A stretch of 64,000 bases of DNA, taken from the UHGV virus genome UHGV-0141439. The stretch is one strand, 5' to 3'. This DNA is from a virus. Shown here piece after piece: positions 1 through 64,000 of this stretch. The position numbers were made by a program, and so were the translations under genes. The notes beneath the pieces are model-generated. The model worked only from the letters and a program-made list of their open reading frames with translations. It was not told the origin of the DNA and did no database searches. Numbering within the stretch: position 1 is the first letter of the stretch; each line of letters opens with the position of its first letter.

Positions 1-229
1 GGCGAAATCCTGCATTCGTAAATACGGAACCGCCACCAACGAATGGTTCTATTAACCGCTTACCGTGTGGTAGATGCTCAAGCACTGTAGGCAATTCTGA
101 GAATTTACCACCTACCCATTTGAATATCGGACGCTCATATTCATCCGGAGTCCGAATGGTGCGCATATAGCTAATTTCAGCCATCGTATCCTGTTTTTCT
201 ATGGCTATGCTTGCTATAGATTTACTCAT
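1..229 (-). CDS. Dam-like N6-adenine DNA methyltransferase, N-terminal ~76 codons only (gene runs off window start)
   Basis: Reverse-strand ATG at 229-227 after a GGGGG RBS; hand translation MSKSIASI...PIFKWVGGKFSELPTVLEHLPHGKRLIEPFVGGGSVFTNAGF matches the Dam N-terminal motif (KWAGGK...VEPFxGxGSVF). Start overlaps the stop of the upstream gene. Confidence 0.7.
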   Translation of the reverse strand, partial: MSKSIASIAIEKQDTMAEISYMRTIRTPDEYERPIFKWVGGKFSELPTVLEHLPHGKRLIEPFVGGGSVFTNAGFR

Positions 230-971
230 AGAGCACCCCCTTATTCGCTTCGAAAACTGCCTTTGCGAATCCATGTGGAGTAGCACTTCGAAAATTAGCC
301 CTGTCAGGCCCTGGTGGCGCGGCATGGATTCTGTTATCTGGCTTGCCTAATGATTCGTCCATTAGGGCATCAGGCATGACAAAGCCCTGGCCGCTCCAGA
401 GGCATGTTTTTTTTGTGTAGTTATCTTCCTGACAATATGCAGTGAAGAAGTAAGGGTGAAAGATGTGATCTGGCTTACGCCAGAATGTCGATATTTTGCT
501 GACCGGATTTTCAATCATGTACGGACAACCGATCATCTTTGCAATGTCATAACACTGCCAGACAACCTGCATTGCTTTGAACTGGAAAACCGGATCTTTA
601 TTAGCCTTGTCCGAAAACCAGCGCGCGCCGGAAACAGCCAGGTCAGTACACGGTGGGAACCCGGCCAGAAACACGATGCGCTGCAAATTCTTACGGAGAA
701 AAGCGTATACTTCATCGCTATCGATGATCGCACTAATACGCGTCAGAACGGCACCTGATTGCATCCGCTCGTCACTGGTCGATAAGTGCTGTGGATCGAC
801 GATAGCGGCATCGACACCGTATTCCAGCCAGGGGGCAACCATTGCCCCCGTAAAATCACAAAGACTCACAACAAGCTGTCGGTTATTATCGTTCTGCTTC
901 ACCGCCAATGGCCTCCACCAGCGCGTTAAACAGTGCAGATAATTCGCCCGTAAAGAGCACGAAATCAGCAT
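222..971 (-). CDS. DNA methyltransferase-like protein with C5-cytosine-MTase-type motifs
   Basis: ORF-track protein has DFTGAM (degenerate FxGxG), GFPPC (PCQ-like) and ENPV (ENV-like) at C5-MTase spacing. Track start 974 is TTG; ATG at 971. Overlaps the 3' end of rdgC. Confidence 0.4.
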
Positions 972-1791
972 CAAATCGTTGTGCTACATCCTCCCGGTCG
1001 ATATCGTCGTTCTGGTCATAGAGATCATCACAGAATGTCAGGGCTTTGATACTCATATCATCGTTGACTCTGAACGACGCACGGTCCATCCAGTTAATTG
1101 CAACGGTCGTAGCTACTTTCCCCGCCTCAATGTGAGACATAATCTCGTCGGACTGTAGATCAACTTTGTTGCAGCGAACGGCACCACCATTATCGAGCAG
1201 ACCCTTTAATGTGGCGTCTTCACCTGCTGTAAATCCGGCAGGGAAGCCGCTTTTAAACCACTCGGTCATTGTAATTTCCAGCGGTTCGCGTGGTGTGAAT
1301 GGAATGACAGGCAGGCTGCCGAGCGACTTTCGCAATAAAGCCAGCTGGTCCTCTGCCTTTTTGGCGCTGCTTGCCTCAACGAATACCAGATGGTTGCTGC
1401 GGTCGATCAGGATTTTGGCGAGTGATTTTCTCGTGAACGCGCGAGGCAAAAGTGAATGCAGGACTTCATCTTTAAGACTGTCTCTTTCCGTTTTCTTCAG
1501 CTTGCGGGCTTGCTCTTCTTCGAGTTTCAGGACTTTTTTCTGCAACTCTTCCTTGAGCACCTGCGAGGGGAGAATTTTTTCTTCTCGCTTATGCTGTATT
1601 AGCAGAAAACCCTGGTATTCATGGGTGAGGTTGTCACCAAGAACAGGTGTCCAACCGACTTTAGCTGTGTCCTGAGAACCGCAAGGAGTAAACACGAATT
1701 TGCTAAGAGCATCGGATACTTCTGCGGCACTCCAGTTAACTTCACGTGAAAGACGATAGATGAAGATGTTTTTGAAAGCGACTGATCTCAT
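886..1791 (-). CDS. rdgC: RdgC-like recombination-associated protein (HrdC of P1-type phages)
   Basis: 301 aa, collinear with E. coli RdgC (FKNxxxYRLSRE, [17 protein letters not shown](R/K)[16 protein letters not shown], [15 protein letters not shown]). Confidence 0.85.
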
Positions 1792-1797
1792 GTTTCA

Positions 1798-1841
1798 CCA
1801 ATTGTGTTAGAAAATTCTATTCAATTATCTAACACAATTGG
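1798..1841. promoter_or_regulatory. Perfect 14-bp inverted repeat CCAATTGTGTTAGA-N16-TCTAACACAATTGG (paired operator-like sites)
   Basis: Read directly; lies 7 bp upstream of the rdgC start codon and overlaps its RBS. Confidence 0.6.
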
Positions 1842-1850
1842 ATGTGTTTT

Positions 1851-2504
1851 CTATCCCTTCTTGAAATCAAAGTTGCTTGCGATGGCCTGGAAGGTGCCTC
1901 CAGCCTTGAAATCAATATTTTCGTCGGCTGTCACAGTAATGTTTTTGCCATTAACGCTGATGTTATCGGCTGATTTGACGTTAACACTCCCTCCCGCATT
2001 CACTACTACATCAGCCGGACCAATGATGTATATCTGCCCTGATTCATTCATTCCAATCCTTGAGCCTGCTGCCGTATTCGCTATTTCATATCCACCGCCA
2101 GCCGTTCGCACTTCGAGCACATTGTTGCGGTGAATCACGAAATCTTTTGTCGCCGAAAATTGCGGGCGGGGAGGCGCTCCGTCTACTTCTGGTGGCGTCC
2201 AGCCGCTACCATTGCCTGACGCCTCCGGCGCGACGTTTGGTACTCCTCCAGGCGCATCCTGAGCTGCGCCAACTATCATTGGGCGTCTGGTATCAATTCG
2301 ACCATTAACATCCAGATAAGGAAACTCTACCCATACCAGGTCGCCTTTTACTGTAGGTACAAACGCGTTACCTATGGGTAACAGGTATTCTGCCCAGGGT
2401 AGATCGTCATCAGGAACGCCATTCCAGTCTGGTAAAACACGGACCTGAGCACGCATAAGCCCTGCCGGGTGCACAGTTCCAACAATTTGCGCTCTACGCT
2501 TCAT
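1851..2504 (-). CDS. Baseplate spike/hub-like protein (gpV/gp5-like) candidate
   Basis: 217 aa; N-terminal region resembles an OB-fold and the C-terminus has short G-rich beta-helix-like repeats (GGSVNVKSADNISVNGKNITVTADENIDFKAGG). Assignment by pattern recognition only. Confidence 0.4.
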   Translation of the reverse strand: MKRRAQIVGTVHPAGLMRAQVRVLPDWNGVPDDDLPWAEYLLPIGNAFVPTVKGDLVWVEFPYLDVNGRIDTRRPMIVGAAQDAPGGVPNVAPEASGNGSGWTPPEVDGAPPRPQFSATKDFVIHRNNVLEVRTAGGGYEIANTAAGSRIGMNESGQIYIIGPADVVVNAGGSVNVKSADNISVNGKNITVTADENIDFKAGGTFQAIASNFDFKKG

Positions 2505-3481
2505 TTGTTCGGCACTCCTAATATCATTCGTGTTGTGTAGCCTACGCGGTCTTCAAAGTGCGCAACATTTTTTACTATCAGCTTGCGGGGCATTGATTCA
2601 TCAATGCGGTTTTCCTGGTCATAGCGGTATACGATAATCTCTATTACCATTCCCGGTTTTATATCCGGATTGCCTGCGACTTCTATATCCATTTTGGGGA
2701 CGAGAGACAGCTGCATATTGCGAAGAGTTTCCATATCAGAGTCGGATATATAACGCACTGGGAGTGAGCTATCGCCATATTCGACGTAGCCATCGGTCAT
2801 GGAATACCCAACAAAACGATATTGATTCTTTGCTGTTGTCGCATGTTCCTGTTGGAGTAGGCGCATTTTGGACAAAGTGTATTCTGCTTTAGGGTTATTC
2901 CCCTCGTAGGTAAATGATGGCGTTTGCTTCATCAGATCAGCCAGGGTGTAAAAGTTAAATTCCCCACGGCATACCCAACATAATGCACCTTTGTCTCGCG
3001 CTATCTGCGAGAGCATTTTTGACGGTTTGTCACCGGCATTCAGATGATATGTAACTGCGCGTTTTAGCACGCTGCTGGTAATTTTAAGCTTGCCGGAATA
3101 TGCCTTGAATATAGCGTCTGGTGTTTTGTTGGTATGTAAATTTGTGCGCGGGGAGGGGATCTTAAACCTGCGCACGTCTTCACTGACAGCAATAACGGTA
3201 ACAACATCACCAGCCAGCATTGCAGACGTAACAAAGAAGTCTGTTTTAAAAGTGCCTGCATTACCGTTTGGATCGCCCATTTCAGCCACCAGCGATGCAC
3301 CGTATTTGGCTTTCCAGTCATCAATTACAGTGCCGGTAGCGTCATGAATTTCCAGTTTTAGCAAAGGGGCTTTGAGGCTGGTTTTTTCTACATATACTGC
3401 GGTAAAAATCCAGTCTCGTGGCACTTTGTTATCGTTAATGAGCACTGACTGTAGAAAATATTGTTGTAACTCCTGGGCCAC
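2501..3481 (-). CDS. Hypothetical protein, translationally coupled in a four-gene operon
   Basis: 326-aa ORF; start overlaps the upstream stop, stop overlaps the downstream start. Confidence 0.4.
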   Translation of the reverse strand: MAQELQQYFLQSVLINDNKVPRDWIFTAVYVEKTSLKAPLLKLEIHDATGTVIDDWKAKYGASLVAEMGDPNGNAGTFKTDFFVTSAMLAGDVVTVIAVSEDVRRFKIPSPRTNLHTNKTPDAIFKAYSGKLKITSSVLKRAVTYHLNAGDKPSKMLSQIARDKGALCWVCRGEFNFYTLADLMKQTPSFTYEGNNPKAEYTLSKMRLLQQEHATTAKNQYRFVGYSMTDGYVEYGDSSLPVRYISDSDMETLRNMQLSLVPKMDIEVAGNPDIKPGMVIEIIVYRYDQENRIDESMPRKLIVKNVAHFEDRVGYTTRMILGVPNK

Positions 3482-3484
3482 TTA

Positions 3485-4252
3485 TCACCCCATAGATATC
3501 GAGGTTTCGGTAATAATACGTTTTGCGTCCAACTCCCATGCTGTGATCACGTCTGCAATCACACTTATCGGCGCTTGTGTGGCATAAATACGCTCTTCTC
3601 CAATTGGTGCCGAAACATCCGTAAATCCGACTTCTTTGGCATCCTGTATCGAGCAAATCAGCGGGACCGGGACACGAACAAGGTGAGTGGTTGCTTCAAA
3701 TTGTGTACCTGTCATCAGGCGAAGCCGTGCGCCCAGCGAATTACACATCAGACTCATGGTCGCTTTATCAGTTGCCATTAACGTAACGTCATACGTCAGA
3801 ATGGCCTGGGTGTATTCCAGTTCTGCTAAAGGCATTCCGGTATCCGGTTCGCAAAAACTGGCTACTTTTTTGCGGTCAATCTGCTGATCATCGTTGATAT
3901 AATTGATATCCATAGTGCGTGAGATATTGACCAGGGGGAGAGCATCCCGGTTAATGTTCTGGTTTTCAGGTTTTCTCCCTTGCCCGGCATTTGCGCGACG
4001 AACTGCTTTAAGAAACTCGATCGCATTGTCGAAACGGGCCACATAGACACGCTCTGCTGGTGGACGATTCAGGAATGACGCAAAGCGTTTTTCTTCCGGC
4101 GCGGGGGCCACCAGTAAGATATCAGAAAAGATATTGCTGATTAGCGTAGCAAACGCGTTATCCACGTTTTCAAAGCCCGTGGTCTGGAATTTTCCTGTGC
4201 GTGAGGTTTGCCATTCACCTGTTCGCGCCAGGAGGGTTTTATTTGAAGTCAT
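3485..4252 (-). CDS. Hypothetical protein (operon member)
   Basis: 255-aa ORF; 4-nt overlap with the upstream gene. Confidence 0.4.
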   Translation of the reverse strand: MTSNKTLLARTGEWQTSRTGKFQTTGFENVDNAFATLISNIFSDILLVAPAPEEKRFASFLNRPPAERVYVARFDNAIEFLKAVRRANAGQGRKPENQNINRDALPLVNISRTMDINYINDDQQIDRKKVASFCEPDTGMPLAELEYTQAILTYDVTLMATDKATMSLMCNSLGARLRLMTGTQFEATTHLVRVPVPLICSIQDAKEVGFTDVSAPIGEERIYATQAPISVIADVITAWELDAKRIITETSISMG

Positions 4253-5040
4253 TCGATCACTCCGTTTTGAGTCGTATCAAAATTCCTGGCAGGTATGCAG
4301 TAGTAAAGCGAACCAACATGCTGTGTGCCGTAGCTAAAAATACGGTGCACGTACCACCAGCGGCGGGCTACGCCGTTTACCATCTCTTCATTCCATTCAA
4401 GAATTGATCCGACGGGGACGTTATTTGCTGCAATACGCAGAATCAGAACATCATCGGTTAAGCCATCCTGCTCACCGTCTGCGTCAATCGCATGGAAAGA
4501 GTCACGCCCGTCCGGGTTATCCAGCACATAAACGATTTCAGGTTCCTGGTAAGTCAGTTCGCGCTGGTTGTTATCCAGTTCAGTGAATGACTCTTCTCCT
4601 GTTTCGTCGCTGACTACCCCATATGTGCCAACATCTGGTCGATATAAGAGAGCCTGAAACGCGTCTGGGCTGGATTCAATAATCAGCATCCAGTCTGCGC
4701 GGATTTGGTCGTTAAAGGCTTTATGCCCGTTATAGCGTGCTTTTAGCTGTGGAGTTGGTTCTCTGCCAGCCAGGGAAGGTGGAAGTATGGCTATATCTGA
4801 TTCGGCAGCATCCGGAGTAAGGCCAGCGTTGCTATCAGCAAAATTATCATGGCTATCAGCTTTGGCGGCGGGTTGCTCTTCCAGAATGCTGAATGAATCC
4901 GAACCGGTATTGCCATGTTCCGGCGCACCTCCTGCATTCGCTTCAATCGGCGCTGGCGTTTCTCTCTGCGTGCTGTCATGTTCTGACTCCTTACTTGCCA
5001 GGTTTGCATCGTCAGCAAACCATTCGTCAAAACGGCCCAT
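4249..5040 (-). CDS. Hypothetical acidic protein (operon first gene)
   Basis: Track ORF 4249-5142; likely start is the ATG at 5040 (MGRFDEW...), 6 nt after a GAGG. Confidence 0.4.
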   Translation of the reverse strand: MGRFDEWFADDANLASKESEHDSTQRETPAPIEANAGGAPEHGNTGSDSFSILEEQPAAKADSHDNFADSNAGLTPDAAESDIAILPPSLAGREPTPQLKARYNGHKAFNDQIRADWMLIIESSPDAFQALLYRPDVGTYGVVSDETGEESFTELDNNQRELTYQEPEIVYVLDNPDGRDSFHAIDADGEQDGLTDDVLILRIAANNVPVGSILEWNEEMVNGVARRWWYVHRIFSYGTQHVGSLYYCIPARNFDTTQNGVIE

Positions 5041-5202
5041 AAGCATCCTCAAAGGTCGATCTGTCAGGTATCGAAAGGAAGATTTTCGGGAGATTGTGAT
5101 TTTGGATGAAGGAGGGGGAATCCATAAAATGCACTTGCGCACAGTGCAACAGTGCGCTATAGTTATGGCATTCGGTAATCATCACGGAGGATCAAATGAC
5201 TA

Positions 5203-5505
5203 ATGACCAAAAAAATTAACATAAAGGATTTCAGGGATGCGTGGCTTGATGATTTTTTTGAATTTTCAACACCACATAGAAAGATACCTCCTGATATTCA
5301 TATGACATTGTCACGGAAGTTGGACATTATCAATGCCGCAACTACCTGTAAGGATTTAAGATCACCACCAGGTAATCGGTATGAGGAACTGTCAGGGAAG
5401 CTAAATGGCTATTCATCAGTAAGGGTGAATAAGCAATATAGGTTAATTTTTAAGTGGGTTAACGGAAAGGCCGAGGACTTGTATCTCGACCCTCACAAAT
5501 ACTAA
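5203..5505 (+). CDS. higB: HigB-family toxin (plasmid maintenance system killer, RelE/ParE fold)
   Basis: 100 aa; C-terminal pattern SVRVNKQYRLIFKWVNGKAEDLYLDPHKY is typical of HigB-like toxins; antitoxin follows. Confidence 0.75.
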   Translation: MTKKINIKDFRDAWLDDFFEFSTPHRKIPPDIHMTLSRKLDIINAATTCKDLRSPPGNRYEELSGKLNGYSSVRVNKQYRLIFKWVNGKAEDLYLDPHKY

Positions 5506-5575
5506 AACAGATACCCGGTTACGGACCGGGTTCTGACCAGAGTCCACTTAATACGCACGCTAGTAAGGGCAAAAA

Positions 5576-5914
5576 ATGAAACAGGCAACCAGAAAACCGA
5601 CGACCGTAGGTGATATCCTTCTGTACGAATACCTGGAGCCGTTAGAGCTGAAGATCAACGAGTTAGCAGAAATACTTCATGTTCATCGTAACACCGTAAG
5701 TGCTCTTGTTAATAATAATCGTAAGCTAACGATGGATATGGCATATCGCCTGGCAAAAGCATTCGATACTTCTGTAGATTTTTGGATTAATCTTCAGACC
5801 GCAGTAGATCTGTGGGAAGTCGAAAATGATATGCGCGTTCAGGAAGAGTTAAGTCGTATCAATACTGCTGAAAAATTTATTTCTCAGCGGAACCTGAATA
5901 AAAAAGCAGCCTGA
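5576..5914 (+). CDS. higA: HigA-family antitoxin, XRE-type HTH
   Basis: 112 aa; HTH segment LAEILHVHRNTVSALVNNNRKLTMDMAYRLAKAF...FWINLQ; immediately downstream of higB. Confidence 0.75.
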   Translation: MKQATRKPTTVGDILLYEYLEPLELKINELAEILHVHRNTVSALVNNNRKLTMDMAYRLAKAFDTSVDFWINLQTAVDLWEVENDMRVQEELSRINTAEKFISQRNLNKKAA

Positions 5915-5936
5915 TATAGTAAAACACATACAAAAA

Positions 5937-5964
5937 GCCCACTTAGCAAGTGGGCTTTCCTTTG
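5937..5964 (+). terminator. Rho-independent terminator after higA
   Basis: GCCCACTT-AGC-AAGTGGGC hairpin followed by TTTCCTTTG. Confidence 0.6.
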
Positions 5965-5970
5965 TAATTA

Positions 5971-6171
5971 ATGAACATTAAACCTATCCGTACAGAACAA
6001 GATTATGAGGCCGCACTGCGTGCGGTCGAACCGATGTTCGATAACGAACCGGAAATGAATACTCCGGAAGGTGATTTCTTTGAGGTTATGAGTCTTCTCA
6101 TTGAGGAGTACGAGAAGAAACATTACCCAATTCAGCCACCATCACCTGTTGAATCTTTTAACTATCCATAA
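5971..6171 (+). pseudogene. Orphan N-terminal fragment of a YgjM/HigA-type antitoxin (no HTH domain)
   Basis: 66 aa (IRTEQDYEAALRAVEPMF...LIEEYEKKHYPI) resembles the N-terminal half of HigA-type antitoxins; the reading frame stops before any HTH and AT-rich DNA follows. Confidence 0.35.
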
Positions 6172-6192
6172 TAAAAGTAATCAGGATAAGCT

Positions 6193-6921
6193 ATGATGTC
6201 AGAAAAAGTTACAGATAATCCGTCTATAAATGAAACAGAACTAAAATCATTTTCTGAAATAATAAAAGATAAAATATTTAACAAGGTTTTTGCATATGTT
6301 GTCATTTCTTTTCTAATTTTTAACTGGAAGGATATTTTAATTATATTAAAGTCAAAGGACGACATCCTATATACATTATCTATTGTTTTTGTTGGTGGTA
6401 ATGTCCCGTTCTTTGATAATTGGATTGTATCCCCGTGGGTTTATCACGTTGTAATCCCATTTGTTTATGGAGTATTTGCATCTGTGTTAGCTCCTATTCT
6501 CACACTGAAGATATCTAAGCTAACAAGTAAATTATACACTGAAATAAGATATTTAGATGAAGCTGCTGATTATGATAAAAGAATAGAATTGCAAAGAAAG
6601 AAAACAAAGTTAAATCAAGCAACCAATGACGCTAAATATTCAAAACAAATCTTAGATGAAAATGAAAATAAACTTAATGACCTAGCTAAGAAACAGCGAG
6701 AAATTTGCGGCGCGATAAAACTATTGCATACTGATGTTGGCAGTATTATTGAGCTATATAAAAATAAGGGGGTTAGCATTGAATCTCCGCAAGATTTATG
6801 TGATTTTATAGTCGCTATAAAAAGCACATCATTCTATAATGATGACAAGCATTTTAATAAATTGGTGTCTGATATTTCCAGTTTGTTTGATAATACTGGA
6901 ATTGATCTTTCAAAAAAATGA
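6193..6921 (+). CDS. AT-rich membrane protein with C-terminal coiled coil (possible abortive-infection/exclusion protein)
   Basis: 242 aa; three hydrophobic helices then a K/E-rich coiled coil; local GC far below the flanking DNA. Confidence 0.5.
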   Translation: MMSEKVTDNPSINETELKSFSEIIKDKIFNKVFAYVVISFLIFNWKDILIILKSKDDILYTLSIVFVGGNVPFFDNWIVSPWVYHVVIPFVYGVFASVLAPILTLKISKLTSKLYTEIRYLDEAADYDKRIELQRKKTKLNQATNDAKYSKQILDENENKLNDLAKKQREICGAIKLLHTDVGSIIELYKNKGVSIESPQDLCDFIVAIKSTSFYNDDKHFNKLVSDISSLFDNTGIDLSKK

Positions 6922-6928
6922 AAGCCCA

Positions 6929-6966
6929 GCATAAACTACTAGGCTATGTGTGGTTTATGCTTTTTT
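6929..6966. terminator. Bidirectional hairpin terminator between convergent genes
   Basis: GCATAAAC-N16-GTTTATGC followed by TTTTTT on the + strand and preceded by an A-run. Confidence 0.5.
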
Positions 6967-8148
6967 CACGTACTCTATAAACATCTTCTCAGCCTGTTCT
7001 TGTGGCGTTCCAGCCATGACAAGCGCATCAATGAACGCCTGCTTCTTCAGTGCGAACTGATCGGCAAGGCGTTGCTGAAGTTCCTTATTTTTCTGTTTCT
7101 CACGTTGCAAGGCCGCTTCTTTTGCAGCCGCCCGTTTTTTCTGTGCGTCTGACAACTTTCTGGCCCTGGTCAATTGGTCACGTAGCTTGTCGATCTTGCC
7201 GTTGTCCTTTGCCAGTTTTGTACTTAAAGCTGCCTGGCGTTTCTGATAGAGCCTCCATTCGCGTTTGGCGGCTTCAACGTTCGTTTTACTGCTACGATTG
7301 CGATTAAACTCCTTCTCGTCTTCTTTTGAGAAGTGTTTAGTTGTACGGCGGCGATCGTCACCAAATGCAATTTGCGTTGCAGCCTTTTGTAGCGCACGAG
7401 CAATACTCATTTGCCAACTGGCGGACTGTAACCGCGTCATTGAGTGGATCACGTGTTTACAGGCGACGCCTTGCAGCTTCGGGTTGCGAACTTTTGGATA
7501 GGCGTATTCTTTTGGCGGTGCCAGGGCAAAGTTACCCGCAGTGGCGATGTAACGATACCAGTATTGATGACGACCACAGTCACAATCGAAAGACACTCGC
7601 CCGGCGCACAGTGATTTAGTGATTTTGAGAGCTGATTTATCGTCTTCTGCGATGTCATCAACCATCTGATCCCATTCTTCAAAGCGTATCCGGACGATAT
7701 GGTGCTGGTGGACGGATATATCCGATGCTTCTACGCGGATATTAATCACATTGTGGCGAAGAGATACGGGGGTAGCTCTTTTGATACCAGATCCGTCATC
7801 CACGGCGTTATTTGCACGCTTAATATCGATTGCCTGGCTGGATGCCACCAGCTGGGCGTATGTGATGCCAGCCGTCTTGCTGTCATATTTTTCGCGCGTT
7901 TTACTCCGTAGCTTTTCGAAACCTTTCAGGTCGTCTCGCGTGAAGAACGTGCCGCCTTTTTTCTTCCCTAACTTGAGAATATCTTCGGCGGATTTGTTCC
8001 TCAGTCTACCTGGCGTCAGCGTCCGGTGAGCTTGTCGGCGCTTACGGGTTTGTTCTTTCCTGATAATCTCGAATAAACGCGTGAAGTCCTTAGAGGACAG
8101 GCCGTCAGTGATATAGCGCCCGTCCTGGTTTTTCAGGAAATCAGGCAT
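6955..8148 (-). CDS. SWIM-type zinc-finger protein with basic coiled-coil C-terminus
   Basis: 397 aa; CDCGRHQY...CKHVIH fits the CxCxnCxH SWIM pattern. Confidence 0.45.
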   Translation of the reverse strand: MPDFLKNQDGRYITDGLSSKDFTRLFEIIRKEQTRKRRQAHRTLTPGRLRNKSAEDILKLGKKKGGTFFTRDDLKGFEKLRSKTREKYDSKTAGITYAQLVASSQAIDIKRANNAVDDGSGIKRATPVSLRHNVINIRVEASDISVHQHHIVRIRFEEWDQMVDDIAEDDKSALKITKSLCAGRVSFDCDCGRHQYWYRYIATAGNFALAPPKEYAYPKVRNPKLQGVACKHVIHSMTRLQSASWQMSIARALQKAATQIAFGDDRRRTTKHFSKEDEKEFNRNRSSKTNVEAAKREWRLYQKRQAALSTKLAKDNGKIDKLRDQLTRARKLSDAQKKRAAAKEAALQREKQKNKELQQRLADQFALKKQAFIDALVMAGTPQEQAEKMFIEYVKKA

Positions 8149-8470
8149 TTTCTATCTCCGGTTCCGCGCTTGCGTAATCACGGATCTTGTTCCTCAGCCA
8201 TGCCACATCAGGAAGAGTTAACGTGGTCCCTGCGGGCATTTCTTCCATTTCTGACTCATGGCCCACCAGCACCCGGAATACCCAGCGCAAATCTGCATTG
8301 CCATACGCCCTGTAGGCTGCAAGGTCTGAACGATATACTTCATCAATCTTTATCGTGTACTGGAAATTATCAGAGTGATACTCCGATACCCGCTTAATCA
8401 TTTCCTGGTGAAACAGCGCACGAAAAATATCGTCTTCAATGTACCTATCGTCGAGTCTGCTATAGCCCAT
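8141..8470 (-). CDS. Hypothetical protein, translationally coupled upstream of the SWIM protein
   Basis: 109-aa ORF overlapping the downstream start by 8 nt. Confidence 0.4.
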   Translation of the reverse strand: MGYSRLDDRYIEDDIFRALFHQEMIKRVSEYHSDNFQYTIKIDEVYRSDLAAYRAYGNADLRWVFRVLVGHESEMEEMPAGTTLTLPDVAWLRNKIRDYASAEPEIENA

Positions 8471-8663
8471 AACAAAGCCTCTCAGTCATAACCTGGGGGA
8501 AACTGTATGCAGGGTGTGAAATGCGAGAAACAGACAGGCCACCAGTTCAGGGGGATGTGGTTCATAAATCCCCTCACTGGTGACAAGTGACTTTCATTAA
8601 TCTTTATGCGGGGGCCAGCTTCATTTGCTGGCATTAGATTAAAAATTAAACGGAGTGAATAAC

Positions 8664-8798
8664 ATGGATGTTATCTTCGAATTATTAATGCTAATTGATC
8701 TGTTTATGAACGCTTCATTGACCACTCAAATACTGGCGTCAATATTTTTGTTACTCTTCTACCTGGTATTGAGGGAGTTAACAAAGCTACTAATGTGA
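8664..8798 (+). CDS. Small hydrophobic peptide (44 aa), membrane-toxin-like
   Basis: ATG at 8664 after GGAG; hand translation MDVIFELLMLIDLFMNASLTTQILASIFLLLFYLVLRELTKLLM. Not in the ORF track (under 60 aa). Confidence 0.25.
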   Translation: MDVIFELLMLIDLFMNASLTTQILASIFLLLFYLVLRELTKLLM

Positions 8799-9452
8799 TC
8801 AAAGTATCACGGTATCTTCATCAACTTCTTTCCCAGTCAGTGTCTTTGACTGGGAGGTGCCTGCTTTAACTTTTTCATGCCCAATAATGGACAGGAACGA
8901 AGCGAGTATGCCTGTTTTTTGCTCTTTCTCGACTGTACCGGTCATCTGCTCTACGTAATCCGCACTGGCTACATTGTGGTATACGGTCGCGTAGCAACAC
9001 AGGATCATCAAAATATGCTCCGGCCTGATATCCTGCCAGTTCACCCGGTAGACTTCTTCTCCGTTACCGTTGTATTCGGTGTCAACGATGGAGTCAGGGA
9101 TTTCGAAAGCACCTTTGTTATTTTGCGGCAGGGATAATAGCTTCTGGAGTTTTAACTCTCTGTATCTTTCCATCCCGACGATGATTGCTGCTCTGCCATC
9201 GGCATGACGGGTCTTGAGAGTCACCTGGCTTGCTCCGGTGCCAGCGGAGATCGTTGGCGTAATTTCGTCTACCAGTACCTTAAATTTGCTTTTCCGCAGG
9301 GCTGCTATAGCTGGAGGAATTTTTTGCTTTTGCTCCAATGCTGACGCGGGAAGGGGTTTTACTTCGTTAATAATGAGAGCACCGTCTTTCAGTATTGCAG
9401 TGAGCATTTGAGGCTTGCTGGTGGTCAGGCTGAATATTGCGATCTTTTCCAT
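8799..9452 (-). CDS. Hypothetical protein
   Basis: Track ORF 8799-9494; best start is the ATG at 9452 (MEKIAIFSL...) after a GGAGGAAGG RBS. Confidence 0.5.
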   Translation of the reverse strand: MEKIAIFSLTTSKPQMLTAILKDGALIINEVKPLPASALEQKQKIPPAIAALRKSKFKVLVDEITPTISAGTGASQVTLKTRHADGRAAIIVGMERYRELKLQKLLSLPQNNKGAFEIPDSIVDTEYNGNGEEVYRVNWQDIRPEHILMILCCYATVYHNVASADYVEQMTGTVEKEQKTGILASFLSIIGHEKVKAGTSQSKTLTGKEVDEDTVIL

Positions 9453-9479
9453 TGTCCTTCCTCCACGGATGACGGATAC

Positions 9480-9503
9480 AAAAAAAGGCCGCACATGGCG
9501 GCC
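9480..9503 (-). terminator. Hairpin plus U7 on the minus strand, 28 nt upstream of the 9452 start codon (leader terminator/attenuator candidate)
   Basis: GGCCGC-ACATG-GCGGCC hairpin flanked by AAAAAAA on the + strand. Confidence 0.45.
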
Positions 9504-9720
9504 TGCTTTGGCGTTATGACTCCCTACCGCGCTTCGGCTGAAAGTTAATCGTCAAAAGAACCTTCAACGGGAGCCGTTAGCGCGATGGATTATGTGCAGT
9601 TTGTGATTTCCAAAATAGTGTCAACCACTTTTGGTGGATTTTATTTTTTAACCGAAATTTGGCCTAAATCATGTTTATGTAGTTAATTGTTTTTATAACA
9701 TAAAACTTCATTTTGTTTGC

Positions 9721-10344
9721 ATGAAGGATGGTGTAGTGAAGTTAAGGGCTTTAGGGGCCGCGCTCGCGGCTATGTTGGGATGCGTATCTGCTAATACTGC
9801 CAATGCAACTGCGTTACCTGCACAATTCAGGGCAGGGCAGCAGGTTATGAATAACGCTGGTGGAGATCATTCACAAGCGGCCATTATGGACTTTTGCAAG
9901 AGGGAGGGCATTCCATTACGGCCTGTTGGAACTCAGTTTATTGGTAAAACTGACTTTTGCGTTTTTGCATATACAGCATATCTGACGGACAAAGCTATAA
10001 CAAAAACAGGTTATTCAACCAAAGATACTCTTTCCAGATTAAGTCAGGGATGGCAGCAATTCGAAGTGTATCGCCAGCAAGGATTAGGTGAGTTATTGCA
10101 ACCTCTTTTTATGCTTGCGTTGGTGCCAGAGGGGCAGCAATTTTTGGTTAAAAAGGGAATGCTTCGCCAAAGTGATATTGCCGGGTTCGATAGCATGATG
10201 GCTTATGAGCGCAAACTAACCGAGCAGCGAAATAAAAAACCATCTGCTTCATGTGTGCAAAGTAAAACAGCAGAATACAGTGCAGTAGCCGGGCCTTTAG
10301 CCAAACAAATGGCAGAGCAATGGTGTAAAAAATACGGGCAATAA
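9721..10344 (+). CDS. Secreted protein or lipoprotein
   Basis: 207 aa; N-terminal signal peptide with a possible lipobox (AAMLGC). Confidence 0.45.
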   Translation: MKDGVVKLRALGAALAAMLGCVSANTANATALPAQFRAGQQVMNNAGGDHSQAAIMDFCKREGIPLRPVGTQFIGKTDFCVFAYTAYLTDKAITKTGYSTKDTLSRLSQGWQQFEVYRQQGLGELLQPLFMLALVPEGQQFLVKKGMLRQSDIAGFDSMMAYERKLTEQRNKKPSASCVQSKTAEYSAVAGPLAKQMAEQWCKKYGQ

Positions 10345-10364
10345 GTTACGCAGCGGAGGCAGAA

Positions 10365-10757
10365 TTGAAAAGATTGGCTATTGCTTTACTGGCGTCTTTC
10401 CCTTTGATCGCGAGCGCCGGAAATTTACAAGTTAAGTGCGGTCGGTTTGATATAAAAATCTATCCAGATGCCATATTTCTGAATGGGAATAAGGTTGATA
10501 ACGCACACCGAAAAACTGAATCTGACGTAATGAGCTATGTGTTCCAGGAGTATGCGGAGATGGGGGGAACTTACACGCTGTACTCGCTGGATGTTCCTTC
10601 TCGCGGTGATATGACATTATCCCATCAATGGCAGAACGCCGATGGCGAAGCTCTGCGCGAGGTTAAAACAGAAAAATGTGGCACTTTCCATTCTTTTAAA
10701 GGGAAAGCGCCAAATGTTAAATCTGTGCTTGAAAAACAGCGCGCAGGTGAGCTTTAA
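10365..10757 (+). CDS. Periplasmic protein
   Basis: 130 aa; signal peptide MKRLAIALLASFPLIASA; TTG start per ORF track. Confidence 0.45.
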   Translation: MKRLAIALLASFPLIASAGNLQVKCGRFDIKIYPDAIFLNGNKVDNAHRKTESDVMSYVFQEYAEMGGTYTLYSLDVPSRGDMTLSHQWQNADGEALREVKTEKCGTFHSFKGKAPNVKSVLEKQRAGEL

Positions 10758-11144
10758 ACACCTTTAACCACGGAGATGCCGTTCCCTGCACGATAGCGGC
10801 GGGGAACGGAATTCTCCATCAGGTCACGAATTACTCCCGCCTCATGTAGTTCCACTGTTTCCCAGTATCTGTTTGTCACCAATTACGCCCCTTTCCGCCA
10901 GGGGAAGGTATGAACGAGCTTCTGCTTCGGTTGCAGCCATGACGCAGATATACAGGTGTTTTTGGCAGGAATAGAAACGCCAGATAAATTCAGAATGAGT
11001 TGGGGTGGGGATAGTAGCGATATTGGCAGCCTCCTTTGACTAAGTTAAGGAGCTACCGCGTGAGGTTCCAATCCCGGCACCCGTTTTTCTAAGGTGCCGT
11101 AGAAATATACCCCACGATAAGGCCAGGGCGCAAAAGTCAGTATT

Positions 11145-11312
11145 TTATGCTTTGGCGGATTTCTTCCGGGCTTGCTTGCAGGCGTAGGCCATTGCTTTAG
11201 CTTTCACTTCATCCAGCTTCCCGGTGATCACTTCTTTTCCGAGAGTGACAAACCAGTCATAGCAACCGCCAGTGATGTTCTGGATTTGAAAGTTGAGGTA
11301 GCGAACGGTCAT
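11145..11312 (-). CDS. Small protein (55 aa), hypothetical
   Basis: Hand-translated MTVRYLNFQIQNITGGCYDWFVTLGKEVITGKLDEVKAKAMAYACKQARKKSAKA; GGGGG upstream. Confidence 0.25.
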   Translation of the reverse strand: MTVRYLNFQIQNITGGCYDWFVTLGKEVITGKLDEVKAKAMAYACKQARKKSAKA

Positions 11313-11633
11313 TTTGACACCCCCAGCGCGAGTAAAGAATGCAGATTATCGCGTGAGTGGCGGACAACGAGTGATGGGAAAAGACAGTAGCTGTTCATAG
11401 TGTAGTGACTCCTTGCTTTCGGAGCCGCCTTCGACTGTTCCACGGTCTGGTGGCGGCGCAATAAAGGCTGGAACACCGTGAGTCAACGGGGGCTTTTCAG
11501 CCACCTATATTGCACCGCCATAGGTATAGCGGCGGCAATAATACGAAAAACTAAACAGTTTGTCTCAAAAAGTTGACCGGTGTGCCAATCGGTAGTGAAT
11601 GTACATCGGAGAAATTTACAATTCAACTTAAAA

Positions 11634-11650
11634 TGTTAGAAAACTAATTT
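11634..11650. promoter_or_regulatory. 17-bp operator-like site TGTTAGAAAACTAATTT
   Basis: Matches the window-wide consensus; overlaps the ref stop codon. Confidence 0.5.
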
Positions 11651-12222
11651 ATCAATTCAATCGCCATCTGATACAACGTCATTTCATCGGCATTGTGCCG
11701 CATGAAATCTGCTTTTCCGCCTATTTTTCCATCAGCATGAACAGGGACCAGCCAGGGATATTGTTCTCGGACCTCGGCTGGCGCTGCGTACTGGTGGTGC
11801 CATTTACACAAAGGGAGGACATATTTATGCGCGTTCTCTGCCGTTCTCCCGAAGATATGGTGCAGGGATACCACTGGGCTATGTTGCCCGTGAATATGGC
11901 AGGCAATGCAGGGGAGAGTACCGATAGCGGTCTGTATCCGGCGTTCATCGGCTGTGAGTGATCTGCCCTTCAGGCCGCGTGACGTGCGTGTTTTTTTGGG
12001 CGGAGCGGATACCGCTTTATCTTTTCTCCGCTGTTCATATTGCTTTGCTTTTTCAATTTTCTTTTGCCGATATTCAGGCGATGCGGCTTTTTCTCTCGCT
12101 CGCTGCTGCTGGCGTTGAGCTTGTTGAAGGCGCTTTGCCCTTTGTTCCTCTCGCCAGGCTGGGTCAGCCAATTTTTGCATGGCTTTTTGTCTCTGTTTCT
12201 CCCAATAACTCTGTTTCTGCAT
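11644..12222 (-). CDS. ref: Ref-like HNH endonuclease (recombination enhancement function)
   Basis: 192 aa; very basic N-terminal half; C-terminal Cys/His cluster CIACHIHGQH...HH...CKWHH. Operator pair lies upstream, as for P1 ref. Confidence 0.6.
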   Translation of the reverse strand: MQKQSYWEKQRQKAMQKLADPAWREEQRAKRLQQAQRQQQRAREKAASPEYRQKKIEKAKQYEQRRKDKAVSAPPKKTRTSRGLKGRSLTADERRIQTAIGTLPCIACHIHGQHSPVVSLHHIFGRTAENAHKYVLPLCKWHHQYAAPAEVREQYPWLVPVHADGKIGGKADFMRHNADEMTLYQMAIELIN

Positions 12223-12270
12223 GATGGCAGTCTCTTACTTTTCAACGATTTTTCTATGATTGATCAAAAT

Positions 12271-12300
12271 TGTTAGATATTCAAAATTGATTTTCTAACA
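12271..12300. promoter_or_regulatory. Paired operator-like sites TGTTAGA-N16-TCTAACA
   Basis: Read directly; sits in the divergent region between ref and the 12495 gene. Confidence 0.6.
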
Positions 12301-12494
12301 CAAAATATTAATATCATTCCTGATAACTGTTTGGAGGACATGATGCTTATAGCTTTAAGTGCGATCCACCAGCCATCTGTGAATGAAATTGGCCTGTTCT
12401 ATGTGTTGTTTTTCGGGGCGTTGGCGCTACTTGAGCTTGGTATTGAGCTTTTCGCAGTGCTTATGTTTTGCGTCACGATTTTGGGGAAATTTTG

Positions 12495-13118
12495 ATGGTG
12501 AAACGTGTTTTGAAAATTTACATCGCGGGGCCGATGACTGGTTATCCAGATTACAACCGTGCGGCGTTTAATGCGAAAGCGAGCGAGCTGATGGCTGAAG
12601 GGCATATCGTTCTGAATCCAGCTGTGTTACCTGGTGGCCTTTGTCAGAGTGAATACATGGATATTTGCCTGGCAATGGTGCGTTCTGCTGATGCGATCTA
12701 TCTGCTTAAGGGATGGGATGTGTCCGCAGGAGCACGTGCAGAACACGCTCTGGCTGAAAAACTGGGGTTGACGGTAATTTATGAAGCACCATCTGACACA
12801 GATTGCAGAATGGCAGCGCATCTTTACCGTGAACTGGTCGATGCGTTACGTGATGTTGCTATTGAATGTCACGGCACGGATCAGCTTCGCGCTCGCTTAA
12901 GCCAAACCCTTTCCAGTTACCTGTCTTTAGCTGAAGGATACAACCTCCGGCAGCGGAGAATGGTCAAATTAATCACGCGTTTATCTCAATCCCTGGCAAA
13001 TGCCGAACCAACTAATCCGCTACCTAATGACGCAATGAATTATCTGAAGTCATGCGGCGTTGTTTCTGAAGATGCAGTTCGTTTTGTGGAGTTTATGTCT
13101 CAGAGGATGTCGGCGTGA
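12495..13118 (+). CDS. DUF4406-like (nucleoside 2-deoxyribosyltransferase-like) protein
   Basis: N-terminus KIYIAGPMTGYPDYNRAAFNAKASEL...DAIYLLKGWDVSAGARAEHALA; ATG at 12495 after GGGGA. Confidence 0.55.
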   Translation: MVKRVLKIYIAGPMTGYPDYNRAAFNAKASELMAEGHIVLNPAVLPGGLCQSEYMDICLAMVRSADAIYLLKGWDVSAGARAEHALAEKLGLTVIYEAPSDTDCRMAAHLYRELVDALRDVAIECHGTDQLRARLSQTLSSYLSLAEGYNLRQRRMVKLITRLSQSLANAEPTNPLPNDAMNYLKSCGVVSEDAVRFVEFMSQRMSA

Positions 13119-13432
13119 GCTGGCGGGGATGGGGAAGGGCAGAAATCATGATACTCCGCCAGTGCGCCGGAACTATGACGGTAGAGAGTATTGGGAAGCT
13201 GATCGGTCGTACCGGTGATGCCGTCAGGACTAAAGCGCGAGAGCTGGGGATCAGAATGATTCTGAAAGGTGACTTTCACCAGTCAGCCAAATATCGGCAG
13301 AGCGATATAGAGCTGGCGCGGCAGCTTCATCAGTGCGGTGTTCCCCGCCGTGAGATCGCAGAAAAACTCGAAATGCCCCTGGGCATGATTAATCAGTACG
13401 TTTATTTCGAAAGGAGAGTGCATGAAGTCTGA
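13115..13432 (+). CDS. Small HTH-like protein
   Basis: 105-aa ORF overlapping the upstream stop. Confidence 0.4.
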   Translation: MSWRGWGRAEIMILRQCAGTMTVESIGKLIGRTGDAVRTKARELGIRMILKGDFHQSAKYRQSDIELARQLHQCGVPRREIAEKLEMPLGMINQYVYFERRVHEV

Positions 13433-14123
13433 AGGTTTAACGCCAGAGCAACTGGCGGAGATCGAGCTTTACTATCCGTTACGTGAACGTTATTCACCGA
13501 AACCAGCGCCTAAATGCCCTGTTTGTGGCGAGGAAATGTCAATGCAGCGCATATCTGGATCACATGTTGTTTATGCCTGTTCCGGCATGGAGGATGACGG
13601 ATGCTTCAAAACTGGACGAACTTATGCTGACGAGCATTACAAAAATTCGCGCATATCAGTAGTTGATGGTAGCGATCCTGATGTGATTGAACTGCTTGAC
13701 GAGAAAGTGGAGATGGCCCTAACGCTTGAGAAGCTGCGTGTTGAGCTGGAGGCCGCTAAAAAGTGTATTGCAGAGCTGGAAAGCAATAGCGGGGCGCTGG
13801 TGGCGGAATGCCAAAACAAAAAAGCAGCACTTGAGGCAATTCTTAGCCATCTCCCAATTAATCATCCAGATATAGACATCGCATGCGTAGCGAACATAGC
13901 TCATAACGAGTTAGGTGAAGCGAAAAGCACTATATCTGAGGCTTATCTTGTAGAAATACAGGCTCAGGGATTGGAGGCATTCGCTTTGACGATGCGCGAT
14001 ACCGGAGATGATCCATTTTTTGATTCCGTTGCTTCTGCTTGCGCGGATGCGGCCGACAGGTTCGCAGCCCTGCTTCGTAAAGGACAATCCTGCCTGCGCC
14101 CGAACTTTGAAGGGGAAAGATGA
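13422..14123 (+). CDS. Ea22-like family protein, paralogue 1
   Basis: Coiled-coil segment [10 protein letters not shown]; shares central and C-terminal motifs with three other ORFs in the block. Confidence 0.45.
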
Positions 14124-14446
14124 TGACCACATCTCATTCTGCAATTACCCAGGAAAAAGCCTTCCACATACTCGAACGATTAGAAACGCTCGCTACGGAG
14201 GAGAAGATATCCCCGGAGATGCTGGTCGAGTGCAGCCGTGTGATATTGCGTCGCAAGAACGACATCGCGCGGCTGACATCTGGCGCACCATCCGTATCAG
14301 CCAGTCCAACGCTTTATTGCAGCTTCTGCAACAAATCCCAGCACACCGTTAAAAAGTTAATTGCCGGGGACAACGCTTTCATCTGCAACGAGTGCGTGAA
14401 AGATTGCAACAACATTATCCAGGAAGAGCAAAGGGAATCAGCATGA
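14120..14446 (+). CDS. ClpX-type C4 zinc-finger protein
   Basis: [17 protein letters not shown]...FICNECV matches the ClpX N-terminal zinc ribbon. Confidence 0.5.
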
Positions 14447-15159
14447 AATTTTCCAAATTTTCTGAGTTGGTGAATCGTATTTTGTCCGACAACCACAGCC
14501 ATCGTCGCGATATGGATGTAACGATCGTTGTTCATTCGCCTGGTCGCATCGGTTCAACACCATCAGTTGAGGTTCAGTCAATTCAGGTGGGTTTTGATTG
14601 GGATGCCGGGAAAGTGCTGATTTTCCCAGCACAGCCACTGACCACGCTAACACCAGAACAGATTACTGATATCACGGATAGTGTGCGCAAAGGTCAGTCT
14701 TGGCACGCATATCAGGAATACAAGAAGCATAAAGAGCAGTTGGAAAAATTGTCGATTGAACTGGATGCTGCAAGACGGCGCATTACAGAACTGGAGAGCG
14801 AACGCGCGGTGCTGGCGGCGGAGAATGCGGAGCTGAAGTCTGTGCACCCTCAACCATTCGGAGCTGAGATGATGAAGGCTCTTGATGCGTATGAGAAGCA
14901 TCAGGATGAAGTGCCAGAGACTGGAATGCTCAATGCATTTTTCATCTTGCGCGACAGTATCTGTGTTGACACCCCAGCCACCGATGCTTTCCTGGCTGAA
15001 GTACGGGCGCAGGGGGTAGAGATGTACGCAGATAACCTCGACAACGGAGCAGACGACGCAGAACGAGGTGGTTTTGATTATGCCGTTAAGTTTCTACGCA
15101 GTGAAGCGTCTAGTGTACGTTTGTTCGCCGACCAGCTTCGCAAAGGAGGCAGCCAGTGA
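14443..15159 (+). CDS. Ea22-like family protein, paralogue 2
   Basis: Start ATG at 14443 overlaps the upstream TGA; C-terminus [17 protein letters not shown]...QLRKGGSQ is shared with 17734-18351. Confidence 0.45.
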
Positions 15160-15449
15160 ATATCGACACGACAATAACGATCGATACGCTCCTAAATACC
15201 GGTCTGGCACTTCTCGGTTGGCTTTACATCATGTCCCGTACATGGCGATGGCTGGGTTCCATTTTCCTGAAACAGTGGAAAAAACGGCGCAAACAGGAAC
15301 TACGCCAGAAGGCATTAGAAGCGTTCTATGACGCATTTGAACTTGGCAGCATTGAACCAGGCACAACAGCGAGGATAGCGACAAAAGGTGACCTGATGAT
15401 CGTGATGTTCCGACAGGAGAAAGCAAATGGCAGCAAAGCGAATGACTAA
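15156..15449 (+). CDS. Small membrane protein
   Basis: 97-aa ORF with one hydrophobic helix. Confidence 0.35.
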   Translation: MNIDTTITIDTLLNTGLALLGWLYIMSRTWRWLGSIFLKQWKKRRKQELRQKALEAFYDAFELGSIEPGTTARIATKGDLMIVMFRQEKANGSKAND

Positions 15450-15654
15450 TCGCGAACTTGTTGATGCCGCGATTGAACTTGCTGGCGATTTTTATTCCAT
15501 GATGGGTTACGAGCATCGACCTGGTTTTAAGTATTGGGAGTCACCGCATCCGCAAGAACAACAGGTGTTTGAAATGGCCTGCCGCGCTTTTGAAGTTATT
15601 CGCGGTTCTGATGTGATGGACGCGGTTGCTGATTTGGAGGATGTTGCAGAATGA
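15427..15654 (+). CDS. Hypothetical small protein
   Basis: 75-aa ORF in operon context. Confidence 0.35.
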
Positions 15655-16334
15655 TCACCGTTAACGACCAGGCGTTATATAGCCGTATTGATGGTTCAGG
15701 ATACAGAAACATATGGGTTGTTGGTGATTTGCACGGTTGCTACACCCTGCTTATGAATGAACTCCATCGTGTGGATTTTGACCCGGCGCAGGATTTACTG
15801 ATATCAGTCGGCGACCTTATCGATCGCGGCACTGAAAATGTCGAATGCCTGGAGTTATTGCAAATGCCCTGGTTCCGGGCTGTCATGGGTAACCATGAGC
15901 GGTTGATGATCGATGCGTTAAGCCCAGCTGGAAACGTGAATAACTGGCTAATGAATGGCGGTCAGTGGTTCTTTATGCTGGATAGTGATAAGGAAGTTTT
16001 AGCCAGGGCGCTGGTGGAGCTGGTAAGGCAATTGCCTCATATCATTGAGCTGAACACCGGGCAGGAGACTATTGTCATTGCTCATGCTGACTATCCGGAT
16101 AGAGAGTATCAGTTCGGTAAGGCTGTGCCGCTTTTCAATGTCATCTGGTCGCGCGACCGTGTTAGTGATTCGATAGATGGCATCGGTGAAGAAATTACAG
16201 GTGCAGATCGATTTATCTTCGGACACACCCCGGCTAAAAGCCCAAAAGCATTCTGGAACCAGCATTATATCGATACTGGTGCTGTATTTTGCGGAAACCT
16301 GACGCTAATGCAGGTGAAGGGAGGGCAATCGTAA
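15651..16334 (+). CDS. Ser/Thr protein phosphatase (lambda PPase-like metallophosphatase)
   Basis: GDLHGC, GDLIDRG and GNHE motifs in canonical order. Confidence 0.8.
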
Positions 16335-16366
16335 GCCGGGTTACATCGTTTACGCGCTCAAAAGTG

Positions 16367-16396
16367 TGTTAGATTGTTGATTTTAATTTTCTAACA
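16367..16396. promoter_or_regulatory. Paired operator-like sites TGTTAGA-N16-TCTAACA
   Basis: Read directly; about 45 bp upstream of the 16439 start. Confidence 0.6.
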
Positions 16397-16438
16397 TATT
16401 ATTTTACCGCTCGGAACAAAACAGAGTCGGTATGCATT

Positions 16439-17434
16439 ATGAGTGCAATAATCACCCCATATGTCGTAAATGAAACTGGTGTGGCTGTCTTTCCTGTAGA
16501 TAAGCCCACCAGCAATTACATCGGCGCAGGCCGCCGTTTTCTTATCTCCCCATTGCCGCGCGAACAGGCTGAAAACACCCCTGATGGCGTCGTGGACCTG
16601 AATTATTCCCTGGTTGCCAACCAGTCACTGACACCCTTTTTTCAAAGTGAGCGCGTATTTAATGCGTTAGGTGGCGAGGATTCTATCGTTCACTGGGTTA
16701 GCACCAACATTCACGATTGCCAGGCGCATGATAAGCGCGATTGTAGCCACCAGCTAACCACTCACTTCTATAACGGTTCTGCCGTTCGCCTGTGCTGGAA
16801 GCATGATGCGGAATACATGATGAAGGGGTACAGCAAGCTGGACGACCAGTTATCCCTGAATCGCGCCAACTGGGTTATGAACTGGGCTGCGAGCGAGTTA
16901 AAACTACCGCCAGAACGCGATCTGAGCATGGTTGAACTCACTTTTTGGGCCATTCGCCGGAATCTGAAAGATGAGCTGCCAGATGAAGCCGGGCGCATTG
17001 CATTTTGTCAGCCAAAAACTGAAATCCCTACCGGTACGCTGAAAGAATCAGATATCACCTGGGAGCGCAGTACGCGCGAGCTGGTGGACATAACCGCAGA
17101 GCAGATCGTCAACCTGTCTGTAGATGAGGATTCTGGCCTCCTATATATGCGCCGTCCAAAAACCTTACTCGGAAAAAGCCCGGCTTATCTCCGCTTTGTG
17201 GTTTCTCGTCCGTGCATCGGATGCGGTGGCAAAGTTAACCACCCGTTCATGTACCGCGCCCGCTCGTTAAACGAACACGACCGCTGGGCTGTTCCTCTTT
17301 GCGATGACTGCGCCAGAAGCGCAGAAAACGATGTCCGGGCATGGGAAAAAGCACATGGCATACGCCTTTACGTAGCCGCTAACCAGCTTTTTGACTTCGC
17401 CATCGAGCGCGGAGTGATCACGTTCAATAACTGA
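16439..17434 (+). CDS. Prophage protein with C-terminal Cys/His-rich (DUF968-like) domain
   Basis: 331 aa; C-terminus RPCIGCGGK...HPFMYRARSL...PLCDDCARSAEND. Confidence 0.35.
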   Translation: MSAIITPYVVNETGVAVFPVDKPTSNYIGAGRRFLISPLPREQAENTPDGVVDLNYSLVANQSLTPFFQSERVFNALGGEDSIVHWVSTNIHDCQAHDKRDCSHQLTTHFYNGSAVRLCWKHDAEYMMKGYSKLDDQLSLNRANWVMNWAASELKLPPERDLSMVELTFWAIRRNLKDELPDEAGRIAFCQPKTEIPTGTLKESDITWERSTRELVDITAEQIVNLSVDEDSGLLYMRRPKTLLGKSPAYLRFVVSRPCIGCGGKVNHPFMYRARSLNEHDRWAVPLCDDCARSAENDVRAWEKAHGIRLYVAANQLFDFAIERGVITFNN

Positions 17435-17447
17435 TGGGAACAATGCA

Positions 17448-17747
17448 ATGAGTCAAGGTAATGGTGACGGAGCTGCAAAGTGCAGAATCTCCACTTGTTT
17501 GATTAATGACAAAAAAATAGAACCGTGCGCGGCGTTGGCACAATCTCTGGAGCAGGATGCTGAATACACGACGCGGAAAGGTCTGCTGAAATACAAAATC
17601 TATAACCATGAATTAATTCATTCACAAGACCTGATCATGCTGCGATCAGGCGAGTTTTCTAAATCGCCGATTCGAATTTCATTTTGCCCGTTCTGTGGTG
17701 AAAGTCTGAAAACGCGGGAAGCGGAGGCAACCAGTGAGCAAAATTAA
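17448..17747 (+). CDS. Small zinc-ribbon-like protein
   Basis: 99 aa with Cys pairs near both ends. Confidence 0.35.
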   Translation: MSQGNGDGAAKCRISTCLINDKKIEPCAALAQSLEQDAEYTTRKGLLKYKIYNHELIHSQDLIMLRSGEFSKSPIRISFCPFCGESLKTREAEATSEQN

Positions 17748-18351
17748 CTATCAAGAACTGCGCGAGGCGGCGGAACAGGCAACGCAAGATGAATGGGTAG
17801 CATATATTTTGCCGGGTCATAACGGCATTTATCCTGCGCGCACATCTGAGGGTAGGCATTGCGGATACTTTATTGACTGGCCTGGCATTGATGGACAAAG
17901 GAATGCTGGTGCTAATGCCCGTTATATCGCTGCTATCCCACCAAAAGTTGCGTTGTCACTACTGGATGAAATTAAACGTCAGGAGGACTCAAATATTGAT
18001 GCTATGTGCCGTATTGCAGAGCTTGAAACTAATATCGCGGCGCTGGTGGCAGAGAACGCCGGACTGAAACACGCAATGGCCGTAACTCTTGAGCATGTGT
18101 CGGTAACGGATGCAGGGCAGGCCGGAGTTGCTGCGATGATTATTAATGATGCCCTGCACCACAGCGAAACGCCAGCTACCGACGCTTTCATGGCGGAAGT
18201 GCGGGCGCAGGGGGTGGATATGGCTCGTAACGCGATGATTGATTTTGTTGATGGTGAAGTTGGGCCAAACAAGAACGTTCCGGGTCTGATTAGAGGCGCA
18301 GAGATATGCGTAAGTATTGCTGAACAGCTTCGCAAAGGAGGCAACCAGTGA
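17734..18351 (+). CDS. Ea22-like family protein, paralogue 3
   Basis: N-terminus MSKINYQELREAAEQAT; C-terminus [16 protein letters not shown]...QLRKGGNQ. Confidence 0.45.
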   Translation: MSKINYQELREAAEQATQDEWVAYILPGHNGIYPARTSEGRHCGYFIDWPGIDGQRNAGANARYIAAIPPKVALSLLDEIKRQEDSNIDAMCRIAELETNIAALVAENAGLKHAMAVTLEHVSVTDAGQAGVAAMIINDALHHSETPATDAFMAEVRAQGVDMARNAMIDFVDGEVGPNKNVPGLIRGAEICVSIAEQLRKGGNQ

Positions 18352-18833
18352 GCGAAATTAATTACCAGGCACTGCGTGAGGCGGCGGAACGTGCAACTCC
18401 AGCAATGGAACGCCTGTTAATGTTGCCAGCTGATGATGATTTGTTAAGTGAACAGGAACTTAAAGATTACGGTGTGGATATTGATGCGCTCAACGCCTTC
18501 AAATTTCTGATCGGACCAGAAACCGTGCTGGCGCTGCTGGATGAACGGGAAAGAAACCAGCAATACATAAAACGCCGCGATCAGGAGAACGAGGATATTG
18601 CGCTAACGGTAGGGAAGCTGCGCGTTGAGCTTGAGGCAGAAAAACAGCGGGCAAAGGATCTGTTTATGGAAAATGCTCGGCTTAAGTCAGGTATAGCCGG
18701 TCTGATACACCTCGGTATTCGATATGCGGATGTTGAGGTCATGAAAATTGCTGGAGATGCCCAGCTTTCTACCCCATGCACTGACAGCATCATAAACAGC
18801 ATTGCAACAGGCATTCGCATCGAAGGAGAGTGA
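18348..18833 (+). CDS. Ea22-like family protein, paralogue 4
   Basis: N-terminus MSEINYQALREAAERAT; coiled coil LRVELEAEKQ. Confidence 0.45.
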   Translation: MSEINYQALREAAERATPAMERLLMLPADDDLLSEQELKDYGVDIDALNAFKFLIGPETVLALLDERERNQQYIKRRDQENEDIALTVGKLRVELEAEKQRAKDLFMENARLKSGIAGLIHLGIRYADVEVMKIAGDAQLSTPCTDSIINSIATGIRIEGE

Positions 18834-18834
18834 C

Positions 18835-19608
18835 ATGACCACTTTAACCGACAAAGAACTGATTAAAGAAATCAAAGAGCGCATAGGCAGCTTGGACGTT
18901 CGAGACAATATTGAGCGCCGTGCTTATGAAATTGCACTGGCATCGATGGAAGCAGATCCAGTTGCTTATATTTTCAAACATCCGGCCGGGAAATTATTCT
19001 GGGCTTTAACGGATGAAAGCAATAAAGAGCAAGCGGACGTTATTCCTGTTTATGCCGCCCCTCCAGTACCAGTAGTACCTGCTGCATTACCTGAGAACGA
19101 CGATGATGACGGGCATGACATTGATTATCTTGAGCCATCTGAAGTTTACTCGCTTGGGCGAACAGCTGGCTGGAACGCCTGCCGTGCTGCCATGCTTCAT
19201 GGTGCCGAACCTGTAAGCCAAACTTACAAGTTGCCTCCCCTGTCATCCAACGAAGTAAACGACGCGGCATGGAAATTACGCAACATGCTTACTGAACACG
19301 GTCCTCTTAATGGGCGTCAGTTCAACAATCTGAAAGGTTGCTTCTATGAGGCATTAAAGGTCGCAATGCGCAACTATCCGGTAACTCCGGATGGTTGGAT
19401 AAGCTGTAGTGAGCGAATGCCGGATACCAAAACAGCCGTTCTTGTTGCCAAGGAGTTTGATAGGAAAGGTGACTGGCGAATGAAATGGGCGACTTACATC
19501 CCGGGGCATCCTGACGCTAATGATGGGTGGATCATTCCTGGGGCGTCGTGGAAACCGTCACACTGGATGCCGCTACCAGAACCGCCGCAGGAGGTTAACC
19601 GTGGCTAA
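18835..19608 (+). CDS. DUF551-domain prophage protein
   Basis: C-terminus WISCSERMPD...HWMPLPEPP; ATG at 18835 after GAAGGAGAG. Confidence 0.55.
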   Translation: MTTLTDKELIKEIKERIGSLDVRDNIERRAYEIALASMEADPVAYIFKHPAGKLFWALTDESNKEQADVIPVYAAPPVPVVPAALPENDDDDGHDIDYLEPSEVYSLGRTAGWNACRAAMLHGAEPVSQTYKLPPLSSNEVNDAAWKLRNMLTEHGPLNGRQFNNLKGCFYEALKVAMRNYPVTPDGWISCSERMPDTKTAVLVAKEFDRKGDWRMKWATYIPGHPDANDGWIIPGASWKPSHWMPLPEPPQEVNRG

Positions 19609-19882
19609 CCTTCAACTGGCAGTTAACGGTGAATATTTCGACCAGATGAAGTCTGGAGAGAAAACGGAAGAGTATCGCTTGTGTAATGACTACTGGAATA
19701 AGCGAATTCTGTTCCGCGAGTATGACCGCCTGATTATCACAAAGGGATATCCGAAGCGCGATGATTCCAGCCGCAGAATAGACGTCCCGTATGACGGATA
19801 TGAAATCAAGACAATCACGCATCCCCACTTCGGCGATAAACCGGTAAAGGTTTACGCGATAAAGGTAAATATCAATGGCTAA
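19601..19882 (+). CDS. Hypothetical protein
   Basis: GTG at 19601 preceded by GGAGG; overlaps the upstream stop. Confidence 0.4.
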   Translation: MANLQLAVNGEYFDQMKSGEKTEEYRLCNDYWNKRILFREYDRLIITKGYPKRDDSSRRIDVPYDGYEIKTITHPHFGDKPVKVYAIKVNING

Positions 19883-20279
19883 ATTTCAAAGAAATATTAT
19901 TTTTCTGGCAATGTTATCTGCCTGTCATTTATCTCATGCATCGGTTATTGCTGCGGGAGCTGCGGCAACCGCTGTAATTAGCGCCTCATCCGCCAGCGAG
20001 CATGAGCAACGTACTGCAATCAATGCATCTGCCAATACCACCACGGTATCAGTAACACAAGAAAAGCCGAATATCGGCTTTGTTACTTGTGGCAAGCGAT
20101 ATGGTGAAATGGTTGGCTCTCTTGGTTGCGTAATGTGGCAAGACGACGACCGAACAGAAATTCCGTGGAACTCATGGCCTGGCTACATTCTTGGTAAGAA
20201 GCTGCCCACCAGCTATGAAGTAAATGCTATTTCGTTCGACCAATATAACAGTGTTGCAACGGTCTATTTCTCTTATTAA
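19875..20279 (+). CDS. Secreted protein
   Basis: 134 aa with an N-terminal signal peptide. Confidence 0.45.
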   Translation: MAKFQRNIIFLAMLSACHLSHASVIAAGAAATAVISASSASEHEQRTAINASANTTTVSVTQEKPNIGFVTCGKRYGEMVGSLGCVMWQDDDRTEIPWNSWPGYILGKKLPTSYEVNAISFDQYNSVATVYFSY

Positions 20280-20291
20280 CACGGAGTAATT

Positions 20292-20585
20292 ATGTGGCGC
20301 GGTAATAATCATGGTGGAAGCCAGATGATACTTACCGAATATCAGCTCGACCACAAAACCAATAAATCACGCTCAGTATATTTGCTTCGGCACAATAGCC
20401 GCGTAAGGAATACCGTGCTGGAGCAAAATCTGACCGTTGAAATGGATAATTCGGGGAACTTCAAGCCAACAATTTCGCTTGATGATTTTCCGCGTGGTTT
20501 AAGCGAAAGAGAAGCCATGCTGAAATTAGCAGAATGGCTTCAGAGGTTAAGTATTGTTATTGAAGATAACTGGAGTCAACCATAA
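20292..20585 (+). CDS. Hypothetical protein
   Basis: 97-aa ORF. Confidence 0.4.
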   Translation: MWRGNNHGGSQMILTEYQLDHKTNKSRSVYLLRHNSRVRNTVLEQNLTVEMDNSGNFKPTISLDDFPRGLSEREAMLKLAEWLQRLSIVIEDNWSQP

Positions 20586-20739
20586 TGAAAAACAGAAAGA
20601 AATTTTGGATTACTTTTTTGTTTGTATGCCTTTGCGGTTTATTTATTTTATTAGCTGGTGGTGTTAAATGGGGTACGGTGGGGTGTGGTTTTTGGAGCGG
20701 GGTTACTCTTTTCGCAGCCTGGCTTATCGCCAACTTTGA
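20584..20739 (+). CDS. Small membrane protein (51 aa)
   Basis: Hand-translated MKNRKKFWITFLFVCLCGLFILLAGGVKWGTVGCGFWSGVTLFAAWLIANF; not in the ORF track. Confidence 0.3.
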
Positions 20740-20781
20740 GTCAGGCGGAGGGTATTGGTAAGTGGTCTTATTCCCCACTTC

Positions 20782-20834
20782 ATAACGGATATCACGCTCG
20801 TGATAACGGATATTCCAATTTTGATAACGGATAA
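20782..20834. repeat. Three direct repeats of (G)ATAACGGATA at 21-bp spacing
   Basis: Copies begin at about 20782, 20802 and 20823; upstream of the 20841 gene. Confidence 0.6.
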
Positions 20835-20840
20835 GGCCAA

Positions 20841-21050
20841 ATGAAGCATTTTTTAAGGTTGGCATTTGTTCTGGCGCTATTTGATCCTCCGGCTGCAATG
20901 GCTGGAGAACAGCAACATTGCACAAAAGAGAATGAACCCCCTTTCATCGTTATTCAATGCGATGACGGAACGGTGACTGTGGTTAATGTAAGAAATGACC
21001 GTGTAGCTGTTTGCCGTAAAGGCGAACCATGCAAGGAAATAAAACTATGA
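20841..21050 (+). CDS. Small secreted Cys-containing protein
   Basis: 69 aa with signal peptide. Confidence 0.4.
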   Translation: MKHFLRLAFVLALFDPPAAMAGEQQHCTKENEPPFIVIQCDDGTVTVVNVRNDRVAVCRKGEPCKEIKL

Positions 21051-21805
21051 CAAGAATCACTAAAGAGCGTATTTCAGATATTATTTCCCGTATCGAAATG
21101 TATGGTCACGGTGCTGGATATACGGCAGATGAAGTATTGGCACTTGCCCAAATGGCTTTGGCGGCTTGCAAAGATGATAAAAAAATGAAGCTTATCGACT
21201 TGTTAGTGAAGGAGCTGCCTAAGTGCGGCGGGTGGCCTGATGGTATGATCGATTGTCGCCTGCTCAGTGCCAATTTAATGGCGCCATGCGCGACTTTTGC
21301 TTTTGGCTCAGACCACAAAAAAGACACGTTCTTTGGGCGCAATTTTTGTTGTGAGATTGAGCTTCCAATTGGTGACCTTGATAGCGATGAATACCTGTCA
21401 GTTGTCACTCGCGAACAATACGAATCAGCTCTCATAGCGTCGCAGAAAGTCGAGTTCAATGGTGATGAACTTGAAAGTAAGACTTACAGGTTGGATTTTG
21501 GGCAATGGCTGGAACAGCAACGCGGGAAAATCGATGTGGACTGTGGTTGTGTGTCCACTGAAACATTCATGCACTGGCTGCGGGTAGCTTACGAGGCTGG
21601 CAACCATCCGGATTTTCCGGATAGTTCCCAACAATCGCCCAAGAAAAGCGTAAAAACCACTCTGGAAAGAGGCTATCTTGAGGCCGCATTAAAGATTAAG
21701 CCTGGCCATACGCTAGGCGTCATTGATGCCATGTTGGTTCATGAAATGGCGAAGGCTTTATTGCCGCTGGTGGCTGATAAAATTCCGAATAAAGCCGATA
21801 TCTGA
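21029..21805 (+). CDS. Hypothetical protein
   Basis: 258-aa ORF. Confidence 0.45.
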   Translation: MQGNKTMTRITKERISDIISRIEMYGHGAGYTADEVLALAQMALAACKDDKKMKLIDLLVKELPKCGGWPDGMIDCRLLSANLMAPCATFAFGSDHKKDTFFGRNFCCEIELPIGDLDSDEYLSVVTREQYESALIASQKVEFNGDELESKTYRLDFGQWLEQQRGKIDVDCGCVSTETFMHWLRVAYEAGNHPDFPDSSQQSPKKSVKTTLERGYLEAALKIKPGHTLGVIDAMLVHEMAKALLPLVADKIPNKADI

Positions 21806-21844
21806 TCACCATGCTAAAATCCCCTCAATTCACAGAGGGGATTT

Positions 21845-22117
21845 TTGTATATGTTGCATAGAGTTTTATGGAAAAGCGTTATTGTCGGCGCGATACTGGC
21901 TATATCTGGGTGTGCAATGGTGCAATACAACGACGGTGAAAAGGTAAGCATACAGTCAGATGGTTGGTATGGCCTGGATAGCCTGCAAAAAACCGCAGAT
22001 AAAGCCTGTCAGCAATATGGGAAGTCTAAAGCAGTATATCAGCATAGCGCGAACGCTAACCCTCATCTAGCGCCCGGTTCTGGTGTTCAGAATACCATCT
22101 GGAAATGTGAGCCTTAA
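21845..22117 (+). CDS. Lipoprotein
   Basis: Signal peptide with lipobox ISGC. Confidence 0.45.
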
Positions 22118-22119
22118 AT

Positions 22120-22371
22120 ATGAGCGACTGGAATATTGCAGCTAAAAGTCAGGAAGAACGGGATAAGGTTAACGTTGATCTGGCTGCCAGCGGTGTGGCG
22201 TACAAAGAGCGATTGAACATACCTGTCATAGCTGAACAGGTAGCCCGCGAGCAACCAGAGAATCTGCGCACCTATTTCATGGAACGGCTACGGCACTACC
22301 GGCAGTTAAGCCTCCAGTTGCCAAAAGGGAGCGATCCGGTGTATCAGAACGAGGATGCACCAAAAAAATAG
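22120..22371 (+). CDS. Hypothetical protein
   Basis: 83-aa ORF. Confidence 0.4.
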
Positions 22372-22494
22372 CGGCAAGATGGGGGAGAAATGTGATTAGC
22401 CCCCAGCGTGGCGCGCCTACAAACCCAGCTTTCACAAACTATGCCTTTTCAATGTATACTGTATGAATAAACAGTATCATTAAGGTAAAACGCT

Positions 22495-22884
22495 ATGGGC
22501 TTCCCTTCTCCTGCGGCGGATTATGCAGAGAGCCGCATTTCTCTTGATCAGCAACTAATCAGACATCCTTCCGCGACCTACTTCATGCGGGCGGCAGACA
22601 GCCATCACCGTGAGGGAATATTGCAAGGTGCTTTGCTGGTGGTTGATTCCTCACTTACTCCGGTTGATGGTTCACTGCTTATATGCGCTATGGAGGGTGA
22701 ATATCGCATAAAGAGATACAGGAAGTATCCGCGCCAGCACCTGGAGGATTTAAGCACCGGGAAGAAAGAGGCGTTACCAGTAGATGACGATGGATACACG
22801 GGCAGTAATGCTGTTTTTGGTGTGATCACTCATGTCATCAATGATGCCCGAAGTGGGGAGTTTGATTATAGACCTGTGATTTAA
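22495..22884 (+). CDS. humD: UmuD'-like protein (HumD-type)
   Basis: Begins GFPSPAADY...HPSATYF, i.e. at the processed UmuD' N-terminus; Ser/Lys region retained. Confidence 0.75.
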   Translation: MGFPSPAADYAESRISLDQQLIRHPSATYFMRAADSHHREGILQGALLVVDSSLTPVDGSLLICAMEGEYRIKRYRKYPRQHLEDLSTGKKEALPVDDDGYTGSNAVFGVITHVINDARSGEFDYRPVI

Positions 22885-22897
22885 GGCGCATAAAGAA

Positions 22898-22925
22898 GCC
22901 CGCCAGACCAGGCGGGCTTTTTGTT
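22898..22925. terminator. Rho-independent terminator after humD
   Basis: GCCCGCC-AGACCA-GGCGGGC followed by TTTTTGTT. Confidence 0.65.
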
Positions 22926-22929
22926 GATA

Positions 22930-24024
22930 TCATTCAATGATTTTTTCGGCTGTCAGCCAGCTAATTTCGTGCCTGTCTTTCGGCGGTTTTAGCATGTGAG
23001 CATATTCAGCGACATGCTCCCACGGAATTGTTTTTGCCCACTCAACGATAGCATTGTGATCTGCAGTGAAGAGTGGAATAGTGTGCGATTTCAACCATTC
23101 TAATGTCGTGACGCCATGTTTTTTGGCGTGGTGCTGCGCATGATGCCGGGCTATCACTCGTAATGGCATTGTCCATTCACTACCATCAGGCATCGAAAAG
23201 CGCATTGTCTTCGGCATATCTGATTCAAGAACAGCCTCCCTAATACCAGGGAACTCACCAAGAATCATACGACGATAGTCATCACTATTTCGCCCGCCAT
23301 ACCTTTCGGCAAAATGATCAAGATATTCTTGGGTAATAAATGGTGAATCCTCCGCACTCAGCTTAATGGCTTTATATACACCACTCGGATTATCTTCAGC
23401 TAAAGCACGTCCATGATGTGAATCATAAAAAAAGCCTATTTCCTCTGGTGACGGAATTGAAGTGAGCAATATGCGTGAATCACCACTAGTCATGCTTGCC
23501 CACACAATGCTGTATGCCCGATCGCTGATATGTGCGGAATCCACAATAATGAATAAAAGATGGTCGGCGTAGTGACCTGCAATGCTATCTTCATAGTTAA
23601 GGCGGTAGTTACAAAAGCACATTCCCCAAAATTCATTGAACATCAGACCGCTATCACCGACCTTAAAATACTCAATGATAAAAGGTTGTTTTTTCAGCAA
23701 TGCCTCCCAACATTGCCACACATATGCAACAATTCCTCTTTTGCAAACATTTGATTTTGGATAAACAATTACTGTCCGGGAATCAGGATACATAATCGTA
23801 TAAAGGGTACTAATAACAGCAAGCACTTGCGGTCGTCCGATCCCATACGGAGTGGTGACAGTAGCTTTTGCATTATTGGGCTGTATAGCTTCAACAATTT
23901 GTTGTTGCTGGTGGCTTAAATCAATATCAAACAATTCTTTTGCTGCCAGTACCCAATTGTCTTTATATTTCTCCACCAGCGACAGCCAGCGCGGATCTTT
24001 ATAAATATTGCTCTTAGTCGCCAT
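22930..24024 (-). CDS. PacB paralogue: terminase-large-subunit-like ATPase domain with degenerate Walker motifs and a different His-rich C-terminus
   Basis: Collinear with PacB at 29172-30680 (DPRW, SHQQQ, HLLxI(V/L)D, FYDSHH, YGGR...GxFP); Walker A GHGTGKS is replaced by PYGIGRP and DEAS by DSAH. Start at Met98 of the track ORF. Confidence 0.5.
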   Translation of the reverse strand: MATKSNIYKDPRWLSLVEKYKDNWVLAAKELFDIDLSHQQQQIVEAIQPNNAKATVTTPYGIGRPQVLAVISTLYTIMYPDSRTVIVYPKSNVCKRGIVAYVWQCWEALLKKQPFIIEYFKVGDSGLMFNEFWGMCFCNYRLNYEDSIAGHYADHLLFIIVDSAHISDRAYSIVWASMTSGDSRILLTSIPSPEEIGFFYDSHHGRALAEDNPSGVYKAIKLSAEDSPFITQEYLDHFAERYGGRNSDDYRRMILGEFPGIREAVLESDMPKTMRFSMPDGSEWTMPLRVIARHHAQHHAKKHGVTTLEWLKSHTIPLFTADHNAIVEWAKTIPWEHVAEYAHMLKPPKDRHEISWLTAEKIIE

Positions 24025-24781
24025 CTGCCACTTCCTTAACTTCTTCTTTGGCCTGTTCTGCAATCGCCGCACGGCATTTCGCCCTGGCCGTAGCGATTGC
24101 TTCAGCACGCACATCATCAGGAATCGTTGACGTGATATACATATCCAGTTCTTCGGCGCGGAACACTGTTTGGTCCAGATATTCGCGTAGCATCCAGGTA
24201 AATTCGAAATCACACGCGATAATCTCTGCGCTACCTTCTGCACCATTTGGGAAATGAATAAAAGCCTGTTTAGCCAAACCGATAACACGACATGCGGTTG
24301 CCAAAACAGCGGCAACCAGGTTTACATTTTCACACGCTACGGGCTGATTAACGCCGGAGATTACTCCATTTAACTGTCGGTTATATGGAAGGTAGTTTGA
24401 GATGCGTTCTACGCGCCATGTGCCAGTCAGGCTGCCATTCTTAAAGATAATTGGTGTAACGGATAGCCCAAGCTCGCGTATAAGTCGTTGCGCTATAGCA
24501 GGATCATTAAACATGTCTAATGCTACACATTCGAAAGACTGTGCAAGGGTAAACAGTTCTTCCAGAGAGTAGTCTTTGCCCCTGGCGGTGATGTAACGAT
24601 GAACGCCGCTTTCTGCATCACTCCATATAGCTACGCCATGCTCTTCATTCAGCTCTTCATTAAAGCCGAGATACGTCATGATAGTACGTTCAATCGTGTC
24701 AAACGGCAGTGACATGTCGGCGTTAACAGCCACCAGCAGGCCATTACGCAAGCGGTATTGAATTGCTTTAGTATTTTCCAC
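24014..24781 (-). CDS. Hypothetical protein
   Basis: 255-aa ORF; overlaps the downstream start. Confidence 0.4.
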   Translation of the reverse strand: MENTKAIQYRLRNGLLVAVNADMSLPFDTIERTIMTYLGFNEELNEEHGVAIWSDAESGVHRYITARGKDYSLEELFTLAQSFECVALDMFNDPAIAQRLIRELGLSVTPIIFKNGSLTGTWRVERISNYLPYNRQLNGVISGVNQPVACENVNLVAAVLATACRVIGLAKQAFIHFPNGAEGSAEIIACDFEFTWMLREYLDQTVFRAEELDMYITSTIPDDVRAEAIATARAKCRAAIAEQAKEEVKEVADGD

Positions 24782-24787
24782 GTTAAA

Positions 24788-25252
24788 TCACTCCACTACA
24801 AACCAGTCACATGCCAGTAAGTCGCCTACAGAAGGCGCCCACGGAACAACTACACCTTGTGCATTTTTTAAGGCGAAATAAGCACCATACGGAACGAGAT
24901 CGCCGGGGAAATATCCCTTAATGGCTTCCATTCGTGCCGGGTACTGTCCTTCAGGAACCAGCCAGCAGAATTGGTTTTCGCCGTTCCACCCGCGCCGGGC
25001 AACTTTCTTGCCATCCTTCAGCCACATCAGCGCGTCAGAAAAGTCGGCTGCTTCAAGGTCGATTTCTTCTTGCTGGGTGGTGATGCCACCAGCAGAAATA
25101 GTTACGCTCCCGGTAAGATTAATCATCACGCCGTTGTCATCCGTAATGATGACCGTGGTTCCATTTTTGGAGGCGTCGTTAACCAGGCCATAGCGTTCCT
25201 CAGATGATTTGGGAAGGAACTTAAAAAGCTCTTTCGTTGCCATGTTATTCAT
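24788..25252 (-). CDS. DUF2829-domain protein (Tad2-like fold) with N-terminal extension
   Basis: C-terminal half ALMWLKDGKKVARRGWNG...VPWAPSVGDLLACDWFVVE matches the DUF2829 pattern as I recall it. Confidence 0.5.
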   Translation of the reverse strand: MNNMATKELFKFLPKSSEERYGLVNDASKNGTTVIITDDNGVMINLTGSVTISAGGITTQQEEIDLEAADFSDALMWLKDGKKVARRGWNGENQFCWLVPEGQYPARMEAIKGYFPGDLVPYGAYFALKNAQGVVVPWAPSVGDLLACDWFVVE

Positions 25253-25266
25253 AGTCTTTTCTCTGC

Positions 25267-25761
25267 TTATAACTTTTCGTACTGAAGCGGTGAACGCTTA
25301 ATTTCAAAGTGGCCTTCCGATGTGCTACCAAAGCCACCAGCGCCTCGCTCTGTTTCATCGAGTTCATCAACTTCTACCAGCGATACCGGTTCAACACGCT
25401 CAAAAATGCCTTGCATGACCGCCATTCCTGGCTTGAGGCAAACGCCTTCACCACCGGGATCTGTAATCAGTTTTGCCATGATTTCACCGCGATAATCGGA
25501 GTCGATAATTCCTACGCAGTTAGCCAGGCGAGTATGTTTTTTGCAGCCCAATCCGGAACGCGGATAGAGTTTCAGACACCAGCCGGGCGGGATCTCCATA
25601 GCCAGTCCGGTGTACACCCACCAGCTTGAGGAAATTGCACCATTGCTATCGACACATGGTTTTATTTCAACAGCCTCAAAATCCATCGCCGCCGATCCGG
25701 AGGTGGCATAAGCTGGAAGTTTTGCTGCCGGATGTAGGCGTTTCACTTTTACGTAAATCAT
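25267..25761 (-). CDS. dut: dUTP diphosphatase (dUTPase)
   Basis: Motifs RSGLG, GIIDSDYRGE and GGFGSTS. Confidence 0.7.
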   Translation of the reverse strand: MIYVKVKRLHPAAKLPAYATSGSAAMDFEAVEIKPCVDSNGAISSSWWVYTGLAMEIPPGWCLKLYPRSGLGCKKHTRLANCVGIIDSDYRGEIMAKLITDPGGEGVCLKPGMAVMQGIFERVEPVSLVEVDELDETERGAGGFGSTSEGHFEIKRSPLQYEKL

Positions 25762-26234
25762 TGTTTTTTAGCTCTCTGCGTGAATGTGTAAACCCGACGT
25801 TTGATATGTGGAACGGTAGGAACAGGAAGACAGGAACTTTCAATAACTCCTTGCTCCTCCAGCGATCGCACCGCCCGCAAGAACTGCGACGTGTCGCCGC
25901 CAAACTGGCGGGCATAGGTGCTGCCGTTATGAAGTATTTGAGCTATTACCCGAGCTTTTGTCTGGCTGTCACGATATGCGAATAGCCGCACGGCCTCTTC
26001 TGGCGCAATCGCTAACTGATAGCCTTTCCCGGCACGGTGTCGAATGAATCCATGCGCCAGTAGGTTTTTGAGTTCGTTACGAGTGCGAACAGATCCGTAA
26101 CCCAGGAAGTGTGGATTGATAACGACTGGCTTAAACCATTCCGTAGGTGCTTTAGCTAATAGAGCTAACAGCTTCCCGGATAATTCTGGATAGGAAGACG
26201 GGTAACAATTCAGAGATGGGTAATAAGTTTTCAC
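25758..26234 (-). CDS. Hypothetical protein
   Basis: 158-aa ORF, 4-nt overlap with dut. Confidence 0.4.
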   Translation of the reverse strand: MKTYYPSLNCYPSSYPELSGKLLALLAKAPTEWFKPVVINPHFLGYGSVRTRNELKNLLAHGFIRHRAGKGYQLAIAPEEAVRLFAYRDSQTKARVIAQILHNGSTYARQFGGDTSQFLRAVRSLEEQGVIESSCLPVPTVPHIKRRVYTFTQRAKKQ

Positions 26235-26575
26235 CGACGCCCCCTTGCAGGATATCGACCGGCATTAGTATCCGGTGCAATAAAGCCGGTAGTGGGGCGA
26301 GTGAAAGCGAGATTAATCTTCTCGACCATAGTGCGATAATTTTCCTGATAGTGGGCCAGGAGTTTTTCGGCGGCAATGATGGTTACTTTCCGGACGTAGC
26401 TTTCTGCTTCCTCCAGATTTCGCCAGTTTTTTTCGAGGGTAAACACAGGGACGGCCTCAAGCCCGGTCATGATGCCGAACACAACGACAGCATGACTGTT
26501 CTTAACACCAGCGGCGAAGGTTACGGTGTAACCATCCACCTTGAAGCGTCTTGATTCCGTGATTTGACTCTGCAA
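26231..26575 (-). CDS. Hypothetical protein
   Basis: 114-aa ORF. Confidence 0.4.
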   Translation of the reverse strand: MQSQITESRRFKVDGYTVTFAAGVKNSHAVVVFGIMTGLEAVPVFTLEKNWRNLEEAESYVRKVTIIAAEKLLAHYQENYRTMVEKINLAFTRPTTGFIAPDTNAGRYPARGRR

Positions 26576-26633
26576 AGCACCCTCCTAAATAGGCGAGGGT
26601 ACTTTACAGCAAAGACGTTAATCTAAAAAGATG

Positions 26634-26650
26634 TGTTAGAAATTTAATTT
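26634..26650. promoter_or_regulatory. 17-bp operator-like site TGTTAGAAATTTAATTT
   Basis: Exact consensus; overlaps the cre stop. Confidence 0.5.
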
Positions 26651-27677
26651 ACGAATCCATCAGGCGGCTATTAGCCCCCACAGACACGCCGCCACGGCGA
26701 AGATACCGCATAAGTGTTTCCGGTTTCTTCCAGGTTCCTTCCTGCATGATCTCCACCATAGACACCTGCTTTTCAGCCATATCAATAGCGGCCCCGACGC
26801 GTGCACTATGCCCGGTCCACGTCCGGTATCTTCCTTTGTTTGGCGTAGCATCTCTTTTATTCAGCAACACCCAGGCGTCGCTGAATATTTTCTCCATTGC
26901 AGGTGCAGTAAGGGGCGTTGTCGTGATCCTGGCCTTATTGCTACGGTGTATCGGCGGGAACAGCACTGCGTCAGGATGTTCGCGAAGCCCGGAAACATCC
27001 AGCCAGTCATTCAGCACAGCGGTAGTGCGACGGGAAAGCACCTTATCAAGCCCGGCGGCGGTCGTTATTGTCTTCGTGTGTGAAATATGTAGCGTGACAG
27101 TGTCACCTGTTTGGTCCAGATCTCCTACACGAATACGCGAGATTTCCGACATACGCATCAGCGTATTGTATGCAACAAAGAGAAAAGCCCGGTTGCGCAG
27201 GTCCACCAGCCGTTCTGACCTGGACAACAGGACGTCGAGCAGTTTCAGATCGTCCCACCGCAGCGGTATAGCCTGGCCTGTTCGTTCGCCTTTTTCAGTT
27301 GCCGCTTCGCGCCGGATGCGCCGCATAGCCAGAGAAACACTTTTATCATCCGAAAGTGGCGGAAGGCCACAATGCGAAAGCAGCATGTTCAGCATGGCGT
27401 AGTGCTTATCAATGGTGGTCGAAGCCAGATCGGCATCATGCAGCTGAAGAAAATACTCGCGGGCCATTTCTGGTGAGATCGGAAACCAGGCAAGCTGGCG
27501 AGCGTGACACCAGCGCGCCCAGGAATGAAACACCAAACGGAGGTCGCGCAGAGTATTCGGCGCATAAGCTCCCTGGTCATTCATGAACCGCATAAAGTTT
27601 TCTGCGGCTTCCTGGTACTCTTTGCCAATGTTGCGCAGAAAACCACCGGAACTGCCAGAGATAATTAATTCACTCAT
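26649..27677 (-). CDS. cre: Cre-type tyrosine recombinase
   Basis: 342 aa, collinear with P1 Cre (WFP..PE..R(E/D)YLL, VSL(A/V)MRRIR, AYNTL(M/L)R..EI.RIRV.D, W(T/S)GHSARVGAA.DMA, EIMQ.G.W); lox-like site upstream. Confidence 0.85.
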   Translation of the reverse strand: MSELIISGSSGGFLRNIGKEYQEAAENFMRFMNDQGAYAPNTLRDLRLVFHSWARWCHARQLAWFPISPEMAREYFLQLHDADLASTTIDKHYAMLNMLLSHCGLPPLSDDKSVSLAMRRIRREAATEKGERTGQAIPLRWDDLKLLDVLLSRSERLVDLRNRAFLFVAYNTLMRMSEISRIRVGDLDQTGDTVTLHISHTKTITTAAGLDKVLSRRTTAVLNDWLDVSGLREHPDAVLFPPIHRSNKARITTTPLTAPAMEKIFSDAWVLLNKRDATPNKGRYRTWTGHSARVGAAIDMAEKQVSMVEIMQEGTWKKPETLMRYLRRGGVSVGANSRLMDS

Positions 27678-27828
27678 GAAACTATTTAACCTCTATATAC
27701 AGATGACGCTACGCGAAAAATATAAAAATGACAGGGTAGCTATAAGTTAATTTTCAAGATTCAAGCCTTTGATTCGATGCACGTATTTTCAGTGATGTCA
27801 ATACTGATCATCTACCCATGATTATAGC

Positions 27829-27862
27829 CTAACTTTAAATAATGCCAATTATCTAAAGTTAG
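27829..27862. other. lox-like site: 13-bp inverted repeats around an 8-bp spacer (CTAACTTTAAATA-ATGCCAAT-TATCTAAAGTTAG)
   Basis: Read directly; 12 of 13 arm positions are symmetric; about 150 bp upstream of cre; same 34-bp architecture as loxP but different sequence. Confidence 0.6.
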
Positions 27863-28034
27863 AAATTTAGGAATTTTTTTCCTTTCCGCGCAGATGGGCA
27901 ATGCATTGCTGGTGTGGGCTTTAAGTTATGCCTGGCAGTTTTTAAGCAGAATTTTCTAAATTGGATGATAAAAAAATGCATCTTGATCCTTTACTCACCC
28001 TGTTATTCGGCATAGATTTGTCATAGTAATTTTA

Positions 28035-28051
28035 TGTTAGAAAACTAAATC
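28035..28051. promoter_or_regulatory. 17-bp operator-like site TGTTAGAAAACTAAATC
   Basis: 12 bp upstream of the 28063 start codon. Confidence 0.5.
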
Positions 28052-28062
28052 GAGTAGGAATA

Positions 28063-29100
28063 ATGAGTAAGAAGTCGATCGAGAAAGAGTACAAACGGTT
28101 CCTGCAAACCGCTGAACGGTGGAAAGAGCTGGTGGTCGCAAACTCTGTTTTCCATGATACCAGTTATTCCGGCGAGGAATTCCGCCATGTTGCACTAACA
28201 CATGATCAGAATGTGCTAGAAGAAGCTGAAAAGTGCCTCACAGAATGGAAAGCCTTTGTTGACTTGTGCCGTAACGCTGACGGCAAAGCGTCTAACATTG
28301 TTGAGTCTGTATATTCTCCGATCCCATTCATTATCGAGGACACAAATCAAAGCACGCATATTGTTGTGCAAAGCGCGACCACCACCCGCTCATTTACGCG
28401 CGAAAATCTGCTCAAAAAATATGATGCAATTATAAAGAAAAGCCTGAAAAACAAGATATTTTCGCAGATTGTTGGTGCACTTGAAGAAGAGCGCCGTTTT
28501 TTCGCATCAGAACCTGAAGGGGAAGTTTACCGGGCGCGCAAAGATGGATACACAGATGTAGTGCTTACAACAAACATTGAAGGCAGCAATGCTCTGTCAC
28601 GATTCAGGGTAGGCGCACACGGAGCCTTAGTGTTCGCAAAACTTCCGAACACCACAGTGCCCGTTGTTAATAATGTCGGCGAACGTCGCAGCATTACTAT
28701 TTATTCTGGGGTTGAGTCGATACCTTGCGGCCTGCTTGGTGACTTTAGTCTCTATCGCGTTCGCGATCTGGAGAAACACCAACCAAGCTATGTTGCGAAG
28801 TCATACATCTTGCGAAACATCGACATCCGCAATGAGAGCTTAAAGAACAAATCAGCCAAAATGCTTGAGGAAGCCGATCCGGCTATTCGCCATATCATTG
28901 AGCGTAAAATACAGACAGCACGCGAAGCGATGGCGAGACTGAATAAAATGGATCTGGAGTTGTTAGACGTAATGATGACATCCGGAGATGACCTGACAGG
29001 CATAAAACTGACAGACGCGCGGAAAAGATACGGTAAAACCATAGAAGAACGTTACGGGTTCACTTTCTCCCAAACACAGCACGCCGCTAAACTCTGGTAA
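28063..29100 (+). CDS. Hypothetical 345-aa protein; candidate C1-type immunity repressor by position only
   Basis: Convergent with pacB, next to lox and cre (the place c1 occupies in P1), with an operator-like site over its promoter; no sequence motif recognised. Confidence 0.4.
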   Translation: MSKKSIEKEYKRFLQTAERWKELVVANSVFHDTSYSGEEFRHVALTHDQNVLEEAEKCLTEWKAFVDLCRNADGKASNIVESVYSPIPFIIEDTNQSTHIVVQSATTTRSFTRENLLKKYDAIIKKSLKNKIFSQIVGALEEERRFFASEPEGEVYRARKDGYTDVVLTTNIEGSNALSRFRVGAHGALVFAKLPNTTVPVVNNVGERRSITIYSGVESIPCGLLGDFSLYRVRDLEKHQPSYVAKSYILRNIDIRNESLKNKSAKMLEEADPAIRHIIERKIQTAREAMARLNKMDLELLDVMMTSGDDLTGIKLTDARKRYGKTIEERYGFTFSQTQHAAKLW

Positions 29101-29171
29101 TCACAAGCCCCGCATTGCCGGGGCTTTATCCGGTGCGCCGTAAAACCCCGTCCTTCAGGGCGTGGAGGATG

Positions 29172-30680
29172 TCAAATATCCAGATCTGGCATTTCTACAT
29201 CTGCAAGAACCTGATCGCGGAAGGTAGCCATTTCAGCGCCGATATCTTCATTAGCAGGAACATAGTCCACCAGCATTGTAAAGCAGTAGGTATCCCATCG
29301 GTCAGGTGATTTGATGTTCAGCTTTTGCCGCATGTGCTCCTTGCGCATCATCGCCATCTTCCCTTCTTCATTAAGTAAAAAGGGGATTTTTGACGCTTGC
29401 TCTGCCGTTTTAGGGTCGCTGTCTATTCGCATACGACCTGACTTTATGGCATCACGAGCCATAATATTTGCGTAGGCACGCTGGTTAACAAAACGCTCCT
29501 TGTCTTTGTTCGAAAACATGGGTTTCCCCCACCGAATCCGTACCGGATTAGCCCCACGGCGCACCAGCTGCGCACAGGTATCTGAACCAAAACCGTCTGC
29601 GTCAACCGCGATTGTAATATTCGGGTATTTATCCGGCGTGCATTCGTTGTATATAAAGTCAGCAAAAGCCAGCGGGTCCATAGTCCCTGGCATTTCCATT
29701 ACCTTAAAGTTAACAACACGCCGCTTTTCCCGGTGACCAGACACTTTACAGATATTAAGAACTGACTTGTCTCGCCCGTTACCAACGTCAGCAGTAGCCA
29801 CCCATCCCCAGTTTTTCTCCAACAACACCTTGCGCCGCGCAGCGCGATCGCATTCATCACGACCAAGCAAATAGCCGTTAATCTCCCGAGGAAACTGACC
29901 AAGAACCTTGACCATGTACTCAATAGAATCGCGCCCGCCATATTCTAGGAGTTTCTGCCTGATGAATTGTGGTGTGACGAACGGTGATTCTTCTGAGTTA
30001 AGAACAATTGCTGTCCAGATCCCTTTCGGGTTGTCTGGGGTTTTAGCTTGAGAATGGTGCGAATCGTAGAAATAACCACTTGGCCTTGTTGGCTGGGATA
30101 GCATCAACATTCGGTTATCTTCTTCAGTCAGAGCGCCAGTCATTACGCCGATCGCTTTATCAGATATACCTGATGCTTCATCCAGAATTAGAAGCAAATG
30201 TGCCGCGTGCTCCCCCGCCAGAGCTTCTTCGTTACCGAGTCGATAGCCTTTGCAGAGAACTTCCCAGATCCCCTTTCGAGAGCGTTCATAAAACATGGTG
30301 TCAGACAGGACAAAATAGGTCTGTAACCACCCATGACGCTTAACGGCATTCGCCCAATACTGTTTAACGTATTTGAATACACCTGTCTTAACCTGACCTA
30401 TTTTGTTAGCAACAATGATGACACGGGCATCGGGGAACAGAATCAAATAAATCAGCAACAACATAGCCGTTAGCGACGATTTCCCTGTACCGTGACCAGA
30501 GGTAACAGTGGTTCTGCTCCCTTTTTGCTGTACGGACTGGATAATCTCCTGCTGCTGGTGGGAGGGAAACATCCCGAATATATCAACAACAGCCTGGGTA
30601 AAGTTGTAGCGGTATTTGATTACCATATCGCGCCAGCGTGGATCGCTGGTGACGCATTTAATCTTGCGCCCACCAGCCAT
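29172..30680 (-). CDS. pacB: Terminase large subunit (PacB-type)
   Basis: 502 aa; Walker A SGHGTGKSS, Walker B LLILDEAS; follows the pacA-like gene. Confidence 0.75.
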   Translation of the reverse strand: MAGGRKIKCVTSDPRWRDMVIKYRYNFTQAVVDIFGMFPSHQQQEIIQSVQQKGSRTTVTSGHGTGKSSLTAMLLLIYLILFPDARVIIVANKIGQVKTGVFKYVKQYWANAVKRHGWLQTYFVLSDTMFYERSRKGIWEVLCKGYRLGNEEALAGEHAAHLLLILDEASGISDKAIGVMTGALTEEDNRMLMLSQPTRPSGYFYDSHHSQAKTPDNPKGIWTAIVLNSEESPFVTPQFIRQKLLEYGGRDSIEYMVKVLGQFPREINGYLLGRDECDRAARRKVLLEKNWGWVATADVGNGRDKSVLNICKVSGHREKRRVVNFKVMEMPGTMDPLAFADFIYNECTPDKYPNITIAVDADGFGSDTCAQLVRRGANPVRIRWGKPMFSNKDKERFVNQRAYANIMARDAIKSGRMRIDSDPKTAEQASKIPFLLNEEGKMAMMRKEHMRQKLNIKSPDRWDTYCFTMLVDYVPANEDIGAEMATFRDQVLADVEMPDLDI

Positions 30681-32044
30681 TAGTCATCCTCCGGCGGTTC
30701 TATCGCAATATCATCATCTCCGGCGTCATACCCTGCATCTGATGCATCATAATCACCGTAAATTTCAGCCGTTGCCGAAGGGTCAATGTCCAACTCTTCA
30801 TCGTTGGCCTCGAATTCCCCAGCCTTACGCTCGCCATTGTGGTCGTAATCTCCGCACCCCAGATCTTCAACAATGGTTGCCACATCCGCCCGGCGCTCTG
30901 CCAGCCATTGCGGATGGTTAGCCTGAAGCGATGCAAACTCCTTCGCTTCTTTGTCCAGCTGTTCATCATCAACATCATTGATGTCAGAAACTGGAGGTTC
31001 GAGAAGAGTGATAGCTTTCGCCGCGCGCGCCGCGAGGATAGCCGGGACACTGACACCCTGACGCTCGATGTATTCAGCAACACCGATATCGTCCAGCTCC
31101 TCGCGCTCACGCATACGTATAGCGGCGGCGATAACTCTGGCTGCGCGTGCGTCAGCGCCAATGCGATATTCAATCTCTTTGCCACGCTGTTCGGCCTGTA
31201 GGCGTGCTAATTCGAGTTTTTCTCTGGCCTCGGCCTCTCTGAATGCTTGCTGGCGAGCACCCTGACGAAGTTTTTCATCACCCTGTCGCAGCTTTTGTTC
31301 GGACTGATATATCGCTGCCAACCTACTGATAAAATCGTTCATGTAGTAGGCCGCGTCACTGATTAGACCGAGAAGTCGCTGCCCAGGGTGCATTCCTTCT
31401 GGCTGTTCATCACCCAGGGCGTCTATCTCCGCCTGTAGGCGTTCGGCCTCCTGATCAACAATGCTTTGGTACTGAAGTGCGCGTTCTTGCGCCATTTGAA
31501 TTGCTAACCGCAGGTGCTCTTCTGCGCCGTTCTTCATCATGTCGCGAGCCACACTCGTAGTGGGCAACGTGGCACGCTGCACAGCACCGCCAGGGATCAT
31601 TGCTGAAGATCCCTCGATTTTTGAGGCGCATTTATCTTCGGTGGGGATCATTTTCGCCATTTTTTCGCGCAATGATCTCCTGACAGATTCTTTTATCTCA
31701 TTGTTATTATTTGCATTATTTTCATGATCCGAAGTTTTCTTTCTCGGCATACTTCGGAAAGAACCTGTGCCCTGCGAATTGTCAATTTCTGTAAATTTTG
31801 TTGTTTCTGTACCCTCTTCTGGTCTTTTTTTTGCTCTTCCTGCCCGTTTTTTTTGAGGTGATTTGGTGCTTTTTTTTGTAGTCTTCACCTGCGACCGCAC
31901 CTCATTTTTTTTCATATTGAGATGCTTTCTGGCGGTATTGAAGCTAAGGTCGTGTTGCTCGCAGTATTCCTTTACGGTGATCCCTTTTTCTTCACGCAAC
32001 GCTATAAATTTGGCGCGGTGCTCTTCCCAATTAACCAGACTCAT
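30680..32044 (-). CDS. pacA: Terminase small subunit (PacA-type) with acidic C-terminus
   Basis: 454 aa; N-terminal HTH-like segment; stop overlaps the pacB start; contains a GATC cluster. Confidence 0.55.
   Translation of the reverse strand: MSLVNWEEHRAKFIALREEKGITVKEYCEQHDLSFNTARKHLNMKKNEVRSQVKTTKKSTKSPQKKRAGRAKKRPEEGTETTKFTEIDNSQGTGSFRSMPRKKTSDHENNANNNNEIKESVRRSLREKMAKMIPTEDKCASKIEGSSAMIPGGAVQRATLPTTSVARDMMKNGAEEHLRLAIQMAQERALQYQSIVDQEAERLQAEIDALGDEQPEGMHPGQRLLGLISDAAYYMNDFISRLAAIYQSEQKLRQGDEKLRQGARQQAFREAEAREKLELARLQAEQRGKEIEYRIGADARAARVIAAAIRMREREELDDIGVAEYIERQGVSVPAILAARAAKAITLLEPPVSDINDVDDEQLDKEAKEFASLQANHPQWLAERRADVATIVEDLGCGDYDHNGERKAGEFEANDEELDIDPSATAEIYGDYDASDAGYDAGDDDIAIEPPEDD
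31595..31729. other. Cluster of five GATC sites (TGATC(C/T) repeats in both orientations) inside pacA: candidate pac site
   Basis: GATC at 31595, 31608, 31646, 31674 and 31726; GGGATCATT occurs twice. Confidence 0.4.
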
Positions 32045-32433
32045 AAAGCAACACCACGCTTTTTAACGGCGGCATTCCACAGCTTATTCGCCATGTCCAC
32101 CAGCTCTCGTTGCTCTTTTCGCGCCTGTTCGACTGATTTCCTGCTACAGTTTTTAACCAGTAAGCTACCGTATTCAGGGGTGCGCCCGCGCACCTTGAAC
32201 TGATATCCGTTCAGGCCATGCAACCAGTATTTCCGTGGGTAAACACGATCATCAAGCTCACAAATAGCTCGGCTTGACCGCACAAAATGCCGAATGATGT
32301 TGGTTACACTTACTCGTGAAACATGAAGGTGAGGATATTTTTCTTTAGCTAGAGTGGTGATTTCGGTGACTGTCAGATAGCAGTCAGCCCTAATCATGAT
32401 ATCCGCAATTTCTGCGCTGCTGATATGCTCCAT
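32041..32433 (-). CDS. Lpa-like late-promoter activator candidate (by position upstream of pacA)
   Basis: 130-aa ORF overlapping the pacA start (ATGA); an operator pair lies upstream. Confidence 0.4.
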   Translation of the reverse strand: MEHISSAEIADIMIRADCYLTVTEITTLAKEKYPHLHVSRVSVTNIIRHFVRSSRAICELDDRVYPRKYWLHGLNGYQFKVRGRTPEYGSLLVKNCSRKSVEQARKEQRELVDMANKLWNAAVKKRGVAL

Positions 32434-32511
32434 TAATCCCCCAGGCAGGAAATGACCGAGGGGATGATAATGAGAATGTTATTTCTGTATAGACTGGCAA
32501 AAAGTTGGTTA

Positions 32512-32541
32512 TATTAGAAAATTAATTCCATTCATCTAACA
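32512..32541. promoter_or_regulatory. Paired operator-like sites TATTAGA-N16-TCTAACA
   Basis: Read directly; upstream of the Lpa-like gene. Confidence 0.55.
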
Positions 32542-32934
32542 CTACCAGCGAGATAAGCGAACGACGTGTTTTACCTTAGCGATCCACTTACCACGTGAGT
32601 TATTAATTACGGCCTGCGCCACCTTTAAGCTGACTTCAAAATCAGCCTTACGACCATCAGAATCCACCAGCGTTGCACCGTCTATTTCCGGCAGGCTTAA
32701 ATAATCCTGTTCTACCTCTAATGGCATTGACGGCTCTCTGAATGGTGTCAATTGCCGAGCTTTCCAGATAAAGCGAACTCTCAATCCCCTATAAGCCATT
32801 ACCATGTAGCCTGTTATCGTGCTCTTATGGCCTGCATCAGTACGCGCAGCATTACACGATACAATCTTACAGGTGACGATATTCCACTCCACGTTGGAGA
32901 CTTCGTGAATGCTTAATTTTGTTGTCTCGTACAT
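32542..32934 (-). CDS. Hypothetical protein
   Basis: 130-aa ORF. Confidence 0.4.
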   Translation of the reverse strand: MYETTKLSIHEVSNVEWNIVTCKIVSCNAARTDAGHKSTITGYMVMAYRGLRVRFIWKARQLTPFREPSMPLEVEQDYLSLPEIDGATLVDSDGRKADFEVSLKVAQAVINNSRGKWIAKVKHVVRLSRW

Positions 32935-33509
32935 CAGAATGCCTCCCAGTCAGTTGCGATAATATCCACGCCAGTTGCGAACCAGTCTGTCTGCGCCTGT
33001 AAATCCCCATTCATCATTACCAGGCGAGGCATAACCATCACATCGCACCCTTCCACAATATCGAATGCCTCTTCCGGCAAGAATTCGAAGAGCTTTTCTT
33101 TGCTGCCAATGCTGCCACGGAACATCGATAAATAGCTCCCTTTAGGCCATGATGCCCGGCGGGCATCCAGCCCCTTCATCATCCAGAACATGGCGGCAGA
33201 AAAATTGATGTTCTTTTTGGCGATGAAAACATTATTGGCTTCTGTTTGCTTCAGAAACTTAATTAGCCTTGCCATCGACTCGGATAACGCTACGTATGGC
33301 TCATGATTGGCTGCGGACACGCTCACACCATGTAATCCAACACTGACTACCGTCATATCGCCGCTTTGAGCGGTTTCAATGTTGACACCTTTGCGAACTA
33401 ACGAGGCATAAAGTTCCTCTCGCTTTTGTGTCCAGCGTTCCCGCTGACCGATGAAGTCACTCAATATGAGGTCTGCTTCTGCATACGCGTTATCGTTCGC
33501 CGTTAACAT
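32934..33509 (-). CDS. Hypothetical protein
   Basis: 191-aa ORF; AAAAGGAG RBS. Confidence 0.4.
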   Translation of the reverse strand: MLTANDNAYAEADLILSDFIGQRERWTQKREELYASLVRKGVNIETAQSGDMTVVSVGLHGVSVSAANHEPYVALSESMARLIKFLKQTEANNVFIAKKNINFSAAMFWMMKGLDARRASWPKGSYLSMFRGSIGSKEKLFEFLPEEAFDIVEGCDVMVMPRLVMMNGDLQAQTDWFATGVDIIATDWEAF

Positions 33510-33629
33510 AACGTCTCCTTTTTACACGCGCGACCATCCCTCGGTTAAACCGATAGAGATGTCGAAACTTCGTATTAATTAAGGGTTACAGCCTGAGCGG
33601 CTATATGATGAATTGAAAGGAGTTGTGGC

Positions 33630-33644
33630 GGTGGTGCCTCCACC
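33630..33644. other. Hairpin GGTGG-TGCCT-CCACC
   Basis: One of three hairpins with an identical loop and different complementary 5-bp stems. Confidence 0.4.
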
Positions 33645-33962
33645 TGCCAGGTTAGCCACTCCTGGCGACGTCACTTATCAGAACGTAGTGAATGAAAATG
33701 GCTTCGTCACGAGCGCATAGCCGCAATTACCACAACGGAAACGGCGCTCACGCTAATTAAACGCCTTTTCCTGTTGTGCGCCGTACTCTTCCGGCTGTCA
33801 CACCGAATCGCCAGGGTGGTGAGTCCTCGGTCCGACGATATGAACGGGGCTTGCACATTCCGGCTACCTGGTTTGTTGCCTGAGCTAGGGGAAAAGGTAA
33901 CCCCTTTAACGTCACCAGACCGCTAACGACGCATGTGCCATACGCCGTGTTACAACCAAATA

Positions 33963-34038
33963 TGGTGGCCCCTACCGGACTTGAACCGGTGACCGTGCGA
34001 TTATGAGTCGCCAGCTCTAACCACTGAGCTAAAGGGCC
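33963..34038 (-). tRNA. tRNA-Ile2/Met type, anticodon CAU
   Basis: Hand-folded 76-nt cloverleaf with encoded CCA; closely resembles E. coli ileX. Confidence 0.8.
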
Positions 34039-34208
34039 AGATTACTGTTAATTCCGCTTACGCTTTTTGCCAGAACCGCGTAAGGCTTTTGCCGCTTGCT
34101 CGATCCCATATGCAACCACCAGCAGAAATAAAAATGTCCAACCAGGGTTCTTATCGGCAAAGGCCCAAAAATCCATCACTTGCAGCTACCTTTTAAGACA
34201 AAACGCCA

Positions 34209-34223
34209 TTGCTGTTAGATTGC
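34209..34223. other. Hairpin CCTGG-TGCCT-CCAGG
   Basis: Second member of the covarying hairpin set. Confidence 0.4.
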
Positions 34224-34450
34224 GGTGCCTGGTGCCTCCAGGTGACGTTAACCAGTTAACAATTAACGCCGGGATGTTTGATTTAACCACTAAGGAGGAT
34301 TGTTTTAACTGTTCCGCGTGCGCTTAGCCGCATTCACCGCAATGGTAAGAGCACTTGGCTGGCTGGGCGGCGATGACGCCTGTACGCATTTGGTGATCCG
34401 GTTCTGCTTCCGGCATTCGCTTAATTAGCCAAATACTCTTAACGTTGCGC

Positions 34451-34537
34451 TGGCGGAGAGTAATGGAATCGAACCATCATCGCTTGCGCAATGGGACGGT
34501 TTTCAAGACCGCTTGAGCACCATGCTCCCTACTCTCC
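34451..34537 (-). tRNA. tRNA-Ser, anticodon UGA (class II, long variable arm), tentative
   Basis: 87 nt; GGAGAGT/ACTCTCC acceptor stem, loop CUUGAAA, GGTTCGATTCC T-arm, encoded CCA; D-arm spacing is atypical. Confidence 0.55.
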
Positions 34538-34682
34538 GGCCGTTGTGGTGGCCGGTACTGAATCTCCGGCATACGGTGCAGCCAATTAGGACTACGGACG
34601 ATCACCGCTCGCGAAAGGGAAGATTTGCGGCCGCATTTCCCTAACATCCAAGAAAGCTATCGCATCAGTCTGCGAATCCACC

Positions 34683-34774
34683 ACAACGTTGAGAACACTG
34701 GTTGTCACGCTGCAACGCAACATTTATTCGTAGATTGGGATATGACCCCGTTACGTCAGTGTTCTCAACGTTGT
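34683..34774. repeat. Perfect 18-bp inverted repeat ACAACGTTGAGAACACTG with 56-bp spacer
   Basis: Arms at 34683-34700 and 34757-34774. Confidence 0.6.
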
Positions 34775-35002
34775 AGTACCGGTTACGGTTCCGGCCAGGC
34801 CTCTTCCTCAACGGGGTATTCTCCATACGGACTACCGTTTATTGGTCGTTCCTGCGGTTTATGTTGTGAAGCCAGATGCTTATCTTCTGGTTGCTTCAAA
34901 GAGCTGCACTTCATCACAACGGTAAGGGTACTTCGTAGGGATTCGAACCCTCTGCCAAGCACGGCGATCTCCGACGTCGCAAAATACCCTTACCTGTTGT
35001 GT

Positions 35003-35078
35003 TGGTGCCGATTAACGGACTCGAACCGCTGACATCCTGCTTACAAGGCAGGCGCTCTACCAACTGAGCTAAACCGGC
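35003..35078 (-). tRNA. tRNA-Thr, anticodon UGU
   Basis: Canonical 76-nt cloverleaf, loop CUUGUAA, encoded CCA. Confidence 0.8.
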
Positions 35079-35080
35079 AT

Positions 35081-35157
35081 TGGCGATGGTGGGTGGATTC
35101 GAACCACCGACCGACAGCTTAGAAGGCTGCTGCTCTATCCTACTGAGCTACACCATC
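35081..35157 (-). tRNA. tRNA-Arg, anticodon UCU
   Basis: Canonical 77-nt cloverleaf, loop CUUCUAA, encoded CCA. Confidence 0.8.
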
Positions 35158-35660
35158 ACTTGCCGGTTACGTCTCCGGCGAGGGCTTCCACCTCCGTATG
35201 CTTTTCGGCGCACCGCGCCCTGGCTGCAATTCGGTAACAGGGGATGCACAACCCTGGCTTCCAGCGTGATTAGCGCCTTCAGCATGACGGGATATACCCG
35301 TAACCAACAAACTTTCCCATATACCATCAAACAATGGCTGTTACGCGGGAGGGACGTAACAGGTAAGGGCGCTGACCAGAAAGACCTGACCCTTCTCATT
35401 CATCTGGTTAATCACACCAGCGCCCTTGCCTGTTATGCCTCCCCGTTCCCTAATACACAGACGGGGACACTCTGCGGTCGATTTTTTGACGGGGGACGAC
35501 TCATACCCCGTGGCGTCTGGCTTCTTAGGCCGCTACCATCATCAGATCATCGTTTGCATTTACTTTAATGGTCGGTTTCTAAACCGCCGCAAAGCCGCTA
35601 ACCATGACGAAAACCCTAAAAAAGCCCACCCGAAGATGGGCAAATACGCTACATCTCACA

Positions 35661-35739
35661 CAAGAAAGAAGCCGACTGCCTGAGCTGGATTCACTTTCAA
35701 ATGCCCGCAGAAAGGGAACACAAGTCGGCTTCTTTCTTG
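35661..35739. repeat. Perfect 17-bp inverted repeat CAAGAAAGAAGCCGACT with 45-bp spacer
   Basis: Arms at 35661-35677 and 35723-35739. Confidence 0.6.
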
Positions 35740-35856
35740 ATGCGGCACTCTCTCCGCCCGTCACCGCTCTGTCTCGGTTGTCGCGTTTGCCACGCCAGCC
35801 ATAACGAGGTTTAAAGTCTTTGCACGTTTCCATCACTCGACTGCCGTCTGTGGCTG

Positions 35857-35871
35857 TTCGTTGCAGCGGGG
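35857..35871. other. Hairpin GGGGG-TGCCT-CCCCC
   Basis: Third member of the covarying hairpin set; followed by the palindrome GGGGATATCCCC. Confidence 0.4.
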
Positions 35872-35956
35872 GTGCCTCCCCCTGGGGATATCCCCGGCCT
35901 TACCCCATTCTTTCAAGACACAATGCAAGGCCGCATCCGCATAGGTGCATTACCGC

Positions 35957-36021
35957 AACATTAAGGAGACTTAGGGCAAAAGGTAATCGCCACAAAAAAA
36001 TCCCTATGCCTCCTTAATGTT
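35957..36021. repeat. 12-bp inverted repeat AACATTAAGGAG with 41-bp spacer
   Basis: Arms at 35957-35968 and 36010-36021. Confidence 0.55.
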
Positions 36022-36030
36022 GAGGATGTG

Positions 36031-36088
36031 CATTGATGATGATTCGATGCGGCGAGTCCCGTTACTCTCTGCCGGACCATCATCAATG
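36031..36088. repeat. 11-bp inverted repeat CATTGATGATG with 36-bp spacer
   Basis: Arms at 36031-36041 and 36078-36088. Confidence 0.55.
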
Positions 36089-36221
36089 AACATCTTAAAA
36101 AGACCTTCCGTGGCTCAACATGTCTTGTCGTTTACTCCGTAAAGTGCTCTCTCTGAAACCACTTTACGCACTAAACCTGCTGAACTTTGGCTTGCTCGGT
36201 GCCAAAGCGAATCCCTGTATG

Positions 36222-36238
36222 CATGTAATTTTCTAACA
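36222..36238. promoter_or_regulatory. 17-bp operator-like site (reverse orientation)
   Basis: Plus strand CATGTAATTTTCTAACA. Confidence 0.45.
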
Positions 36239-36377
36239 CTTTAATTTGTTATTTGCTGGTGGGCGAACAACAACCAATAAGTGACTATCAAGCCCAGCAA
36301 GCGAAATGTGGCAACGCTCCACCAGCAAGGAAAATTCTAAGTTAAGTTACTCTCACAATCAATATGTTCGTTTGGTG

Positions 36378-36394
36378 AAATTAGATTTCTAACA
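36378..36394. promoter_or_regulatory. 17-bp operator-like site (reverse orientation), with a degenerate partner TGTTCGT 16 bp upstream
   Basis: Plus strand AAATTAGATTTCTAACA; overlaps the stop region of the 406-aa gene. Confidence 0.5.
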
Positions 36395-36396
36395 CA

Positions 36397-37617
36397 TTAT
36401 TTCCCATAAAGATCTTCTACGCCCCCATTCTTCTTGTCCCATTCGTTAGCCCACACCCGGCAGGCATCAATAATTTCTTGACGACGGTCGCCCTGCATAA
36501 AGGGGATGCTTTCATGAAAACTACTTGGGATACAGGCCACGCTGAATACGGTATCAAACGCAGTCTGTTTGATAGCTTCCAACGTCTCTGGGCGCATTTT
36601 CAATTCATCGATCGGCGCATCCTTAGAGTCCATAATCCGGCGATGCAGGCGCGGGAAATCAGTCTCCAGGTACGCCATAATTTTATCTGCCAGGCATTCG
36701 TCTATATCGGTATTCCAGTCCGTTTCGAAGCCGGGCAGGCGATAGTAAAGCGGCGTTCCCCATACTGATGGGATCACATCCATCGTCAGCAGGCGGTTGG
36801 TTCTAATTTGTTGATGGTAATTAGCCGTCAACAGAGCTTCACCACGCTGACCAGTCTCCGCAACCAGACCATGCGGGTACTCATGGATATAGGCAATAGC
36901 ATCCACCCCGTCATACATGAGCGGGAATGTCTCTGGCCTTTGTCCCATACCACAAGCGCGGTTCAGATCATGACCAAGCTGTGAGCACTCTCGTTTCAGC
37001 GTTTCAATAATGTTCTGCGCTGCTGCTAACTTTTTACGCAGTGTGACGCCTTCGCCTTGATACTTAATGCATTGCTGATTCAGCTCTGTTAAACGCTCTT
37101 TTAGTTCCCGACGCTCTCTTTTCAGCGCACGGTTATCCTTCTCCGCAACATCCAGTCGTTTTGACAGACTGGCTGGATAGTCTTTTTTGTAACGACTCAA
37201 ATCGGCTTCTGCGGATTTGCGCAGTGTGTTTGCCTGTTCAAGACGCGCTTCCAGATTGCCGATCTCACTACGCATATTCGCGGCAAATTGATTAACAGCA
37301 TTGCCAAGACTTTCAACTGTCGCTGATACGCCTGTGACTTGTGAAAAACGGATCAAGCCATCATTAACGGCTTGTTGATATTCCTCAAACTGATCCACCA
37401 GCTTGTTGTAATCAACCGTCCCTTCCTCAAGTAGCTGGTTGATCTCCGCGACCAGGTTATCAGTAGTGGCAATGACGCTCTCATGTAGCCGTCTAGACAG
37501 GTCATCCCCCGGATTCCGCTTTTGAATAAGGGCGATCTGTGTCCGCAGCGTTTCAATCGCGGCTGAGATGATTTCCAGATTAGAAGTATCAGTTTGTTGA
37601 CTCATTGCAGTTCCCAT
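36397..37617 (-). CDS. Hypothetical 406-aa protein, N-terminal coiled coil plus C-terminal globular domain, flanked by operator-like sites
   Basis: Track ORF; likely start at MSQQTD (37605); no recognisable catalytic motif. Confidence 0.5.
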   Translation of the reverse strand: MGTAMSQQTDTSNLEIISAAIETLRTQIALIQKRNPGDDLSRRLHESVIATTDNLVAEINQLLEEGTVDYNKLVDQFEEYQQAVNDGLIRFSQVTGVSATVESLGNAVNQFAANMRSEIGNLEARLEQANTLRKSAEADLSRYKKDYPASLSKRLDVAEKDNRALKRERRELKERLTELNQQCIKYQGEGVTLRKKLAAAQNIIETLKRECSQLGHDLNRACGMGQRPETFPLMYDGVDAIAYIHEYPHGLVAETGQRGEALLTANYHQQIRTNRLLTMDVIPSVWGTPLYYRLPGFETDWNTDIDECLADKIMAYLETDFPRLHRRIMDSKDAPIDELKMRPETLEAIKQTAFDTVFSVACIPSSFHESIPFMQGDRRQEIIDACRVWANEWDKKNGGVEDLYGK

Positions 37618-37627
37618 TGTTTTTGCA

Positions 37628-37644
37628 AAATTAGTTTTCTAACA
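37628..37644. promoter_or_regulatory. 17-bp operator-like site (reverse orientation) upstream of the 406-aa gene
   Basis: Plus strand AAATTAGTTTTCTAACA. Confidence 0.5.
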
Positions 37645-37719
37645 TATTTTATTAGTATGAGAACAAGATCGAAAGATGTGATAAACAAAAAACCCGCTAA
37701 TCGGCGGGTTTTTGAGCGG

Positions 37720-38034
37720 TTATTGTGTCATTGCCTGGTAGATAAAATACACGATGCATACCGGTACGATAGCCCATTGCAGCAATGAAAGCAGCCTCAT
37801 GGCTGTCATTGGAGTAACTCCGTCTACGTATTCCTTCTCTGACATTTTCCCTAACCAACTAACCGACAAAAGGGTCGAGTTCTCCCCCATTTCCAGCTCC
37901 CTGAGGGCTTCCCGGATTAAAGGCGCTGTTACCACCTTGCGGGCAGTGTTGAGCGTAATGCTCCGCGTCCTCCCGGCGTCATCGGCAAACGCCAGGTTCA
38001 CATGATATTTTTTGCTCAATGTACAAACTCCCAA
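37720..38034 (-). CDS. Small protein with C-terminal transmembrane helix
   Basis: 104 aa; C-terminus LLSLLQWAIVPVCIVYFIYQAM. Confidence 0.35.
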   Translation of the reverse strand: MGVCTLSKKYHVNLAFADDAGRTRSITLNTARKVVTAPLIREALRELEMGENSTLLSVSWLGKMSEKEYVDGVTPMTAMRLLSLLQWAIVPVCIVYFIYQAMTQ

Positions 38035-38216
38035 TCATCAGCGCCTGTACTTTCCGGGGTAATGTGAACCTTATCACCAGTGACAATATTCCGAGCCTCT
38101 ATTGTTCCATTGCTGTGTTTCAACAACTCAACACACAATGGTTGCTGCCAGGAACGACGGCGAGCAACAACGTTAGCACCAGCAGGGATAAGTTCAGCCA
38201 CGTTAAGTAAACGCAA
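38016..38216 (-). CDS. Small hypothetical protein
   Basis: 66-aa ORF overlapping the downstream start. Confidence 0.3.
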   Translation of the reverse strand: MRLLNVAELIPAGANVVARRRSWQQPLCVELLKHSNGTIEARNIVTGDKVHITPESTGADDWEFVH

Positions 38217-38230
38217 AACGATTTCTCCGT

Positions 38231-38722
38231 TTAATCAAGACAAACATATTCCGTGATAGCTTTTATGGCTTCAGCGGCACTGCGCGCCTCAAAGCAGTAG
38301 TAACCTGCTTCGGTGAGGCGAGTCATCCAGACGAGTTGTTCGGGAGTCAGGCGATTTCTCCCATGTTTCATCTCAATGCGCATTCCGTGGTATCCCCCAC
38401 AAGCAAGGTCTATAGAAAGATCGGGATATCCCTTCTTTTGGCCCTCTGCCACCATTTTTATTGCCGTCCTTATGCCTCGCAGACCGCCGTTTGGAGTGGC
38501 GTGTGTATGCTCATACACATAGCGCATATTGCGATACAACCAATCCAGGACGCGTACCTGCTCGTAATGCTCATGGTTCCTTTTGATTAGATCTGGGTTT
38601 TTCTCCAGTTCTCTGAGAGCTGCGGCATGTGGTGATGTTTCAGAATATTCACTGCGACGCCTTCTTTTTCTCGCTATTTTTCTAACACACCCATTGATAG
38701 TAAATAAGCGAAATAATAACAA
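38231..38722 (-). CDS. VRR-NUC domain nuclease (PD-(D/E)xK-type)
   Basis: EHYEQVRVLDWL...HATPNGG...GYPDLSIDLA...GMRIEMKHGRNRLTPEQLVWMTRLTEAGY matches the VRR-NUC pattern; start codon uncertain (TTG at 38722); an operator-like TCTAACA lies inside the 5' end. Confidence 0.5.
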   Translation of the reverse strand: MLLFRLFTINGCVRKIARKRRRRSEYSETSPHAAALRELEKNPDLIKRNHEHYEQVRVLDWLYRNMRYVYEHTHATPNGGLRGIRTAIKMVAEGQKKGYPDLSIDLACGGYHGMRIEMKHGRNRLTPEQLVWMTRLTEAGYYCFEARSAAEAIKAITEYVCLD

Positions 38723-38861
38723 CTGCGTTAGATTTGTAAAACAAGAGAGATACTACTCAAGGCTGGGCTATATGCAACAGGTCGGATTTGCTTTTAGAGT
38801 AAAAAGTGACCTTAATCAACAAGGAGGGTAAATCGCATGGCATTTACCCAACTTGTTATTT

Positions 38862-39122
38862 TTAAAGGTTTATTTTATCCGGTTCGGATATTTCTGTGAT
38901 TGTCTTGTCGATTGCGATCAACCACCCTTCATAGGTTAAATCATCAACAAGCTCTACCAGTTTGTCTTCTGTATGAGGGAAGTATACCCAGCTCCAGCTC
39001 GCTGGGTTTTCTGCTTTTCGCAGCGTAAAAACCTTCTTGTAACGGTGAAACTCAAGGACATACCCCTTCGATATGGAATATTCCTTTAGGTCTTCGACCG
39101 TAAACCTACGATTCTTTCGCAT
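38862..39122 (-). CDS. Small hypothetical protein
   Basis: 86-aa ORF. Confidence 0.35.
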   Translation of the reverse strand: MRKNRRFTVEDLKEYSISKGYVLEFHRYKKVFTLRKAENPASWSWVYFPHTEDKLVELVDDLTYEGWLIAIDKTITEISEPDKINL

Positions 39123-39124
39123 GG

Positions 39125-39559
39125 CTACCCCATGATTCGATATTTCTCTATTGACTCGTCGTAACTTGTGTACACGTATGGCTCTGTATCATCAGCATAA
39201 GGTGCGACTTCCAGAGCATGAACGGGATTGTATACCGCGTCATTTTCCAGGCGATCGCTCGAATACAGATGCCCAGCCAAAACCGTAAGCGCCGGGCGAC
39301 TCATTTTGTAGATCTCTGCCACATCACTATCTACAACTTGTCCAAATGATATGTCGCCGCGCTCCAGCAATATCGTTTTGAGCGCGGGCCACCACGGACC
39401 ATAAAGGTGATAAAGCTGTGGATTTTTCTTCAGTCTTTCTACCATGCCATCAAGATAAACTGTCAGGTATTCTTCTTCACTCCTGCCATTGAGTGCCTGC
39501 GGCAAGATTTCCTCAAGGTAGGATTCCGTCGGTTTTACAGTGTCAATTAGTGTCGTCAT
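39125..39559 (-). CDS. Hypothetical protein immediately downstream of the DarB-like gene
   Basis: 144-aa ORF. Confidence 0.4.
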   Translation of the reverse strand: MTTLIDTVKPTESYLEEILPQALNGRSEEEYLTVYLDGMVERLKKNPQLYHLYGPWWPALKTILLERGDISFGQVVDSDVAEIYKMSRPALTVLAGHLYSSDRLENDAVYNPVHALEVAPYADDTEPYVYTSYDESIEKYRIMG

Positions 39560-39595
39560 TCAAATTCGGCCCCGGTTGGGGCCGCTCCTTATCTG

Positions 39596-42500
39596 TTAGG
39601 CCGCATCGGCGATTATTTTACGCAGTTCATCTACCGAGTAACGCGTAGATACCATCCACGCCGGACGGTCAAAGTTCACATCAGCAACCGGGTTTGCTTC
39701 AAAATTCCAGAAACGCCCGCCAATCTTCTTAATCGCGTCTTTGGCGTTCCGTATTGTCGAGGAACCTGGCTGGTCGGCAATGAGATAAACCGCGCCAACG
39801 TCTTCGCTGACGCTCCACCAGCGCCCGCGAACACGCGCCTTAGCGCGAATCGGCTTATCATTAACCACAATGATATAGTCATCATTCGCCGCTTCATCAG
39901 CTCTGGCTTCAGCCACTGCCGCCTGCTCTTCTCTTTTGCTTTCAGCCTGCTCAAGCCTTTCCGCGATCTCTGATTCAGTGGCCCCGCCGTTTTTCAGCGA
40001 TACATAGTCCTGCCACGTTGCCGATTTGAGCGCATCCGGCAACTCATTCACATAGTCGCCGTCTTTCAACTCACGGGCGCGACGGGTAGCCATTTCTACC
40101 AGGCGATTAACAGAAACAGCATCAGCAAAATCGTCCTTACTAATGTGTTTTTCATCAAATGCATTGATGACAGCCCCCACCTTAATCCACTGTGCTGCTG
40201 GCGAATCCAGAGGATTATCGGCCTGAACAATGGCTAATTTCGCTCCATCGACACCATTATTAGCCAGCTGCTCCAATGCCGACCAGCCATCGGCATCGCT
40301 GAGTGATTTATATTGCTCAAACAATGCATCGCGCCAGGCCACCAGCGCAGCTCGTGTTTTCTCAATTTTCGCCGTAATTTTCGCGGCCTTCACCTGATTA
40401 AACATCCGTTCAATGTCATCAGTGTTGCTAAAGGCTTTCATCCTGCCCTGGAATAAACGGTATGCCACCACGGTCTTCCAGAAAGATTCCAGCCCTTCTC
40501 CGGACGGTTTACGGAACAGGCTAAGAATATCTTCAGAAGTAACTTTATTAAGTGAGCGACCGGACAAACCACGCCCTGCCATCCAGTTTTCAAACTCCTG
40601 GGAAACATCATCCATCGTGGCCTGTGACCCCCATGCCTGCATTCCCTGGATGTAATCATATCCATACAATGCCTGGAGGAATCCCTCTCCGTCCACGATA
40701 TTCAGCGGGTTATCACTGGCTTGTATTTTTGCCACTTCACGCTTCAGCGCCTCATCGTTGCCATCAGGGTAAATCCACCGCTCAGGCGCTATATCCGATG
40801 CTCGCCCGATTTTTTGACCTATTACGCCATCATAAGCCGATGACAGTGCAATCTGACCATCATCGGTGCGATAAGCCCAGTATTTAATAGCTGAACCACC
40901 GCCCCATACTCTACCAGGCTTCCCGGCAGTGACATTCATTACCCCATTGCGAATAGCATCATAGAACTGATCGCGCGTAAGTGTTGTTGATAGCTGGTGG
41001 CATTGAACACCACGTGCAGCTGTTTCACGCGATTCTGCAACTCCCTCTTCAAAGGTTACCGATTCAATTATCAGGTTAAAGGGCAAAAATAATGCCGTCC
41101 CCGGAGAACGAGAGTAACGACTAGCCACATCCAGCCAGGATATGCGGCACGTACACCCGCCCCTTTCCGCATCAATGGCGGTAACACGAACAATTGCTGT
41201 CGTATTGTGATTCTCATCGATGATCGCGCGATAATGGCTGCCCTTGTGCAACAAGATATTTTTCTCAGTGCGTACATACTCCTGTGGGTTCTGCAATACA
41301 TCGGCATCAAGCTCCAGAACCCCGGCTTTAATCGCACGTTCCAGATCACCACGAGAACGTTTCATAACGGTGTCAGCGTCTTTAGCTCTGGTGATCGCAA
41401 AGCGTAGCTCCCGCACACGTTTTCTGTAGTCTCGCAACTGTTCCAGAACATATTTCTGCCCGTTCCTGTTCGTCCCCGCTTTAATCAGGTCGTCAACATT
41501 GCGCTGGTAATGCTCTACCTGCTCCATCGCGCTTTTCAGTTCAGTCTCCATCATGCCGATATCTTTCCCGGCAGCATTCGCCGCTTTCAGGTAGTTATCG
41601 AGAGCATTATTGGCTTCGCGTAGGGCTTTCAGTTTCAGACGTTCTTCACGCTCTTGCGCCTGACGACTCATGATTGCACGGCGTTCTTCCGGATTTGCCG
41701 CCAGCATAATGGCGCGTTCATCTGCGTCATCCGCATCACCATTGGCGATCTCTGACATGTCGGAGGTCATCACCATATTGATCCAGTCCTTCTTACGTTT
41801 CAGCGTATCCAGACGGAAGTCATCAAATGTGCCTTTGCCACAATAGTAGTGAACATTGACCTTTTCTTGTGGTGAGCCTACCCGAGCGCCGCGTCCATTA
41901 CGTTGGTCGATACTGGCAGGAGTCCAGGGTAGTGTCAGATGGTGGATATCGGTTGTCCCGATGTGCAAGTTAATACCTACTTCAGCCTTCTTGTTACAGA
42001 TTATGATGCGCGTGCGACCTTCGTTATAGTCGGCGGCAATACCTTCCATGCCCTCAAGGCCAGCATCATTTTTAGCTGAGAGATAATCCTCATATTGGGC
42101 AAGTTTGCTGTAGTAGGTTTCCCATGCACCTTCTTTGTATTCACCGTTTTTATTTGGCGTAGGTTCAGTCGGCTTATTCACCTTCTTCAGCTTGACGCCG
42201 CCAGCCTGGCTAACTGTCGTCGCATTGATAATGCCTATCTCCTGCTCCGGCATTTGCAGTGCACTGGCAATAATACGGCGCAGCTTCTGGTGCTGGGCTT
42301 TTTCATCAATGAAGACGATTTGTTTACCGTTCTTCAGACCTTCACGAAGGTTTTCGATCAGCGCGGCATACTTCGGCGGGATGGGGTGTGATACCTGCTG
42401 CATATCAATACCGGCAGCCGCAATGGCCTTCAGTATTTCAGCTTCCAGTTCAATGCCAGCACGTATTTCAACATGCGACGGATGTTCGCTAAAGGTGGTC

Positions 42501-45500
42501 TTCACTACCTTGCTGGTACGCGTACTGACCAGCCCACCAGCGCCATCTTCTTCGGCATCGTCTACATCATCTGCCACTTTACCGCCAGCTACTTTTGGCA
42601 GGGCATCAGCAATAGCTTTTACCTTGTCTGCAAGCTCAACGGGGAACTGGAATGTAATCGCACTGGCATACAGATCAGGATCTATAGCAACCTTATCCAT
42701 GTCGCGGATGATGGAGAAGATGAAATCATCCGGTTTTTCGTTTGTGATATGCCCGTTTTCATCGACCGTCAGCGCATCTTTACTGCTTAACTCCTGTGCA
42801 CGCTTACGAAGTTCTTCGTAAATGGCCTCTTGCTCTCCTGTCATCGGGATCTGCAAGGTATTCTCGACAATATCAGGGATTTTTACCGTCGCCCCGACGT
42901 CAGCAGCAGTCTTCAGAGTAGTCCAGCGATGGAAAATACCACGCAGACCATCCAGGTTCTGGAAGCCCACCAGTCCCTGCTTCTCTTCCACCTCACCGGA
43001 AATTTTCTGAACCTGAACTGTGGCTGTTTTACCGAACACGCGAACGAAATCATCCGGCGTAACAATACCCATGCGCATCCACTCTTCCTGCGGAATGACA
43101 GTAGACAGCATGTTGAAAGCATCAATCGGGCTGTTCACCAGCGGTGTTGCCGTCAGCATAACCACACCACGCCCGTTGTTGCGTTTCATCATGTACGCAG
43201 CTTTTACAGCCATGTCGCGGGCCATTTTGGATACTGCCGGGTTAGGCAAATATGCCAGTTGCCCCGCTTCGCGCCCGGCGCTAAAGGAGTTGCGGTAGTT
43301 ATGCCCTTCGTCGGCAATTACGCTATCGAAGTTCATATCCTCAAAGTACGGGATATTCTGCTTCTTCGTTGTACCGGTATTTGCGGCCTGGTCCTTAATC
43401 TTGTTCTTCTTCTGCGCGTCACGGTGTTTGCCAGATGCCAGGTCAAGACGCCCCATTTCCACAGCATTAAAGACCGCTTGCTGTGAGTTTTCCTCAATGG
43501 TTTCTTCTCGTAGCGGGATAGACGCGAATTGCTCTTTTGTCATGATGACCGTTCGCCAATTTGACGACGGGATCATGTTCATGCGCTGAACGATAACGGC
43601 GCTGGCGGACTCTTTCACAACATTTCTGGTAAGAGCCTGCCCGTTACTGTCGAGGCGTGGTTCGCCATTTTCATCAAGCACCGGCGCGGTCAGAATATTT
43701 CCGCTGTCATCACGAACTTCATCCAAACCGATAAACATCATATTGGCGAAGGCATCAGCACTGTAGAAACTCTGTGCCTCGTGATACCAGTTCTGATAAA
43801 CCGCCTTCGGAACAACAATACACGTGCGTTTAGTGCGACCTGTTTCGAAGTTATACGCCTCAAGCGCAAGCGCGGTCGTGGTTTTACCCAGCCCGGTGCC
43901 AAATCCCATGATGCCGCGCCCATCTTCTGATAAGCGACGAACTTCTTCATTCTGATAAGTCAGAGGAATGCGCTTCCCACTAATCCCCTCCAGGCCAAGC
44001 GGTGCGTCAGAATGCGTAAACGGGATGAAGCCATTAAATGCGTCGTTATAGTCGCGGGCTATCTGATCAGCCTGCGGGTGAGTGCGTAACCAGTCGTTGA
44101 AGCTAATTTCCAGTTGAGCAATCTTATCCAGGTACTCGTTAGCGTTCTGCCCACGCGGTTTAATGCCGTTCAGGTAGTTTTCTAACTGGTTCAGGAAGCC
44201 GTCTTTATTGTTGGCCTTCTTGAACTCATTCCCGTTTTTGCCGTTTACGGTTCGTAGTTGATAGCCAGTAAATACCCCGTCCTTACCTTCGTAATCGTCC
44301 GGAGATACCAGAATGCCGTCCTCAACCTTAAGGTCGGGTTCTGTATACTTAAACTCGTCATAGCCTTGCTCTGCCAGGAACTCTTTTATCAAGCGGCGAT
44401 CCAGCCAGCGGGCGTTCAGATTAACGGTGACTTTATTTAGTGGCGTGAAAATGCGTTTCTCTTCGATTTTCGCCAACTGACGCTCAAAGTTCGCTTTCTG
44501 CTCACCTGTTGACGCATCACGCCAGCCCACCAGCAATGCTGTTTTGGTTGCAATATCGCCGCTGGTGGCGCGGTCCATAGGCAGCAGGCAGCCATACCCA
44601 TCAATAGCGATATCATCAAATTTCGCCAGGTATTCCAGAGCAGCATCGTCGTCTCCTGGCAGTTCGCCAGCAAACGCCTCACGAAAATAGTCCAGTGTGA
44701 TTGGATTAAGTGCCACGTCACTGAAAAGGTGGGTTACAACTTGTTCCGGGCGTGTAAAGTCAATACCGGCAGCACCATCCGTTACATCAAGTCGTCCAGC
44801 AAGGAGGTCAGAAGCAGAGCCGTCCTGTTTCACGTTGCCAGTGAAAGTCATCCAGTTTTTAGCGCCAGCTTCAGCAATCCCATTCAGCTTAATCGCGTGC
44901 GGCGGACCATACTTCGCAATTTCGGCTTCCGCCAGGCGCGCGGCATCAGCAAGTTCATCATCAACATTTTCCCCCAGATTACGCTTATCAAGCGCCTTGT
45001 TGATCAACTGCCCTATCAGTGCGCCGCGCATAACGCGTTCTCTGTCTTTTTCTCTCTGCTTGCCAGCAAAGCGAATCATTGCCGCTACTTCATCACTGAT
45101 AACCGACGGATAGTCGGACGCGATCGCCGATATCTGGTCCCATGACAACGCCAGAATGCCATTTGTTGACTGAAACGCGATCTGCAGATCACCAAACGTC
45201 GTAACACCATATCGATTTACATCAAGCGCGGAGGATTTGGTTGTCGCGTCCTTGACCCATTTCAGACCATCAAACTCATGCCAGATGCCGCCTACAAGGC
45301 GTTTATCGCCCACTTTCGCGCCCTGCCATGCCTGAGTAGTTACGCCAAGCAAATCCCAATTAATGCGGCTTTCAAAGCGGCGCGATAGAGCGGTTTTCAT
45401 CGACTCATTGGATACACGACCGTCCTTTTTCACCACCAGGGTATTGCGGAAGCTGGTACGCTCCATATCGCCGTAAACAAATCGCTTCCCTTCGGTTGTA

Positions 45501-46435
45501 AACCATTTCCCTTTGAGGAAGGTATCCCAAAGGACGTTTGCCGACTTGAGCGTTGCATCATCCGTGTCGGGGATCATCTCCAGGAAGGTTTCCGGGTGTT
45601 TACGCAATACCCATACGTCCACCACTGTATCTGTACCGGATTCGCTGAACGTACCAGAAGGCATACGATGTGCGCCCAAAAATTCCGCTTTACGGCTGAC
45701 TTTATCGCGCAATTTTTTGTATTTCGTACCATCGGTCATGCCATTCGGCACCACCAATACAATTAGTCCACCAGGCTTAACCTTGTCGATCGTGCGCAGC
45801 ACAAAATAATTGCCAACGTTCTTCTCGTTTGCATATGCCGGATCAAGCCCGGCGACACCGGAACGCCCTTCGCCAAACGGTACGTTACCAACAGCATGGT
45901 CATACATTGCGTCTTTCGCCGCCAGAGCTTCAAACGCCCCGATATTCACATCGTCTTCCGGGTGCAAAAGCTGGTTTATTCGACCGGAAATCGGAGACAG
46001 TTCGGCGCTGGTCATTATCATGCCCTGCCGTTTTGTCTCCTGGAAAATACCTGTGCCCGCTGATGGTTCCAGTACGTGCCCACCATCAATACCGTAGTCA
46101 GCAAACAGATCCCATATACCTTCAGCCATAAACTGTGGCGTGTAGTATTCGTATTGGCTGCCCTCACCATCTGTCAGGCCACCTTCACCGGTATACCCGG
46201 CAAGAATCTGACGTTGTTCGTCAGTTAATTTCGCCCCATCGAAGCCGGGCGGAAGGGAATTAAGAAGATTTACTGCGGCATTGTTTGCTGCCCGGCGTGT
46301 TTTCTGAATACTGACGCCATCGGCTTTCCTGACGCCAAAGGTCGCAACAGCACGTAATTTATGCAACCGACTAACAATTTCAATCAGTTCGCCTAAGCTG
46401 GAGGCTTCACTGATTGAATGAAGTAGTTTGTCCAA
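39596..46435 (-). CDS. darB: DarB-like giant methyltransferase-helicase (2279 aa)
   Basis: N-terminal N6-MTase motifs (VLEPSAGTGIF; NVPF) and C-terminal SF2 helicase motifs (GTGLGKT, DEGH, TATP, QRNGRGAR); size close to P1 DarB; TTG start after a GAGGGGG RBS. Confidence 0.7.
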   Translation of the reverse strand: MDKLLHSISEASSLGELIEIVSRLHKLRAVATFGVRKADGVSIQKTRRAANNAAVNLLNSLPPGFDGAKLTDEQRQILAGYTGEGGLTDGEGSQYEYYTPQFMAEGIWDLFADYGIDGGHVLEPSAGTGIFQETKRQGMIMTSAELSPISGRINQLLHPEDDVNIGAFEALAAKDAMYDHAVGNVPFGEGRSGVAGLDPAYANEKNVGNYFVLRTIDKVKPGGLIVLVVPNGMTDGTKYKKLRDKVSRKAEFLGAHRMPSGTFSESGTDTVVDVWVLRKHPETFLEMIPDTDDATLKSANVLWDTFLKGKWFTTEGKRFVYGDMERTSFRNTLVVKKDGRVSNESMKTALSRRFESRINWDLLGVTTQAWQGAKVGDKRLVGGIWHEFDGLKWVKDATTKSSALDVNRYGVTTFGDLQIAFQSTNGILALSWDQISAIASDYPSVISDEVAAMIRFAGKQREKDRERVMRGALIGQLINKALDKRNLGENVDDELADAARLAEAEIAKYGPPHAIKLNGIAEAGAKNWMTFTGNVKQDGSASDLLAGRLDVTDGAAGIDFTRPEQVVTHLFSDVALNPITLDYFREAFAGELPGDDDAALEYLAKFDDIAIDGYGCLLPMDRATSGDIATKTALLVGWRDASTGEQKANFERQLAKIEEKRIFTPLNKVTVNLNARWLDRRLIKEFLAEQGYDEFKYTEPDLKVEDGILVSPDDYEGKDGVFTGYQLRTVNGKNGNEFKKANNKDGFLNQLENYLNGIKPRGQNANEYLDKIAQLEISFNDWLRTHPQADQIARDYNDAFNGFIPFTHSDAPLGLEGISGKRIPLTYQNEEVRRLSEDGRGIMGFGTGLGKTTTALALEAYNFETGRTKRTCIVVPKAVYQNWYHEAQSFYSADAFANMMFIGLDEVRDDSGNILTAPVLDENGEPRLDSNGQALTRNVVKESASAVIVQRMNMIPSSNWRTVIMTKEQFASIPLREETIEENSQQAVFNAVEMGRLDLASGKHRDAQKKNKIKDQAANTGTTKKQNIPYFEDMNFDSVIADEGHNYRNSFSAGREAGQLAYLPNPAVSKMARDMAVKAAYMMKRNNGRGVVMLTATPLVNSPIDAFNMLSTVIPQEEWMRMGIVTPDDFVRVFGKTATVQVQKISGEVEEKQGLVGFQNLDGLRGIFHRWTTLKTAADVGATVKIPDIVENTLQIPMTGEQEAIYEELRKRAQELSSKDALTVDENGHITNEKPDDFIFSIIRDMDKVAIDPDLYASAITFQFPVELADKVKAIADALPKVAGGKVADDVDDAEEDGAGGLVSTRTSKVVKTTFSEHPSHVEIRAGIELEAEILKAIAAAGIDMQQVSHPIPPKYAALIENLREGLKNGKQIVFIDEKAQHQKLRRIIASALQMPEQEIGIINATTVSQAGGVKLKKVNKPTEPTPNKNGEYKEGAWETYYSKLAQYEDYLSAKNDAGLEGMEGIAADYNEGRTRIIICNKKAEVGINLHIGTTDIHHLTLPWTPASIDQRNGRGARVGSPQEKVNVHYYCGKGTFDDFRLDTLKRKKDWINMVMTSDMSEIANGDADDADERAIMLAANPEERRAIMSRQAQEREERLKLKALREANNALDNYLKAANAAGKDIGMMETELKSAMEQVEHYQRNVDDLIKAGTNRNGQKYVLEQLRDYRKRVRELRFAITRAKDADTVMKRSRGDLERAIKAGVLELDADVLQNPQEYVRTEKNILLHKGSHYRAIIDENHNTTAIVRVTAIDAERGGCTCRISWLDVASRYSRSPGTALFLPFNLIIESVTFEEGVAESRETAARGVQCHQLSTTLTRDQFYDAIRNGVMNVTAGKPGRVWGGGSAIKYWAYRTDDGQIALSSAYDGVIGQKIGRASDIAPERWIYPDGNDEALKREVAKIQASDNPLNIVDGEGFLQALYGYDYIQGMQAWGSQATMDDVSQEFENWMAGRGLSGRSLNKVTSEDILSLFRKPSGEGLESFWKTVVAYRLFQGRMKAFSNTDDIERMFNQVKAAKITAKIEKTRAALVAWRDALFEQYKSLSDADGWSALEQLANNGVDGAKLAIVQADNPLDSPAAQWIKVGAVINAFDEKHISKDDFADAVSVNRLVEMATRRARELKDGDYVNELPDALKSATWQDYVSLKNGGATESEIAERLEQAESKREEQAAVAEARADEAANDDYIIVVNDKPIRAKARVRGRWWSVSEDVGAVYLIADQPGSSTIRNAKDAIKKIGGRFWNFEANPVADVNFDRPAWMVSTRYSVDELRKIIADAA

Positions 46436-46586
46436 AGGATTTCCCCCTCTAAACCGTAAAAAATTCCGCTATGCGGTACGGTTGAGAGGGTATGGAGAAT
46501 GTTATTTTCATGGGGACGATACTACCGTCAAAATCACATACTCCCCATAGTTTGCCTACTTATTAACCCATGACCGGGAGAAAAAT

Positions 46587-47072
46587 ATGGCAAATATTGA
46601 ACCTCGCTGGCTAATTGAAGCCCGTAAGCACATTGGCCTGACTGAAATAAAAGGCGCTAAACACAACCCTGAAATCGTTCAGTTCTGGCGCGACATCAAG
46701 CGCGGCGGAATTAAAGACGATGAAACGCCGTGGTGCGCAGCATTTGTCGGTGCAATGCTGGAACGTGTAGGCATCCACTCAACAAGATTTGAGTCGGCAA
46801 AATCCTATCTGGATTGGGGCGAGAAATTAGATACACCGGCATACGGATGTATCGTTGTATTTACCCGCGTAGGCGGTGGGCACGTAGGCTTCGTTGTCGG
46901 ACGCCGTGCCAATGGCGATCTGCTTGTCCTGGGTGGGAACCAGGGGGATGCGGTTAATATTCGCGCATTCCCAACATCAAGAGTGTCTGGCTATCGCTGG
47001 CCTGCTGGCGAACCACGCAATACCGCTCTGTTACCAGTCGGAGACGCAGCAACCTCAACTAATGAGGCATGA
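46587..47072 (+). CDS. TIGR02594-like protein (CHAP-like putative cell-wall hydrolase)
   Basis: 161 aa; conserved Cys (PWCAAFV) and His (GGHVGFVV). Confidence 0.5.
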   Translation: MANIEPRWLIEARKHIGLTEIKGAKHNPEIVQFWRDIKRGGIKDDETPWCAAFVGAMLERVGIHSTRFESAKSYLDWGEKLDTPAYGCIVVFTRVGGGHVGFVVGRRANGDLLVLGGNQGDAVNIRAFPTSRVSGYRWPAGEPRNTALLPVGDAATSTNEA

Positions 47073-47096
47073 AAAAAGCCCCGGCCTGGCCGGGGC
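47072..47096 (-). terminator. Hairpin terminator ending the ant operon (minus strand)
   Basis: GCCCCGGCC-T-GGCCGGGGC with an A-run on the + strand (U-run on minus). Confidence 0.55.
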
Positions 47097-47104
47097 ATCA
47101 CGCT

Positions 47105-47305
47105 TCAAGTCACGATCCAATCATTACCGACTATATCAGCCGTCGATAAATCAACTTCCCGGATCTGGAGTCCATTAATACAAAACCATCCGGTAGTAGA
47201 GTAATTATCAGGCCAGGCCCATACACCAACACTCCATGCTTTACGGCGGCACACTTCAGCCTGTTCTTCCCTGATTTTTTTTACCGCCTGCATGATGTCC
47301 ATCAC
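47105..47305 (-). CDS. Small hypothetical protein, translationally coupled after ant
   Basis: 66-aa ORF; ATGA overlap with ant. Confidence 0.35.
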   Translation of the reverse strand: MMDIMQAVKKIREEQAEVCRRKAWSVGVWAWPDNYSTTGWFCINGLQIREVDLSTADIVGNDWIVT

Positions 47306-48009
47306 TCACCTCCCCAACCGATCACCTGGAATTGCCCCATTTTTGGGTGATACCAGCGTTTTCCTCGGTGTTCAGCCTCCGACATCATCCGGTTAAAAGC
47401 ATTCATGAAGGGAGATAAGGCCACGATGGATCGACGCGACAATACCCCCTCTGGAGTTAAAAACTCATGTGTATCGGTGGGAATCCGGTAAGCGTTGACC
47501 AGGTTGCGACATTTGGCTTTGGTCAGGCCGCATTTTGCCGCCAGCTGGCGGTAGCCAATGTAGCCTTCCGGCATATTGCCTTTCTTGATTTGCTCAACGG
47601 TTTCAGCGACCTGGCTAACCTTTGACTCAACAGCATGAAGCCGCTTTTGCTGCTGAACTGCATTTGCAGCCATTGCGGCGATCATCTCTATTTCGGTCAA
47701 CGGCTGGCGTACTTGTTCTTCCAGTTCGCGCCAGCGGTCCACCAGCCGGGCGGTGAATTCCGGAGAGAGCTGCGCAACGACAATAATGCTGTCTCGTTTG
47801 CCTTGCTCGCCTTCGAAGACGTAAGCCTCGACACTACGGCGTAGTCCTAAGTTATTGATTTTTTCGAAAACCTGCAATGCAGGAAGTTGAATAACTCCAG
47901 ATTTAGCCAGGCGCTCTATTGATATTTTTACGTTATCTGGACGACTTCCCACCAGCTCCGCGATCTCAATGCTGGTCATTGATGGCTTTTCAAGAATGCA
48001 GATATCCAT
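47302..48009 (-). CDS. Antirepressor-like protein with Rha-type N-terminal domain
   Basis: MTSIEIAELVGSRPDNVKISIERL matches the Rha-family N-terminus; ATG at 48009 overlaps the icd-like stop (TGATG). Confidence 0.55.
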   Translation of the reverse strand: MDICILEKPSMTSIEIAELVGSRPDNVKISIERLAKSGVIQLPALQVFEKINNLGLRRSVEAYVFEGEQGKRDSIIVVAQLSPEFTARLVDRWRELEEQVRQPLTEIEMIAAMAANAVQQQKRLHAVESKVSQVAETVEQIKKGNMPEGYIGYRQLAAKCGLTKAKCRNLVNAYRIPTDTHEFLTPEGVLSRRSIVALSPFMNAFNRMMSEAEHRGKRWYHPKMGQFQVIGWGGE

Positions 48010-48233
48010 CAGTGTGCCTCCGCAATTCCGGGATTGGTAATATTGCGATACCAAGGATTAGTGTTTGGTTGTGATGAAGTAGAGAAACGGCCAGTCAGGA
48101 CGCCATGTTGATCAGGGATCAGAGAACGGGCTTCTTTTTCAGTTGCGGCAATTGCGAAGTGATCACAGTGTTTTTGCAGGGAGTGGAAACGCCAGATAAA
48201 TTCCGGGCGCGAGCAAGGATTGGCATTAACCAT
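48009..48233 (-). CDS. Icd-like cell-division inhibitor
   Basis: 74 aa (MVNANPCSRPEFIWRFHSLQKHCDHFAIAATEKEARSLIPDQHGVLTGRFS...); ATG at 48233 after a GAGG RBS. Confidence 0.5.
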   Translation of the reverse strand: MVNANPCSRPEFIWRFHSLQKHCDHFAIAATEKEARSLIPDQHGVLTGRFSTSSQPNTNPWYRNITNPGIAEAH

Positions 48234-48272
48234 AGTTACGGCCTCATTCGTAGGTTTAACAACCTGCGCCCC

Positions 48273-48453
48273 GCTGCTAAACGGGTGGCAGGACGTGACG
48301 GGGTTAGCAGACTGGCACGAATGAAACCAGCAGGCCGAAGCCTCCCCATCACGCCCCACCATAATTCGGGCGTAACGTGGTTTTACGGACACAAAAATAC
48401 CGCAATATCGGATATCTGCGGTTGTCCGCATTCGTATTCAGGCTGCTAAACCC
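48273..48453 (-). ncRNA. Candidate C4-like antisense-RNA control region
   Basis: On the minus strand GUUUAGCAGC occurs at 48453-48442 and 48282-48273 and its complement GUCUGCUAACCC at 48312-48301, giving alternative pairings just upstream of the icd RBS. Confidence 0.3.
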
Positions 48454-48576
48454 GGTCGCAGAATTTGCTACGACGACATGAATATAAGCCTGAAAACATG
48501 GAAGATCAACTAAAAATTTCAGCAATGGATGACTTCAGTCGATGATGCAGATCATACATTCCGATTTAGAAACAGC

Positions 48577-48593
48577 AAATTAATTTTCTAACA
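48577..48593. promoter_or_regulatory. 17-bp operator-like site upstream of the icd/ant module
   Basis: Plus strand AAATTAATTTTCTAACA; degenerate partner ATTTAGA 16 bp upstream. Confidence 0.5.
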
Positions 48594-48647
48594 CAAATTA
48601 TCGGGCGAGCATTTTCCGATCATTGGGATGCTTTGTAGACACACAGG

Positions 48648-49610
48648 TCATCCCCTAAATCCCGCAGGGATTGACCAATCCTCACGGTCAAATTCAGACC
48701 GATAGCCACGCTGTTTCATCAGGTCAAAGGCTTCACCAATGGTTGCACACCCCTGGGAGCCAGAATAATCCATTGAGAAATCCAGGGCACTGGATTGTTT
48801 AGGCTTATTCACTGCGGTAGCGGCACTACGTATCCATGCAAATTTTTTTGCCAGCTTTTCAGCGGTACGATACAGAGCCTGCCGTTTTGTGTGCCCCTCG
48901 TCTGAACGACGCTTTGCAGCTCTCGCTTTTGCCGCCGCCAGGCAGTGGTTGGTATGTTCTTCCCTGATTGCTGTTTTTTTATCCAGTACCCCGTGATCCG
49001 TTTGAGAACTATCTGCTGGTGAAGCCTTTGGCTGAACCGCGCATGATCTTTCTCTTCTTTTGGCTATAGAGTGACTCTTATTTTCTATTGGCTGTTCATT
49101 TTGAACATGGGGGGACTTGTTCAATTTGAACAGGGGGTTCCCAGTTTCAAAAAAATAACGAACCTTTGAAATCAACTGCTTAACCAGTTTTGTGGCGTTG
49201 GCAAATTTGATGCCCTGCTTACCCCCTATCTCCATTGCTACATGAATGAAGTGGAGAAATTGTGTCGTAAACCGATATACGTTACACACCTGGGCATTGT
49301 TATTCGCTACCTGATGTTGCTTAACAAGCATTCCGCACTTCGTCGCTTCAGCAAATGCCCGGCGTACAGTAGAAATACTGCGTCCTGTAATCTCGGACAT
49401 ATCAGCATATGAGCGACGGATCATGTATTCATCGGTAGACCCTGCCAGGTTGGCGAACTCGGCAATAATGGCGCTATGTGAAGGAGAAAGAAGACCACTA
49501 TGACGAGCAAAAAAACTCAACTGATGACCTTTGATTTTTTTGTGGTATTCAGTGTTGTTTTTATACTCAGAAGTGTTGAAAGTTACTGAAACTGAATTTA
49601 AAATATTCAT
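48648..49610 (-). CDS. HTH-domain protein; RepL-like replication initiator candidate
   Basis: 320 aa; HTH-like MSEITGRSISTVRRAFAEATKCGML; position upstream of the immunity module. Confidence 0.35.
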   Translation of the reverse strand: MNILNSVSVTFNTSEYKNNTEYHKKIKGHQLSFFARHSGLLSPSHSAIIAEFANLAGSTDEYMIRRSYADMSEITGRSISTVRRAFAEATKCGMLVKQHQVANNNAQVCNVYRFTTQFLHFIHVAMEIGGKQGIKFANATKLVKQLISKVRYFFETGNPLFKLNKSPHVQNEQPIENKSHSIAKRRERSCAVQPKASPADSSQTDHGVLDKKTAIREEHTNHCLAAAKARAAKRRSDEGHTKRQALYRTAEKLAKKFAWIRSAATAVNKPKQSSALDFSMDYSGSQGCATIGEAFDLMKQRGYRSEFDREDWSIPAGFRG

Positions 49611-49671
49611 CAGATAGTTCCGTGCAAAAATCTATCTACCGTATAAATCTATGCCAGTGGATTTATACACC

Positions 49672-49707
49672 AAAAAGCCGCTTCTCAGCGGCTTTTGCTT
49701 TTTTTGG
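49672..49707. terminator. Bidirectional rho-independent terminator
   Basis: AAAGCCGC-TTCTCA-GCGGCTTT flanked by an A-run and TTGCTTTTTTT. Confidence 0.65.
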
Positions 49708-49783
49708 CAGTCGCTACCGGAGCAGTGACCGCGATCCTACTCGATCACATCGGACAGGATCAACAGTGTATATAAATACACTA

Positions 49784-49800
49784 TGTTAGAAATTTAATTT
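49784..49800. promoter_or_regulatory. 17-bp operator-like site TGTTAGAAATTTAATTT
   Basis: Exact consensus; lies between the stop at 49811 and the terminator. Confidence 0.5.
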
Positions 49801-49810
49801 CATGCAGCGG

Positions 49811-50809
49811 TTATCCCCGTCGCGAAACGAAGAGTAATGGGGTAGTATTTTTGCTCTCCTTCGGCGATAACTCCGGCTCTTTCTTGCCTGATATCGGCAA
49901 GCCATAAGTCGCATTTGCCCCCAGAGATTCAAGCATCGCAGCCACTATGCGAGCATCATCTTCAGACTGCATACGGCAGAGCGCCCGACGCTGTTCTGCG
50001 CTGATAAAAACAGGCAGCTCCTGGATAGCATCACGCAAAATCCTACGGCATTTCTTCGCATCTTCGCCCTGGCTTTCCATCATTGCGGCCTGGTTGCGTA
50101 ATTTGTCGCGAAGTTGCATATTTTCCACTTCAAGGAGCATCAATTCTGACTCAAGGGCTTCACGCTGTGCTGACTCGAAAATAGCCTGCTGATTCTTCAT
50201 TGCTGAAAAGTGGTGAACAAGATCCGTAGCCGCGTTATCGGTAAAACCTTGTTCGATAAGTGCCGCATGAATAGCCGCGTCGCGCTCTTCTGCTGATTCA
50301 AGCATCAGGCTTTTCTTGTCGAGGCTGATATAGTTAGGAACAGTTACGTAATCAAAGCCGTGGAAAGACTTTACCAGGGATACCGATGAATCTGGACCAG
50401 ATGTAGCCCACGACCAACCACCAGCACCAGAGTTAATCATGCCCTGAACAATACGCCCGGTGTCTGTATCCAGTATTTCCTGCGTATGAGTAACAATGCC
50501 GTTGTCGTCAATCGAAATGTCGATAGTCCTGTTTGACGGCACGTTCTCCAATACAACAGGCTTCCCATCTACCATCACAACAGAGACTTCCGGCAAGTTC
50601 AGGCTTTTCGTTTTGTTATAGTGCATCGCCCGGCGACCATGACCGTAATAACCATACATCTCACCCAGCGCGATACGCTCTTTTGTTTCTGGCGAGTTGA
50701 ATGTGTCTCGTACCGACTGAATGACGTAATTTCGGTTGTTCTGCGGTGTGTGTTTGCGGATTTTCTCTACCAGGGAGAAGCGATCCGTAACAGTATTCAG
50801 TGATTGCAT
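49811..50809 (-). CDS. Hypothetical protein; prohead protease/scaffold candidate by position only
   Basis: 332 aa; C-terminal half helical and charged; follows the portal-like gene. Confidence 0.3.
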   Translation of the reverse strand: MQSLNTVTDRFSLVEKIRKHTPQNNRNYVIQSVRDTFNSPETKERIALGEMYGYYGHGRRAMHYNKTKSLNLPEVSVVMVDGKPVVLENVPSNRTIDISIDDNGIVTHTQEILDTDTGRIVQGMINSGAGGWSWATSGPDSSVSLVKSFHGFDYVTVPNYISLDKKSLMLESAEERDAAIHAALIEQGFTDNAATDLVHHFSAMKNQQAIFESAQREALESELMLLEVENMQLRDKLRNQAAMMESQGEDAKKCRRILRDAIQELPVFISAEQRRALCRMQSEDDARIVAAMLESLGANATYGLPISGKKEPELSPKESKNTTPLLFVSRRG

Positions 50810-50822
50810 TATTTCCCTCCGG

Positions 50823-52505
50823 TTAATTGCTCATCACAAATTTTGCAAAGTTTATTAACTGTTCTGGCGTCCAGTTTTCCGGATCGTCACCGGACGACAA
50901 CGGCGCGGATTCGTACATACCATGCTCGTTGTTTTGCTCTGATTCATTCGCCTTAAACTCTTTGATCATGGTGTTGAGAGTGTCATCGTCGATGTGCAAC
51001 TGCTCAGTGAACAGATAACGCATAAACGCGTCGCTACCAGCCAGTTTCGGGTTGTTCTGGATCTGGTCCATAATTTGGGAGATGACAGCAACAAAGTTGG
51101 CGCGTGCATCCAGTTCTCGGTTTTCCTCTTCCTGGATAGCAGTGTTCATTGAGTTGAATTGCACGTCATAAGGGCGGTTTGTTTCGGTGTAAACCTTGCC
51201 GTATTTATAAGCGAGGTGAATGTCCAGAAGCCGATAAATAGTTCGCTGGGCGGCCTGTCTGATCCAGTTCGCACGCAATGCAGCCTGGATAGCAGTTTGC
51301 TGCCAGCCGCCTTCTCCAAGCCCTCCGCTCATCTGATCAGCCCAGCCAAGCATTGTTGCGTCAATGCCGAGGCTTGCAGCAAGCTGCCGGAGGTGAAACA
51401 TAACGTCTTCGATACCACTGATATCTGCGGGTATGGATTGCGTATCAATGGTGATGCCGTTCTTCCCGTCTCCCATAACAGGTATCAGATGGTTAAGCAC
51501 AGTCGGAATAGCGTTGGCATTAATCGACCTTTGCGCCACCAGGTCACTATGACGCTTCAATGCCTGGCTGACGCCACGCGTATAGTTCGCCGCATTAACC
51601 GGGTCCAGTGTGTTCGTCGTAAGAGCAATCAGGCGGTCAATTTTGGCTGCATTATTTCGCGTTGATTTCAGCGCGGCGAGCGAAGCACATAAATTAAGGT
51701 AAGGTTCATAGCTGTATTCCAGGAATGAAGTTCCGTAATTCTGCGTCTCCATTAACGGCTTATCAGCCTGATCACTTAACAGTGAATACCCTTTTGTACC
51801 GTAGCTAACCGGAATAACCTTATGCTGCGGCGTCCAATACGGGTTTTTCATGGAAACAAGATTCCACGGTTCGGTTATTACCCTGCGCAAACTATGCGTA
51901 TCCAGAATGTAATCACCACTGAAACCGACCAGCTGGCTACCGCGATAAAATTCCTGGACGAAGTGTGGAAGAGTGTAATAACTGGATTCAATGCCAGTTA
52001 TCCCTCTGCCCTGTTCAGCATAAGGTCGGACATAAGACACCCCAAAGATCGCCATAATCATGGCCCATGAAGGAAGTCCGTCATTAATCATTGCCCCCAA
52101 ATCAGCTGTTAACTCTTCACACCTACTTACCGCCTCGGCATCGGAACCATCTTTTGGCGAAAGCATGAATGCCAGCCCGGTTTTCTTTGAAGGCGCAAGC
52201 GCATGTGCAATATGAATGTTTAAAGCCGTTGAGATAGTCGGGCTTTTAGCCATCGTTTCCAGGATGTTGTACTTTTGCAGGCGCTCGCCGGGCAGTTCAG
52301 CGGATAAAGAAATTGAATCTGCTGCACTCGTCATGCCATCGCTGTTGCCACCCAGGATGCCTGGACGTAAAGCGGACAGGCCGGAACGAGCAACGACACT
52401 ATGCCCGCTCGTAAAAACGACCGGATCGGCGGGCGTAACATCACCACCGTTGAAGGCTTTCTTCAATGCCGACAGAAAGCCTTTGTTTTTGTCTTTCGTT
52501 GCCAT
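50823..52505 (-). CDS. Hypothetical 560-aa protein; portal-like candidate by size and position
   Basis: ATG after a GGTGA RBS; no diagnostic motif recognised. Confidence 0.35.
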   Translation of the reverse strand: MATKDKNKGFLSALKKAFNGGDVTPADPVVFTSGHSVVARSGLSALRPGILGGNSDGMTSAADSISLSAELPGERLQKYNILETMAKSPTISTALNIHIAHALAPSKKTGLAFMLSPKDGSDAEAVSRCEELTADLGAMINDGLPSWAMIMAIFGVSYVRPYAEQGRGITGIESSYYTLPHFVQEFYRGSQLVGFSGDYILDTHSLRRVITEPWNLVSMKNPYWTPQHKVIPVSYGTKGYSLLSDQADKPLMETQNYGTSFLEYSYEPYLNLCASLAALKSTRNNAAKIDRLIALTTNTLDPVNAANYTRGVSQALKRHSDLVAQRSINANAIPTVLNHLIPVMGDGKNGITIDTQSIPADISGIEDVMFHLRQLAASLGIDATMLGWADQMSGGLGEGGWQQTAIQAALRANWIRQAAQRTIYRLLDIHLAYKYGKVYTETNRPYDVQFNSMNTAIQEEENRELDARANFVAVISQIMDQIQNNPKLAGSDAFMRYLFTEQLHIDDDTLNTMIKEFKANESEQNNEHGMYESAPLSSGDDPENWTPEQLINFAKFVMSN

Positions 52506-52589
52506 GAATCACCGCGAATTGTTTCCAGTTTCGCGGCAGCATAATCAGTATGTGATTTGATAGGAGAGTTTTATTGGTGCTGTTAATGA

Positions 52590-52922
52590 TTACTTACACG
52601 CTTCCCTGCCCACATAGTCAGCGATGGAACCACTTACAATCCCCACCATTTTGGGATCAGGTTTTGAATTTTTCATCTGTTCAAGCGTCTCCCCAGAACC
52701 AAGATACTTCACTTCATTTGTCATGCAATTATATATTCTCTTCGAATATGCTGTCCCAGATGGGCCTTCCCTTTTTGTAATGATAGTTTTATATTCACCT
52801 TCACGACCAATATCCAGCACTGTATAAGTAGCTTTTGGATCAGAAGGGATTTTTATCTTATAGGGCGCAGCACAAACTGATGCAGAAGCTAATAAAGCAC
52901 AAACCAGGATTATATTTCTCAT
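52590..52922 (-). CDS. Small secreted protein in the AT-rich cassette
   Basis: 110 aa with signal peptide MRNIILVCALLASASVCAAP and two Cys in the mature part; a GPSGTAY segment weakly recalls the MliC/PliC SxSGAxY motif. Confidence 0.45.
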   Translation of the reverse strand: MRNIILVCALLASASVCAAPYKIKIPSDPKATYTVLDIGREGEYKTIITKREGPSGTAYSKRIYNCMTNEVKYLGSGETLEQMKNSKPDPKMVGIVSGSIADYVGREACK

Positions 52923-52966
52923 AACTATACTCCATGTTATAAATTATCAAAGCTAAGTAAGTAAAA

Positions 52967-53524
52967 CTAATCTGGATCAACAATAAGTTGTGAAACCTTC
53001 GCTGCAAGTCTTATATAGCGTTCAGCTTCATTTCTGGTGATTTCAAAATCCAGAAAGTGCGCGGCTTCATTTCTTAGCGAGCGAAGCCGTTTTAACAGCA
53101 AAGCAGCGGAATCTTCAAGTTTTCCTTCTTGAATCAACCAGTCAATGAATAGTTCTGGATTCCGTTTCGGCTTTAACCCTCCCTGTATAAAACCAGAGCG
53201 CCCGGCAGCCTCCTCTACCATCAACCATGACTCCATAATAGCAGCTCTAGGTGAAAAATCAGCAATTCTCTCTAATTGTGCGATTTTATTTATATATTCA
53301 GAGTTATTATTACCATTGTTAATATTTTTATTCCCAACTGATGCATCTGTTGCTAATACTTCTGCTGCGGTTAGTCCCGCATTAAACTCAGCTTCAGCTG
53401 CTCCAATCTTGAATCTACTCAGACGTACTATTAACTCCTTAATATCAACCCCATACTTATTAACAAACCACACAAACACCAATGGCCATGCAAGAGCTGA
53501 AACCAAATCTGTAAATGATGACAT
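52967..53524 (-). CDS. HEPN-motif protein with N-terminal membrane anchor (candidate Abi/defence RNase)
   Basis: 185 aa; hydrophobic N-terminus; C-terminal LRSLRNEAAHFLDF contains an Rx4H motif; own TATAAT and GAGGA RBS; AT-rich. Confidence 0.45.
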   Translation of the reverse strand: MSSFTDLVSALAWPLVFVWFVNKYGVDIKELIVRLSRFKIGAAEAEFNAGLTAAEVLATDASVGNKNINNGNNNSEYINKIAQLERIADFSPRAAIMESWLMVEEAAGRSGFIQGGLKPKRNPELFIDWLIQEGKLEDSAALLLKRLRSLRNEAAHFLDFEITRNEAERYIRLAAKVSQLIVDPD

Positions 53525-53649
53525 CGGTTATCCTCATTCATTATATTCTCAGCTAGTTTACATATTATTAAACAGGAACAAAAATGAATTATGCGCCCAT
53601 CTTCAGATATGTTATGAACGCACAGAAAGAGCATTAAGTTACATTGATG

Positions 53650-55014
53650 TTACCCAACAGAGGTTGACTCAAACATAGAAAAAATTAACCCTTTACCTTC
53701 GCCAAACTCAGTCTCAATTTCATCAGAAACGGCAGATAAAATGCTACGCAGATCGACATCTCCGCCGCCGAACATATCGCCTAACGCTTGTTGCTGGTGA
53801 ATAAGCTCATCGTTAATTTTTTGCGCCAGTTTCTTGAAAGCAGCCCCCATACGCTTAGCGCTTCTGTTGTTGGCAACAATAAACAGAGCAAGCGCTTCCG
53901 CTTCCGGAGTGCTATCTCCAAACAATCCGCGCTGTGCGATCACCTCTTCTACTGCCTGACCGTTATCTTTTGCTTCACGAACAAGGTTAATTGCTTCCTG
54001 TAGCGCGGCAATAGCCTGTTTATCCAGCCCATTCAATTGCTCTATGCCGTCTACTAGTCCGGTTACCGTGTCATGGTGAACATCGCCTGAAAGTGACTGC
54101 ATTTGCGCAAAATCGCTGGCTGCCGTATTTAATGCGGTAAGGATGTTACGCATTTCCGGATCTGGCTCTTCCGCCACCAGCCGGACAAGCCTTTCATCCT
54201 TGTACGCTTTGGCAAAAATTGCATTCTGGATGCGGTCGATAAGTTGTTTCGTTGGACGCCCATCGGCAGTAAGCAAACCTGCCGTCGCCGTATCACCTAT
54301 TTCGCGCAGAAACGCACGAATAAACGCATCATTGGACCGCGCCAGTAGATTCCCATCATCTGAAGGATTAAATAGCGCCATGACGCTCTCAGTGAGAAAT
54401 TGCGCATCCGCATACGCTTTTTCACTTGCAGCCATCTCTTGCAGATCGCTGATGTTTGAATCGCGGGCAAATTGTGCGCGGTCTACATCTGTGAGTCTTT
54501 CGCGCACCAATACGGGCATAGACATTTGTGAAATGTCGTCAGGATTCAGACCAAACTCTTTTGCATGATCGATCAGGTACTGGCGATATTCATCCGCCTG
54601 CCCTTGCTCATAGGCACGCCAGATACCCATGCTCCTTCCGTTGCCGGATTCAACAACGTTGTCCGGACCAACTATCGGCGCTCCGTGGCTGCTCATGCCG
54701 GAATCCGTTAATTGTGCCGGGCGTAAATTGGAGGCAATACGGTTAACCTGGAGTTTGCTGGATAGCCGTGTACGGTCACGTGGCTGGAGTTCTTCCGGGA
54801 AGGCCGGATTAATCGTACCGTCAAGGTTGTTCGAAATGATCAGGCTGCTGGCATCAACGACCTTAAAAGCCGTCTTTACCTCTGCCCCTTTACTGGTGAC
54901 TACGTAACTACTGCGCCCCTGGCGTGTTTCTCGCCTCTCTAATGAAGAAACCAGCGCAATAACACTGTTAATGTCTGCTGCTTCGGATATCGCGGAAGTA
55001 ACTGACTTGTTCAA
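53650..55014 (-). CDS. Hypothetical 454-aa protein (DarA-operon-like position)
   Basis: Track ORF; no motif recognised. Confidence 0.4.
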   Translation of the reverse strand: MNKSVTSAISEAADINSVIALVSSLERRETRQGRSSYVVTSKGAEVKTAFKVVDASSLIISNNLDGTINPAFPEELQPRDRTRLSSKLQVNRIASNLRPAQLTDSGMSSHGAPIVGPDNVVESGNGRSMGIWRAYEQGQADEYRQYLIDHAKEFGLNPDDISQMSMPVLVRERLTDVDRAQFARDSNISDLQEMAASEKAYADAQFLTESVMALFNPSDDGNLLARSNDAFIRAFLREIGDTATAGLLTADGRPTKQLIDRIQNAIFAKAYKDERLVRLVAEEPDPEMRNILTALNTAASDFAQMQSLSGDVHHDTVTGLVDGIEQLNGLDKQAIAALQEAINLVREAKDNGQAVEEVIAQRGLFGDSTPEAEALALFIVANNRSAKRMGAAFKKLAQKINDELIHQQQALGDMFGGGDVDLRSILSAVSDEIETEFGEGKGLIFSMFESTSVG

Positions 55015-55107
55015 AATACACTCCCCTTACATAGAAAGCAGGAAGTGTAAAAAGTGTGTGATTTATGGACTTACAGGAAAGTGAAAGGGGCATTTCAGCC
55101 CCTTTGA

Positions 55108-55476
55108 TTACCCTGCATAACCGTTGGCTTTCACCCAGCTTATGGTCTGCTCTTTAGCCTGTTCCAACGTAAGGAACTCGCCTACATAGTTTGAGATCCC
55201 ACGTAGCGCATCAATAAATTCCATTTGCGTGGACTTTGTGAATGCACCTCCAAGGAAGTCTGTCACTATCTTAGGAATGTCACCTGCAACAGTATCTGGC
55301 TGCGCCTGCGGGTCCGATACTGATTGGGCCGCAGCCCCAAGCCCCAGTTTAAGCATCACATCAACAATCTGCTTACCAATTGAGACGCGTTGCAATACTG
55401 GCGCGGTTTTCTGCGCCTGCATTAGATCTGATAGCTCTTTACCTAATTTCAGGCGTTCTAAAACAGAGATAGCCAT
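55108..55476 (-). CDS. Hypothetical 122-aa protein
   Basis: Stop abuts the start of the 654-aa gene. Confidence 0.4.
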   Translation of the reverse strand: MAISVLERLKLGKELSDLMQAQKTAPVLQRVSIGKQIVDVMLKLGLGAAAQSVSDPQAQPDTVAGDIPKIVTDFLGGAFTKSTQMEFIDALRGISNYVGEFLTLEQAKEQTISWVKANGYAG

Positions 55477-57440
55477 TAAGCACCTCCCTGCTGAATTTCA
55501 GCCAGAATATTGATCAGGTAGTCAACGGCTGCACCTACAGTTGCTTCGTTCTCGTCATATCGACCAGCACTGATTAGAGCGTTTGCTGCTTCCTGCACAT
55601 GATCAAGTTCAGCACTGATGACCGTCAGATCGCGGGATGTAAACTGCTTCGGCACGGATTTCAGGTACTCCAGCGCTTTATCTGCCTCCTGATCAGCTTC
55701 ACTTGCTGATTCACCAGCTTCTTCTGGCTCCGGCTCCTGTTCTGGTGCTGGTTGTGGTTGTGATTCCGGCTCAACCACATGCTCTGTTTTTACTTCGCTT
55801 GAATGATTTTGAAGGGCGTTATACACGTCCATAATGAAAAGGTTCTCCCCATCACCAAGTGGATACGCCACGTTTGGAAACGCTTTGCGGAAAAGAATTT
55901 TCACTTGCGCCTTGAATGTTTTCAGGTCACTGCCAAACAGGTCTACATAGCCATCAATATGTTTCGACATGCTGGACACAACCAATTGGCCTGCAAAATC
56001 TTTCAGCTCATCTTCATCAGGAAGATAGAGCAACTCGTACTGGCTGACTTCTTCATCTGTCAGTTTACGGTCATACGTAATGATACCGTGACGAGCATAT
56101 TCGTAATACTGATCAGCCTGGTCAGGACGATCAAGCACGGCTTTATTTCCATCCGGCACAGCACCAACACCAGCCGGGCGAGATTGAAGTGCATAGTGGT
56201 ATTTACCTACATCTTGGCTCTCTGGTTGTGATACTGGGTTCGTCTCGGGGTCTGTCTGTGGTGGTTCGGAGTCTTCCTGCTGGCCTGGTAACACATCAAC
56301 TTTATATTTATCTGCGTTATGCTCTCGGTAGGCTTTAAGTAATTTGGTTGCAGCATCTGCCAAACTGCCTCCTTTGACAGCACTGGCATCAATACTGAAT
56401 TTACCTTCAGGTGCTACTATCGTAACGAAATTGTCACTGCCGGACGTGACATAATTAACTTCAGCGCCATTATCCAGCACTGTTTTTCCGTCAATGGCAA
56501 GATTATGTTTTACATGTCGCAGCTGGTCACTAAACGCTCGTTCTTTCGTTTTTTCACCTTTAGCAGACAACAATTTATCGCGTTTTGCTTGTAATTCCTC
56601 GTTGATGGCTTTCTGGGCATCAAGTTTTTTTTGCATCTCCGTAAGAGCAGCACGCTTTTCAGTCAGCCCACGTTGTGCAACGTCCACCTGATCAATCATT
56701 ATTGACCGTTCTTCTGCCAGTTTATCTGCCTCATTGAGATAACTCTCAATATCTGCCTTCATTTTGTCCTGGCGCTCTTTTGCTTTCTTAAATTTTTCGC
56801 TGTTACGCTCAATCAAATTAGATAGCGCCTGGCATACCTGGCTTAAAGAAACATCTCTCCCACCAATCGGGGCGACAACGTGAGTTACGTTACGCTTATT
56901 AAGTAAAAACTGAAATGCAACAAGCTCGTCGTTACTCTTTATTTTTGCCCCGTCAGCTGTTGGAGAGTGGAAAATTATGCTTGTACTCTGCCCGTCAGTA
57001 AGCGGTATCTGCGCGGTCAAAACAGGGATATTAGCTACCCGACGCACACGACCGATAATCGCACCACCAATACAATTACGTCCATTTTCATCGGTCCCGG
57101 CTTCATCAGTCCCTGCCATAATATTCGTACCATTCAGGCCACGATTCAGCGCACGGACGAAAGCTCGCATTGTTTGAGCTAACCGAATTCTGGTTGTAGT
57201 TATGGACTCAAACATAGCTTCGTCAGACACAACCAGTATTTCATTGCCCATATAGGCAAGCTCAATATCTTCTAAGGTCGCCGCCTCAAAAATCAGGTCA
57301 TCTTCGCTTAATTCTTCTGAAGACCAGCGACTTGGCACATAGCCGGGGATCGTATCAGCAAAAGTAGACTGAATATTAATTCGTAAAGGATTGTTAATCA
57401 TGCTCATCCTCCAGGCGCGCGATTTCTTCTTTAAGAGCAC
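55476..57440 (-). CDS. Acidic 654-aa protein; DarA-like candidate by size and position
   Basis: Follows the LydA/LydB-like genes in the same direction, as darA does in P1; no sequence-level confirmation. Confidence 0.35.
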   Translation of the reverse strand: MLLKKKSRAWRMSMINNPLRINIQSTFADTIPGYVPSRWSSEELSEDDLIFEAATLEDIELAYMGNEILVVSDEAMFESITTTRIRLAQTMRAFVRALNRGLNGTNIMAGTDEAGTDENGRNCIGGAIIGRVRRVANIPVLTAQIPLTDGQSTSIIFHSPTADGAKIKSNDELVAFQFLLNKRNVTHVVAPIGGRDVSLSQVCQALSNLIERNSEKFKKAKERQDKMKADIESYLNEADKLAEERSIMIDQVDVAQRGLTEKRAALTEMQKKLDAQKAINEELQAKRDKLLSAKGEKTKERAFSDQLRHVKHNLAIDGKTVLDNGAEVNYVTSGSDNFVTIVAPEGKFSIDASAVKGGSLADAATKLLKAYREHNADKYKVDVLPGQQEDSEPPQTDPETNPVSQPESQDVGKYHYALQSRPAGVGAVPDGNKAVLDRPDQADQYYEYARHGIITYDRKLTDEEVSQYELLYLPDEDELKDFAGQLVVSSMSKHIDGYVDLFGSDLKTFKAQVKILFRKAFPNVAYPLGDGENLFIMDVYNALQNHSSEVKTEHVVEPESQPQPAPEQEPEPEEAGESASEADQEADKALEYLKSVPKQFTSRDLTVISAELDHVQEAANALISAGRYDENEATVGAAVDYLINILAEIQQGGA

Positions 57441-58029
57441 GTGTCTTAGCTACTTCCTGAGACAAGGCAGCTTTAACGTTACCCGTATCTTGCATTACTT
57501 TGTCTGACTTGCTCTGGAGTTTAGACAGTTTGTCGTTAGCATTAGCGATATCTTCACGGAGTGCATCACGTGATTCTTTCGCTTCAGCTAATTTCTGAGC
57601 GTTAGATTTAACTCCCTGCCGCTTCTTATTTCCGTCATCAATATTTTTTGCTGCACGAGCAAGTTTTCGAGCTAATGACTTCTGGAAAGAAGTTGCTCCG
57701 CGATTAAATAAAGCCGCAAGAGATTGCCCCAAAGCCGACATTGTTTTTACTGGCTTGAACGGTACTGTTTTACCATTCAGTTTGATCCCAGATATATCAC
57801 CGGTATCGTTAACCTGAACTTCCATTGTCTGTTCATCAATACCAATAAGGGTAAACGTGCGCGTCATGATCCCATCTTTCTTCCTGCCATTACTTGCAGG
57901 GATCACCCTCGCTATCTTGTAACCACCTTTGCTGATTTCTTTGACGAGTTTTGCCAGCCCCTTTTCGTTTAACTCATCATAATTAAGAAGAACATAATTA
58001 TTCTTATTTGACATCCCAGTCTCCTTCAC
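57394..58029 (-). CDS. Hypothetical lysine-rich 211-aa protein
   Basis: Track ORF overlapping its neighbours. Confidence 0.35.
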   Translation of the reverse strand: MKETGMSNKNNYVLLNYDELNEKGLAKLVKEISKGGYKIARVIPASNGRKKDGIMTRTFTLIGIDEQTMEVQVNDTGDISGIKLNGKTVPFKPVKTMSALGQSLAALFNRGATSFQKSLARKLARAAKNIDDGNKKRQGVKSNAQKLAEAKESRDALREDIANANDKLSKLQSKSDKVMQDTGNVKAALSQEVAKTRALKEEIARLEDEHD

Positions 58030-58450
58030 GCTTTTCGATCGTAAACTGGCGCTCTATGCAGTCATTGATAGGGAAAATGCGATAAAGCGGATTCAGTCGA
58101 CAGTTACCGTTAGTCAATGTGACTTTCAGATCCCACTTCGTTGGCTCAAGATATTTCGTATCGATGAGCAAATACTCTTCTCTCTCACCGCGTTTTGAGG
58201 CGTCAACTGGTCGCGTTTTCCCTGAAATAACCACAGATGGATTTTTCAGGTCTTGCAACCAATATTCGATTTGAGCATTGCTGACCCAGCTTCGCTTAAC
58301 ACGTAGCGAAACAGGAAATGCTATAGCGGATTCTTTCACTACAGCGTCACCAATACTCAAAATCTCAACACTCTTGCGACGAAAAATGAAACGGTCAATG
58401 ATGGCAACAAATGCCATGATAAAAATGAAATAATTTCCAAAGTTACCCAT
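58004..58450 (-). CDS. LydB-like antiholin candidate
   Basis: 148 aa with an N-terminal hydrophobic helix; immediately downstream of the holin-like gene. Confidence 0.4.
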   Translation of the reverse strand: MGNFGNYFIFIMAFVAIIDRFIFRRKSVEILSIGDAVVKESAIAFPVSLRVKRSWVSNAQIEYWLQDLKNPSVVISGKTRPVDASKRGEREEYLLIDTKYLEPTKWDLKVTLTNGNCRLNPLYRIFPINDCIERQFTIEKREGDWDVK

Positions 58451-58776
58451 TATTTCTCTCCACCTTTTCCCCCATTCGCTATTACGCTTAAGAGATTCAA
58501 GACGTTACTAGCTCTGGACTTCAAGCCCTGTAAAATTTCACTACCGTTGTTACTGGCAATCAGAACAACGCAGAAAATGATACCTTCAGGCCATTCTTGG
58601 CTAACCGCCACCCCATACCCCGCAAGCCCGGCTGTTACCGCAGTAAACAATTCACTCGCAAGATTGAGCAGGGACGCAGAAATGCGCCCGTCTCTAACTC
58701 CGAGAAGGAATACGCCGGTTCCACTTAGTAGGGATGTTATGACTACTACAGCCAGATTTTCATAATCTGCAAACAT
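58450..58776 (-). CDS. Holin-like protein (LydA-like)
   Basis: 108 aa with two to three hydrophobic helices and a charged C-terminus; GGAGGG RBS. Confidence 0.5.
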   Translation of the reverse strand: MFADYENLAVVVITSLLSGTGVFLLGVRDGRISASLLNLASELFTAVTAGLAGYGVAVSQEWPEGIIFCVVLIASNNGSEILQGLKSRASNVLNLLSVIANGGKGGEK

Positions 58777-58852
58777 ACCCCTCCAGAAATAACATCTAAT
58801 GCGCCACTAACTTAGTCAGTTTGTTATTTCCTTACAGGACATCTTCTAGAAT

Positions 58853-58878
58853 CTCCCCCCTTAACATACAAGGGGGGA
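58853..58878. other. GC-rich hairpin CCCCCCTT-N7-AAGGGGGG between lydA and cin, overlapping the cin RBS
   Basis: Read directly. Confidence 0.5.
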
Positions 58879-58881
58879 CAT

Positions 58882-59442
58882 ATGCTTATTGGATACATTC
58901 GCGTATCAACTAATGACCAAAACACCGCTTTACAACGAAACGCCCTTGAAAGCGCAGGATGTGAGCTAATTTTTGAGGATAAGGCGAGCGGCAAAAAGGC
59001 TGAACGCCCAGGGTTAAAAAAGGTTCTGCGTATTCTTTCCAGAGGTGACACCCTGGTCGTATGGAAGTTAGATCGTCTTGGGCGCAGCATGCGTCACTTG
59101 GTTGTGCTGGTGGAAGAGCTGCGTGACAGAGGCATTAACTTCCGGAGTCTCACTGACTCCATCGACACCAGTACACCAATGGGGCGCTTTTTCTTTCACG
59201 TAATGGGGGCGCTGGCAGAAATGGAACGTGAGCTTATCATTGAACGTACACGCGCTGGACTTGATGCAGCTCGCGCAGAAGGTCGTATAGGTGGGCGTCG
59301 GCCTAAATACCAAGAAGAAACATGGCAGCAAATGCGGCGATTGCTGGAGAAGGGCATCCCTCGTAAGCAAGTTGCAATCATCTATGATGTGGCTGTTTCC
59401 ACGCTTTATAAGAAGTTTCCGGCATCATCATTTCAATCCTAA
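58882..59442 (+). CDS. cin: Serine DNA invertase (Cin/Gin/Hin family)
   Basis: 186 aa, near-collinear with Gin (MLIGY(I/V)RVSTNDQNT, DTLVVWKLDRLGRSM, SPMGRFFFHVMGALAEMERELIIERT). Confidence 0.9.
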   Translation: MLIGYIRVSTNDQNTALQRNALESAGCELIFEDKASGKKAERPGLKKVLRILSRGDTLVVWKLDRLGRSMRHLVVLVEELRDRGINFRSLTDSIDTSTPMGRFFFHVMGALAEMERELIIERTRAGLDAARAEGRIGGRRPKYQEETWQQMRRLLEKGIPRKQVAIIYDVAVSTLYKKFPASSFQS

Positions 59443-59458
59443 ACCTTGGTTTAAGAGA
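59433..59458. other. Left recombination site (gix/cix-like)
   Basis: AATCCTAAACCTTGGTTTAAGAGAA resembles the gix/hix consensus; directly after the cin stop. Confidence 0.55.
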
Positions 59459-59590
59459 ACTCGGTACCAGCGGTGAAAAGATCCCCCTGTTGAGTACGGC
59501 TAACACATGGAGTGCGCGCCAGACTTTCAACGGCGGGATCACCGGGGCGCTGACAGGGAACGCCGACACCGCGACGAAATTGAAAACAGC
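59443..59590. repeat. Left arm of a ~148-bp inverted repeat
   Basis: Matches the reverse complement of 63182-63329 with two mismatches. Confidence 0.85.
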
Positions 59591-60554
59591 TCGAACAATC
59601 AACGGGGTGGGATTTGATGGTTCTAAAGATATTACACTGACTCCTGAAAATCTTGGCTTGACGGATATCGTGTCTCAAGCTGGTAACGCCGTTCAGCGTT
59701 CCGGCGATAAAATGACCGGAGAACTGAAAATTGGTACGGTGAATGCGCTTCGGATATTTGATGAAGCATTCGGTCTTATTTTCCGTCGTTCAGAAGATTT
59801 TCTTCATTTCATTCCGACGGCTGAAGGACAAGGCGAAAACGGTGATATCGGCCCATTAAGGCCATTCGCTATAAATCTGAGAACAGGTGCTATATCTGTC
59901 AGCCACGGGGCCAAAATTGAAGGAGGTCTAGCTATTGGTGCTACTGATAACGCACTGGGTGAAAACTCCATTGTTCTGGGAGATAACGACACCGGATTTA
60001 GGCAAGATGGAGATGGTATTATTAGCTTCTATTCAAATGGTTCGCGCATCGGACATATTGATGGGTTAGGATTATATCTTTATAAAGATATTGAATCTAA
60101 TGGCAGCAATTTTAGATTAAAAAGTAATTACCGCCACCACATTACATTCGCCAACGAAGACGGAAGTATTCGTATGTTTTTGTGGAAAGATAACGGTGGT
60201 GATGGTGTTCATATTAATAACGGTTCAGATGGTGGTGGTGACTTCATCTTTAAAAGGGATGGCGGTTTCACTCTGGGAAGTGGTGCGCAAGTCGCGTCTA
60301 GTGGCGATATTTATGGTTCAGTGTGGGAAAACAACTGGTTAAGCACATGGCTGCATAATCATGTCGTTCGGGATATTCGTCTTGGCAGCATTGAACATAA
60401 AAACGTATGGCGCGACTACGGCTTTGGCGATGCGTCAGGTTATGTTTTAACAGCCGCAATTAACAGCAATGCGGATGATATTGTCGACACTGTTGCCAGA
60501 AGGCCAATTCAGAAATTGATTGGGGGAATATGGTACAACGTGGGGAGTGTTTAA
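59490..60554 (+). CDS. Alternative tail-fibre C-terminal segment (Sv'), expressed only after inversion
   Basis: Its N-terminus [36 protein letters not shown] is the same as the segment encoded across the right repeat of the S gene. Confidence 0.7.
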
Positions 60555-60555
60555 G

Positions 60556-61083
60556 ATGATGCACCTGAAAAATATTAAGGCCGGGAATCCGAAAACACCG
60601 GAACAATACCAGCTAACTAAAAAAGCGGGCGTGGTATGGCTCTTTTGCGAAGATGGCAAGAACTGGTATGAGGAACAAAAGAATTTTCAGCCAGACACCA
60701 TAAAAATTGCTTACGATGAGAACAACATCATCGTTGCTGTCAGTAAAGACGTTTCAACTATTAATCCTGAAGGGCTAAGCATAGTTGAAGTTCCTGATAT
60801 TACGGCAAATCGTCGCGCAGACAATAACGGAAAATGGATGTTTCTGGATGGTAAAGTAGTAAAGAGGGAATATACAGAACAGGAACTGCAACAACAGGCC
60901 GAATCACAAAAGGCCGCGTTACTTTCCGAAGCAGAAAGCGTTATTCAGCCACTGGAACGCGCCGTCAGGCTGAATATGGCGACGGATGAGGAACGCGCAC
61001 GACTGGAGTCATGGGAACGCTACAGTGTTCTGGTCAGCCGTGTGGATACGGCAAATCCTGAATGGCCACAAAAGCCTGAATAA
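60556..61083 (+). CDS. Tail-fibre assembly protein, alternative copy (U')
   Basis: [45 protein letters not shown] is paralogous to 61112-61645. Confidence 0.75.
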
Positions 61084-61111
61084 AAATTAAGGCCCGATAT
61101 CGGGCCTTGTC

Positions 61112-61645
61112 TCATTCAGGTTGTTCGGGAAACGTTACTGGCAGGCAGGAGGTGTCTGTGGATTCGACTTTCTGCGCATAGAGCATCCACTCTGTTAATT
61201 TTTGTTTATTCTCGTCGGAAATGATACCCAGCCGTAGCTGTGAGTCCCATAGCTGTGTTTTATCCCTGACGAGCTGTAGCAGGCTTTGCTTTTCATTTTC
61301 CGCTTGTTGCCTCTGCTCTTCCTCGGTATAAGTTCGCTTTATCACTACGCCATCTTTGAACATCCATTTACCCGAAATATCAGCCCGGCGATTTGCTGTA
61401 ATGTCAGCAACCTCAACCACACTTAAACCTTCTGGATTTATTGTAGATACGTCTTTATTTATAGCCACAATAATTCCATCTGATGTGTAAGCAATTTTTA
61501 TAGTGTCATCCTGGAAGTTCTTTTGTTCCTCATACCAGTTTTTACCGTCTTCAGAATACAACCAGACAACACCAAATTGTCGCGTCAATTCATATTGTTC
61601 AACAGTTTTTGGATTACCTGATCTGATGTTTTTTAAGTGCTGCAT
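61112..61645 (-). CDS. Tail-fibre assembly protein (U)
   Basis: 177 aa, [45 protein letters not shown]; follows the S gene. Confidence 0.8.
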
Positions 61646-61647
61646 AA

Positions 61648-64000
61648 TTAAATACTTCCCGCGTTATACCAAGTGCCATTGATACAATACTGCACTGGCC
61701 TTGCTTGAGTTGTATCAATAAGTTCGTCCCCATTTGAGTTGATTGAGGCAGTAACAACATAACCAGATTTATCACCCCAACCAGGGCCATTCCATGTTTG
61801 CACTGACGATTTTGTACCTAATCGAATACCTGTAATAAATCGTGAATTGCATTCTGCTTTGGTATATGCCCCAACATCTCCCGCAGATGGTTTACGTGTT
61901 GTAGTGTAAAATTCTGACCAGTCGGCTTCAAAACCATAATCGTCACGCGCTGAACGATAAAAGATACCGCCGTTCGTATAATTCACGCGGAACTGTACAG
62001 CAGGGCAACTCCCCACATTCATATTGAAGTGGAGGATTAATGTCGTTGCACCACTGATATCTGCATCATAAACACCGCTATTCCAGTTCCAGCCAACAGC
62101 TTTATCATTTGCAACCCTGCTTCCTGTTTGCCCTAAAGCGAATGCAGGCTGCTGGTTTTTCGTGTTGTAGTCTCGTCGCCAGCCAGGAGCATAAGCATCA
62201 CCATGATTAATATAAGTGAATTGAGCGTTAGTGGTGCCGCCTCCGCTGGAAGTGCTCGGTGTGGTTATACGAATGGTCATTGCGCCTTTATTGCCCATAA
62301 CTTCAATAACGCAACCCGCAAGGTGAATAAGTCCACATCCGGTGTCAGTAATAATTTTATTATTGCCGTATGACCATGAGCATTTACACATCCAGTATGG
62401 ATGATTGAAGGCCCACTGAGATTCCAGCCATTCAATAAATTGCGCCGTCGTCCAGTTTCCTGCACCTGTGCTAATAGAGCCATGAAAAGAGCGGCAAGCA
62501 CCTATTGTTTGCGTAAATTTATCTTTGTTTGGAATATCTGCGCCGTTCTGGTTTTTCTGTAATGCTCCTGCGGCTAATTCTACAGTTTGCTCAAGATTTA
62601 AATCTGCCGCCGTTAGCTCAATATTTTTAGAACCATCAAACGACACCCCATTTATAGTTCGAGCGGTTTGTAACTTGGTCGCTGTCGCTGCATTACCTGT
62701 TGTATTCTGATTGCCAGTGGCATTCACACCAGGAATGGAGTCCCTTGATGTATAGACCTGCGCCCACGCTGACCATTCCGAACCTACGGTATCTCTTCGT
62801 GAGCGAATGAAAACTGGCGCATGTGCACCGCTCGTACCACTCCAGCCAATAAGCAACTCTCCCTCACCAGAAGCACTCGCACCTTTCATGTGCAATACGT
62901 TGCCATACATGGTCGGGTAGCTATTGTTGTACGCCTCATACATTTGAATACCAGCAGTACCCTGAGTAGAGCCACTTAACGCCGTTACGGGCCCGCGTGA
63001 TACCAATGTATTAATGTTGATATCGCCTGAGCCATCAAACTTAACACCATTGATGTTTCTCGCCGTCGCAAGTTTTGTCGCGGTAGCAGCATTCCCCGTG
63101 GTGTTCTGGTTACCAGTTGTATTTACACCTGGAAGATTGATATTGGCCGAGCCATCAAATGCCACACCGCCAATAGTGCGTGCTGTTTTCAATTTCGTCG
63201 CGGTGTCGGCATTCCCTGTCAGCGCCCCGGTGATCCCGCCGTTGAAAGTCTGGCGTGCACTCCATGTGTTAGCCGTACTCAACAGGGGGATCTTTTCACC
63301 GCTGGTACCGAGTTCTCTTAAACCAAGGTATTGGATAACAGCAAGAACGCTTGTTTTGGCCAGAATATCGCGACCGACTGACGTTAAGTCAGTCTGAGAA
63401 ACAGTGTCTGTACCGGTAAAGTACGGCAATTTATTTGCGCCTGTCGCAAGACCAGCAAGCGCGGTTAAAGTTGCATCAAGTGGCTGTTTCCCTGCCAGCG
63501 CATTTGTCATTGTTGTCGCAAAGTTCGGGTCATTGCCCAGTGCTGCTGCAAGCTCATTCAGGGTATCAAGAGCTTCTGGTGATGAACCAACCAATGCGGA
63601 TATGGCAGCTCTTACATAAGCGGTCGTAGCAATCTGCGTGTTATTCGTACCCTGTGCAGCGGTAGGCGCAGTAGGTATTCCCGTTAATGCAGGACTTGCC
63701 AAAGGCGCTTTGAGAGCTAGGACATTGTTGATAGTTGTGCTGAAATTCGGGTCGTTATTGATCGCAGCCGCTATTTCTTTCAGCGTATCCAGTGTGCCAG
63801 GTGCGCCGTTGATAAGTGCCGTTATAGCTGCCTTAACAAAGGCTGTATTTGCAATCTGCGTGCTATTTGTGCCTTGTGAGGCCGTAGGTGCTGTCGGCGT
63901 ACCTGTGAACGCCGGGCTTGCCAAAGGCGCTTTGAGAGCCAGGGAATTGTTGATAGTTGTGCTGAAATTCGGGTCGTTATTGATCGCAGCCGCTATTTCT
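61648..64000 (-). CDS. Tail-fibre protein S (constant N-terminal part plus currently expressed variable part); 5' end lies beyond the window
   Basis: The frame stays open past the track start (TTG at 63924) to the window edge; repeated PAFTG..PTAPTA.QGTN.TQIA motifs; crosses the right inverted repeat. Confidence 0.8.
63182..63329. repeat. Right arm of the inverted repeat
   Basis: Reverse complement of 59443-59590. Confidence 0.85.
63313..63338. other. Right recombination site (gix/cix-like)
   Basis: Reverse complement TTATCCAATACCTTGGTTTAAGAGAA, compared with gix TTATCCAAAACCTCGGTTTACAGGAA. Confidence 0.6.
63661..64000. repeat. Near-identical tandem repeat (~230-bp unit) in the 5' part of the S gene
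   Basis: 63661-63790 closely matches 63891-64000; encodes a repeated ~76-aa unit. Confidence 0.7.

Follow-up and report, generated by a model that had tools for sequence, protein, structure and literature searches.

A degenerate, putatively inactive paralogue of the PacB terminase ATPase domain in phage-plasmids of the P1/D6 type

The window, by which we mean the whole 64,000-nucleotide stretch of virus genome UHGV-0141439 that was analysed, carries on its minus strand a gene at positions 22930–24024 for a 364-residue protein that joins a pseudo-ATPase related to the N-terminal part of PacB to a small C-terminal domain. This architecture was recognised from the open reading frame list, BLASTP and a match to the PHROG 5902 profile that is essentially full length (E = 1.1e-164, residues 4–363 on profile positions 2–358 of 359). 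The pseudo-ATPase domain, with a TerL ATPase fold, comprises residues 1–261 (23242–24024, minus strand; AF2, Foldseek and alignments), and the C-terminal domain comprises residues 262–364 and the stop codon (22930–23241, minus strand; AF2 and the HMM of a stand-alone family). A near-identical 364-residue protein, P0001, shares 99% identity with the paralogue, and its cluster has 392 member sequences. A word-indexed homologue search with the profile, limited to 8000 candidates, contributed few further members.

The gene is the last of a closely packed operon on the minus strand, in the order dre, orf114, orf158, dut, a Tad2-like gene, isaA and the paralogue, with gaps of at most 73 bp and mostly overlapping genes. 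The five genes upstream of isaA span 24788–27677, with dre/cre at 26649–27677, the dUTPase gene dut at 25267–25761 and the Tad2-like (DUF2829) gene at 24788–25252. The isaA homologue (phrog_2326) follows at 24014–24781, and its stop overlaps the paralogue start by 11 nt; the paralogue ATG is at 24024–24022, with a Shine-Dalgarno sequence, AAGGAAG, 6 nt 5’ of it (24031–24037), and its start is translationally coupled to isaA. A single strong sigma-70-like sequence upstream of dre with 11 of 12 matches (27821–27848, minus strand) is the probable operon promoter, and a terminator-like hairpin with a weak consensus match lies 17 nt past the paralogue stop (22898–22913, minus strand). The original prediction had placed the gene in one operon with those for DUF2829, dUTPase and Cre, and the packing and the promoter bear this out. 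P1 C1-operator and late-promoter patterns were sought in the window with no informative match, and the timing of expression is therefore read from gene packing and a single consensus promoter only. P1 cre is expressed in lysogens, according to Sternberg 1986 as cited in PMC10695390, and by analogy dre may be as well. P1-like plasmids are known to vary in the region of isaA (PMC6906374, PMC9603915). We considered IsaA as a PacA-like small terminase and rejected this because the two are unrelated; a sequence search of the PDB with IsaA found no relative. P1 IsaB was similarly considered as a remnant of the paralogue and rejected, there being no similarity between the two proteins.

The genuine PacB terminase large subunit of the window (502 residues, 29172–30680, minus strand) has intact Walker A and B motifs, the SQPT motif and a nuclease half, and its gene adjoins pacA (30680–32044); the paralogue is not beside pacA but some 5 kb away from pacAB and c1. 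The two proteins share 96 of 258 aligned residues (37%, with 62% positives; BLASTP, E = 6e-62), a significant alignment that, with the fold described below, establishes the PacB-ATPase paralogy originally proposed. Because the alignment places paralogue residues 7–259 on PacB residues 10–264, the collinear stretch is about 260 residues long and not about 280 as first estimated, although collinearity itself is confirmed. PacB residues 265–502, the nuclease half, gave no alignment to the paralogue.

The similarity is broken at the catalytic positions. The Walker A sequence SGHGTGKSS of PacB corresponds to TPYGIGRPQ (residues 58–66, 23827–23853), in which the lysine is replaced by arginine and the serine by proline while the glycines are kept. 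At Walker B, LLLILDEASG corresponds to LLFIIVDSAH (residues 156–165, 23530–23559), with aspartate changed to valine and the catalytic glutamate to aspartate, and the MLSQPTR motif has become LTSIPSP (residues 187–193, 23446–23466); all three degenerate motifs are on the minus strand and were located by alignments. Other features are common to the two proteins, including the N-terminal three-helix region, the Q-motif glutamine, the P-loop glycines, and the FYDSHH, SAEDSP and YGGRxS..YR..LG.FP motifs. These comparisons confirm that the paralogue is a degenerate copy of the PacB ATPase domain, and one that is catalytically inactive as judged from its residues; it is predicted to be unable to hydrolyse ATP, to translocate or to cut DNA. 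Nucleotide binding may nonetheless persist, since Q40 and the P-loop glycines stay invariant.

The AF2 model of the paralogue is confident (pLDDT 89.6, and above 90 across most of the pseudo-ATPase domain), and the best PDB matches of the pseudo-ATPase model found by Foldseek are the TerL ATPase domains of P74-26, Sf6 and T4 gp17, each with probability 1.00. The degenerate Walker motifs occupy the canonical places in this model, the first in a strand (residues 53–57), loop and helix (64–78), and the second in a strand at 155–161. Sequence-based searches were less informative: the pseudo-ATPase profile matched no PDB sequence, Pfam and NCBIfam scans of the paralogue returned nothing useful (the sole match, to DUF5076, was sub-threshold), and no PADLOC-DB v2 profile matched the paralogue or IsaA at E <= 0.1. 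The N-domain is acidic, with a pI of 5.8 as compared to 9.3 for the ATPase domain of PacB.

The nuclease half had been described as swapped for a His-rich tail; the nuclease is indeed absent, but the ‘tail’ is a folded domain of about 100 residues that is His-rich in this lineage only. It contains 10 histidines in 102 residues, versus one to five in its homologues, and includes a lineage-specific His-rich helix, ARHHAQHHAKKH (23116–23151, minus strand). The domain switch falls exactly at the LG.FP hinge (residues 261/262), where the nuclease domain is replaced, and the predicted fold (AF2, pLDDT 86.9) is a beta-hairpin, four helices and a strand. The domain belongs with a family of 1089 clusters of stand-alone early phage proteins of about 100 residues (hmmsearch with the family HMM, E = 5.6e-29), matches the C-terminal part of phrog_17928 (E = 4.8e-14), and has all nine residues that are invariant in the family (P24, A29, A33, T52, F56, W66, A67, W72 and W93 in alignment numbering); the family has no relative that we could find in the PDB or Pfam. 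The stand-alone proteins are acidic (pI 4.3–4.8), whereas the window domain is near-neutral. They are found in early accessory gene arrays, with DUF2303, recombinase, exonuclease and SSB genes as neighbours in Tenjo, beside RecT and YqaJ, after DnaB, and in lambdoid prophages between YfdQ and xis-int. Fusion of the small domain to the dead ATPase has taken place on two independent occasions, once in each order; around the stand-alone pseudo-ATPases L009, L010, L016 and L017, no stand-alone small-domain gene was found within about 0.5–10 kb on either side. In the E. coli lineage, the pseudo-ATPase carries this small and usually acidic early-phage domain, joined where the ATPase-nuclease hinge used to be.

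The loss of catalytic residues extends well beyond the window. Walker A and B catalytic residues are lost in all 14 short paralogues and kept in all 17 full-length PacB-type terminases; none of the 14 has the Walker A lysine, all have lost the Walker B aspartate, and among the full-length proteins 16 retain SQPT and one reads SQFT. The original prediction of replaced Walker A lysine and Walker B acidic residues is confirmed for the window protein (K to R, D to V, E to D), and the loss of catalytic residues extends to the entire set of paralogues, which form a single clade in a neighbour-joining tree. Their dN/dS is 0.17–0.31 as compared to 0.02–0.06 for PacB, with non-synonymous evolution 5–15 times faster, a pattern of purifying but relaxed selection; the values of 0.17–0.31 show that the gene is maintained by selection. 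Intact open reading frames are present in hundreds of sequences, including lineages only 35–40% identical, and many non-catalytic positions are invariant, although some plasmids have truncated copies (98–116 residues in P0011, P0018 and P0273, and 263 residues in P0003). The gene is present in 166 of 754 PacB-positive plasmids (about 22%), and we looked for it in P1 and D6 and found it in neither. The family is therefore old and selectively maintained and not the product of a one-off decay, and its members are dispensable accessory genes, under purifying selection, of P1/D6-type phage-plasmids and their relatives. We found no mention of it in the literature searched for inactive or paralogous terminases.

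The surroundings of the gene vary with the plasmid type. In D6-types it is within the cre/dre operon, and in P1-types it follows ssb-isaA, between ssb and hxr, beside the hxr-ddrB-ddrA-darA anti-restriction operon and far from pacAB. The gene immediately upstream may encode IsaA, Ref, a radical SAM protein or a 91-residue open reading frame; in L016 and L017 the paralogue overlaps the stop of the gene for Ref (a RecA-dependent nuclease), and in L004 it adjoins the Ref gene. Adjacency to Ref is not general, the Ref homologue of the window being 12 kb away (11644–12222). Distant family members lie within arrays of small accessory genes outside packaging modules. We are highly confident that the proteins constitute an accessory and modular family of dead PacB-ATPase paralogues.

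This modularity is also seen within the gene. Sliding-window identity, per-gene identities and dS define an allele-swapped cassette at 23242–24100 (minus strand) with breakpoints exactly at domain borders. Relative to the sister plasmid L011, nucleotide identity is 47–80% in the cassette and 93–99% in the flanks, dS is 1.35 as against 0.12–0.21, and amino acid identity is 54% for the N-domain but 97% for the C-domain, 98% for IsaA and 97.8% for PacB; taken together, the flanks and PacB are 97–100% identical between plasmids. One N-domain allele type, moreover, co-occurs with PacBs that are only 78% identical. By sequence, the pseudo-ATPase N-domain and the resident PacB do not co-evolve. The only other hypervariable gene of the operon is the Tad2-like gene, a member of a Pfam-defined anti-defence family. 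The sharp borders of the cassette provide a natural experiment on where the specificity of the paralogue lies.

The nature of the protein suggests several models to consider. We propose that a PacB-type terminase was duplicated long ago with only the ATPase domain retained, and that the duplicate then lost the Walker A lysine and serine, the Walker B aspartate and the SQPT motif. Having no predicted enzymatic capacity, it must act by binding, and we infer that it exposes a terminase-like surface to some variable partner that is not resident. The likeliest partner would be a host immune sensor of the TerL ATPase fold (Avs1–3 or Upx), for which the paralogue would be a decoy or an inhibitor, its fused small domain doing the blocking or serving as effector; without the ATP site, it would not act as a productive trigger. 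Its expression probably comes from the dre (cre) operon, which also holds the Tad2-like anti-Thoeris gene. A role in phage–host or phage–phage conflict is favoured by the hypervariability of the Tad2-like gene, the neighbouring anti-restriction operon, the accessory status of the paralogue and its lack of co-variation with PacB, and the decoy idea, raised in the original prediction, is compatible with all of the data. Nonetheless, allele swapping can arise in any accessory hot spot, and the ssb, ref and cre neighbours together with the recombination-module settings of the small domain fit DNA metabolism equally well. We hold this reading, in which a catalytically inert copy of the terminase motor binds and decoys or inhibits a host sensor by mimicry, as our preferred but tentative one, possible but well short of probable.

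The most specific version of this binding-based reading is that the paralogue mimics the terminase ‘PAMP’ and fills the pocket of an Avs1–3 or Upx sensor without triggering it. Productive oligomerisation would be blocked by the missing ATP site and by the fused small domain, and the swapped N-domain cassette would record an arms race against the diversity of host sensors. Against the decoy reading in either form, no Avs or Upx inhibitor acting through terminase mimicry is known to us, and the known TerL-like accessory proteins activate Avs2 and do not block it (bioRxiv 10.64898/2026.04.30.721860). In this most specific form we regard the proposal as unlikely. If true, it would be the first anti-defence protein to mimic a conserved structural or enzymatic epitope of phages, and might explain why other phages retain vs.8- or Ksap-like proteins.

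A role in DNA metabolism, acting in recombination, replication or at DNA ends, would have the dead motor serve as a scaffold and the small domain as a link to recombination or replication proteins. Recurrent neighbours fit well, with ssb-isaA in P1-types, Ref in L016, L017 and L004, and the cre/dre operon in D6-types, as do the settings of the small domain described above. However, early regions mix recombination with anti-defence genes, so that neighbourhood is weak evidence, and the upstream partner is not conserved. The acidity of both the N-domain and the stand-alone small domains is unlike that of a DNA binder, and the allele-swapped cassette is left unexplained; on balance we find this role doubtful.

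Two further proposals keep the paralogue within packaging. It could be a dominant-negative poison used in competition between elements. Dead domain made by a resident prophage would bind the PacA, PacB or portal belonging to a superinfecting P1/D6-like phage or to a satellite hijacking these proteins, and would block pac cleavage or motor assembly. The shared three-helix region and PacB motifs may mean that interfaces are retained, the protein is catalytically dead yet under selection, its distribution is patchy and allele-variable as is often so for exclusion genes, and it shares an operon with the counterpart of P1 cre, whose lysogenic expression would by analogy apply to dre. A poison would have to spare the resident terminase, though, and should therefore co-vary with PacA and PacB, whereas alleles 54% identical coexist with PacBs 97.8% identical and one allele type is found with PacBs that have diverged to 78%. 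The paralogue is also about equally far (33–37% identity) from every PacB group and is no close mimic of any rival, and we consider such a poison improbable. It could instead regulate packaging of its own phage by titrating PacA or capping PacB oligomers, setting the timing or extent of pac cleavage, for instance to shield the plasmid prophage from a leaky pacase. Its shared non-catalytic motifs and its location about 5 kb from pacAB and c1 are in keeping with this, but it is missing from about 78% of PacB-type plasmids and from P1 and D6, which package normally. In P1-types it is remote from pacAB, its distant relatives are not in packaging modules, and it does not co-vary with PacB. The patchy distribution and the swapped N-domain cassette thus make an obligatory packaging regulator unlikely; the regulatory role named in the original prediction is weakened accordingly, and we give it very little credence. 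A functionless, decaying relic would account for the lost catalytic residues and the truncated copies, but is so improbable that we set it aside, being contradicted by the selection analysis (dN/dS 0.17–0.31 at dS up to >1), the many intact and divergent open reading frames, the invariant non-catalytic positions, the confident AF2 fold and the translationally coupled start.

Besides being workhorses of genetics, P1/D6-type phage-plasmids are common in E. coli and Salmonella from clinical and livestock sources. About one fifth of those sequenced carry the paralogue, usually mislabelled as “terminase large subunit” or “hypothetical”. Reading it as a conserved pseudoenzyme corrects the annotation and defines a directly testable family, a dead ATPase domain to which the small domain may or may not be attached, and the fused domain of about 100 residues points to a very large and wholly uncharacterised family of early phage proteins. 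The paralogue also bears on why phages retain terminase-ATPase-like proteins such as vs.8 and Ksap1/2 that are visible to immune sensors.

Comparison with known systems begins with PacB itself, of which the paralogue matches the whole ATPase domain and fold but lacks the Walker A lysine and serine, the Walker B aspartate, SQPT and the nuclease domain; pacB is beside pacA, whereas the paralogue is dispensable, patchy and away from it. AXF39147.1 (MH422554) is of the same PHROG 5902 family, with 52% identity to the paralogue. GenBank labels in this family are ‘terminase large subunit’ or ‘hypothetical protein’ with no functional description, and the former is wrong in the enzymatic sense. Homologues of the C-terminal domain include the small stand-alone proteins P0164 of lambdoid prophages and gp35 of Cronobacter phage JK004; these proteins are acidic, and the window copy differs in being fused to a dead ATPase, His-rich and near-neutral. 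The closest analogues are T4 vs.8 and Ksap1/2. Avs2 and Upx recognise the TerL ATPase domain as their epitope, and vs.8, Ksap1 and Ksap2 are TerL-ATPase-like accessory proteins with a possible anti-defence role (bioRxiv 10.64898/2026.04.30.721860; PMC11564622). T4 vs.8 is an ATPase-like paralogue of the gp17 ATPase domain, of uncharacterised function, that activates EcAvs2 (bioRxiv 10.64898/2026.04.30.721860). Like the paralogue, it is an accessory copy of the phage’s own TerL ATPase domain without a nuclease and outside the packaging module. It is an independent duplication in the gp17 lineage with no fused small domain, however, and by its description keeps Walker A and B (bioRxiv 10.64898/2026.04.30.721860), which sets it apart from the fused and catalytically dead paralogue. 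Ksap1 and Ksap2, which trigger both KpAvs2 and EcAvs2, are small phage proteins built around a TerL-ATPase-like core; an anti-defence role has been speculated for them (PMC11564622), and they resemble the paralogue in being lineage-restricted, dispensable and similar to the terminase ATPase core.

The 364-residue product of the minus-strand reading frame at 22930-24024 is a non-catalytic, nuclease-less paralogue of the ATPase domain of PacB, the 502-residue terminase large subunit of the window (29172-30680, minus strand). BLASTP aligns the two proteins over 258 residues with 37% identity and 62% positives (E 6e-62), so the collinearity claimed in the original prediction, there put at about 280 residues, is significant, and the predicted loss of the Walker A lysine and Walker B acidic residues is borne out: SGHGTGKSS of PacB is replaced by TPYGIGRPQ, the Walker B/catalytic glutamate segment LILDEASG by FIIVDSAH, and the SQPT motif MLSQPTR by LTSIPSP. 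An AlphaFold2 model built from an 82-sequence alignment (mean pLDDT 89.6) has a TerL ATPase fold with the degenerate motifs on the canonical strand-loop-helix (53-57, 58-63, and 64-78) and strand (155-161), and its best Foldseek matches in the PDB are the TerL ATPase domains of P74-26, Sf6, T4 gp17, D6E, and HK97. Alignment, motif changes, and structural comparison together establish the degenerate PacB copy as real and highly significant. The gene begins at an ATG (24024-24022) preceded at 6-nt spacing by AAGGAAG, and overlaps the upstream stop by 11 nt. A longer TTG-initiated frame (22930-24315, minus strand, 461 residues) is an artefact of ORF listing, as homologues begin at the ATG methionine of the 364-residue form; a 438-residue database entry (P0002, 'MAG TPA: Terminase large subunit') is a similar start mis-call, and both extensions run through isaA in another frame.

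Catalytic loss is a trait of the family and not a local accident. Relatives gathered by exhaustively searching 1.84 billion representatives with HMMER and by two word-indexed searches include short forms of about 250-270 or 364-366 residues, and 14 of these were aligned with 17 full-length (about 500-residue) PacB-type terminases. SG.GTGK[ST] and DE are present in all 17 terminases and SQPT in 16 (P0036 has SQFT), whereas the Walker A lysine (GK position) and Walker B aspartate are gone from all 14 short proteins, and SQPT from all but P0271. In a midpoint-rooted neighbour-joining tree of the 31 proteins the short paralogues form a single clade apart from the enzymes, and the clade, which is ancient, retains numerous non-catalytic positions (W13, L16, Y20, W24, A27, Q39/Q40, G61, G63, W106, F120, F199-Y200, H203, P228, G243-G244, Y250-R251, and F258). 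Pairwise Nei-Gojobori dN/dS for the ATPase-like domain is 0.17-0.31 (dS 0.46 to >2) and for PacB in the same pairs 0.02-0.06; the protein is thus maintained by purifying selection, yet under much weaker constraint than the enzyme, and is a pseudoenzyme rather than a pseudogene. Truncated copies of 98-263 residues (P0003, P0011, P0018, P0272, and P0273), 93-100% identical to the window's protein over the matching part, occur in E. coli contigs of at most ~93 kb, mostly ~90 kb, and indicate that the gene is sometimes inactivated.

Similarity to PacB ends directly after an LG.FP motif (residues 261/262), the point at which stand-alone paralogues terminate. The remaining ~100 residues match stand-alone proteins of about that length, a profile of which matched 1089 clusters, all without a Pfam domain; their consensus is K.L.VTMPDGS.W.VPV..IA.NRA..YA.EFGGD...SL.EDT.PLF..D.YEIEDWAANNMNW.DV...A..V.....DYQEGWVNG, and all nine invariant residues are present here. 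The prediction that the nuclease half had been exchanged for a His-rich tail therefore holds in part: the nuclease half is gone and 10 of 102 residues are histidine, but the segment is modelled as a folded domain (a β-hairpin, four helices, and one strand; pLDDT 86.9), not a low-complexity tail. Stand-alone members have 1-5 histidines and are acidic (pI 4.3-4.8), and the His-richness is peculiar to the window's lineage. Genes for the small domain occupy early regions devoted to accessory or recombination functions. In lambdoid prophages they lie between YfdP/DUF2303 and xis-int, in a Rep3/ParA phage-plasmid beside RecT/YqaJ, and in Cronobacter phage JK004 after DnaB; others lie within small-ORF arrays. 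In Xanthomonas phage Tenjo (L015 2891-4306) it is the C-terminus of a 471-residue protein flanked by DUF2303 and a recombinase/exonuclease/SSB module; the N-terminus of this protein (phrog_17928) is weakly DUF1351-like, and its GenBank label 'DUF820' is unsupported by Pfam. A Klebsiella michiganensis protein (P0025, L004 8001-10384) has the reverse order, with the small domain N-terminal to the dead ATPase domain; a Tn3-type transposase gene truncates its coding sequence, and genes for Ref (a RecA-dependent nuclease) and AbiH lie nearby. That the two modules were fused twice independently, once in each order, argues for their working together.

The window represents a D6-type phage-plasmid of the P1 family, encoding a Dre/Cre-type recombinase (26649-27677, minus strand), a C1-type repressor (28063-29100, plus), PacA (30680-32044, minus), HumD (22495-22884, plus), portal, DarA, DarB, and ddrB-like genes. 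A four-tRNA cluster (Met-CAT, Ser-TGA, Thr-TGT, and Arg-TCT) lies at 33963-35157 on the minus strand. The 5.7 kb around the paralogue is 96% identical to phage D6, although over only 75% of its length, and E. coli plasmid NZ_CP034790 encodes an identical (100%) N-domain. Membership of an operon with DUF2829, dUTPase, and cre, as first proposed, agrees with a packed minus-strand run (dre, orf114, orf158, dUTPase, Tad2-like, isaA, and lastly the paralogue) with gaps of at most 73 bp and several start/stop overlaps; the Tad2-like gene matches PF11195 (DUF2829; E 2e-22). A promoter scan found one promoter-like site upstream of dre (11/12 match) and a weaker one (9/12, 22956-22929) overlapping the paralogue stop codon, and a terminator-like hairpin lies 3' of the gene. 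IsaA (24014-24781, minus strand; phrog_2326) is an acidic protein (pI 4.7), conserved in plasmids of both P1 and D6 type, with no relative in Pfam, NCBIfam, PADLOC, or the PDB; whichever variable gene lies downstream is translationally coupled to isaA.

The gene is dispensable and modular, and it lies among accessory genes. Other D6-type contigs share the dre-operon arrangement, but phage D6 (L001 3471-4971) has orf109-phd-doc-pdcA where the window (22885-24100) has the paralogue, and in sister contig L011 the paralogue and phd-doc occur together, which identifies the humD-isaA interval as a swap site for accessory modules. P1-type plasmids such as MH422554 carry isaA and a 52%-identical paralogue between ssb and the hxr-ddrB-ddrA-darA anti-restriction operon; the equivalent P1 site is isaA-IS1-isaB, and P1 IsaB is unrelated to the paralogue. 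Neither P1 nor D6 contains a copy. The fused paralogue is present in 166 (22%) of the 754 PLSDB plasmids that have a PacB-type match; 44 of these carriers are of D6 type and about 120 of P1 type. P1-like plasmids are recognised to vary in the isaA region (PMC6906374, PMC9603915), and P1 does not require isaA (PMC10695390). A much more distant, cre-bearing phage-plasmid (IMG/VR contigs L016/L017) has a 38%-identical, stand-alone paralogue (P0012 type) that overlaps by one base the stop codon of a Ref (PF16786) gene standing in isaA's place (L016 7336-8792); in the window the Ref homologue lies apart from the paralogue (11644-12222, minus strand). Two metagenomic contigs (L010 8506-10274 and L009 8592-10792) have stand-alone dead ATPases in long same-strand arrays with Rrf2, DUF5417, ParE-like, and TerB genes, that of L010 immediately downstream of a radical SAM gene.

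Comparison with L011 shows that the dead domain is exchanged as an allele. Amino acid identity is 97.8% for PacB, 99.4% for Dre, 100% for orf114, 98.7% for orf158, 95.7% for Dut, 98% for IsaA, 97% for the paralogue C-domain, and 96.9% for HumD, and falls to 54% for the ATPase-like domain and 67.5% for the Tad2-like protein. DNA identity is 94-99% down to about 24100, 47-80% from there to 23242, and 93-99% again from 23241, the exact domain junction. Within this cassette dS is 1.35, against 0.12-0.21 in the flanks, indicating exchange of old alleles and not local hypermutation. A further locus, L013, combines a window-like allele (75%) lacking the C-domain with a PacB 78% identical, and the two pairings show that the dead domain does not track the resident terminase. 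The operon's only other hypervariable gene is that of the Tad2-like protein (24788-25252, minus strand), which is 58% identical to its L013 counterpart and varies in length (154, 233, and 214 residues) beside neighbours with 95-100% identity; it resembles a second exchanged cassette, of anti-defence type.

We infer that the paralogue acts through binding, and that the partner determining its specificity is variable and other than the resident PacB. A role in conflict ranks highest, and its leading version, held with modest confidence, is that the protein may be a mimic or decoy directed at host sensors of the TerL ATPase fold. It is this very domain of TerL that Avs2 and Upx bind, and T4 vs.8 and Ksap1/2 are TerL-ATPase-like accessory proteins with suggested anti-defence roles (bioRxiv 10.64898/2026.04.30.721860; PMC11564622). 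The hypervariable Tad2-like gene fits this reading. Avs2 makes use of terminase-bound ATP (same sources), which the paralogue probably could not hold likewise. An accessory role in DNA metabolism is supported by the neighbouring ssb, ref, cre, RecT, and DnaB genes, although such neighbourhoods are unspecific and the proteins are acidic. A dominant-negative poison of rival P1-like phages is made less likely by the dead domain's failure to co-vary with PacB. Regulation of the phage's own packaging, also suggested originally, loses support because P1, D6, and most relatives lack the gene. Functionless decay is contradicted by the selection data.

Database labels for the family are PHROG 5902 ("unknown function"), "hypothetical protein", and "terminase large subunit", the last of which is misleading, and a literature search turned up no publication on it. 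Stand-alone terminase-ATPase paralogues as such have one recent precedent, T4 vs.8, which retains its Walker motifs; what is new here is a catalytically dead variant that behaves like a cassette and has an uncharacterised small domain fused to it.

Follow-up and report, generated by a model that had tools for sequence, protein, structure and literature searches.

The DNA examined here, a window of 64 kb (64,000 nucleotides) from a viral genome, almost certainly carries the dre-rox module of an E. coli phage-plasmid that is D6-like and of P1 type, and, as judged by sequence, its recombinase and recombination site are the already known Dre/rox pair rather than a new one. In a protein comparison, the translation of the recombinase gene is identical at 342/342 residues to both Dre entries of Escherichia/Salmonella phage D6, AAV84949.1 (AY753669) and ASR76376.1 (MF356679). 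The site, TAACTTTAAATAATGCCAATTATCTAAAGTTA (27830..27861), differs from the published rox, TAACTTTAAATAATGCCAATTATTTAAAGTTA, solely by a T to C change at 27853. It is 31/32 identical to the misc_recomb feature of AY753669, which is described as "region of crossover (rox) site for Dre recombinase". The same holds for the half sites of rox found at either end of MF356679, the complete D6 genome, which is linearised through the middle of rox; the rox primers in the supplement of PMC4957104 agree with the published rox sequence as well. In addition, a megablast search with 26500..28100 against phage records matched phage D6 only, where the matched part is annotated with dre, rox, and c1, and the gene order of the window, dut, orf3, orf2, dre, rox, c1, pacB, pacA, is that of both AY753669 (the D6 immC region) and MF356679 (Table 1). 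The window thus has what characterises the D6 type, namely the Dre protein, a 32-bp rox with 14-bp inverted arms and a GCCA core, and a location of the site between dre and c1 and beside pacB and pacA; the distance of 152 nt from the rox palindrome to the dre start codon, downstream of it, is also that of D6. None of the results speaks against this identification. What distinguishes the window from D6 is the T to C change in rox, 25 synonymous changes in dre, and a stretch of about 110 bp to the right of rox that is only 54% identical.

Table 1. Features of the dre-rox region in the window, followed by examples of lox-like sites at distant loci.
Feature	Position	Strand	Description
dUTPase gene (dut)	25267-25761	minus	118 bits, NCBIfam equivalog; three genes downstream of dre, as in D6
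Small ORFs between dut and dre (orf3 and orf2 of D6)	25758..26234, 26231..26575		No family match
dre, Cre-family tyrosine recombinase	26649..27677	minus	ORF of 342 aa; 342/342 identity to D6 Dre
Putative promoter facing dre	27821..27848	minus	-35 TTGGCA 27848..27843, 16-nt spacer, -10 TATAAT 27826..27821
rox site, 32 bp	27830..27861	plus	TAACTTTAAATAAT GCCA ATTATCTAAAGTTA; 31/32 identity to annotated D6 rox
rox left arm, dre-proximal	27830..27843	plus	Canonical; identical to D6
rox asymmetric 4-bp core	27844..27847	plus	GCCA, expected to set site orientation; from repeat search and D6 comparison
rox right arm, c1-proximal	27848..27861	plus	ATTATCTAAAGTTA vs ATTATTTAAAGTTA in D6; carries the natural substitution
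Polymorphic rox base	27853	plus	C in window, T in D6; numbered 24 in the 32-bp rox and 25 in the 34-bp frame
c1 repressor homologue	28063..29100	plus	Corresponds to c1 of AY753669 and D6_1 of MF356679
pacB terminase gene	29172..30680	minus	Order and length as in D6 records
pacA terminase gene	30680..32044	minus	Order and length as in D6 records
Example distant lox-like sites	L005:1242-1275, L023:1248-1281, L034:1246-1279

The first-pass annotation of this region had proposed a Cre-like recombinase with a lox-like site of its own and a specificity distinct from that of Cre/loxP, of interest for phage-plasmid dimer resolution and as an orthogonal tool. As a description this agrees with Dre/rox, a Cre-family system with exactly these properties in a P1-type phage-plasmid, but the novelty that it implied for the pair does not survive a protein that is 100% identical to Dre and a site that matches rox at 31/32 positions. 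The heterospecificity of Dre/rox with respect to Cre/loxP is said to have been established by Sauer and McDermott in 2004, and since the Dre protein is identical, it carries over to the window's recombinase for canonical rox. All three of PMC3553980, Karimova et al. 2016 (PMC4957104), and Chuang et al. 2016 (PMC4777119) credit the system itself to Sauer and McDermott 2004. According to the same three papers, canonical rox is recombined by Dre in vitro and in the cells of both E. coli and mammals, the related recombinases Vika and Nigri do not recombine rox, and Dre/rox is handled as a pair of its own, in wide use as an orthogonal tool beside Cre/loxP; moreover, a pair of canonical rox sites is recombined by Dre without accessory factors (PMC4777119, PMC4957104). 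The recombination assay and the cross-tests with Cre/loxP that the first-pass annotation suggested already exist in print for canonical rox.

Dre belongs to the tyrosine recombinase superfamily, as it has both a PF00589 match above cut-off and the R-K-H-R-(H/W)-Y residues. Its catalytic domain matches the Pfam family Phage_integrase (PF00589) with an E value of 5e-17 and a score of 62.6 bits (cut-off 27.1), and the match of its N-terminal SAM-like domain has 21.6 bits, just under the curated 22.3. All catalytic residues, namely R175, K202, H290, R293, W316, and Y325, are intact, and the Dre catalytic residues listed in PMC4777119 agree with those of the window protein. Together with a full-length alignment to the crystal-structure chains of P1 Cre (E value 5e-69, residues 22-341 against Cre 21-340), this bears out the earlier view of the recombinase as clearly Cre-like. 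The protein is a Cre homologue and not Cre itself, the identity of Dre and Cre being about 37-40% (PMC3553980; PMC4957104 supplement). At the nucleotide level, the window's dre differs from that of D6 at 25 positions, which are spread over codons 34 to 342 and are all synonymous. Given about 248 synonymous and about 778 non-synonymous sites in the gene, the probability of 25/25 synonymous differences under random placement is about 4e-16; therefore, dre is under strong purifying selection and is not decaying. It may be added that selection of this strength acts on a gene that is thought to be non-essential for the plasmid.

The genomic setting is that of a well-populated group of plasmids. When 25 kb around the site were compared, the window was about 91% identical to D6 over the adjoining ~12 kb to the right of rox. 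A 1.6-kb segment of the region is present in 120 PLSDB plasmids (98 from Escherichia, 16 from Salmonella, and 6 from Shigella) and in 101 of 5426 complete E. coli genomes, where it is always plasmid-borne, mostly on plasmids of about 90 kb, at identities of up to 99.9%. D6-like plasmid prophages are indeed a recognised group (PMC6799933). The c1 homologue matches the NCBIfam family phage_rep_C1 weakly, with 23 bits against a cut-off of 500, and a search for the P1-type C1 operator ATTGCTCTAATAAATTT with up to 3 mismatches gave no match across the 64 kb. Therefore, the D6-type immunity must use operators unlike those of P1. A similar search for clusters of the P1-type pac hexamer found scattered hexamers only.

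The architecture of the site can be read in more than one frame. A repeat search detects a single strong inverted repeat, 27829-27843 / 27848-27862, with 15-nt arms that are 93% complementary and 4 nt between them, so that the palindrome reads as 15-4-15 with one mismatch. The rox pattern is unique in the 64 kb with 3 mismatches allowed, and 0 matches are expected from 100 shuffles; therefore, the site is real and not a chance match. In the literature, rox is defined by 14-bp arms and a 4-bp spacer (PMC4777119), as it also is in the AY753669 misc_recomb feature, although Karimova et al. align it with loxP and pox in a 13-8-13 frame with eight spacer positions (PMC4957104). Applied to the 34 bp at 27829..27862, the loxP-style frame gives CTAACTTTAAATA / ATGCCAAT / TATCTAAAGTTAG, in which there is one mismatch between the arms and the two outermost "spacer" bases on each side are complementary to each other. 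Hence the "exact 13-8-13" architecture of the first-pass annotation is legitimate as a loxP-style frame, but not as an exact description, given the arm mismatch, the 15-4-15 palindrome, and the published 14-4-14 definition. Mutagenesis indicates that the crossover region of rox reaches at least one base into each arm, so that in function it resembles the loxP spacer more than a core of 4 bp would suggest (PMC4777119). The arms and spacer had also been called different from those of loxP, which is correct in that the site is not loxP (ATAACTTCGTATA, 8-bp spacer, TATACGAAGTTAT) but overstated, as 20-21 of the 34 positions are identical and the arms differ mainly at positions 8-10. Here loxP has CGT and rox has TAA, whereas the outer TAACTT and the inner ATA of the arms are common to both.

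The resemblance to P1 extends beyond the recombinase family, fold, and catalytic residues, since in both cases a palindrome lies upstream of the recombinase gene and near c1 and the pac genes of a P1-type phage-plasmid. The differences are in the details: the asymmetric core is 4 bp in rox and 8 bp in loxP, and the site is 152 nt from the start codon in the window but about 430 nt in P1, where cra, which is absent from the window's interval, lies between. By homology with Cre, each rox arm would be bound by one Dre monomer, and a Dre tetramer would synapse two rox sites. Tyr325 is predicted to cleave on either side of the central crossover region, with strand exchange proceeding through a Holliday junction and without accessory proteins, and the asymmetric core would fix the orientation of the site. 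By analogy with Cre/loxP of P1, dre-rox would resolve dimers of the plasmid prophage to monomers before partition, and, once terminally redundant phage DNA has been injected, it could also make this DNA circular. Such P1-like roles agree with the conserved position of rox beside c1 and the pac genes. We infer both roles for D6-like plasmids by this analogy, and no direct test of either in these plasmids was found in the literature.

The site may have a further function, as the best sigma-70 match of the window overlaps it. This putative promoter agrees with the consensus at 11/12 positions, is the only match of at least 11/12 in 64 kb on either strand, and faces dre; its -35 element spans the rox core, its spacer is the rox left arm, and its -10 element lies just outside rox. 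It is therefore conceivable, though doubtful, that the palindrome doubles as the operator of a dre promoter and that Dre bound at rox represses dre, a role that would be added to recombination rather than replace it. The TATAAT of the -10 element speaks for this, as 31/31 D6-like loci keep it, including those with a diverged adjoining flank. The conservation of the -35 element carries no such information, because it lies inside rox and is conserved trivially. Moreover, the promoter is known as a consensus match, and at the looser threshold of the scan the number of promoter-like matches near rox does not exceed that in shuffled sequences. Known and distantly related systems also argue against an operator. 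In P1, the three annotated cre promoters lie clear of lox, at 104-424 bp from its centre, in contrast to the putative dre promoter across rox. In 35 distant relatives, no comparably strong promoter with its -35 element across the core of the site was found; eight of the 35 have a 10/12 match of a different geometry. If the operator did exist, occupancy of rox by Dre would shut off the synthesis of Dre itself, an arrangement absent from P1. The placement of native rox inside a near-consensus bacterial promoter may matter for the regulation of dre.

The single difference from published rox is a natural allele that is widespread among related elements. A scan of IMG/VR with a rox pattern returned 30 contigs, of which 21/30 have T and 9/30 have C at the variable base, which the pattern left open; the invariance of the left arm across these 30 contigs follows from the construction of the pattern. 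In addition, 14 plasmid records are at least 99% identical to the window allele over the surrounding 62 bp. Enough flank was available in 27 viral contigs, and all 27 have a Dre gene at the same 152-nt spacing from rox, the product of which is 89.5-100% identical to the window protein. Among the viral contigs carrying both rox and Dre, no amino-acid change in Dre co-varies with the C/T allele. Two loci (L093 and L105) have a dre that is nucleotide-identical to that of the window and yet a T-type rox, and two others (L085 and L106) encode a Dre protein identical to the window's beside a C-type rox. As both alleles thus occur beside an unchanged Dre, there is one recombinase with a polymorphic site and not a new specificity. 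For the same reason, the C-allele rox is most likely still a working Dre substrate. The equivalent arm position is also the most variable one in the natural sites of distant relatives, where it is T, C, or A, which fits tolerance of the C allele. Roughly a third of the natural elements have the C allele with unchanged Dre, which constitutes a natural experiment on half-site tolerance.

The same substitution could instead mean that Dre binds the c1-side arm more weakly, as Cre does in the case of the engineered arms of lox66/lox71, and that rox is attenuated or decaying in such elements. There are some grounds for this. The C breaks the otherwise perfect symmetry of the rox arms, and a literature search for the C-allele sequence found no paper with it. 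Furthermore, position 25 belongs to the trio 25-27, the mirror image of 8-10, that sets rox and pox apart from loxP (PMC4957104 supplement), and in the Cre-loxP structure these positions are near the specificity residues K43, R259, and G263 (PMC4957104). Nevertheless, we regard a weakened arm as quite improbable. The allele is frequent, in 9/30 viral contigs and in the 14 plasmid records, it co-occurs with Dre proteins of 89.5% to 100% identity, it lies at a position that varies most among the sites of distant relatives, and the adjoining dre is intact and under strong purifying selection. Two candidate sources of information on the allele were set aside. The "one point mutation" in E. coli DEC12A (Karimova et al.) concerns the protein, at 99.7% identity, and not a rox allele, and pox is no test of the window's C allele, as its arm difference is at an outer position and that of the window at an inner one (10/25). 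As a separate observation, rox is conserved across about 10% divergence of the Dre protein: L089 and L100, with a Dre 94% identical to that of D6, have the same rox at the same 152-nt spacing, and L084 and L102, with a Dre 89.5% identical to that of D6, have the C allele, a different left flank (atatac), and again the 152-nt spacing.

Identity to D6 changes abruptly beside the site. It is 94% from the dre start to rox, 97% in rox itself, only 54% in the ~110 bp directly to the right of rox (27862..27975), and 90% further toward c1, so that the segments on the two sides of the diverged patch are 90-97% identical to D6. With this patch at 27862-27975, the recombination site resembles a mosaic boundary. 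In the right arm, the choice of C or T is linked to the haplotype of the right flank (taaaat, gaaatc, or gaaatt), which is the pattern expected from exchange at rox between co-resident plasmids. One may combine these observations in a single scheme, in which crossover takes place at rox, rox also serves as operator for the dre promoter, the C allele tunes Dre occupancy or the order of strand exchange, and recombination at rox between co-resident plasmids explains the linkage of the allele with the patch; as a whole, however, such a scheme is unlikely.

A Cre/lox-type pair of undescribed specificity is extremely improbable, even though the site differs from loxP at 13/34 positions, Cre and the protein share only about 37-40% identity (PMC3553980; PMC4957104 supplement), and near-identical plasmids are annotated only with a "tyrosine-type recombinase/integrase" and without the site, as the protein and the site are those of the published system to 100% and 31/32, the D6 records annotate dre and rox explicitly, and the C allele comes without any accompanying substitution in Dre. 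The generic label of the gene and the missing annotation of rox in the plasmid records do explain why the known Dre/rox pair can look new from sequence alone, and further re-discoveries are to be expected. As a discovery the pair has little weight, since Dre/rox is a textbook case of a system orthogonal to Cre/loxP and the sampling of D6-like phage-plasmids is good.

Beyond the D6-like elements, the nearest characterised relative of Dre is Panto from Pantoea sp. aB, with its site pox, at 52-53% identity (PMC4957104). The arms of pox and rox are one nucleotide apart, and Dre and Panto each recombine both sites (PMC4957104); the difference is at the outer arm position, and four of the eight central positions differ as well. 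In a scan of one genome per species, Dre relatives had only 41-47% identity; their genera were Pantoea, Rahnella, Mixta, and Erwinia. A site with the 13-8-13 layout and the pattern xTAACTT(T/C)ATATA-ATnnnnnT is present in 35 of 74 distant Dre/Panto-like loci (L004-L077), and in 33 of these 35 it lies 150-300 nt upstream of the recombinase gene (examples in Table 1). In two of them, L005 and L023, the central 8 bp, ATTGGCAT, are the central 8 bp of rox in gene orientation. These distant lox-like sites form a pool that may cross-react with Dre or Panto.

Follow-up and report, generated by a model that had tools for sequence, protein, structure and literature searches.

A gene for a 345-aa protein lies, in the virus genome UHGV-0141439, at the position that c1 occupies in phage P1. 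The window, i.e., the whole stretch of DNA that was analysed, is 64,000 nucleotides long. A reading made from these letters alone (the sequence-only reading) had put the protein forward as a candidate master repressor that would bind a family of 17-bp operator-like sites. The locus raises two questions: whether the protein is a repressor of the C1 type, and which sites in the genome it would read.

The gene and its neighbourhood

The 345 amino acids are encoded on the plus strand by an open reading frame at 28063..29100, with an ATG at 28063 and a TAA stop at the listed end. The sequence-only reading had given the locus as 28035–29100; its end is that of the gene, whereas at 28035 the operator-like site that precedes the ATG begins. 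The gene had been described as convergent with pacB, and this was found to be so: pacB (terminase large subunit, assigned from its open reading frame, Pfam and the annotation of phage D6) occupies 29172..30680 on the minus strand, leaving a gap of 71 nt, and pacA and then lpa lie beyond it. Between the two convergent genes there is a likely terminator in plus-strand orientation (29105..29129), made up of a hairpin at 29105–29126 followed by TTTAT. Folding of the strand gave −14.1 kcal/mol and a z of −2.2 for the hairpin; the strict terminator scan made no call there. A 52-bp stretch (29126–29177), which takes in the spacer between c1 and pacB together with the pacB 3′ end, was 98% identical to a segment that many Stx-converting phages, including 933W and VT2-Sakai, carry inside hypothetical genes.

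The locus was 88–90% identical to that of Escherichia phage D6. The protein aligned with D6 C1 over 345 aa in both, gap-free, at 90% identity, and in D6 too c1 is placed between rox/dre and pacB. Judged from its sequence, the window belongs to a D6-like phage-plasmid, and the recombinase and its site are therefore Dre and rox. The neighbours had been read as cre and lox; a Cre homologue and a recombination site are indeed present, but their identity is dre and rox. The dre gene (26649..27677, minus strand) encodes a Cre-homologous tyrosine recombinase of 342 aa (Pfam Phage_integrase; D6 dre annotation). The rox-type site (27831..27862) is a 32-bp inverted repeat, TAACTTTAAATAATGCCAATTATCTAAAGTTA, that aligns with the annotated rox of D6. 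It differs from the latter by a single T-to-C substitution in the right arm, which leaves the arms imperfectly symmetric.

The distance from rox to the ATG of c1 is 200 bp, and no open reading frame longer than 40 aa was present in it. When P1 Coi, ImcA and ImcB were searched by tblastn against the window and the whole D6 genome, no homologue was found (all E > 0.8). The earlier statement that no coi/imc-like genes precede c1 was thus borne out.

The D6 gene has been annotated since 2004, as ‘c1, phage repressor protein, similar to the C1 repressor of phage P1’ in AY753669 (2004, AAV84948), and again as ‘prophage repressor, similar to P1 gene C1’ in MF356679 (2018, ASR76322 / D6_1). The proposal of a master repressor at the c1 position, which is supported by orthology to D6 c1 (90% at the amino-acid level), homology to P1 C1 and synteny, hence re-derives an existing annotation. 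Many copies of the gene on RefSeq plasmids are labelled ‘hypothetical protein’. With the open reading frame, the identity to D6 C1, phrog_1678, the profile alignment and the AF2 model in hand, the annotation of the gene can be settled as a D6-type C1 repressor.

The int-rox-c1-pacB-pacA-lpa order is common to D6 and to the relatives L008 and L009, whose C1 proteins are 53% and 50% identical, respectively. About 22 E. coli plasmids, each of some 90 kb, carry positions 27700–29150 of the window at 99% identity or more, and further relatives of the locus were found in Salmonella and Shigella. That the gene has decayed or lost its function is scarcely credible: its reading frame is uninterrupted, these plasmids keep the locus at 99% identity or more, invariant residues persist in a family whose members range from 96% down to 44% identity, and promoter, operator and Shine-Dalgarno sequence are conserved as well.

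Other parts of the window differ from D6. Four tRNA genes (Met-cat, Ser-tga, Thr-tgt and Arg-tct) lie at 33963–35157 on the minus strand. The D6 record has three colinear tRNAs (Ser, Thr and Asn) on its plus strand, with no counterpart of the Met tRNA and with Asn at the position of Arg-tct. An open reading frame at 22930–24000 (minus strand) encodes a paralogue of the ATPase domain of PacB (38% over 255 aa, E 6e-62 against the PacB of the window). The paralogue has a degenerate Walker A (GHGTGKS to PYGIGRP) and an altered Walker B, and lacks the nuclease domain. Most of it lies in a region, 22877–24040, for which a D6 match is absent.

Homology to P1 C1

An alignment to P1 C1 had been suggested as a check on the repressor assignment. 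In BLASTP against P1 C1 (283 aa, from NC_005856) the protein aligned over 239 colinear residues with 20% identity and an E of 6e-8; identity to the P1 protein is only 18–20%. The two proteins are brought together by profiles. Both matched phrog_1678 end to end (7e-159 for the 345-aa protein and 2.6e-140 for P1 C1), and PF27008 (Phage_P7_repressor_C1) is recorded for homologues of both. An hhalign comparison of the D6-type with the P1-type profile gave a probability of 98.5% and an E of 3.3e-15 over 231 columns, corresponding to residues 7–242. When 1.84 billion representative proteins were searched with a profile, only 107 clusters were returned, a P1-type member among them at 5.5e-13, and these comprised long (about 345–380 aa) and short (about 250–290 aa) forms. 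We regard the homology to P1 C1 as remote but real.

A tblastn search of 50,697 phage records reached D6 but not P1, and therefore profile methods were needed and the annotation was checked. The NCBIfam equivalog model NF041318 (phage_rep_C1) gave 23.3 bits (E 3.8e-5), below its curated cut-off of 500, and the local copy of Pfam, in which the PF27008 model is missing, gave no match. No helix-turn-helix domain of Pfam was detected at E values up to 0.1, and nothing relevant came from the PDB when its sequences were searched with the protein or with the profile. By these comparisons the protein is to be placed in the wider C1 family, not as an equivalog of P1 C1. It was the only C1 homologue that tblastn found in the window.

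Location agrees with this placement. As in P1 and P7, the gene stands at the ImmC position, with a lox-type site and a recombinase adjoining it and pacB convergent, and the homologous core of about 235 residues (residues ~7–242) is shared with the C1 proteins of these phages. Unlike P1 C1, which ends in a short basic tail, the D6-type protein carries about 100 extra C-terminal residues (~243–345), a helical extension absent from P1 C1. When these 103 residues were searched alone, no match to other families was obtained.

The c1 control region

Compared with D6, the 120 bp beside rox have diverged, whereas the last 80 bp before the ATG, which hold promoter, operator and Shine-Dalgarno sequence, differ at three positions only. 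The operator-like site proximal to c1, TGTTAGAAAACTAAATC (28035..28051, plus strand; 28033–28051 in the map of window sites; 26.2 bits), is identical in D6. Apart from the diverged stretch, the locus differs from D6 by the 10% amino-acid divergence of C1 and the one substitution in rox.

The c1 leaders of the window, D6, L008 and L009 were aligned. The blocks conserved in these four sequences were TTTTCTAA, CTTTACT, TA-ATT 17 nt after TTTACT, TTTATGTTAGAAAA, the Shine-Dalgarno sequence and the start codon. TTTATGTTAGAAAA is invariant even in the relatives whose C1 is 50–53% identical, and begins exactly 16 nt past the TA-ATT hexamer. The geometry of −35, 17 nt, −10, 16 nt and TGTTAGAAAA is thus kept despite 50% protein divergence, while the flanks diverge. 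The Shine-Dalgarno sequence AGGA (28056..28059, plus strand) was read from the sequence, with AG-GG conserved in the relatives. In the metagenomic relative L009 (10001–10036) the gene caller placed the c1 start at an ATG within the operator (tATGTTAGAAAA), 36 nt before the conserved start, a GTG.

This conservation points to a probable c1 promoter on the plus strand at 27990..28018, consisting of TTTACT (27990–27995), a 17-nt spacer and TAGATT (28013–28018). The two hexamers agree with the consensus at 8 of 12 positions. This is too few for the threshold of the scanner for consensus promoters, which called no plus-strand promoter before c1. The transcript would probably start near 28025, and the operator-like site would then lie at about +10 to +26, between promoter and Shine-Dalgarno sequence. 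The sequence-only reading had the operator covering the promoter; the site is there, 12 nt before the ATG, but it lies 16 nt past the conserved promoter.

Classical occlusion at c1 would follow if transcription used a different promoter, namely TTGTCA (28018–28023), 17 nt and AAAACT (28041–28046), the −10 of which is inside the operator. Such an arrangement has a precedent in P1, where Oc1ab overlaps the Pc1 promoter, and TTGTCA matches five of the six positions of the −35 consensus; however, AAAACT matches only three of six, and TTGTCA is not conserved in L008 and L009, whereas TTTACT, 17 nt and TA(A/G)ATT occur in all four sequences. The strict consensus scanner called neither promoter. We consider the occluded promoter unlikely, and take the proximal site at 28035–28051, downstream of TTTACT/TAGATT, as the predicted autoregulatory site of C1.

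A second, degenerate site on the plus strand, GCAGAATTTTCTAAATTGG (27946..27964), lies about 29 nt before the −35, inverted relative to the proximal site, and its TTTTCTAA block is conserved in the four sequences. It scores below 8 bits in the window and is degenerate in D6; L008 and L009 carry the full consensus, TTTTTCTAACA, at the same spacing. The two sites flanking the promoter are inverted and 87–89 bp apart in all four sequences, a placement that would allow bracketing or looping.

An asymmetric operator-like motif

The proximal site belongs to a family. A repeat search and a count of the core found the 8-mer TTCTAACA 12 times in the window, with shared flanks; no other motif family of comparable enrichment came out of the repeat search of the window. 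The asymmetric consensus is TGTTAGAAAAnTAATTT. For scanning, a matrix of 19 nt was derived from the window: AAATTAnTTTTCTAACAyA, or TrTGTTAGAAAAnTAATTT when read on the other strand. At 14 bits or more it found 15 sites in the window against 0.7 in shuffles, and at 12 bits or more 18 against about 2. The D6 genome yielded 20 sites at 12 bits or more, in orthologous places, the matrix being window-built and the scan hence not independent. With the same window-built matrix, 16 of the 17 D6 sites of at least 16 bits fell in intergenic DNA, which makes up 10.2% of the genome (p ~2e-15); shuffled D6 intergenic DNA yielded 0.07 such sites.

The consensus differs from the P1 operator. The P1 consensus, ATTGCTCTAATAAATTT, had no match in the 64-kb window with up to three mismatches allowed, and the D6-type motif was absent from the 12 kb of P1 that was examined. 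The AT-rich end of the operator is common to both (AAnTAATTT vs AATAAATTT), whereas the half that would carry specificity differs (TGTTAGAA vs ATTGCTCT). In an alternative register TTCTAAC can be aligned with CTCTAAT, but the geometry of the pairs would then be inverted. Five of the sites in the window consist of two inverted copies with overlapping AATT-rich ends, the same arrangement as in P1 Oc1ab. In silico, the layout is that of P1-type operators: 15–18 dispersed sites of about 17 bp, single or paired, at c1 itself and at lytic regulatory genes. A full-text search for the D6-type motif string returned nothing relevant.

Distribution of the sites

In P1, RepL and Lpa are under the control of C1, and 22 operators with an asymmetric 17-bp consensus have been described (PMC8546580). 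Annotated C1 operators of P1 stand at c1 (Oc1a-e), lpa, ref and mat, and P7 has Op(c4) at c4. The gene names used here for the surroundings of the window sites were taken from the D6 annotation.

Sites were found at each of these loci. The matrix placed an inverted pair at 32510..32542, upstream of lpa (32041..32433, minus strand), where P1 has Olpa at the equivalent place. Another inverted pair (12269..12302; matrix and D6), corresponding to P1 Oref, lies between the divergent ref and orf88, and a single site between mat and simB (9684..9702, plus strand; 17.7 bits; D6 72195–72213) corresponds to P1 Omat. The site upstream of repL, the gene for lytic replication, is at 49782..49800 on the minus strand (28.9 bits; D6 22465–22483, between repL and pro).

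Of all these loci, c4 is the most informative. An inverted pair of 30.8 bits (48561..48595) lies upstream of the C4 antisense RNA (48281–48366, minus strand; Rfam C4) and the icd/antirepressor operon. Positions 48250–48494 are 91–97% identical to P1, P7 and SJ46, and the identity breaks off immediately ahead of the operator. In the corresponding place P7 has a P1-type operator and the window a D6-type pair. The boundary looks like a modular exchange in which the operator moved together with the repressor type.

Further sites lie elsewhere in the window. An inverted pair at 1803..1836 (24.4 and 18.2 bits; D6 64114–64147) is upstream of the hrdC-methylase operon, and another, at 16365..16398, lies between ppp and pdcB (matrix, D6 annotation). 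A site on the minus strand (26632..26650, 29.3 bits; D6 89946–89964) overlaps the stop codon of dre, before the orf117-orf116-dut operon. On the same strand, a site of 27.5 bits at 11632..11650 (D6 75978–75996) lies 3′ of ref. In D6 the site stands before a minus-strand operon with the second icd/antirepressor pair; no counterpart of this operon was detected in the window, where 9779–11068, downstream of the site, has no D6 match. Two plus-strand sites, 36222–36240 (22.6 bits) and 36378–36396 (28.6 bits), lie within 36222..36396 in the gap between the tRNA genes and pmgS (D6 8910–9084). A third is upstream of pmgS (37628..37646, plus strand; 29.6 bits; D6 10315–10333), and a fourth is located where pmgM begins, immediately downstream of an 86-aa open reading frame (38671..38689, plus strand; 18.0 bits). 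The tRNA-pmgS gap itself (35158–36400, about 1.2 kb) is unannotated in D6 and contains inverted repeats at 35932–36099 and 35348–35444.

It is conceivable that the C1 homologue is real and that the TGTTAGAAAA motif is read by another phage or host factor, C1 binding something else. The protein has only about 20% identity to P1 C1, the motif is unlike the P1 operator, and binding by the protein is a prediction. Against this, the motif occurs where P1 and P7 have C1 operators, including the leader of the gene itself; the window offers neither a comparably enriched motif family nor a second C1 homologue. As an Lpa-dependent late-promoter element the motif was rejected, since it precedes lpa itself and early genes. 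We therefore hold a reader other than C1 to be very unlikely, and discuss the motif below as the predicted operator of C1.

Comparison with the P1 circuit

The predicted operators of the window are, like the operators of P1/P7, asymmetric, about 17 bp long and scattered singly or in pairs, with sites at c1, lpa, c4, ref and mat. Around c1 the two arrangements differ: P1 has Oc1a-e, whereas D6-type c1 has one strong proximal and one degenerate site. In the window, the c4-antirepressor operon has its own operator type. Unlike P1, the window has no detectable coi, imcA or imcB upstream of c1 and no homologue of lxc; tblastn with P1 Lxc found none in the window or D6 (Coi/Imc/Lxc searches, all E > 0.3). 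As Coi, ImcA/B and Lxc have no detectable homologue, regulation around the repressor would differ from that in P1.

At the P1 position of lxc, directly downstream of ulx, the window carries an 86-aa open reading frame (38862–39122, minus strand), which is present in D6, L008 and L009 at 51–91% identity. The idea that it descends from Lxc was rejected, since no match came from BLASTP, its PHROG is not that of Lxc and the hhalign probability was 1.8%. It is a positional analogue only, and could be a non-homologous replacement of Lxc.

Predicted structure

The AF2 model of the 345-aa protein had a pLDDT of 86.7 and an alpha+beta fold, with residues 243–345 modelled as two long helices and a small helical bundle. 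By two methods, E. coli Tus (PDB 1ecr, 4xr0) was the best structural match to the model, at TM-scores of only 0.33–0.42; the match was weaker for a model of P1-type C1. Sequence similarity to Tus was not significant, nor did the C1 profile align significantly with the E. coli protein in hhalign; no paper linking C1 and Tus was found in the searchable library. Similarity of fold between C1 and Tus is plausible on these models, not established.

Tus binds its asymmetric site as a monomer, as is also described for C1, and this makes a Tus-like fold attractive for C1; if true, such a fold would explain both a C1 lacking a helix-turn-helix and its asymmetric operators. In the models, R157 and R159 (28531–28539 of the window) lie in a predicted long beta-hairpin, on the strand formed by residues 155–171, and are candidate DNA-contact residues. 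They are invariant across the D6-type and P1-type families, and fell opposite the Tus segment KLKIKRPVK in the non-significant hhalign.

Tus differs from C1 in function, being a protein that binds replication terminus sites. It seems to us highly improbable that the 345-aa protein works primarily in the way of Tus, halting replication forks or polymerases in elongation as a polar roadblock at oriented sites, and not by repressing initiation. For the repressor, a further reading of the models can be put forward tentatively, as a possibility toward which we lean slightly less than away from it. P1- and D6-type C1 would share the Tus fold and act as monomeric clamps; the D6 branch would have gained a helical module of about 100 residues and lost Coi and Lxc, whose modulatory or looping roles the module might take over.

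Discussion

The 345-aa protein is very probably the C1-type master repressor of lytic functions in a D6-like plasmid prophage. It would act in the manner of P1 C1, on a set of genes overlapping the P1 C1 regulon but through operators of different specificity, and would limit its own expression. By analogy with P1, we infer that the protein would bind many dispersed, asymmetric sites of about 17 bp (TGTTAGAAAAnTAATTT), single or in overlapping inverted pairs, and would do so as a monomer. Such binding would shut off early and regulatory promoters: that of lpa, and thereby all late genes, that of repL, the gene for lytic replication, and those of ref, mat, the c4-icd-antirepressor operon and further targets. 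Synthesis of the protein itself would probably be limited from the site at about +10 to +26, and with some 15–18 sites occupied the prophage would be kept silent.

The identity of the gene was already known; what is worth following up is the operator map and the possible Tus-like fold. If confirmed, such a fold would provide the first structural rationale for how P1 C1 reads asymmetric operators. The map represents the likely C1 regulon of phage-plasmids that are widespread in E. coli, Salmonella and Shigella. It also predicts their immunity group: since P1 operators are absent and operator specificity differs from that of P1, these elements should be homoimmune with D6 and heteroimmune with P1.

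Follow-up and report, generated by a model that had tools for sequence, protein, structure and literature searches.

A conserved array of five GATC-containing elements within pacA is a candidate packaging site of D6-type phage-plasmids

Does the cluster of GATC sites inside the pacA gene of a P1-related phage-plasmid mark a methylation-sensitive packaging site? In phage P1, pac is a 161-bp site with seven TGATCA/G repeats containing Dam sites, which is bound when hemimethylated and cleaved when methylated (PMC10028697). The DNA analysed here is a stretch of 64,000 nucleotides from UHGV virus genome UHGV-0141439 (hereafter the window), and it represents a P1-related phage-plasmid of the D6 type. 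The lpa-pacA-pacB segment of Escherichia phage D6 is 92.7% identical to that of the window, and the E. coli plasmid pEHP91H1-2 carries a pacA 100% identical to the window pacA, with a gene table that agrees with the window ORF coordinates near pacA. The genes and the recombination site that bear on the question are as follows.

30680..32044, minus strand: pacA, 454 aa, the recognition (small-terminase-like) pacase subunit (phrog_1711, E=5e-178)
29172..30680, minus strand: pacB, 502 aa, the large terminase / nuclease-ATPase subunit, 56% identical to P1 PacB
32041..32433, minus strand: lpa, the late-promoter activator (PF25716, E=1e-56)
28063..29100, plus strand: c1
26649..27677, minus strand: dre
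27830..27861, plus strand: rox, the Dre recombination site, with one mismatch to the D6 rox sequence
1..184, minus strand: 5' end of a D12-class (Dam-family) N6-adenine methyltransferase gene, first 61 codons, the remainder lying past the window edge

In the records of phage D6 and of about 120 plasmids, the ORF at 30680..32044 is annotated as pacA; its start codon is overlapped by the stop codon of lpa. Searches of Pfam and NCBIfam assigned no family to PacA, PHROG placed it in the terminase family phrog_1711, and BLASTP aligned it with P1 PacA at 21% identity (E=2e-9). In the D6 record, rox is annotated between dre and c1. A sequence-only reading of the window had stated that the element encodes a Dam-like methyltransferase, and this was confirmed: positions 2..184 on the minus strand, the only part of the gene inside the window, encode the 61 N-terminal residues of a D12-class methylase (PF02086, E=5e-9). 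The complete 301-aa homologue is the product of D6 orf63 (E=2e-56), which is annotated as a site-specific DNA-adenine methylase similar to P1 dmt; the specificity of the phage methylase for GATC is assumed from its family. The region was present in 99 of 5,426 complete E. coli genomes, plasmid-borne in every case, and also in Salmonella and Shigella, and a scan of the GTDB representative genomes for PacA relatives found none. The public D6 GenBank records annotate rox but not a pac site, and a full-text literature search returned no account of a D6 pac site, although an earlier description may exist.

GATC occurs at positions 31595, 31608, 31646, 31674 and 31726 of the window, corresponding to pacA nt 447, 434, 396, 368 and 316. 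All five sites lie within the 454-aa ORF and span 135 bp, as the sequence-only reading had said. The repeated element is asymmetric and about 10 bp long, with the consensus AAATGATCCC / GGGATCATTT and a GATC core in every copy. Sites 1 to 5 are listed in the order in which they occur along pacA.

31593..31731, no strand assigned: candidate pac site with five GATC-containing elements, pacA nt 314-452 of 1365, spacing and orientation conserved
31722..31731, plus strand: site 1, TCATGATCCG, GATC at 31726-31729, pacA nt 316, reverse relative to the coding strand, GGATCA invariant
31694..31706, minus strand: weak IHF-like element TAACAATGAGATA between sites 1 and 2, two mismatches to WATCAANNNNTTR, ATAACA invariant
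31670..31679, plus strand: site 2, CAATGATCTC, GATC at 31674-31677, pacA nt 368, reverse, GATCATT invariant
31644..31653, minus strand: site 3, AAATGATCCC, GATC at 31646-31649, pacA nt 396, forward, a 10-nt invariant run
31604..31613, plus strand: site 4, TGAAGATCCC, GATC at 31608-31611, pacA nt 434, reverse
31593..31602, minus strand: site 5, CAATGATCCC, GATC at 31595-31598, pacA nt 447, forward, AATGATCCC invariant
31975..31984, plus strand: possible outlying sixth element CGGTGATCCC, GATC at 31979-31982, pacA nt 63

On the coding strand, sites 1 to 5 are oriented reverse, reverse, forward, reverse and forward, with fixed spacings of 52, 28, 38 and 13 bp, and sites 4 and 5 together form a near-palindrome. 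Window positions 31590-31735 correspond to 3715-3849 of D6 (MF356679). The duplicated element and the TGATC(C/T) elements in both orientations described earlier were found again: GGGATCATT occurs twice (31593-31601 and 31644-31652), and TGATCT (31673-31678) and TGATCC (31725-31730) are in the opposite orientation to it.

The cluster had also been described as far above chance, which proved correct in one respect and not in another. The array has about 10 times the mean GATC density of the window (one per 288 bp), and neither the window nor the complete D6 genome nor the 100%-identical plasmid pEHP91H1-2 has a tighter five-GATC cluster, the next independent ones spanning 253-331 bp. On the count alone, however, the claim did not stand: when 222 GATC were placed at random in 64 kb, a cluster of five within 135 bp arose somewhere in 20% of trials, rising to about 30% for the whole 90-kb genome, and the GATC total of the window is not unusual. 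If one 520-bp segment, the 5' part of pacA, is specified in advance, the probability is 0.0016. As the raw cluster count is not significant over the window or genome (P about 0.2-0.3), it was dropped as evidence and no reliance is placed on it. Clustering of the octamer ATGATCCC was likewise rejected; allowing at most one mismatch, it was seen 54 times against 52 expected over the window, which is chance level, and the grouping of five such matches within 139 bp is circular because the motif was taken from the cluster itself. It is the conservation of the array across relatives that shows it not to be a chance cluster.

The pacA genes compared were those of D6, of plasmids at 97, 95, 85, 76, 75, 75, 70 and 67% nucleotide identity, and of 28 full-length IMG/VR copies. 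The five pacA positions of GATC proved common to all D6-type clades, and clades sharing these positions have an overall identity of only 70-76%, with about 64% in the linker. The latter figure is for linker-coding nt 131-520 and compares the window clade with the divergent clades. Within this segment, the GATC columns were invariant (20 of 20) in eight sequences from four clades, compared to 42% of background columns, and only 15% of tetramer positions were fully invariant; GGATCA, GATCATT, AAATGATCCC and AATGATCCC were among the longest invariant runs. In the clades of 75% identity, three or four of the five elements have at most one mismatch to the 10-mer, and site 2 is a perfect AAATGATCCC. 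These comparisons establish both the anatomy of the GATC array and its conservation.

All five sites were kept in 26 of the 28 IMG/VR D6-type copies. Each of the other two copies has lost one site by a GATC to GACC change (site 2 in L031, site 3 in L047), implying either that single sites are dispensable or that these copies are defective. In frameshifted copies, the GATCs are shifted by 4-5 nt (L005) or by up to 3 nt (L004). The remaining GATCs of pacA, at nt 589, 634, 681, 1032, 1147 and 1180, are lineage-specific. The possible sixth element, CGGTGATCCC, is kept in all D6-type copies and lies within the region coding for the conserved N-terminal helix-turn-helix; as the more distant E. hormaechei p60214CZ_1 type (L009, L045 and L051) retains the G-I-T residues without GATC in L009, protein constraint may explain the conservation of this element.

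Could conserved amino acids explain the five sites of the array as well? If so, the array would have no DNA function, and its GATCs would be a by-product of conserved residues, above all the repeated M-I-P, or of shared ancestry. M-I-P is indeed conserved twice, even in the 55%-identical p60214CZ_1 type, and the window-wide P of the cluster, only about 0.2, would suit such an origin. However, one element encodes D-H, R/G-S-L/F, M-I-P, G/R-S-S and M-I-P at sites 1 to 5, site 1 being read in frame 0, and the reverse complement of the 8-10-nt element falls in two other frames, where it specifies unrelated residues. The presence of the same element in both orientations and in three reading frames places the constraint on DNA rather than on protein. 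Synonymous positions are frozen inside GATC and saturated next to it: at site 3, the Ile codon is always ATC, and the third position of the adjacent Pro codon shows all four bases. At sites 2 and 4, the base preceding GATC alters the amino acid, so that a change from Arg to Gly is tolerated just before a GATC that is nonetheless kept, and at site 2 it is the codon spanning the G of GATC that switches between Arg and Gly. In the protein alignment, nearly all invariant residues in aa 103-159 are encoded by the elements (D106, S124, M132-I133-P134 and M149-I150-P151), and the rest of the surrounding linker is highly variable. A by-product of protein sequence is therefore a very improbable explanation. 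The single-sequence AlphaFold model of PacA showed a confident helical N-terminal domain (aa 1-57) and low confidence at aa 58-110 and 133-170; it gives weak evidence that the array may code for a flexible PacA linker, in which a DNA signal would be tolerable.

A DNA-level signal need not be a place of cutting. SeqA and methylation-sensitive regulators classically act on clustered GATC sites, as at oriC and P1 oriR, and the array lies on the path of lpa-pacA-pacB transcription. The array might accordingly be a Dam/SeqA-sensitive regulatory element, acting as a promoter (internal or antisense) or as a sequestration site that times pacA/pacB expression or replication. A promoter and terminator scan found nothing convincing within the array, and the replication genes are elsewhere, with a repL-like gene at about 48.6-49.6 kb of the window and repB outside it. 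Moreover, an extended asymmetric 10-bp element in fixed orientations exceeds what SeqA needs, and the array is placed where the homologous gene of P1 has its proven pac site. Regulation without cutting thus appears improbable, if less so than a by-product of protein sequence.

GATC clusters were also found in distant pacA genes, at nt 150-240 and 320-380, where they are unannotated. The pacA of Pantoea pPA-MXU-90 has seven TGATCA-type hexamers spaced exactly 12 bp apart (nt 154-214, with one at nt 237) and a further two at nt 363 and 379; that of E. kobei has a group of four (nt 192-234) and a single one at nt 351; and in that of Leclercia pE1_003 a group of three (nt 175-192) is followed by one at nt 318. 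The E. hormaechei p60214CZ_1 type uses the D6-type element GGGATCATT, in a left group of three sites (nt 157-181) and a right group of five (nt 380-471). What the PacA family has in common is the GATC core and its location, whereas the flanking bases, copy number and layout vary. An unannotated GATC cluster was observed in the same part of Citrobacter pacA too.

The persistence of the GATC core while flanks and layout change across the PacA family supports methylation as a conserved regulatory principle, and it bears on the main alternative, namely a pac site without regulatory methylation in which GATC is the mere core of the PacA recognition sequence. At most sites the invariant runs exceed GATC (GGATCA, GATCATT and AAATGATCCC), as expected for a protein-binding motif, and the ordinary GATC total of the window is compatible with this alternative. 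Site 4 departs from the pattern: its invariant bases are the GATC core and three flanking bases only. In addition, GATC-centred repeats occur in very divergent PacA genes with different flanks (TGATCA versus GGATCAT), and the elements encode their own Dam-family methylase. For P1, pac cleavage has been reported to need Dam methylation, and in dam-negative hosts P1 cannot do without its own methylase (PMC12707154). On balance, a pac site free of methylation control is unlikely, while being the strongest of the competing explanations.

We favour the reading that the array is the D6-type pac, which would be bound by PacA and cut together with PacB, with methylation of the GATC adenines gating cleavage as in P1, and give it a probability of roughly 0.6. 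The evidence that argues for a pac site, as the sequence-only reading had proposed, consists of the location in the 5' third of pacA upstream of pacB, the frozen elements, the alignment of site 1 with a P1 hexamer, the clusters in distant pacA genes, the methylase and rox. Gating by adenine methylation is probable.

If the D6 type works like P1, PacA would bind the five elements through its N-terminal helix-turn-helix domain, and the PacA-PacB pacase would cut near the array. The separation of about five helical turns between the reverse sites 1 and 2, and again between the forward sites 3 and 5, together with the near-palindromic pair 4/5, suggests a defined multi-subunit nucleoprotein complex. 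Two candidate places for the cut are the 52-bp spacer, where the IHF-like element lies (31694-31706), and the point at about 31662 on which sites 2 and 3 are symmetrically centred. The assignment of TAACAATGAGATA as an IHF-like element is speculative and draws on its resemblance to the annotated IHF site of P1 pac, AAACAAAGAGTTA; no match to the IHF consensus WATCAANNNNTTR with at most one mismatch was found in the first 520 nt of D6-type pacA. Headful packaging would then proceed toward pacB, c1 and rox. Rox lies 3.7 kb from the GATC array on the pacB/c1 side, which fits packaging toward the recombination site; the terminal redundancy of the first headful would carry two rox sites and so permit Dre-mediated circularisation. 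Cleavage would be gated by adenine methylation of the GATC cores, through either host Dam or the phage D12-class methylase, so that not every pac copy in a concatemer would be cut.

Contig ends were considered as a proxy for virion ends and rejected, as the one break seen is anecdotal and the boundaries of IMG loci are storage chunks rather than contig ends. That break, an assembly break in IMG genome 2537562191, falls at pacA nt 320-329 and has a chance probability roughly estimated at 0.1-0.2. The other new matches of the same scan (L052, L059, L063-L065, L067, L070, L075, L079 and L082) bore no resemblance to lpa-pacA-pacB.

D6-like phage-plasmids are common but little studied, and a pac site of this kind would extend a known mechanism rather than constitute a new one. 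Knowledge of the D6 pac would make it possible to predict the packaging direction and the terminally redundant genes, to predict which host or plasmid DNA is transducible from pseudo-pac sites, and to design phagemids for D6-type rather than P1 capsids. A further proposal, which we hold tentatively and at somewhat less than even odds, is that the D6 type carries a rebuilt pac/pacase pair orthogonal to that of P1, with a one-sided array of an asymmetric 10-bp element in inverted pairs, a fixed helical spacing, a PacA of only 21% identity to that of P1 as its reader, and the methylatable GATC core as the sole feature conserved throughout the PacA family. If true, what is ancestral and essential in packaging signals of this class would be GATC methylation, not the hexamer, and phagemid delivery would gain a second, non-cross-reacting pac module.

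How closely does the D6-type array resemble known packaging sites? P1 pac (161-162 bp) requires PacA, PacB and IHF/HU, and it is bipartite, with four plus three repeats around a central cleavage region of about 90 bp. It occupies nt 195-353 of P1 pacA, in the linker-coding part, with four TGATCA at nt 195-229 and TGATCG, TGATCA and TGATCA at nt 325-348. The D6-type array likewise lies in the 5' third, linker-coding part of the homologous gene, with pacB directly downstream, and both consist of multiple short repeats with a GATC core. The two phages share a phage-encoded Dam-family methylase and the neighbourhood lpa-pacA-pacB-c1-recombination site, lox being on the pacB side of pac as rox is in the D6 type. 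In the BLASTP alignment, S-D-H at D6-type site 1 lies no more than four codons from the S-D-D-H of P1, which is encoded by the hexamer at P1 pacA nt 337, and the two sites use the same codons (GAT CAT). This P1 hexamer belongs to the right cluster of P1; the D6-type array starts there and runs about 130 nt further downstream.

The earlier likening to P1 pac holds for GATC repeats within pacA but fails for the hexamers and for the layout. Read as hexamers, the D6-type sites are TGATCC (three), TGATCT (one) and AGATCC (one), and none of the five is TGATCA/G. Where the P1 repeat is the palindromic TGATCA, that of the D6 type is an asymmetric 8-10-mer, AAATGATCCC / GGGATCATTT; and where P1 has four plus three repeats around a spacer of about 90 bp, the D6 type has a single 135-bp five-site array with inverted pairs, about 100-120 nt deeper in the gene. 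No counterpart of the P1 left cluster was found at nt 150-240 of D6-type pacA. The absence of both the P1 hexamer and the 4+3 layout suggests that the D6-type site is a diverged variant of P1 pac, not a copy. The cognate pacase proteins are also unequally diverged, PacB being 56% and PacA 21% identical to the P1 counterparts, which fits an altered recognition element. The P1 record annotates cleavage points and an IHF site within pacA; the candidate D6-type site is without a good IHF consensus.

Within the PacA family, the Pantoea, Leclercia and E. kobei types have P1-like TGATCA and a left cluster at nt 150-240, and the p60214CZ_1 type has 3 + 5 sites; the D6 type, in contrast, has the right-hand array alone. 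Beyond this family, the pac sites of P22 (gene 3), SPP1 (gene 1) and Sf6 are embedded in small-terminase genes. These sites are without GATC repeats or methylation control, and the small terminases of these phages are unrelated in sequence to PacA, but they share with the D6-type reading a site in or beside the phage's own small-terminase gene and unidirectional headful packaging.

A search of 5,426 complete E. coli genomes with window 31440-31800 as query found the D6-type pac region in 99 of them, plasmid-borne and in single copy in every case; 18 of the 99 occurrences fell in the divergent band of 60-80% identity. Examination of individual GATC-containing elements in pacA showed that two natural IMG/VR variants of D6 type are each short of one GATC (L031 has lost site 2 and L047 site 3, in each case because T became C), implying either that single sites are dispensable or that these prophages are packaging-defective.

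In the fragmented assembly of IMG genome 2537562191, contig _000026 stops at pacA nt 329 (numbered along the coding strand), and a sequence from contig _000021, apparently the start of that contig, opens at pacA nt 320. The two share a 10-nt overlap, ATGAAAATAA, equivalent to window 31716-31725. This places the assembly break 1-10 nt past the site-1 GATC. By a rough estimate, some 30 fragmented assemblies would yield one such break by chance with a probability of about 0.1-0.2, and the break beside site 1 is therefore only suggestive.

Two further genes and a hairpin were located in the window:

32934..33509, minus strand, 191-aa ORF; domain match to PF11195 (E=1.5e-9), Tad2-like, Tad2 being Thoeris anti-defence 2
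39596..46435, minus strand, DarB-like protein of 2279 aa with SNF2/helicase domains
about 29106-29128, bidirectional terminator-like hairpin

The DarB-like protein gave a marginal match to an N6-adenine methylase domain (PF02384, 20.2 bits vs a cut-off of 20.4), which raises the possibility of a second adenine methylase on the element. The Tad2-like ORF sits two genes upstream of lpa, the late-promoter activator gene, and its D6 counterpart, orf6, is labelled hypothetical only. The hairpin adjoins the pacB 3′ end, where 52 bp (29126-29177) are 98% identical to a segment in many Stx-converting phages, where the counterpart is annotated 'hypothetical protein'. The window rox, the Dre recombination site (27830-27861), differs by one base in the right arm from what we take to be the D6 rox sequence (ATTATCTAAAGTTA vs ATTATTTAAAGTTA).

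In P1, the late promoter LPpac is intergenic, between lpa and pacA. In the D6-type arrangement, by contrast, the stop codon of lpa and the start codon of pacA overlap (ATGA, window 32041-32044), suggesting that D6-type pacAB may share a transcript with lpa.

Two pacA genes of relatives carry further arrays:

1501-2775 of L018, plus strand, pacA of Pantoea agglomerans plasmid pPA-MXU-90
1494-2870 of L009, minus strand, pacA of an Enterobacter hormaechei plasmid

The pPA-MXU-90 gene contains TGATCA-type hexamers at nt 154, 166, 178, 190, 202 and 214, spaced exactly 12 bp apart and encoding a peptide repeat, (S/G/N)DH, with additional sites at nt 237, 363 and 379. By its sequence, this array is a candidate unannotated P1-like pac. 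The L009 pacA and those of two IMG/VR contigs (L045 and L051), at 54-55% protein identity, also use the D6-type element GGGATCATT. Their sites form an extra left cluster of three (nt 157-181) and a right cluster of five (nt 380-471). In layout, the L009-type array appears intermediate, standing between that of P1, with left and right GATC clusters, and that of D6, with a right-hand array only.
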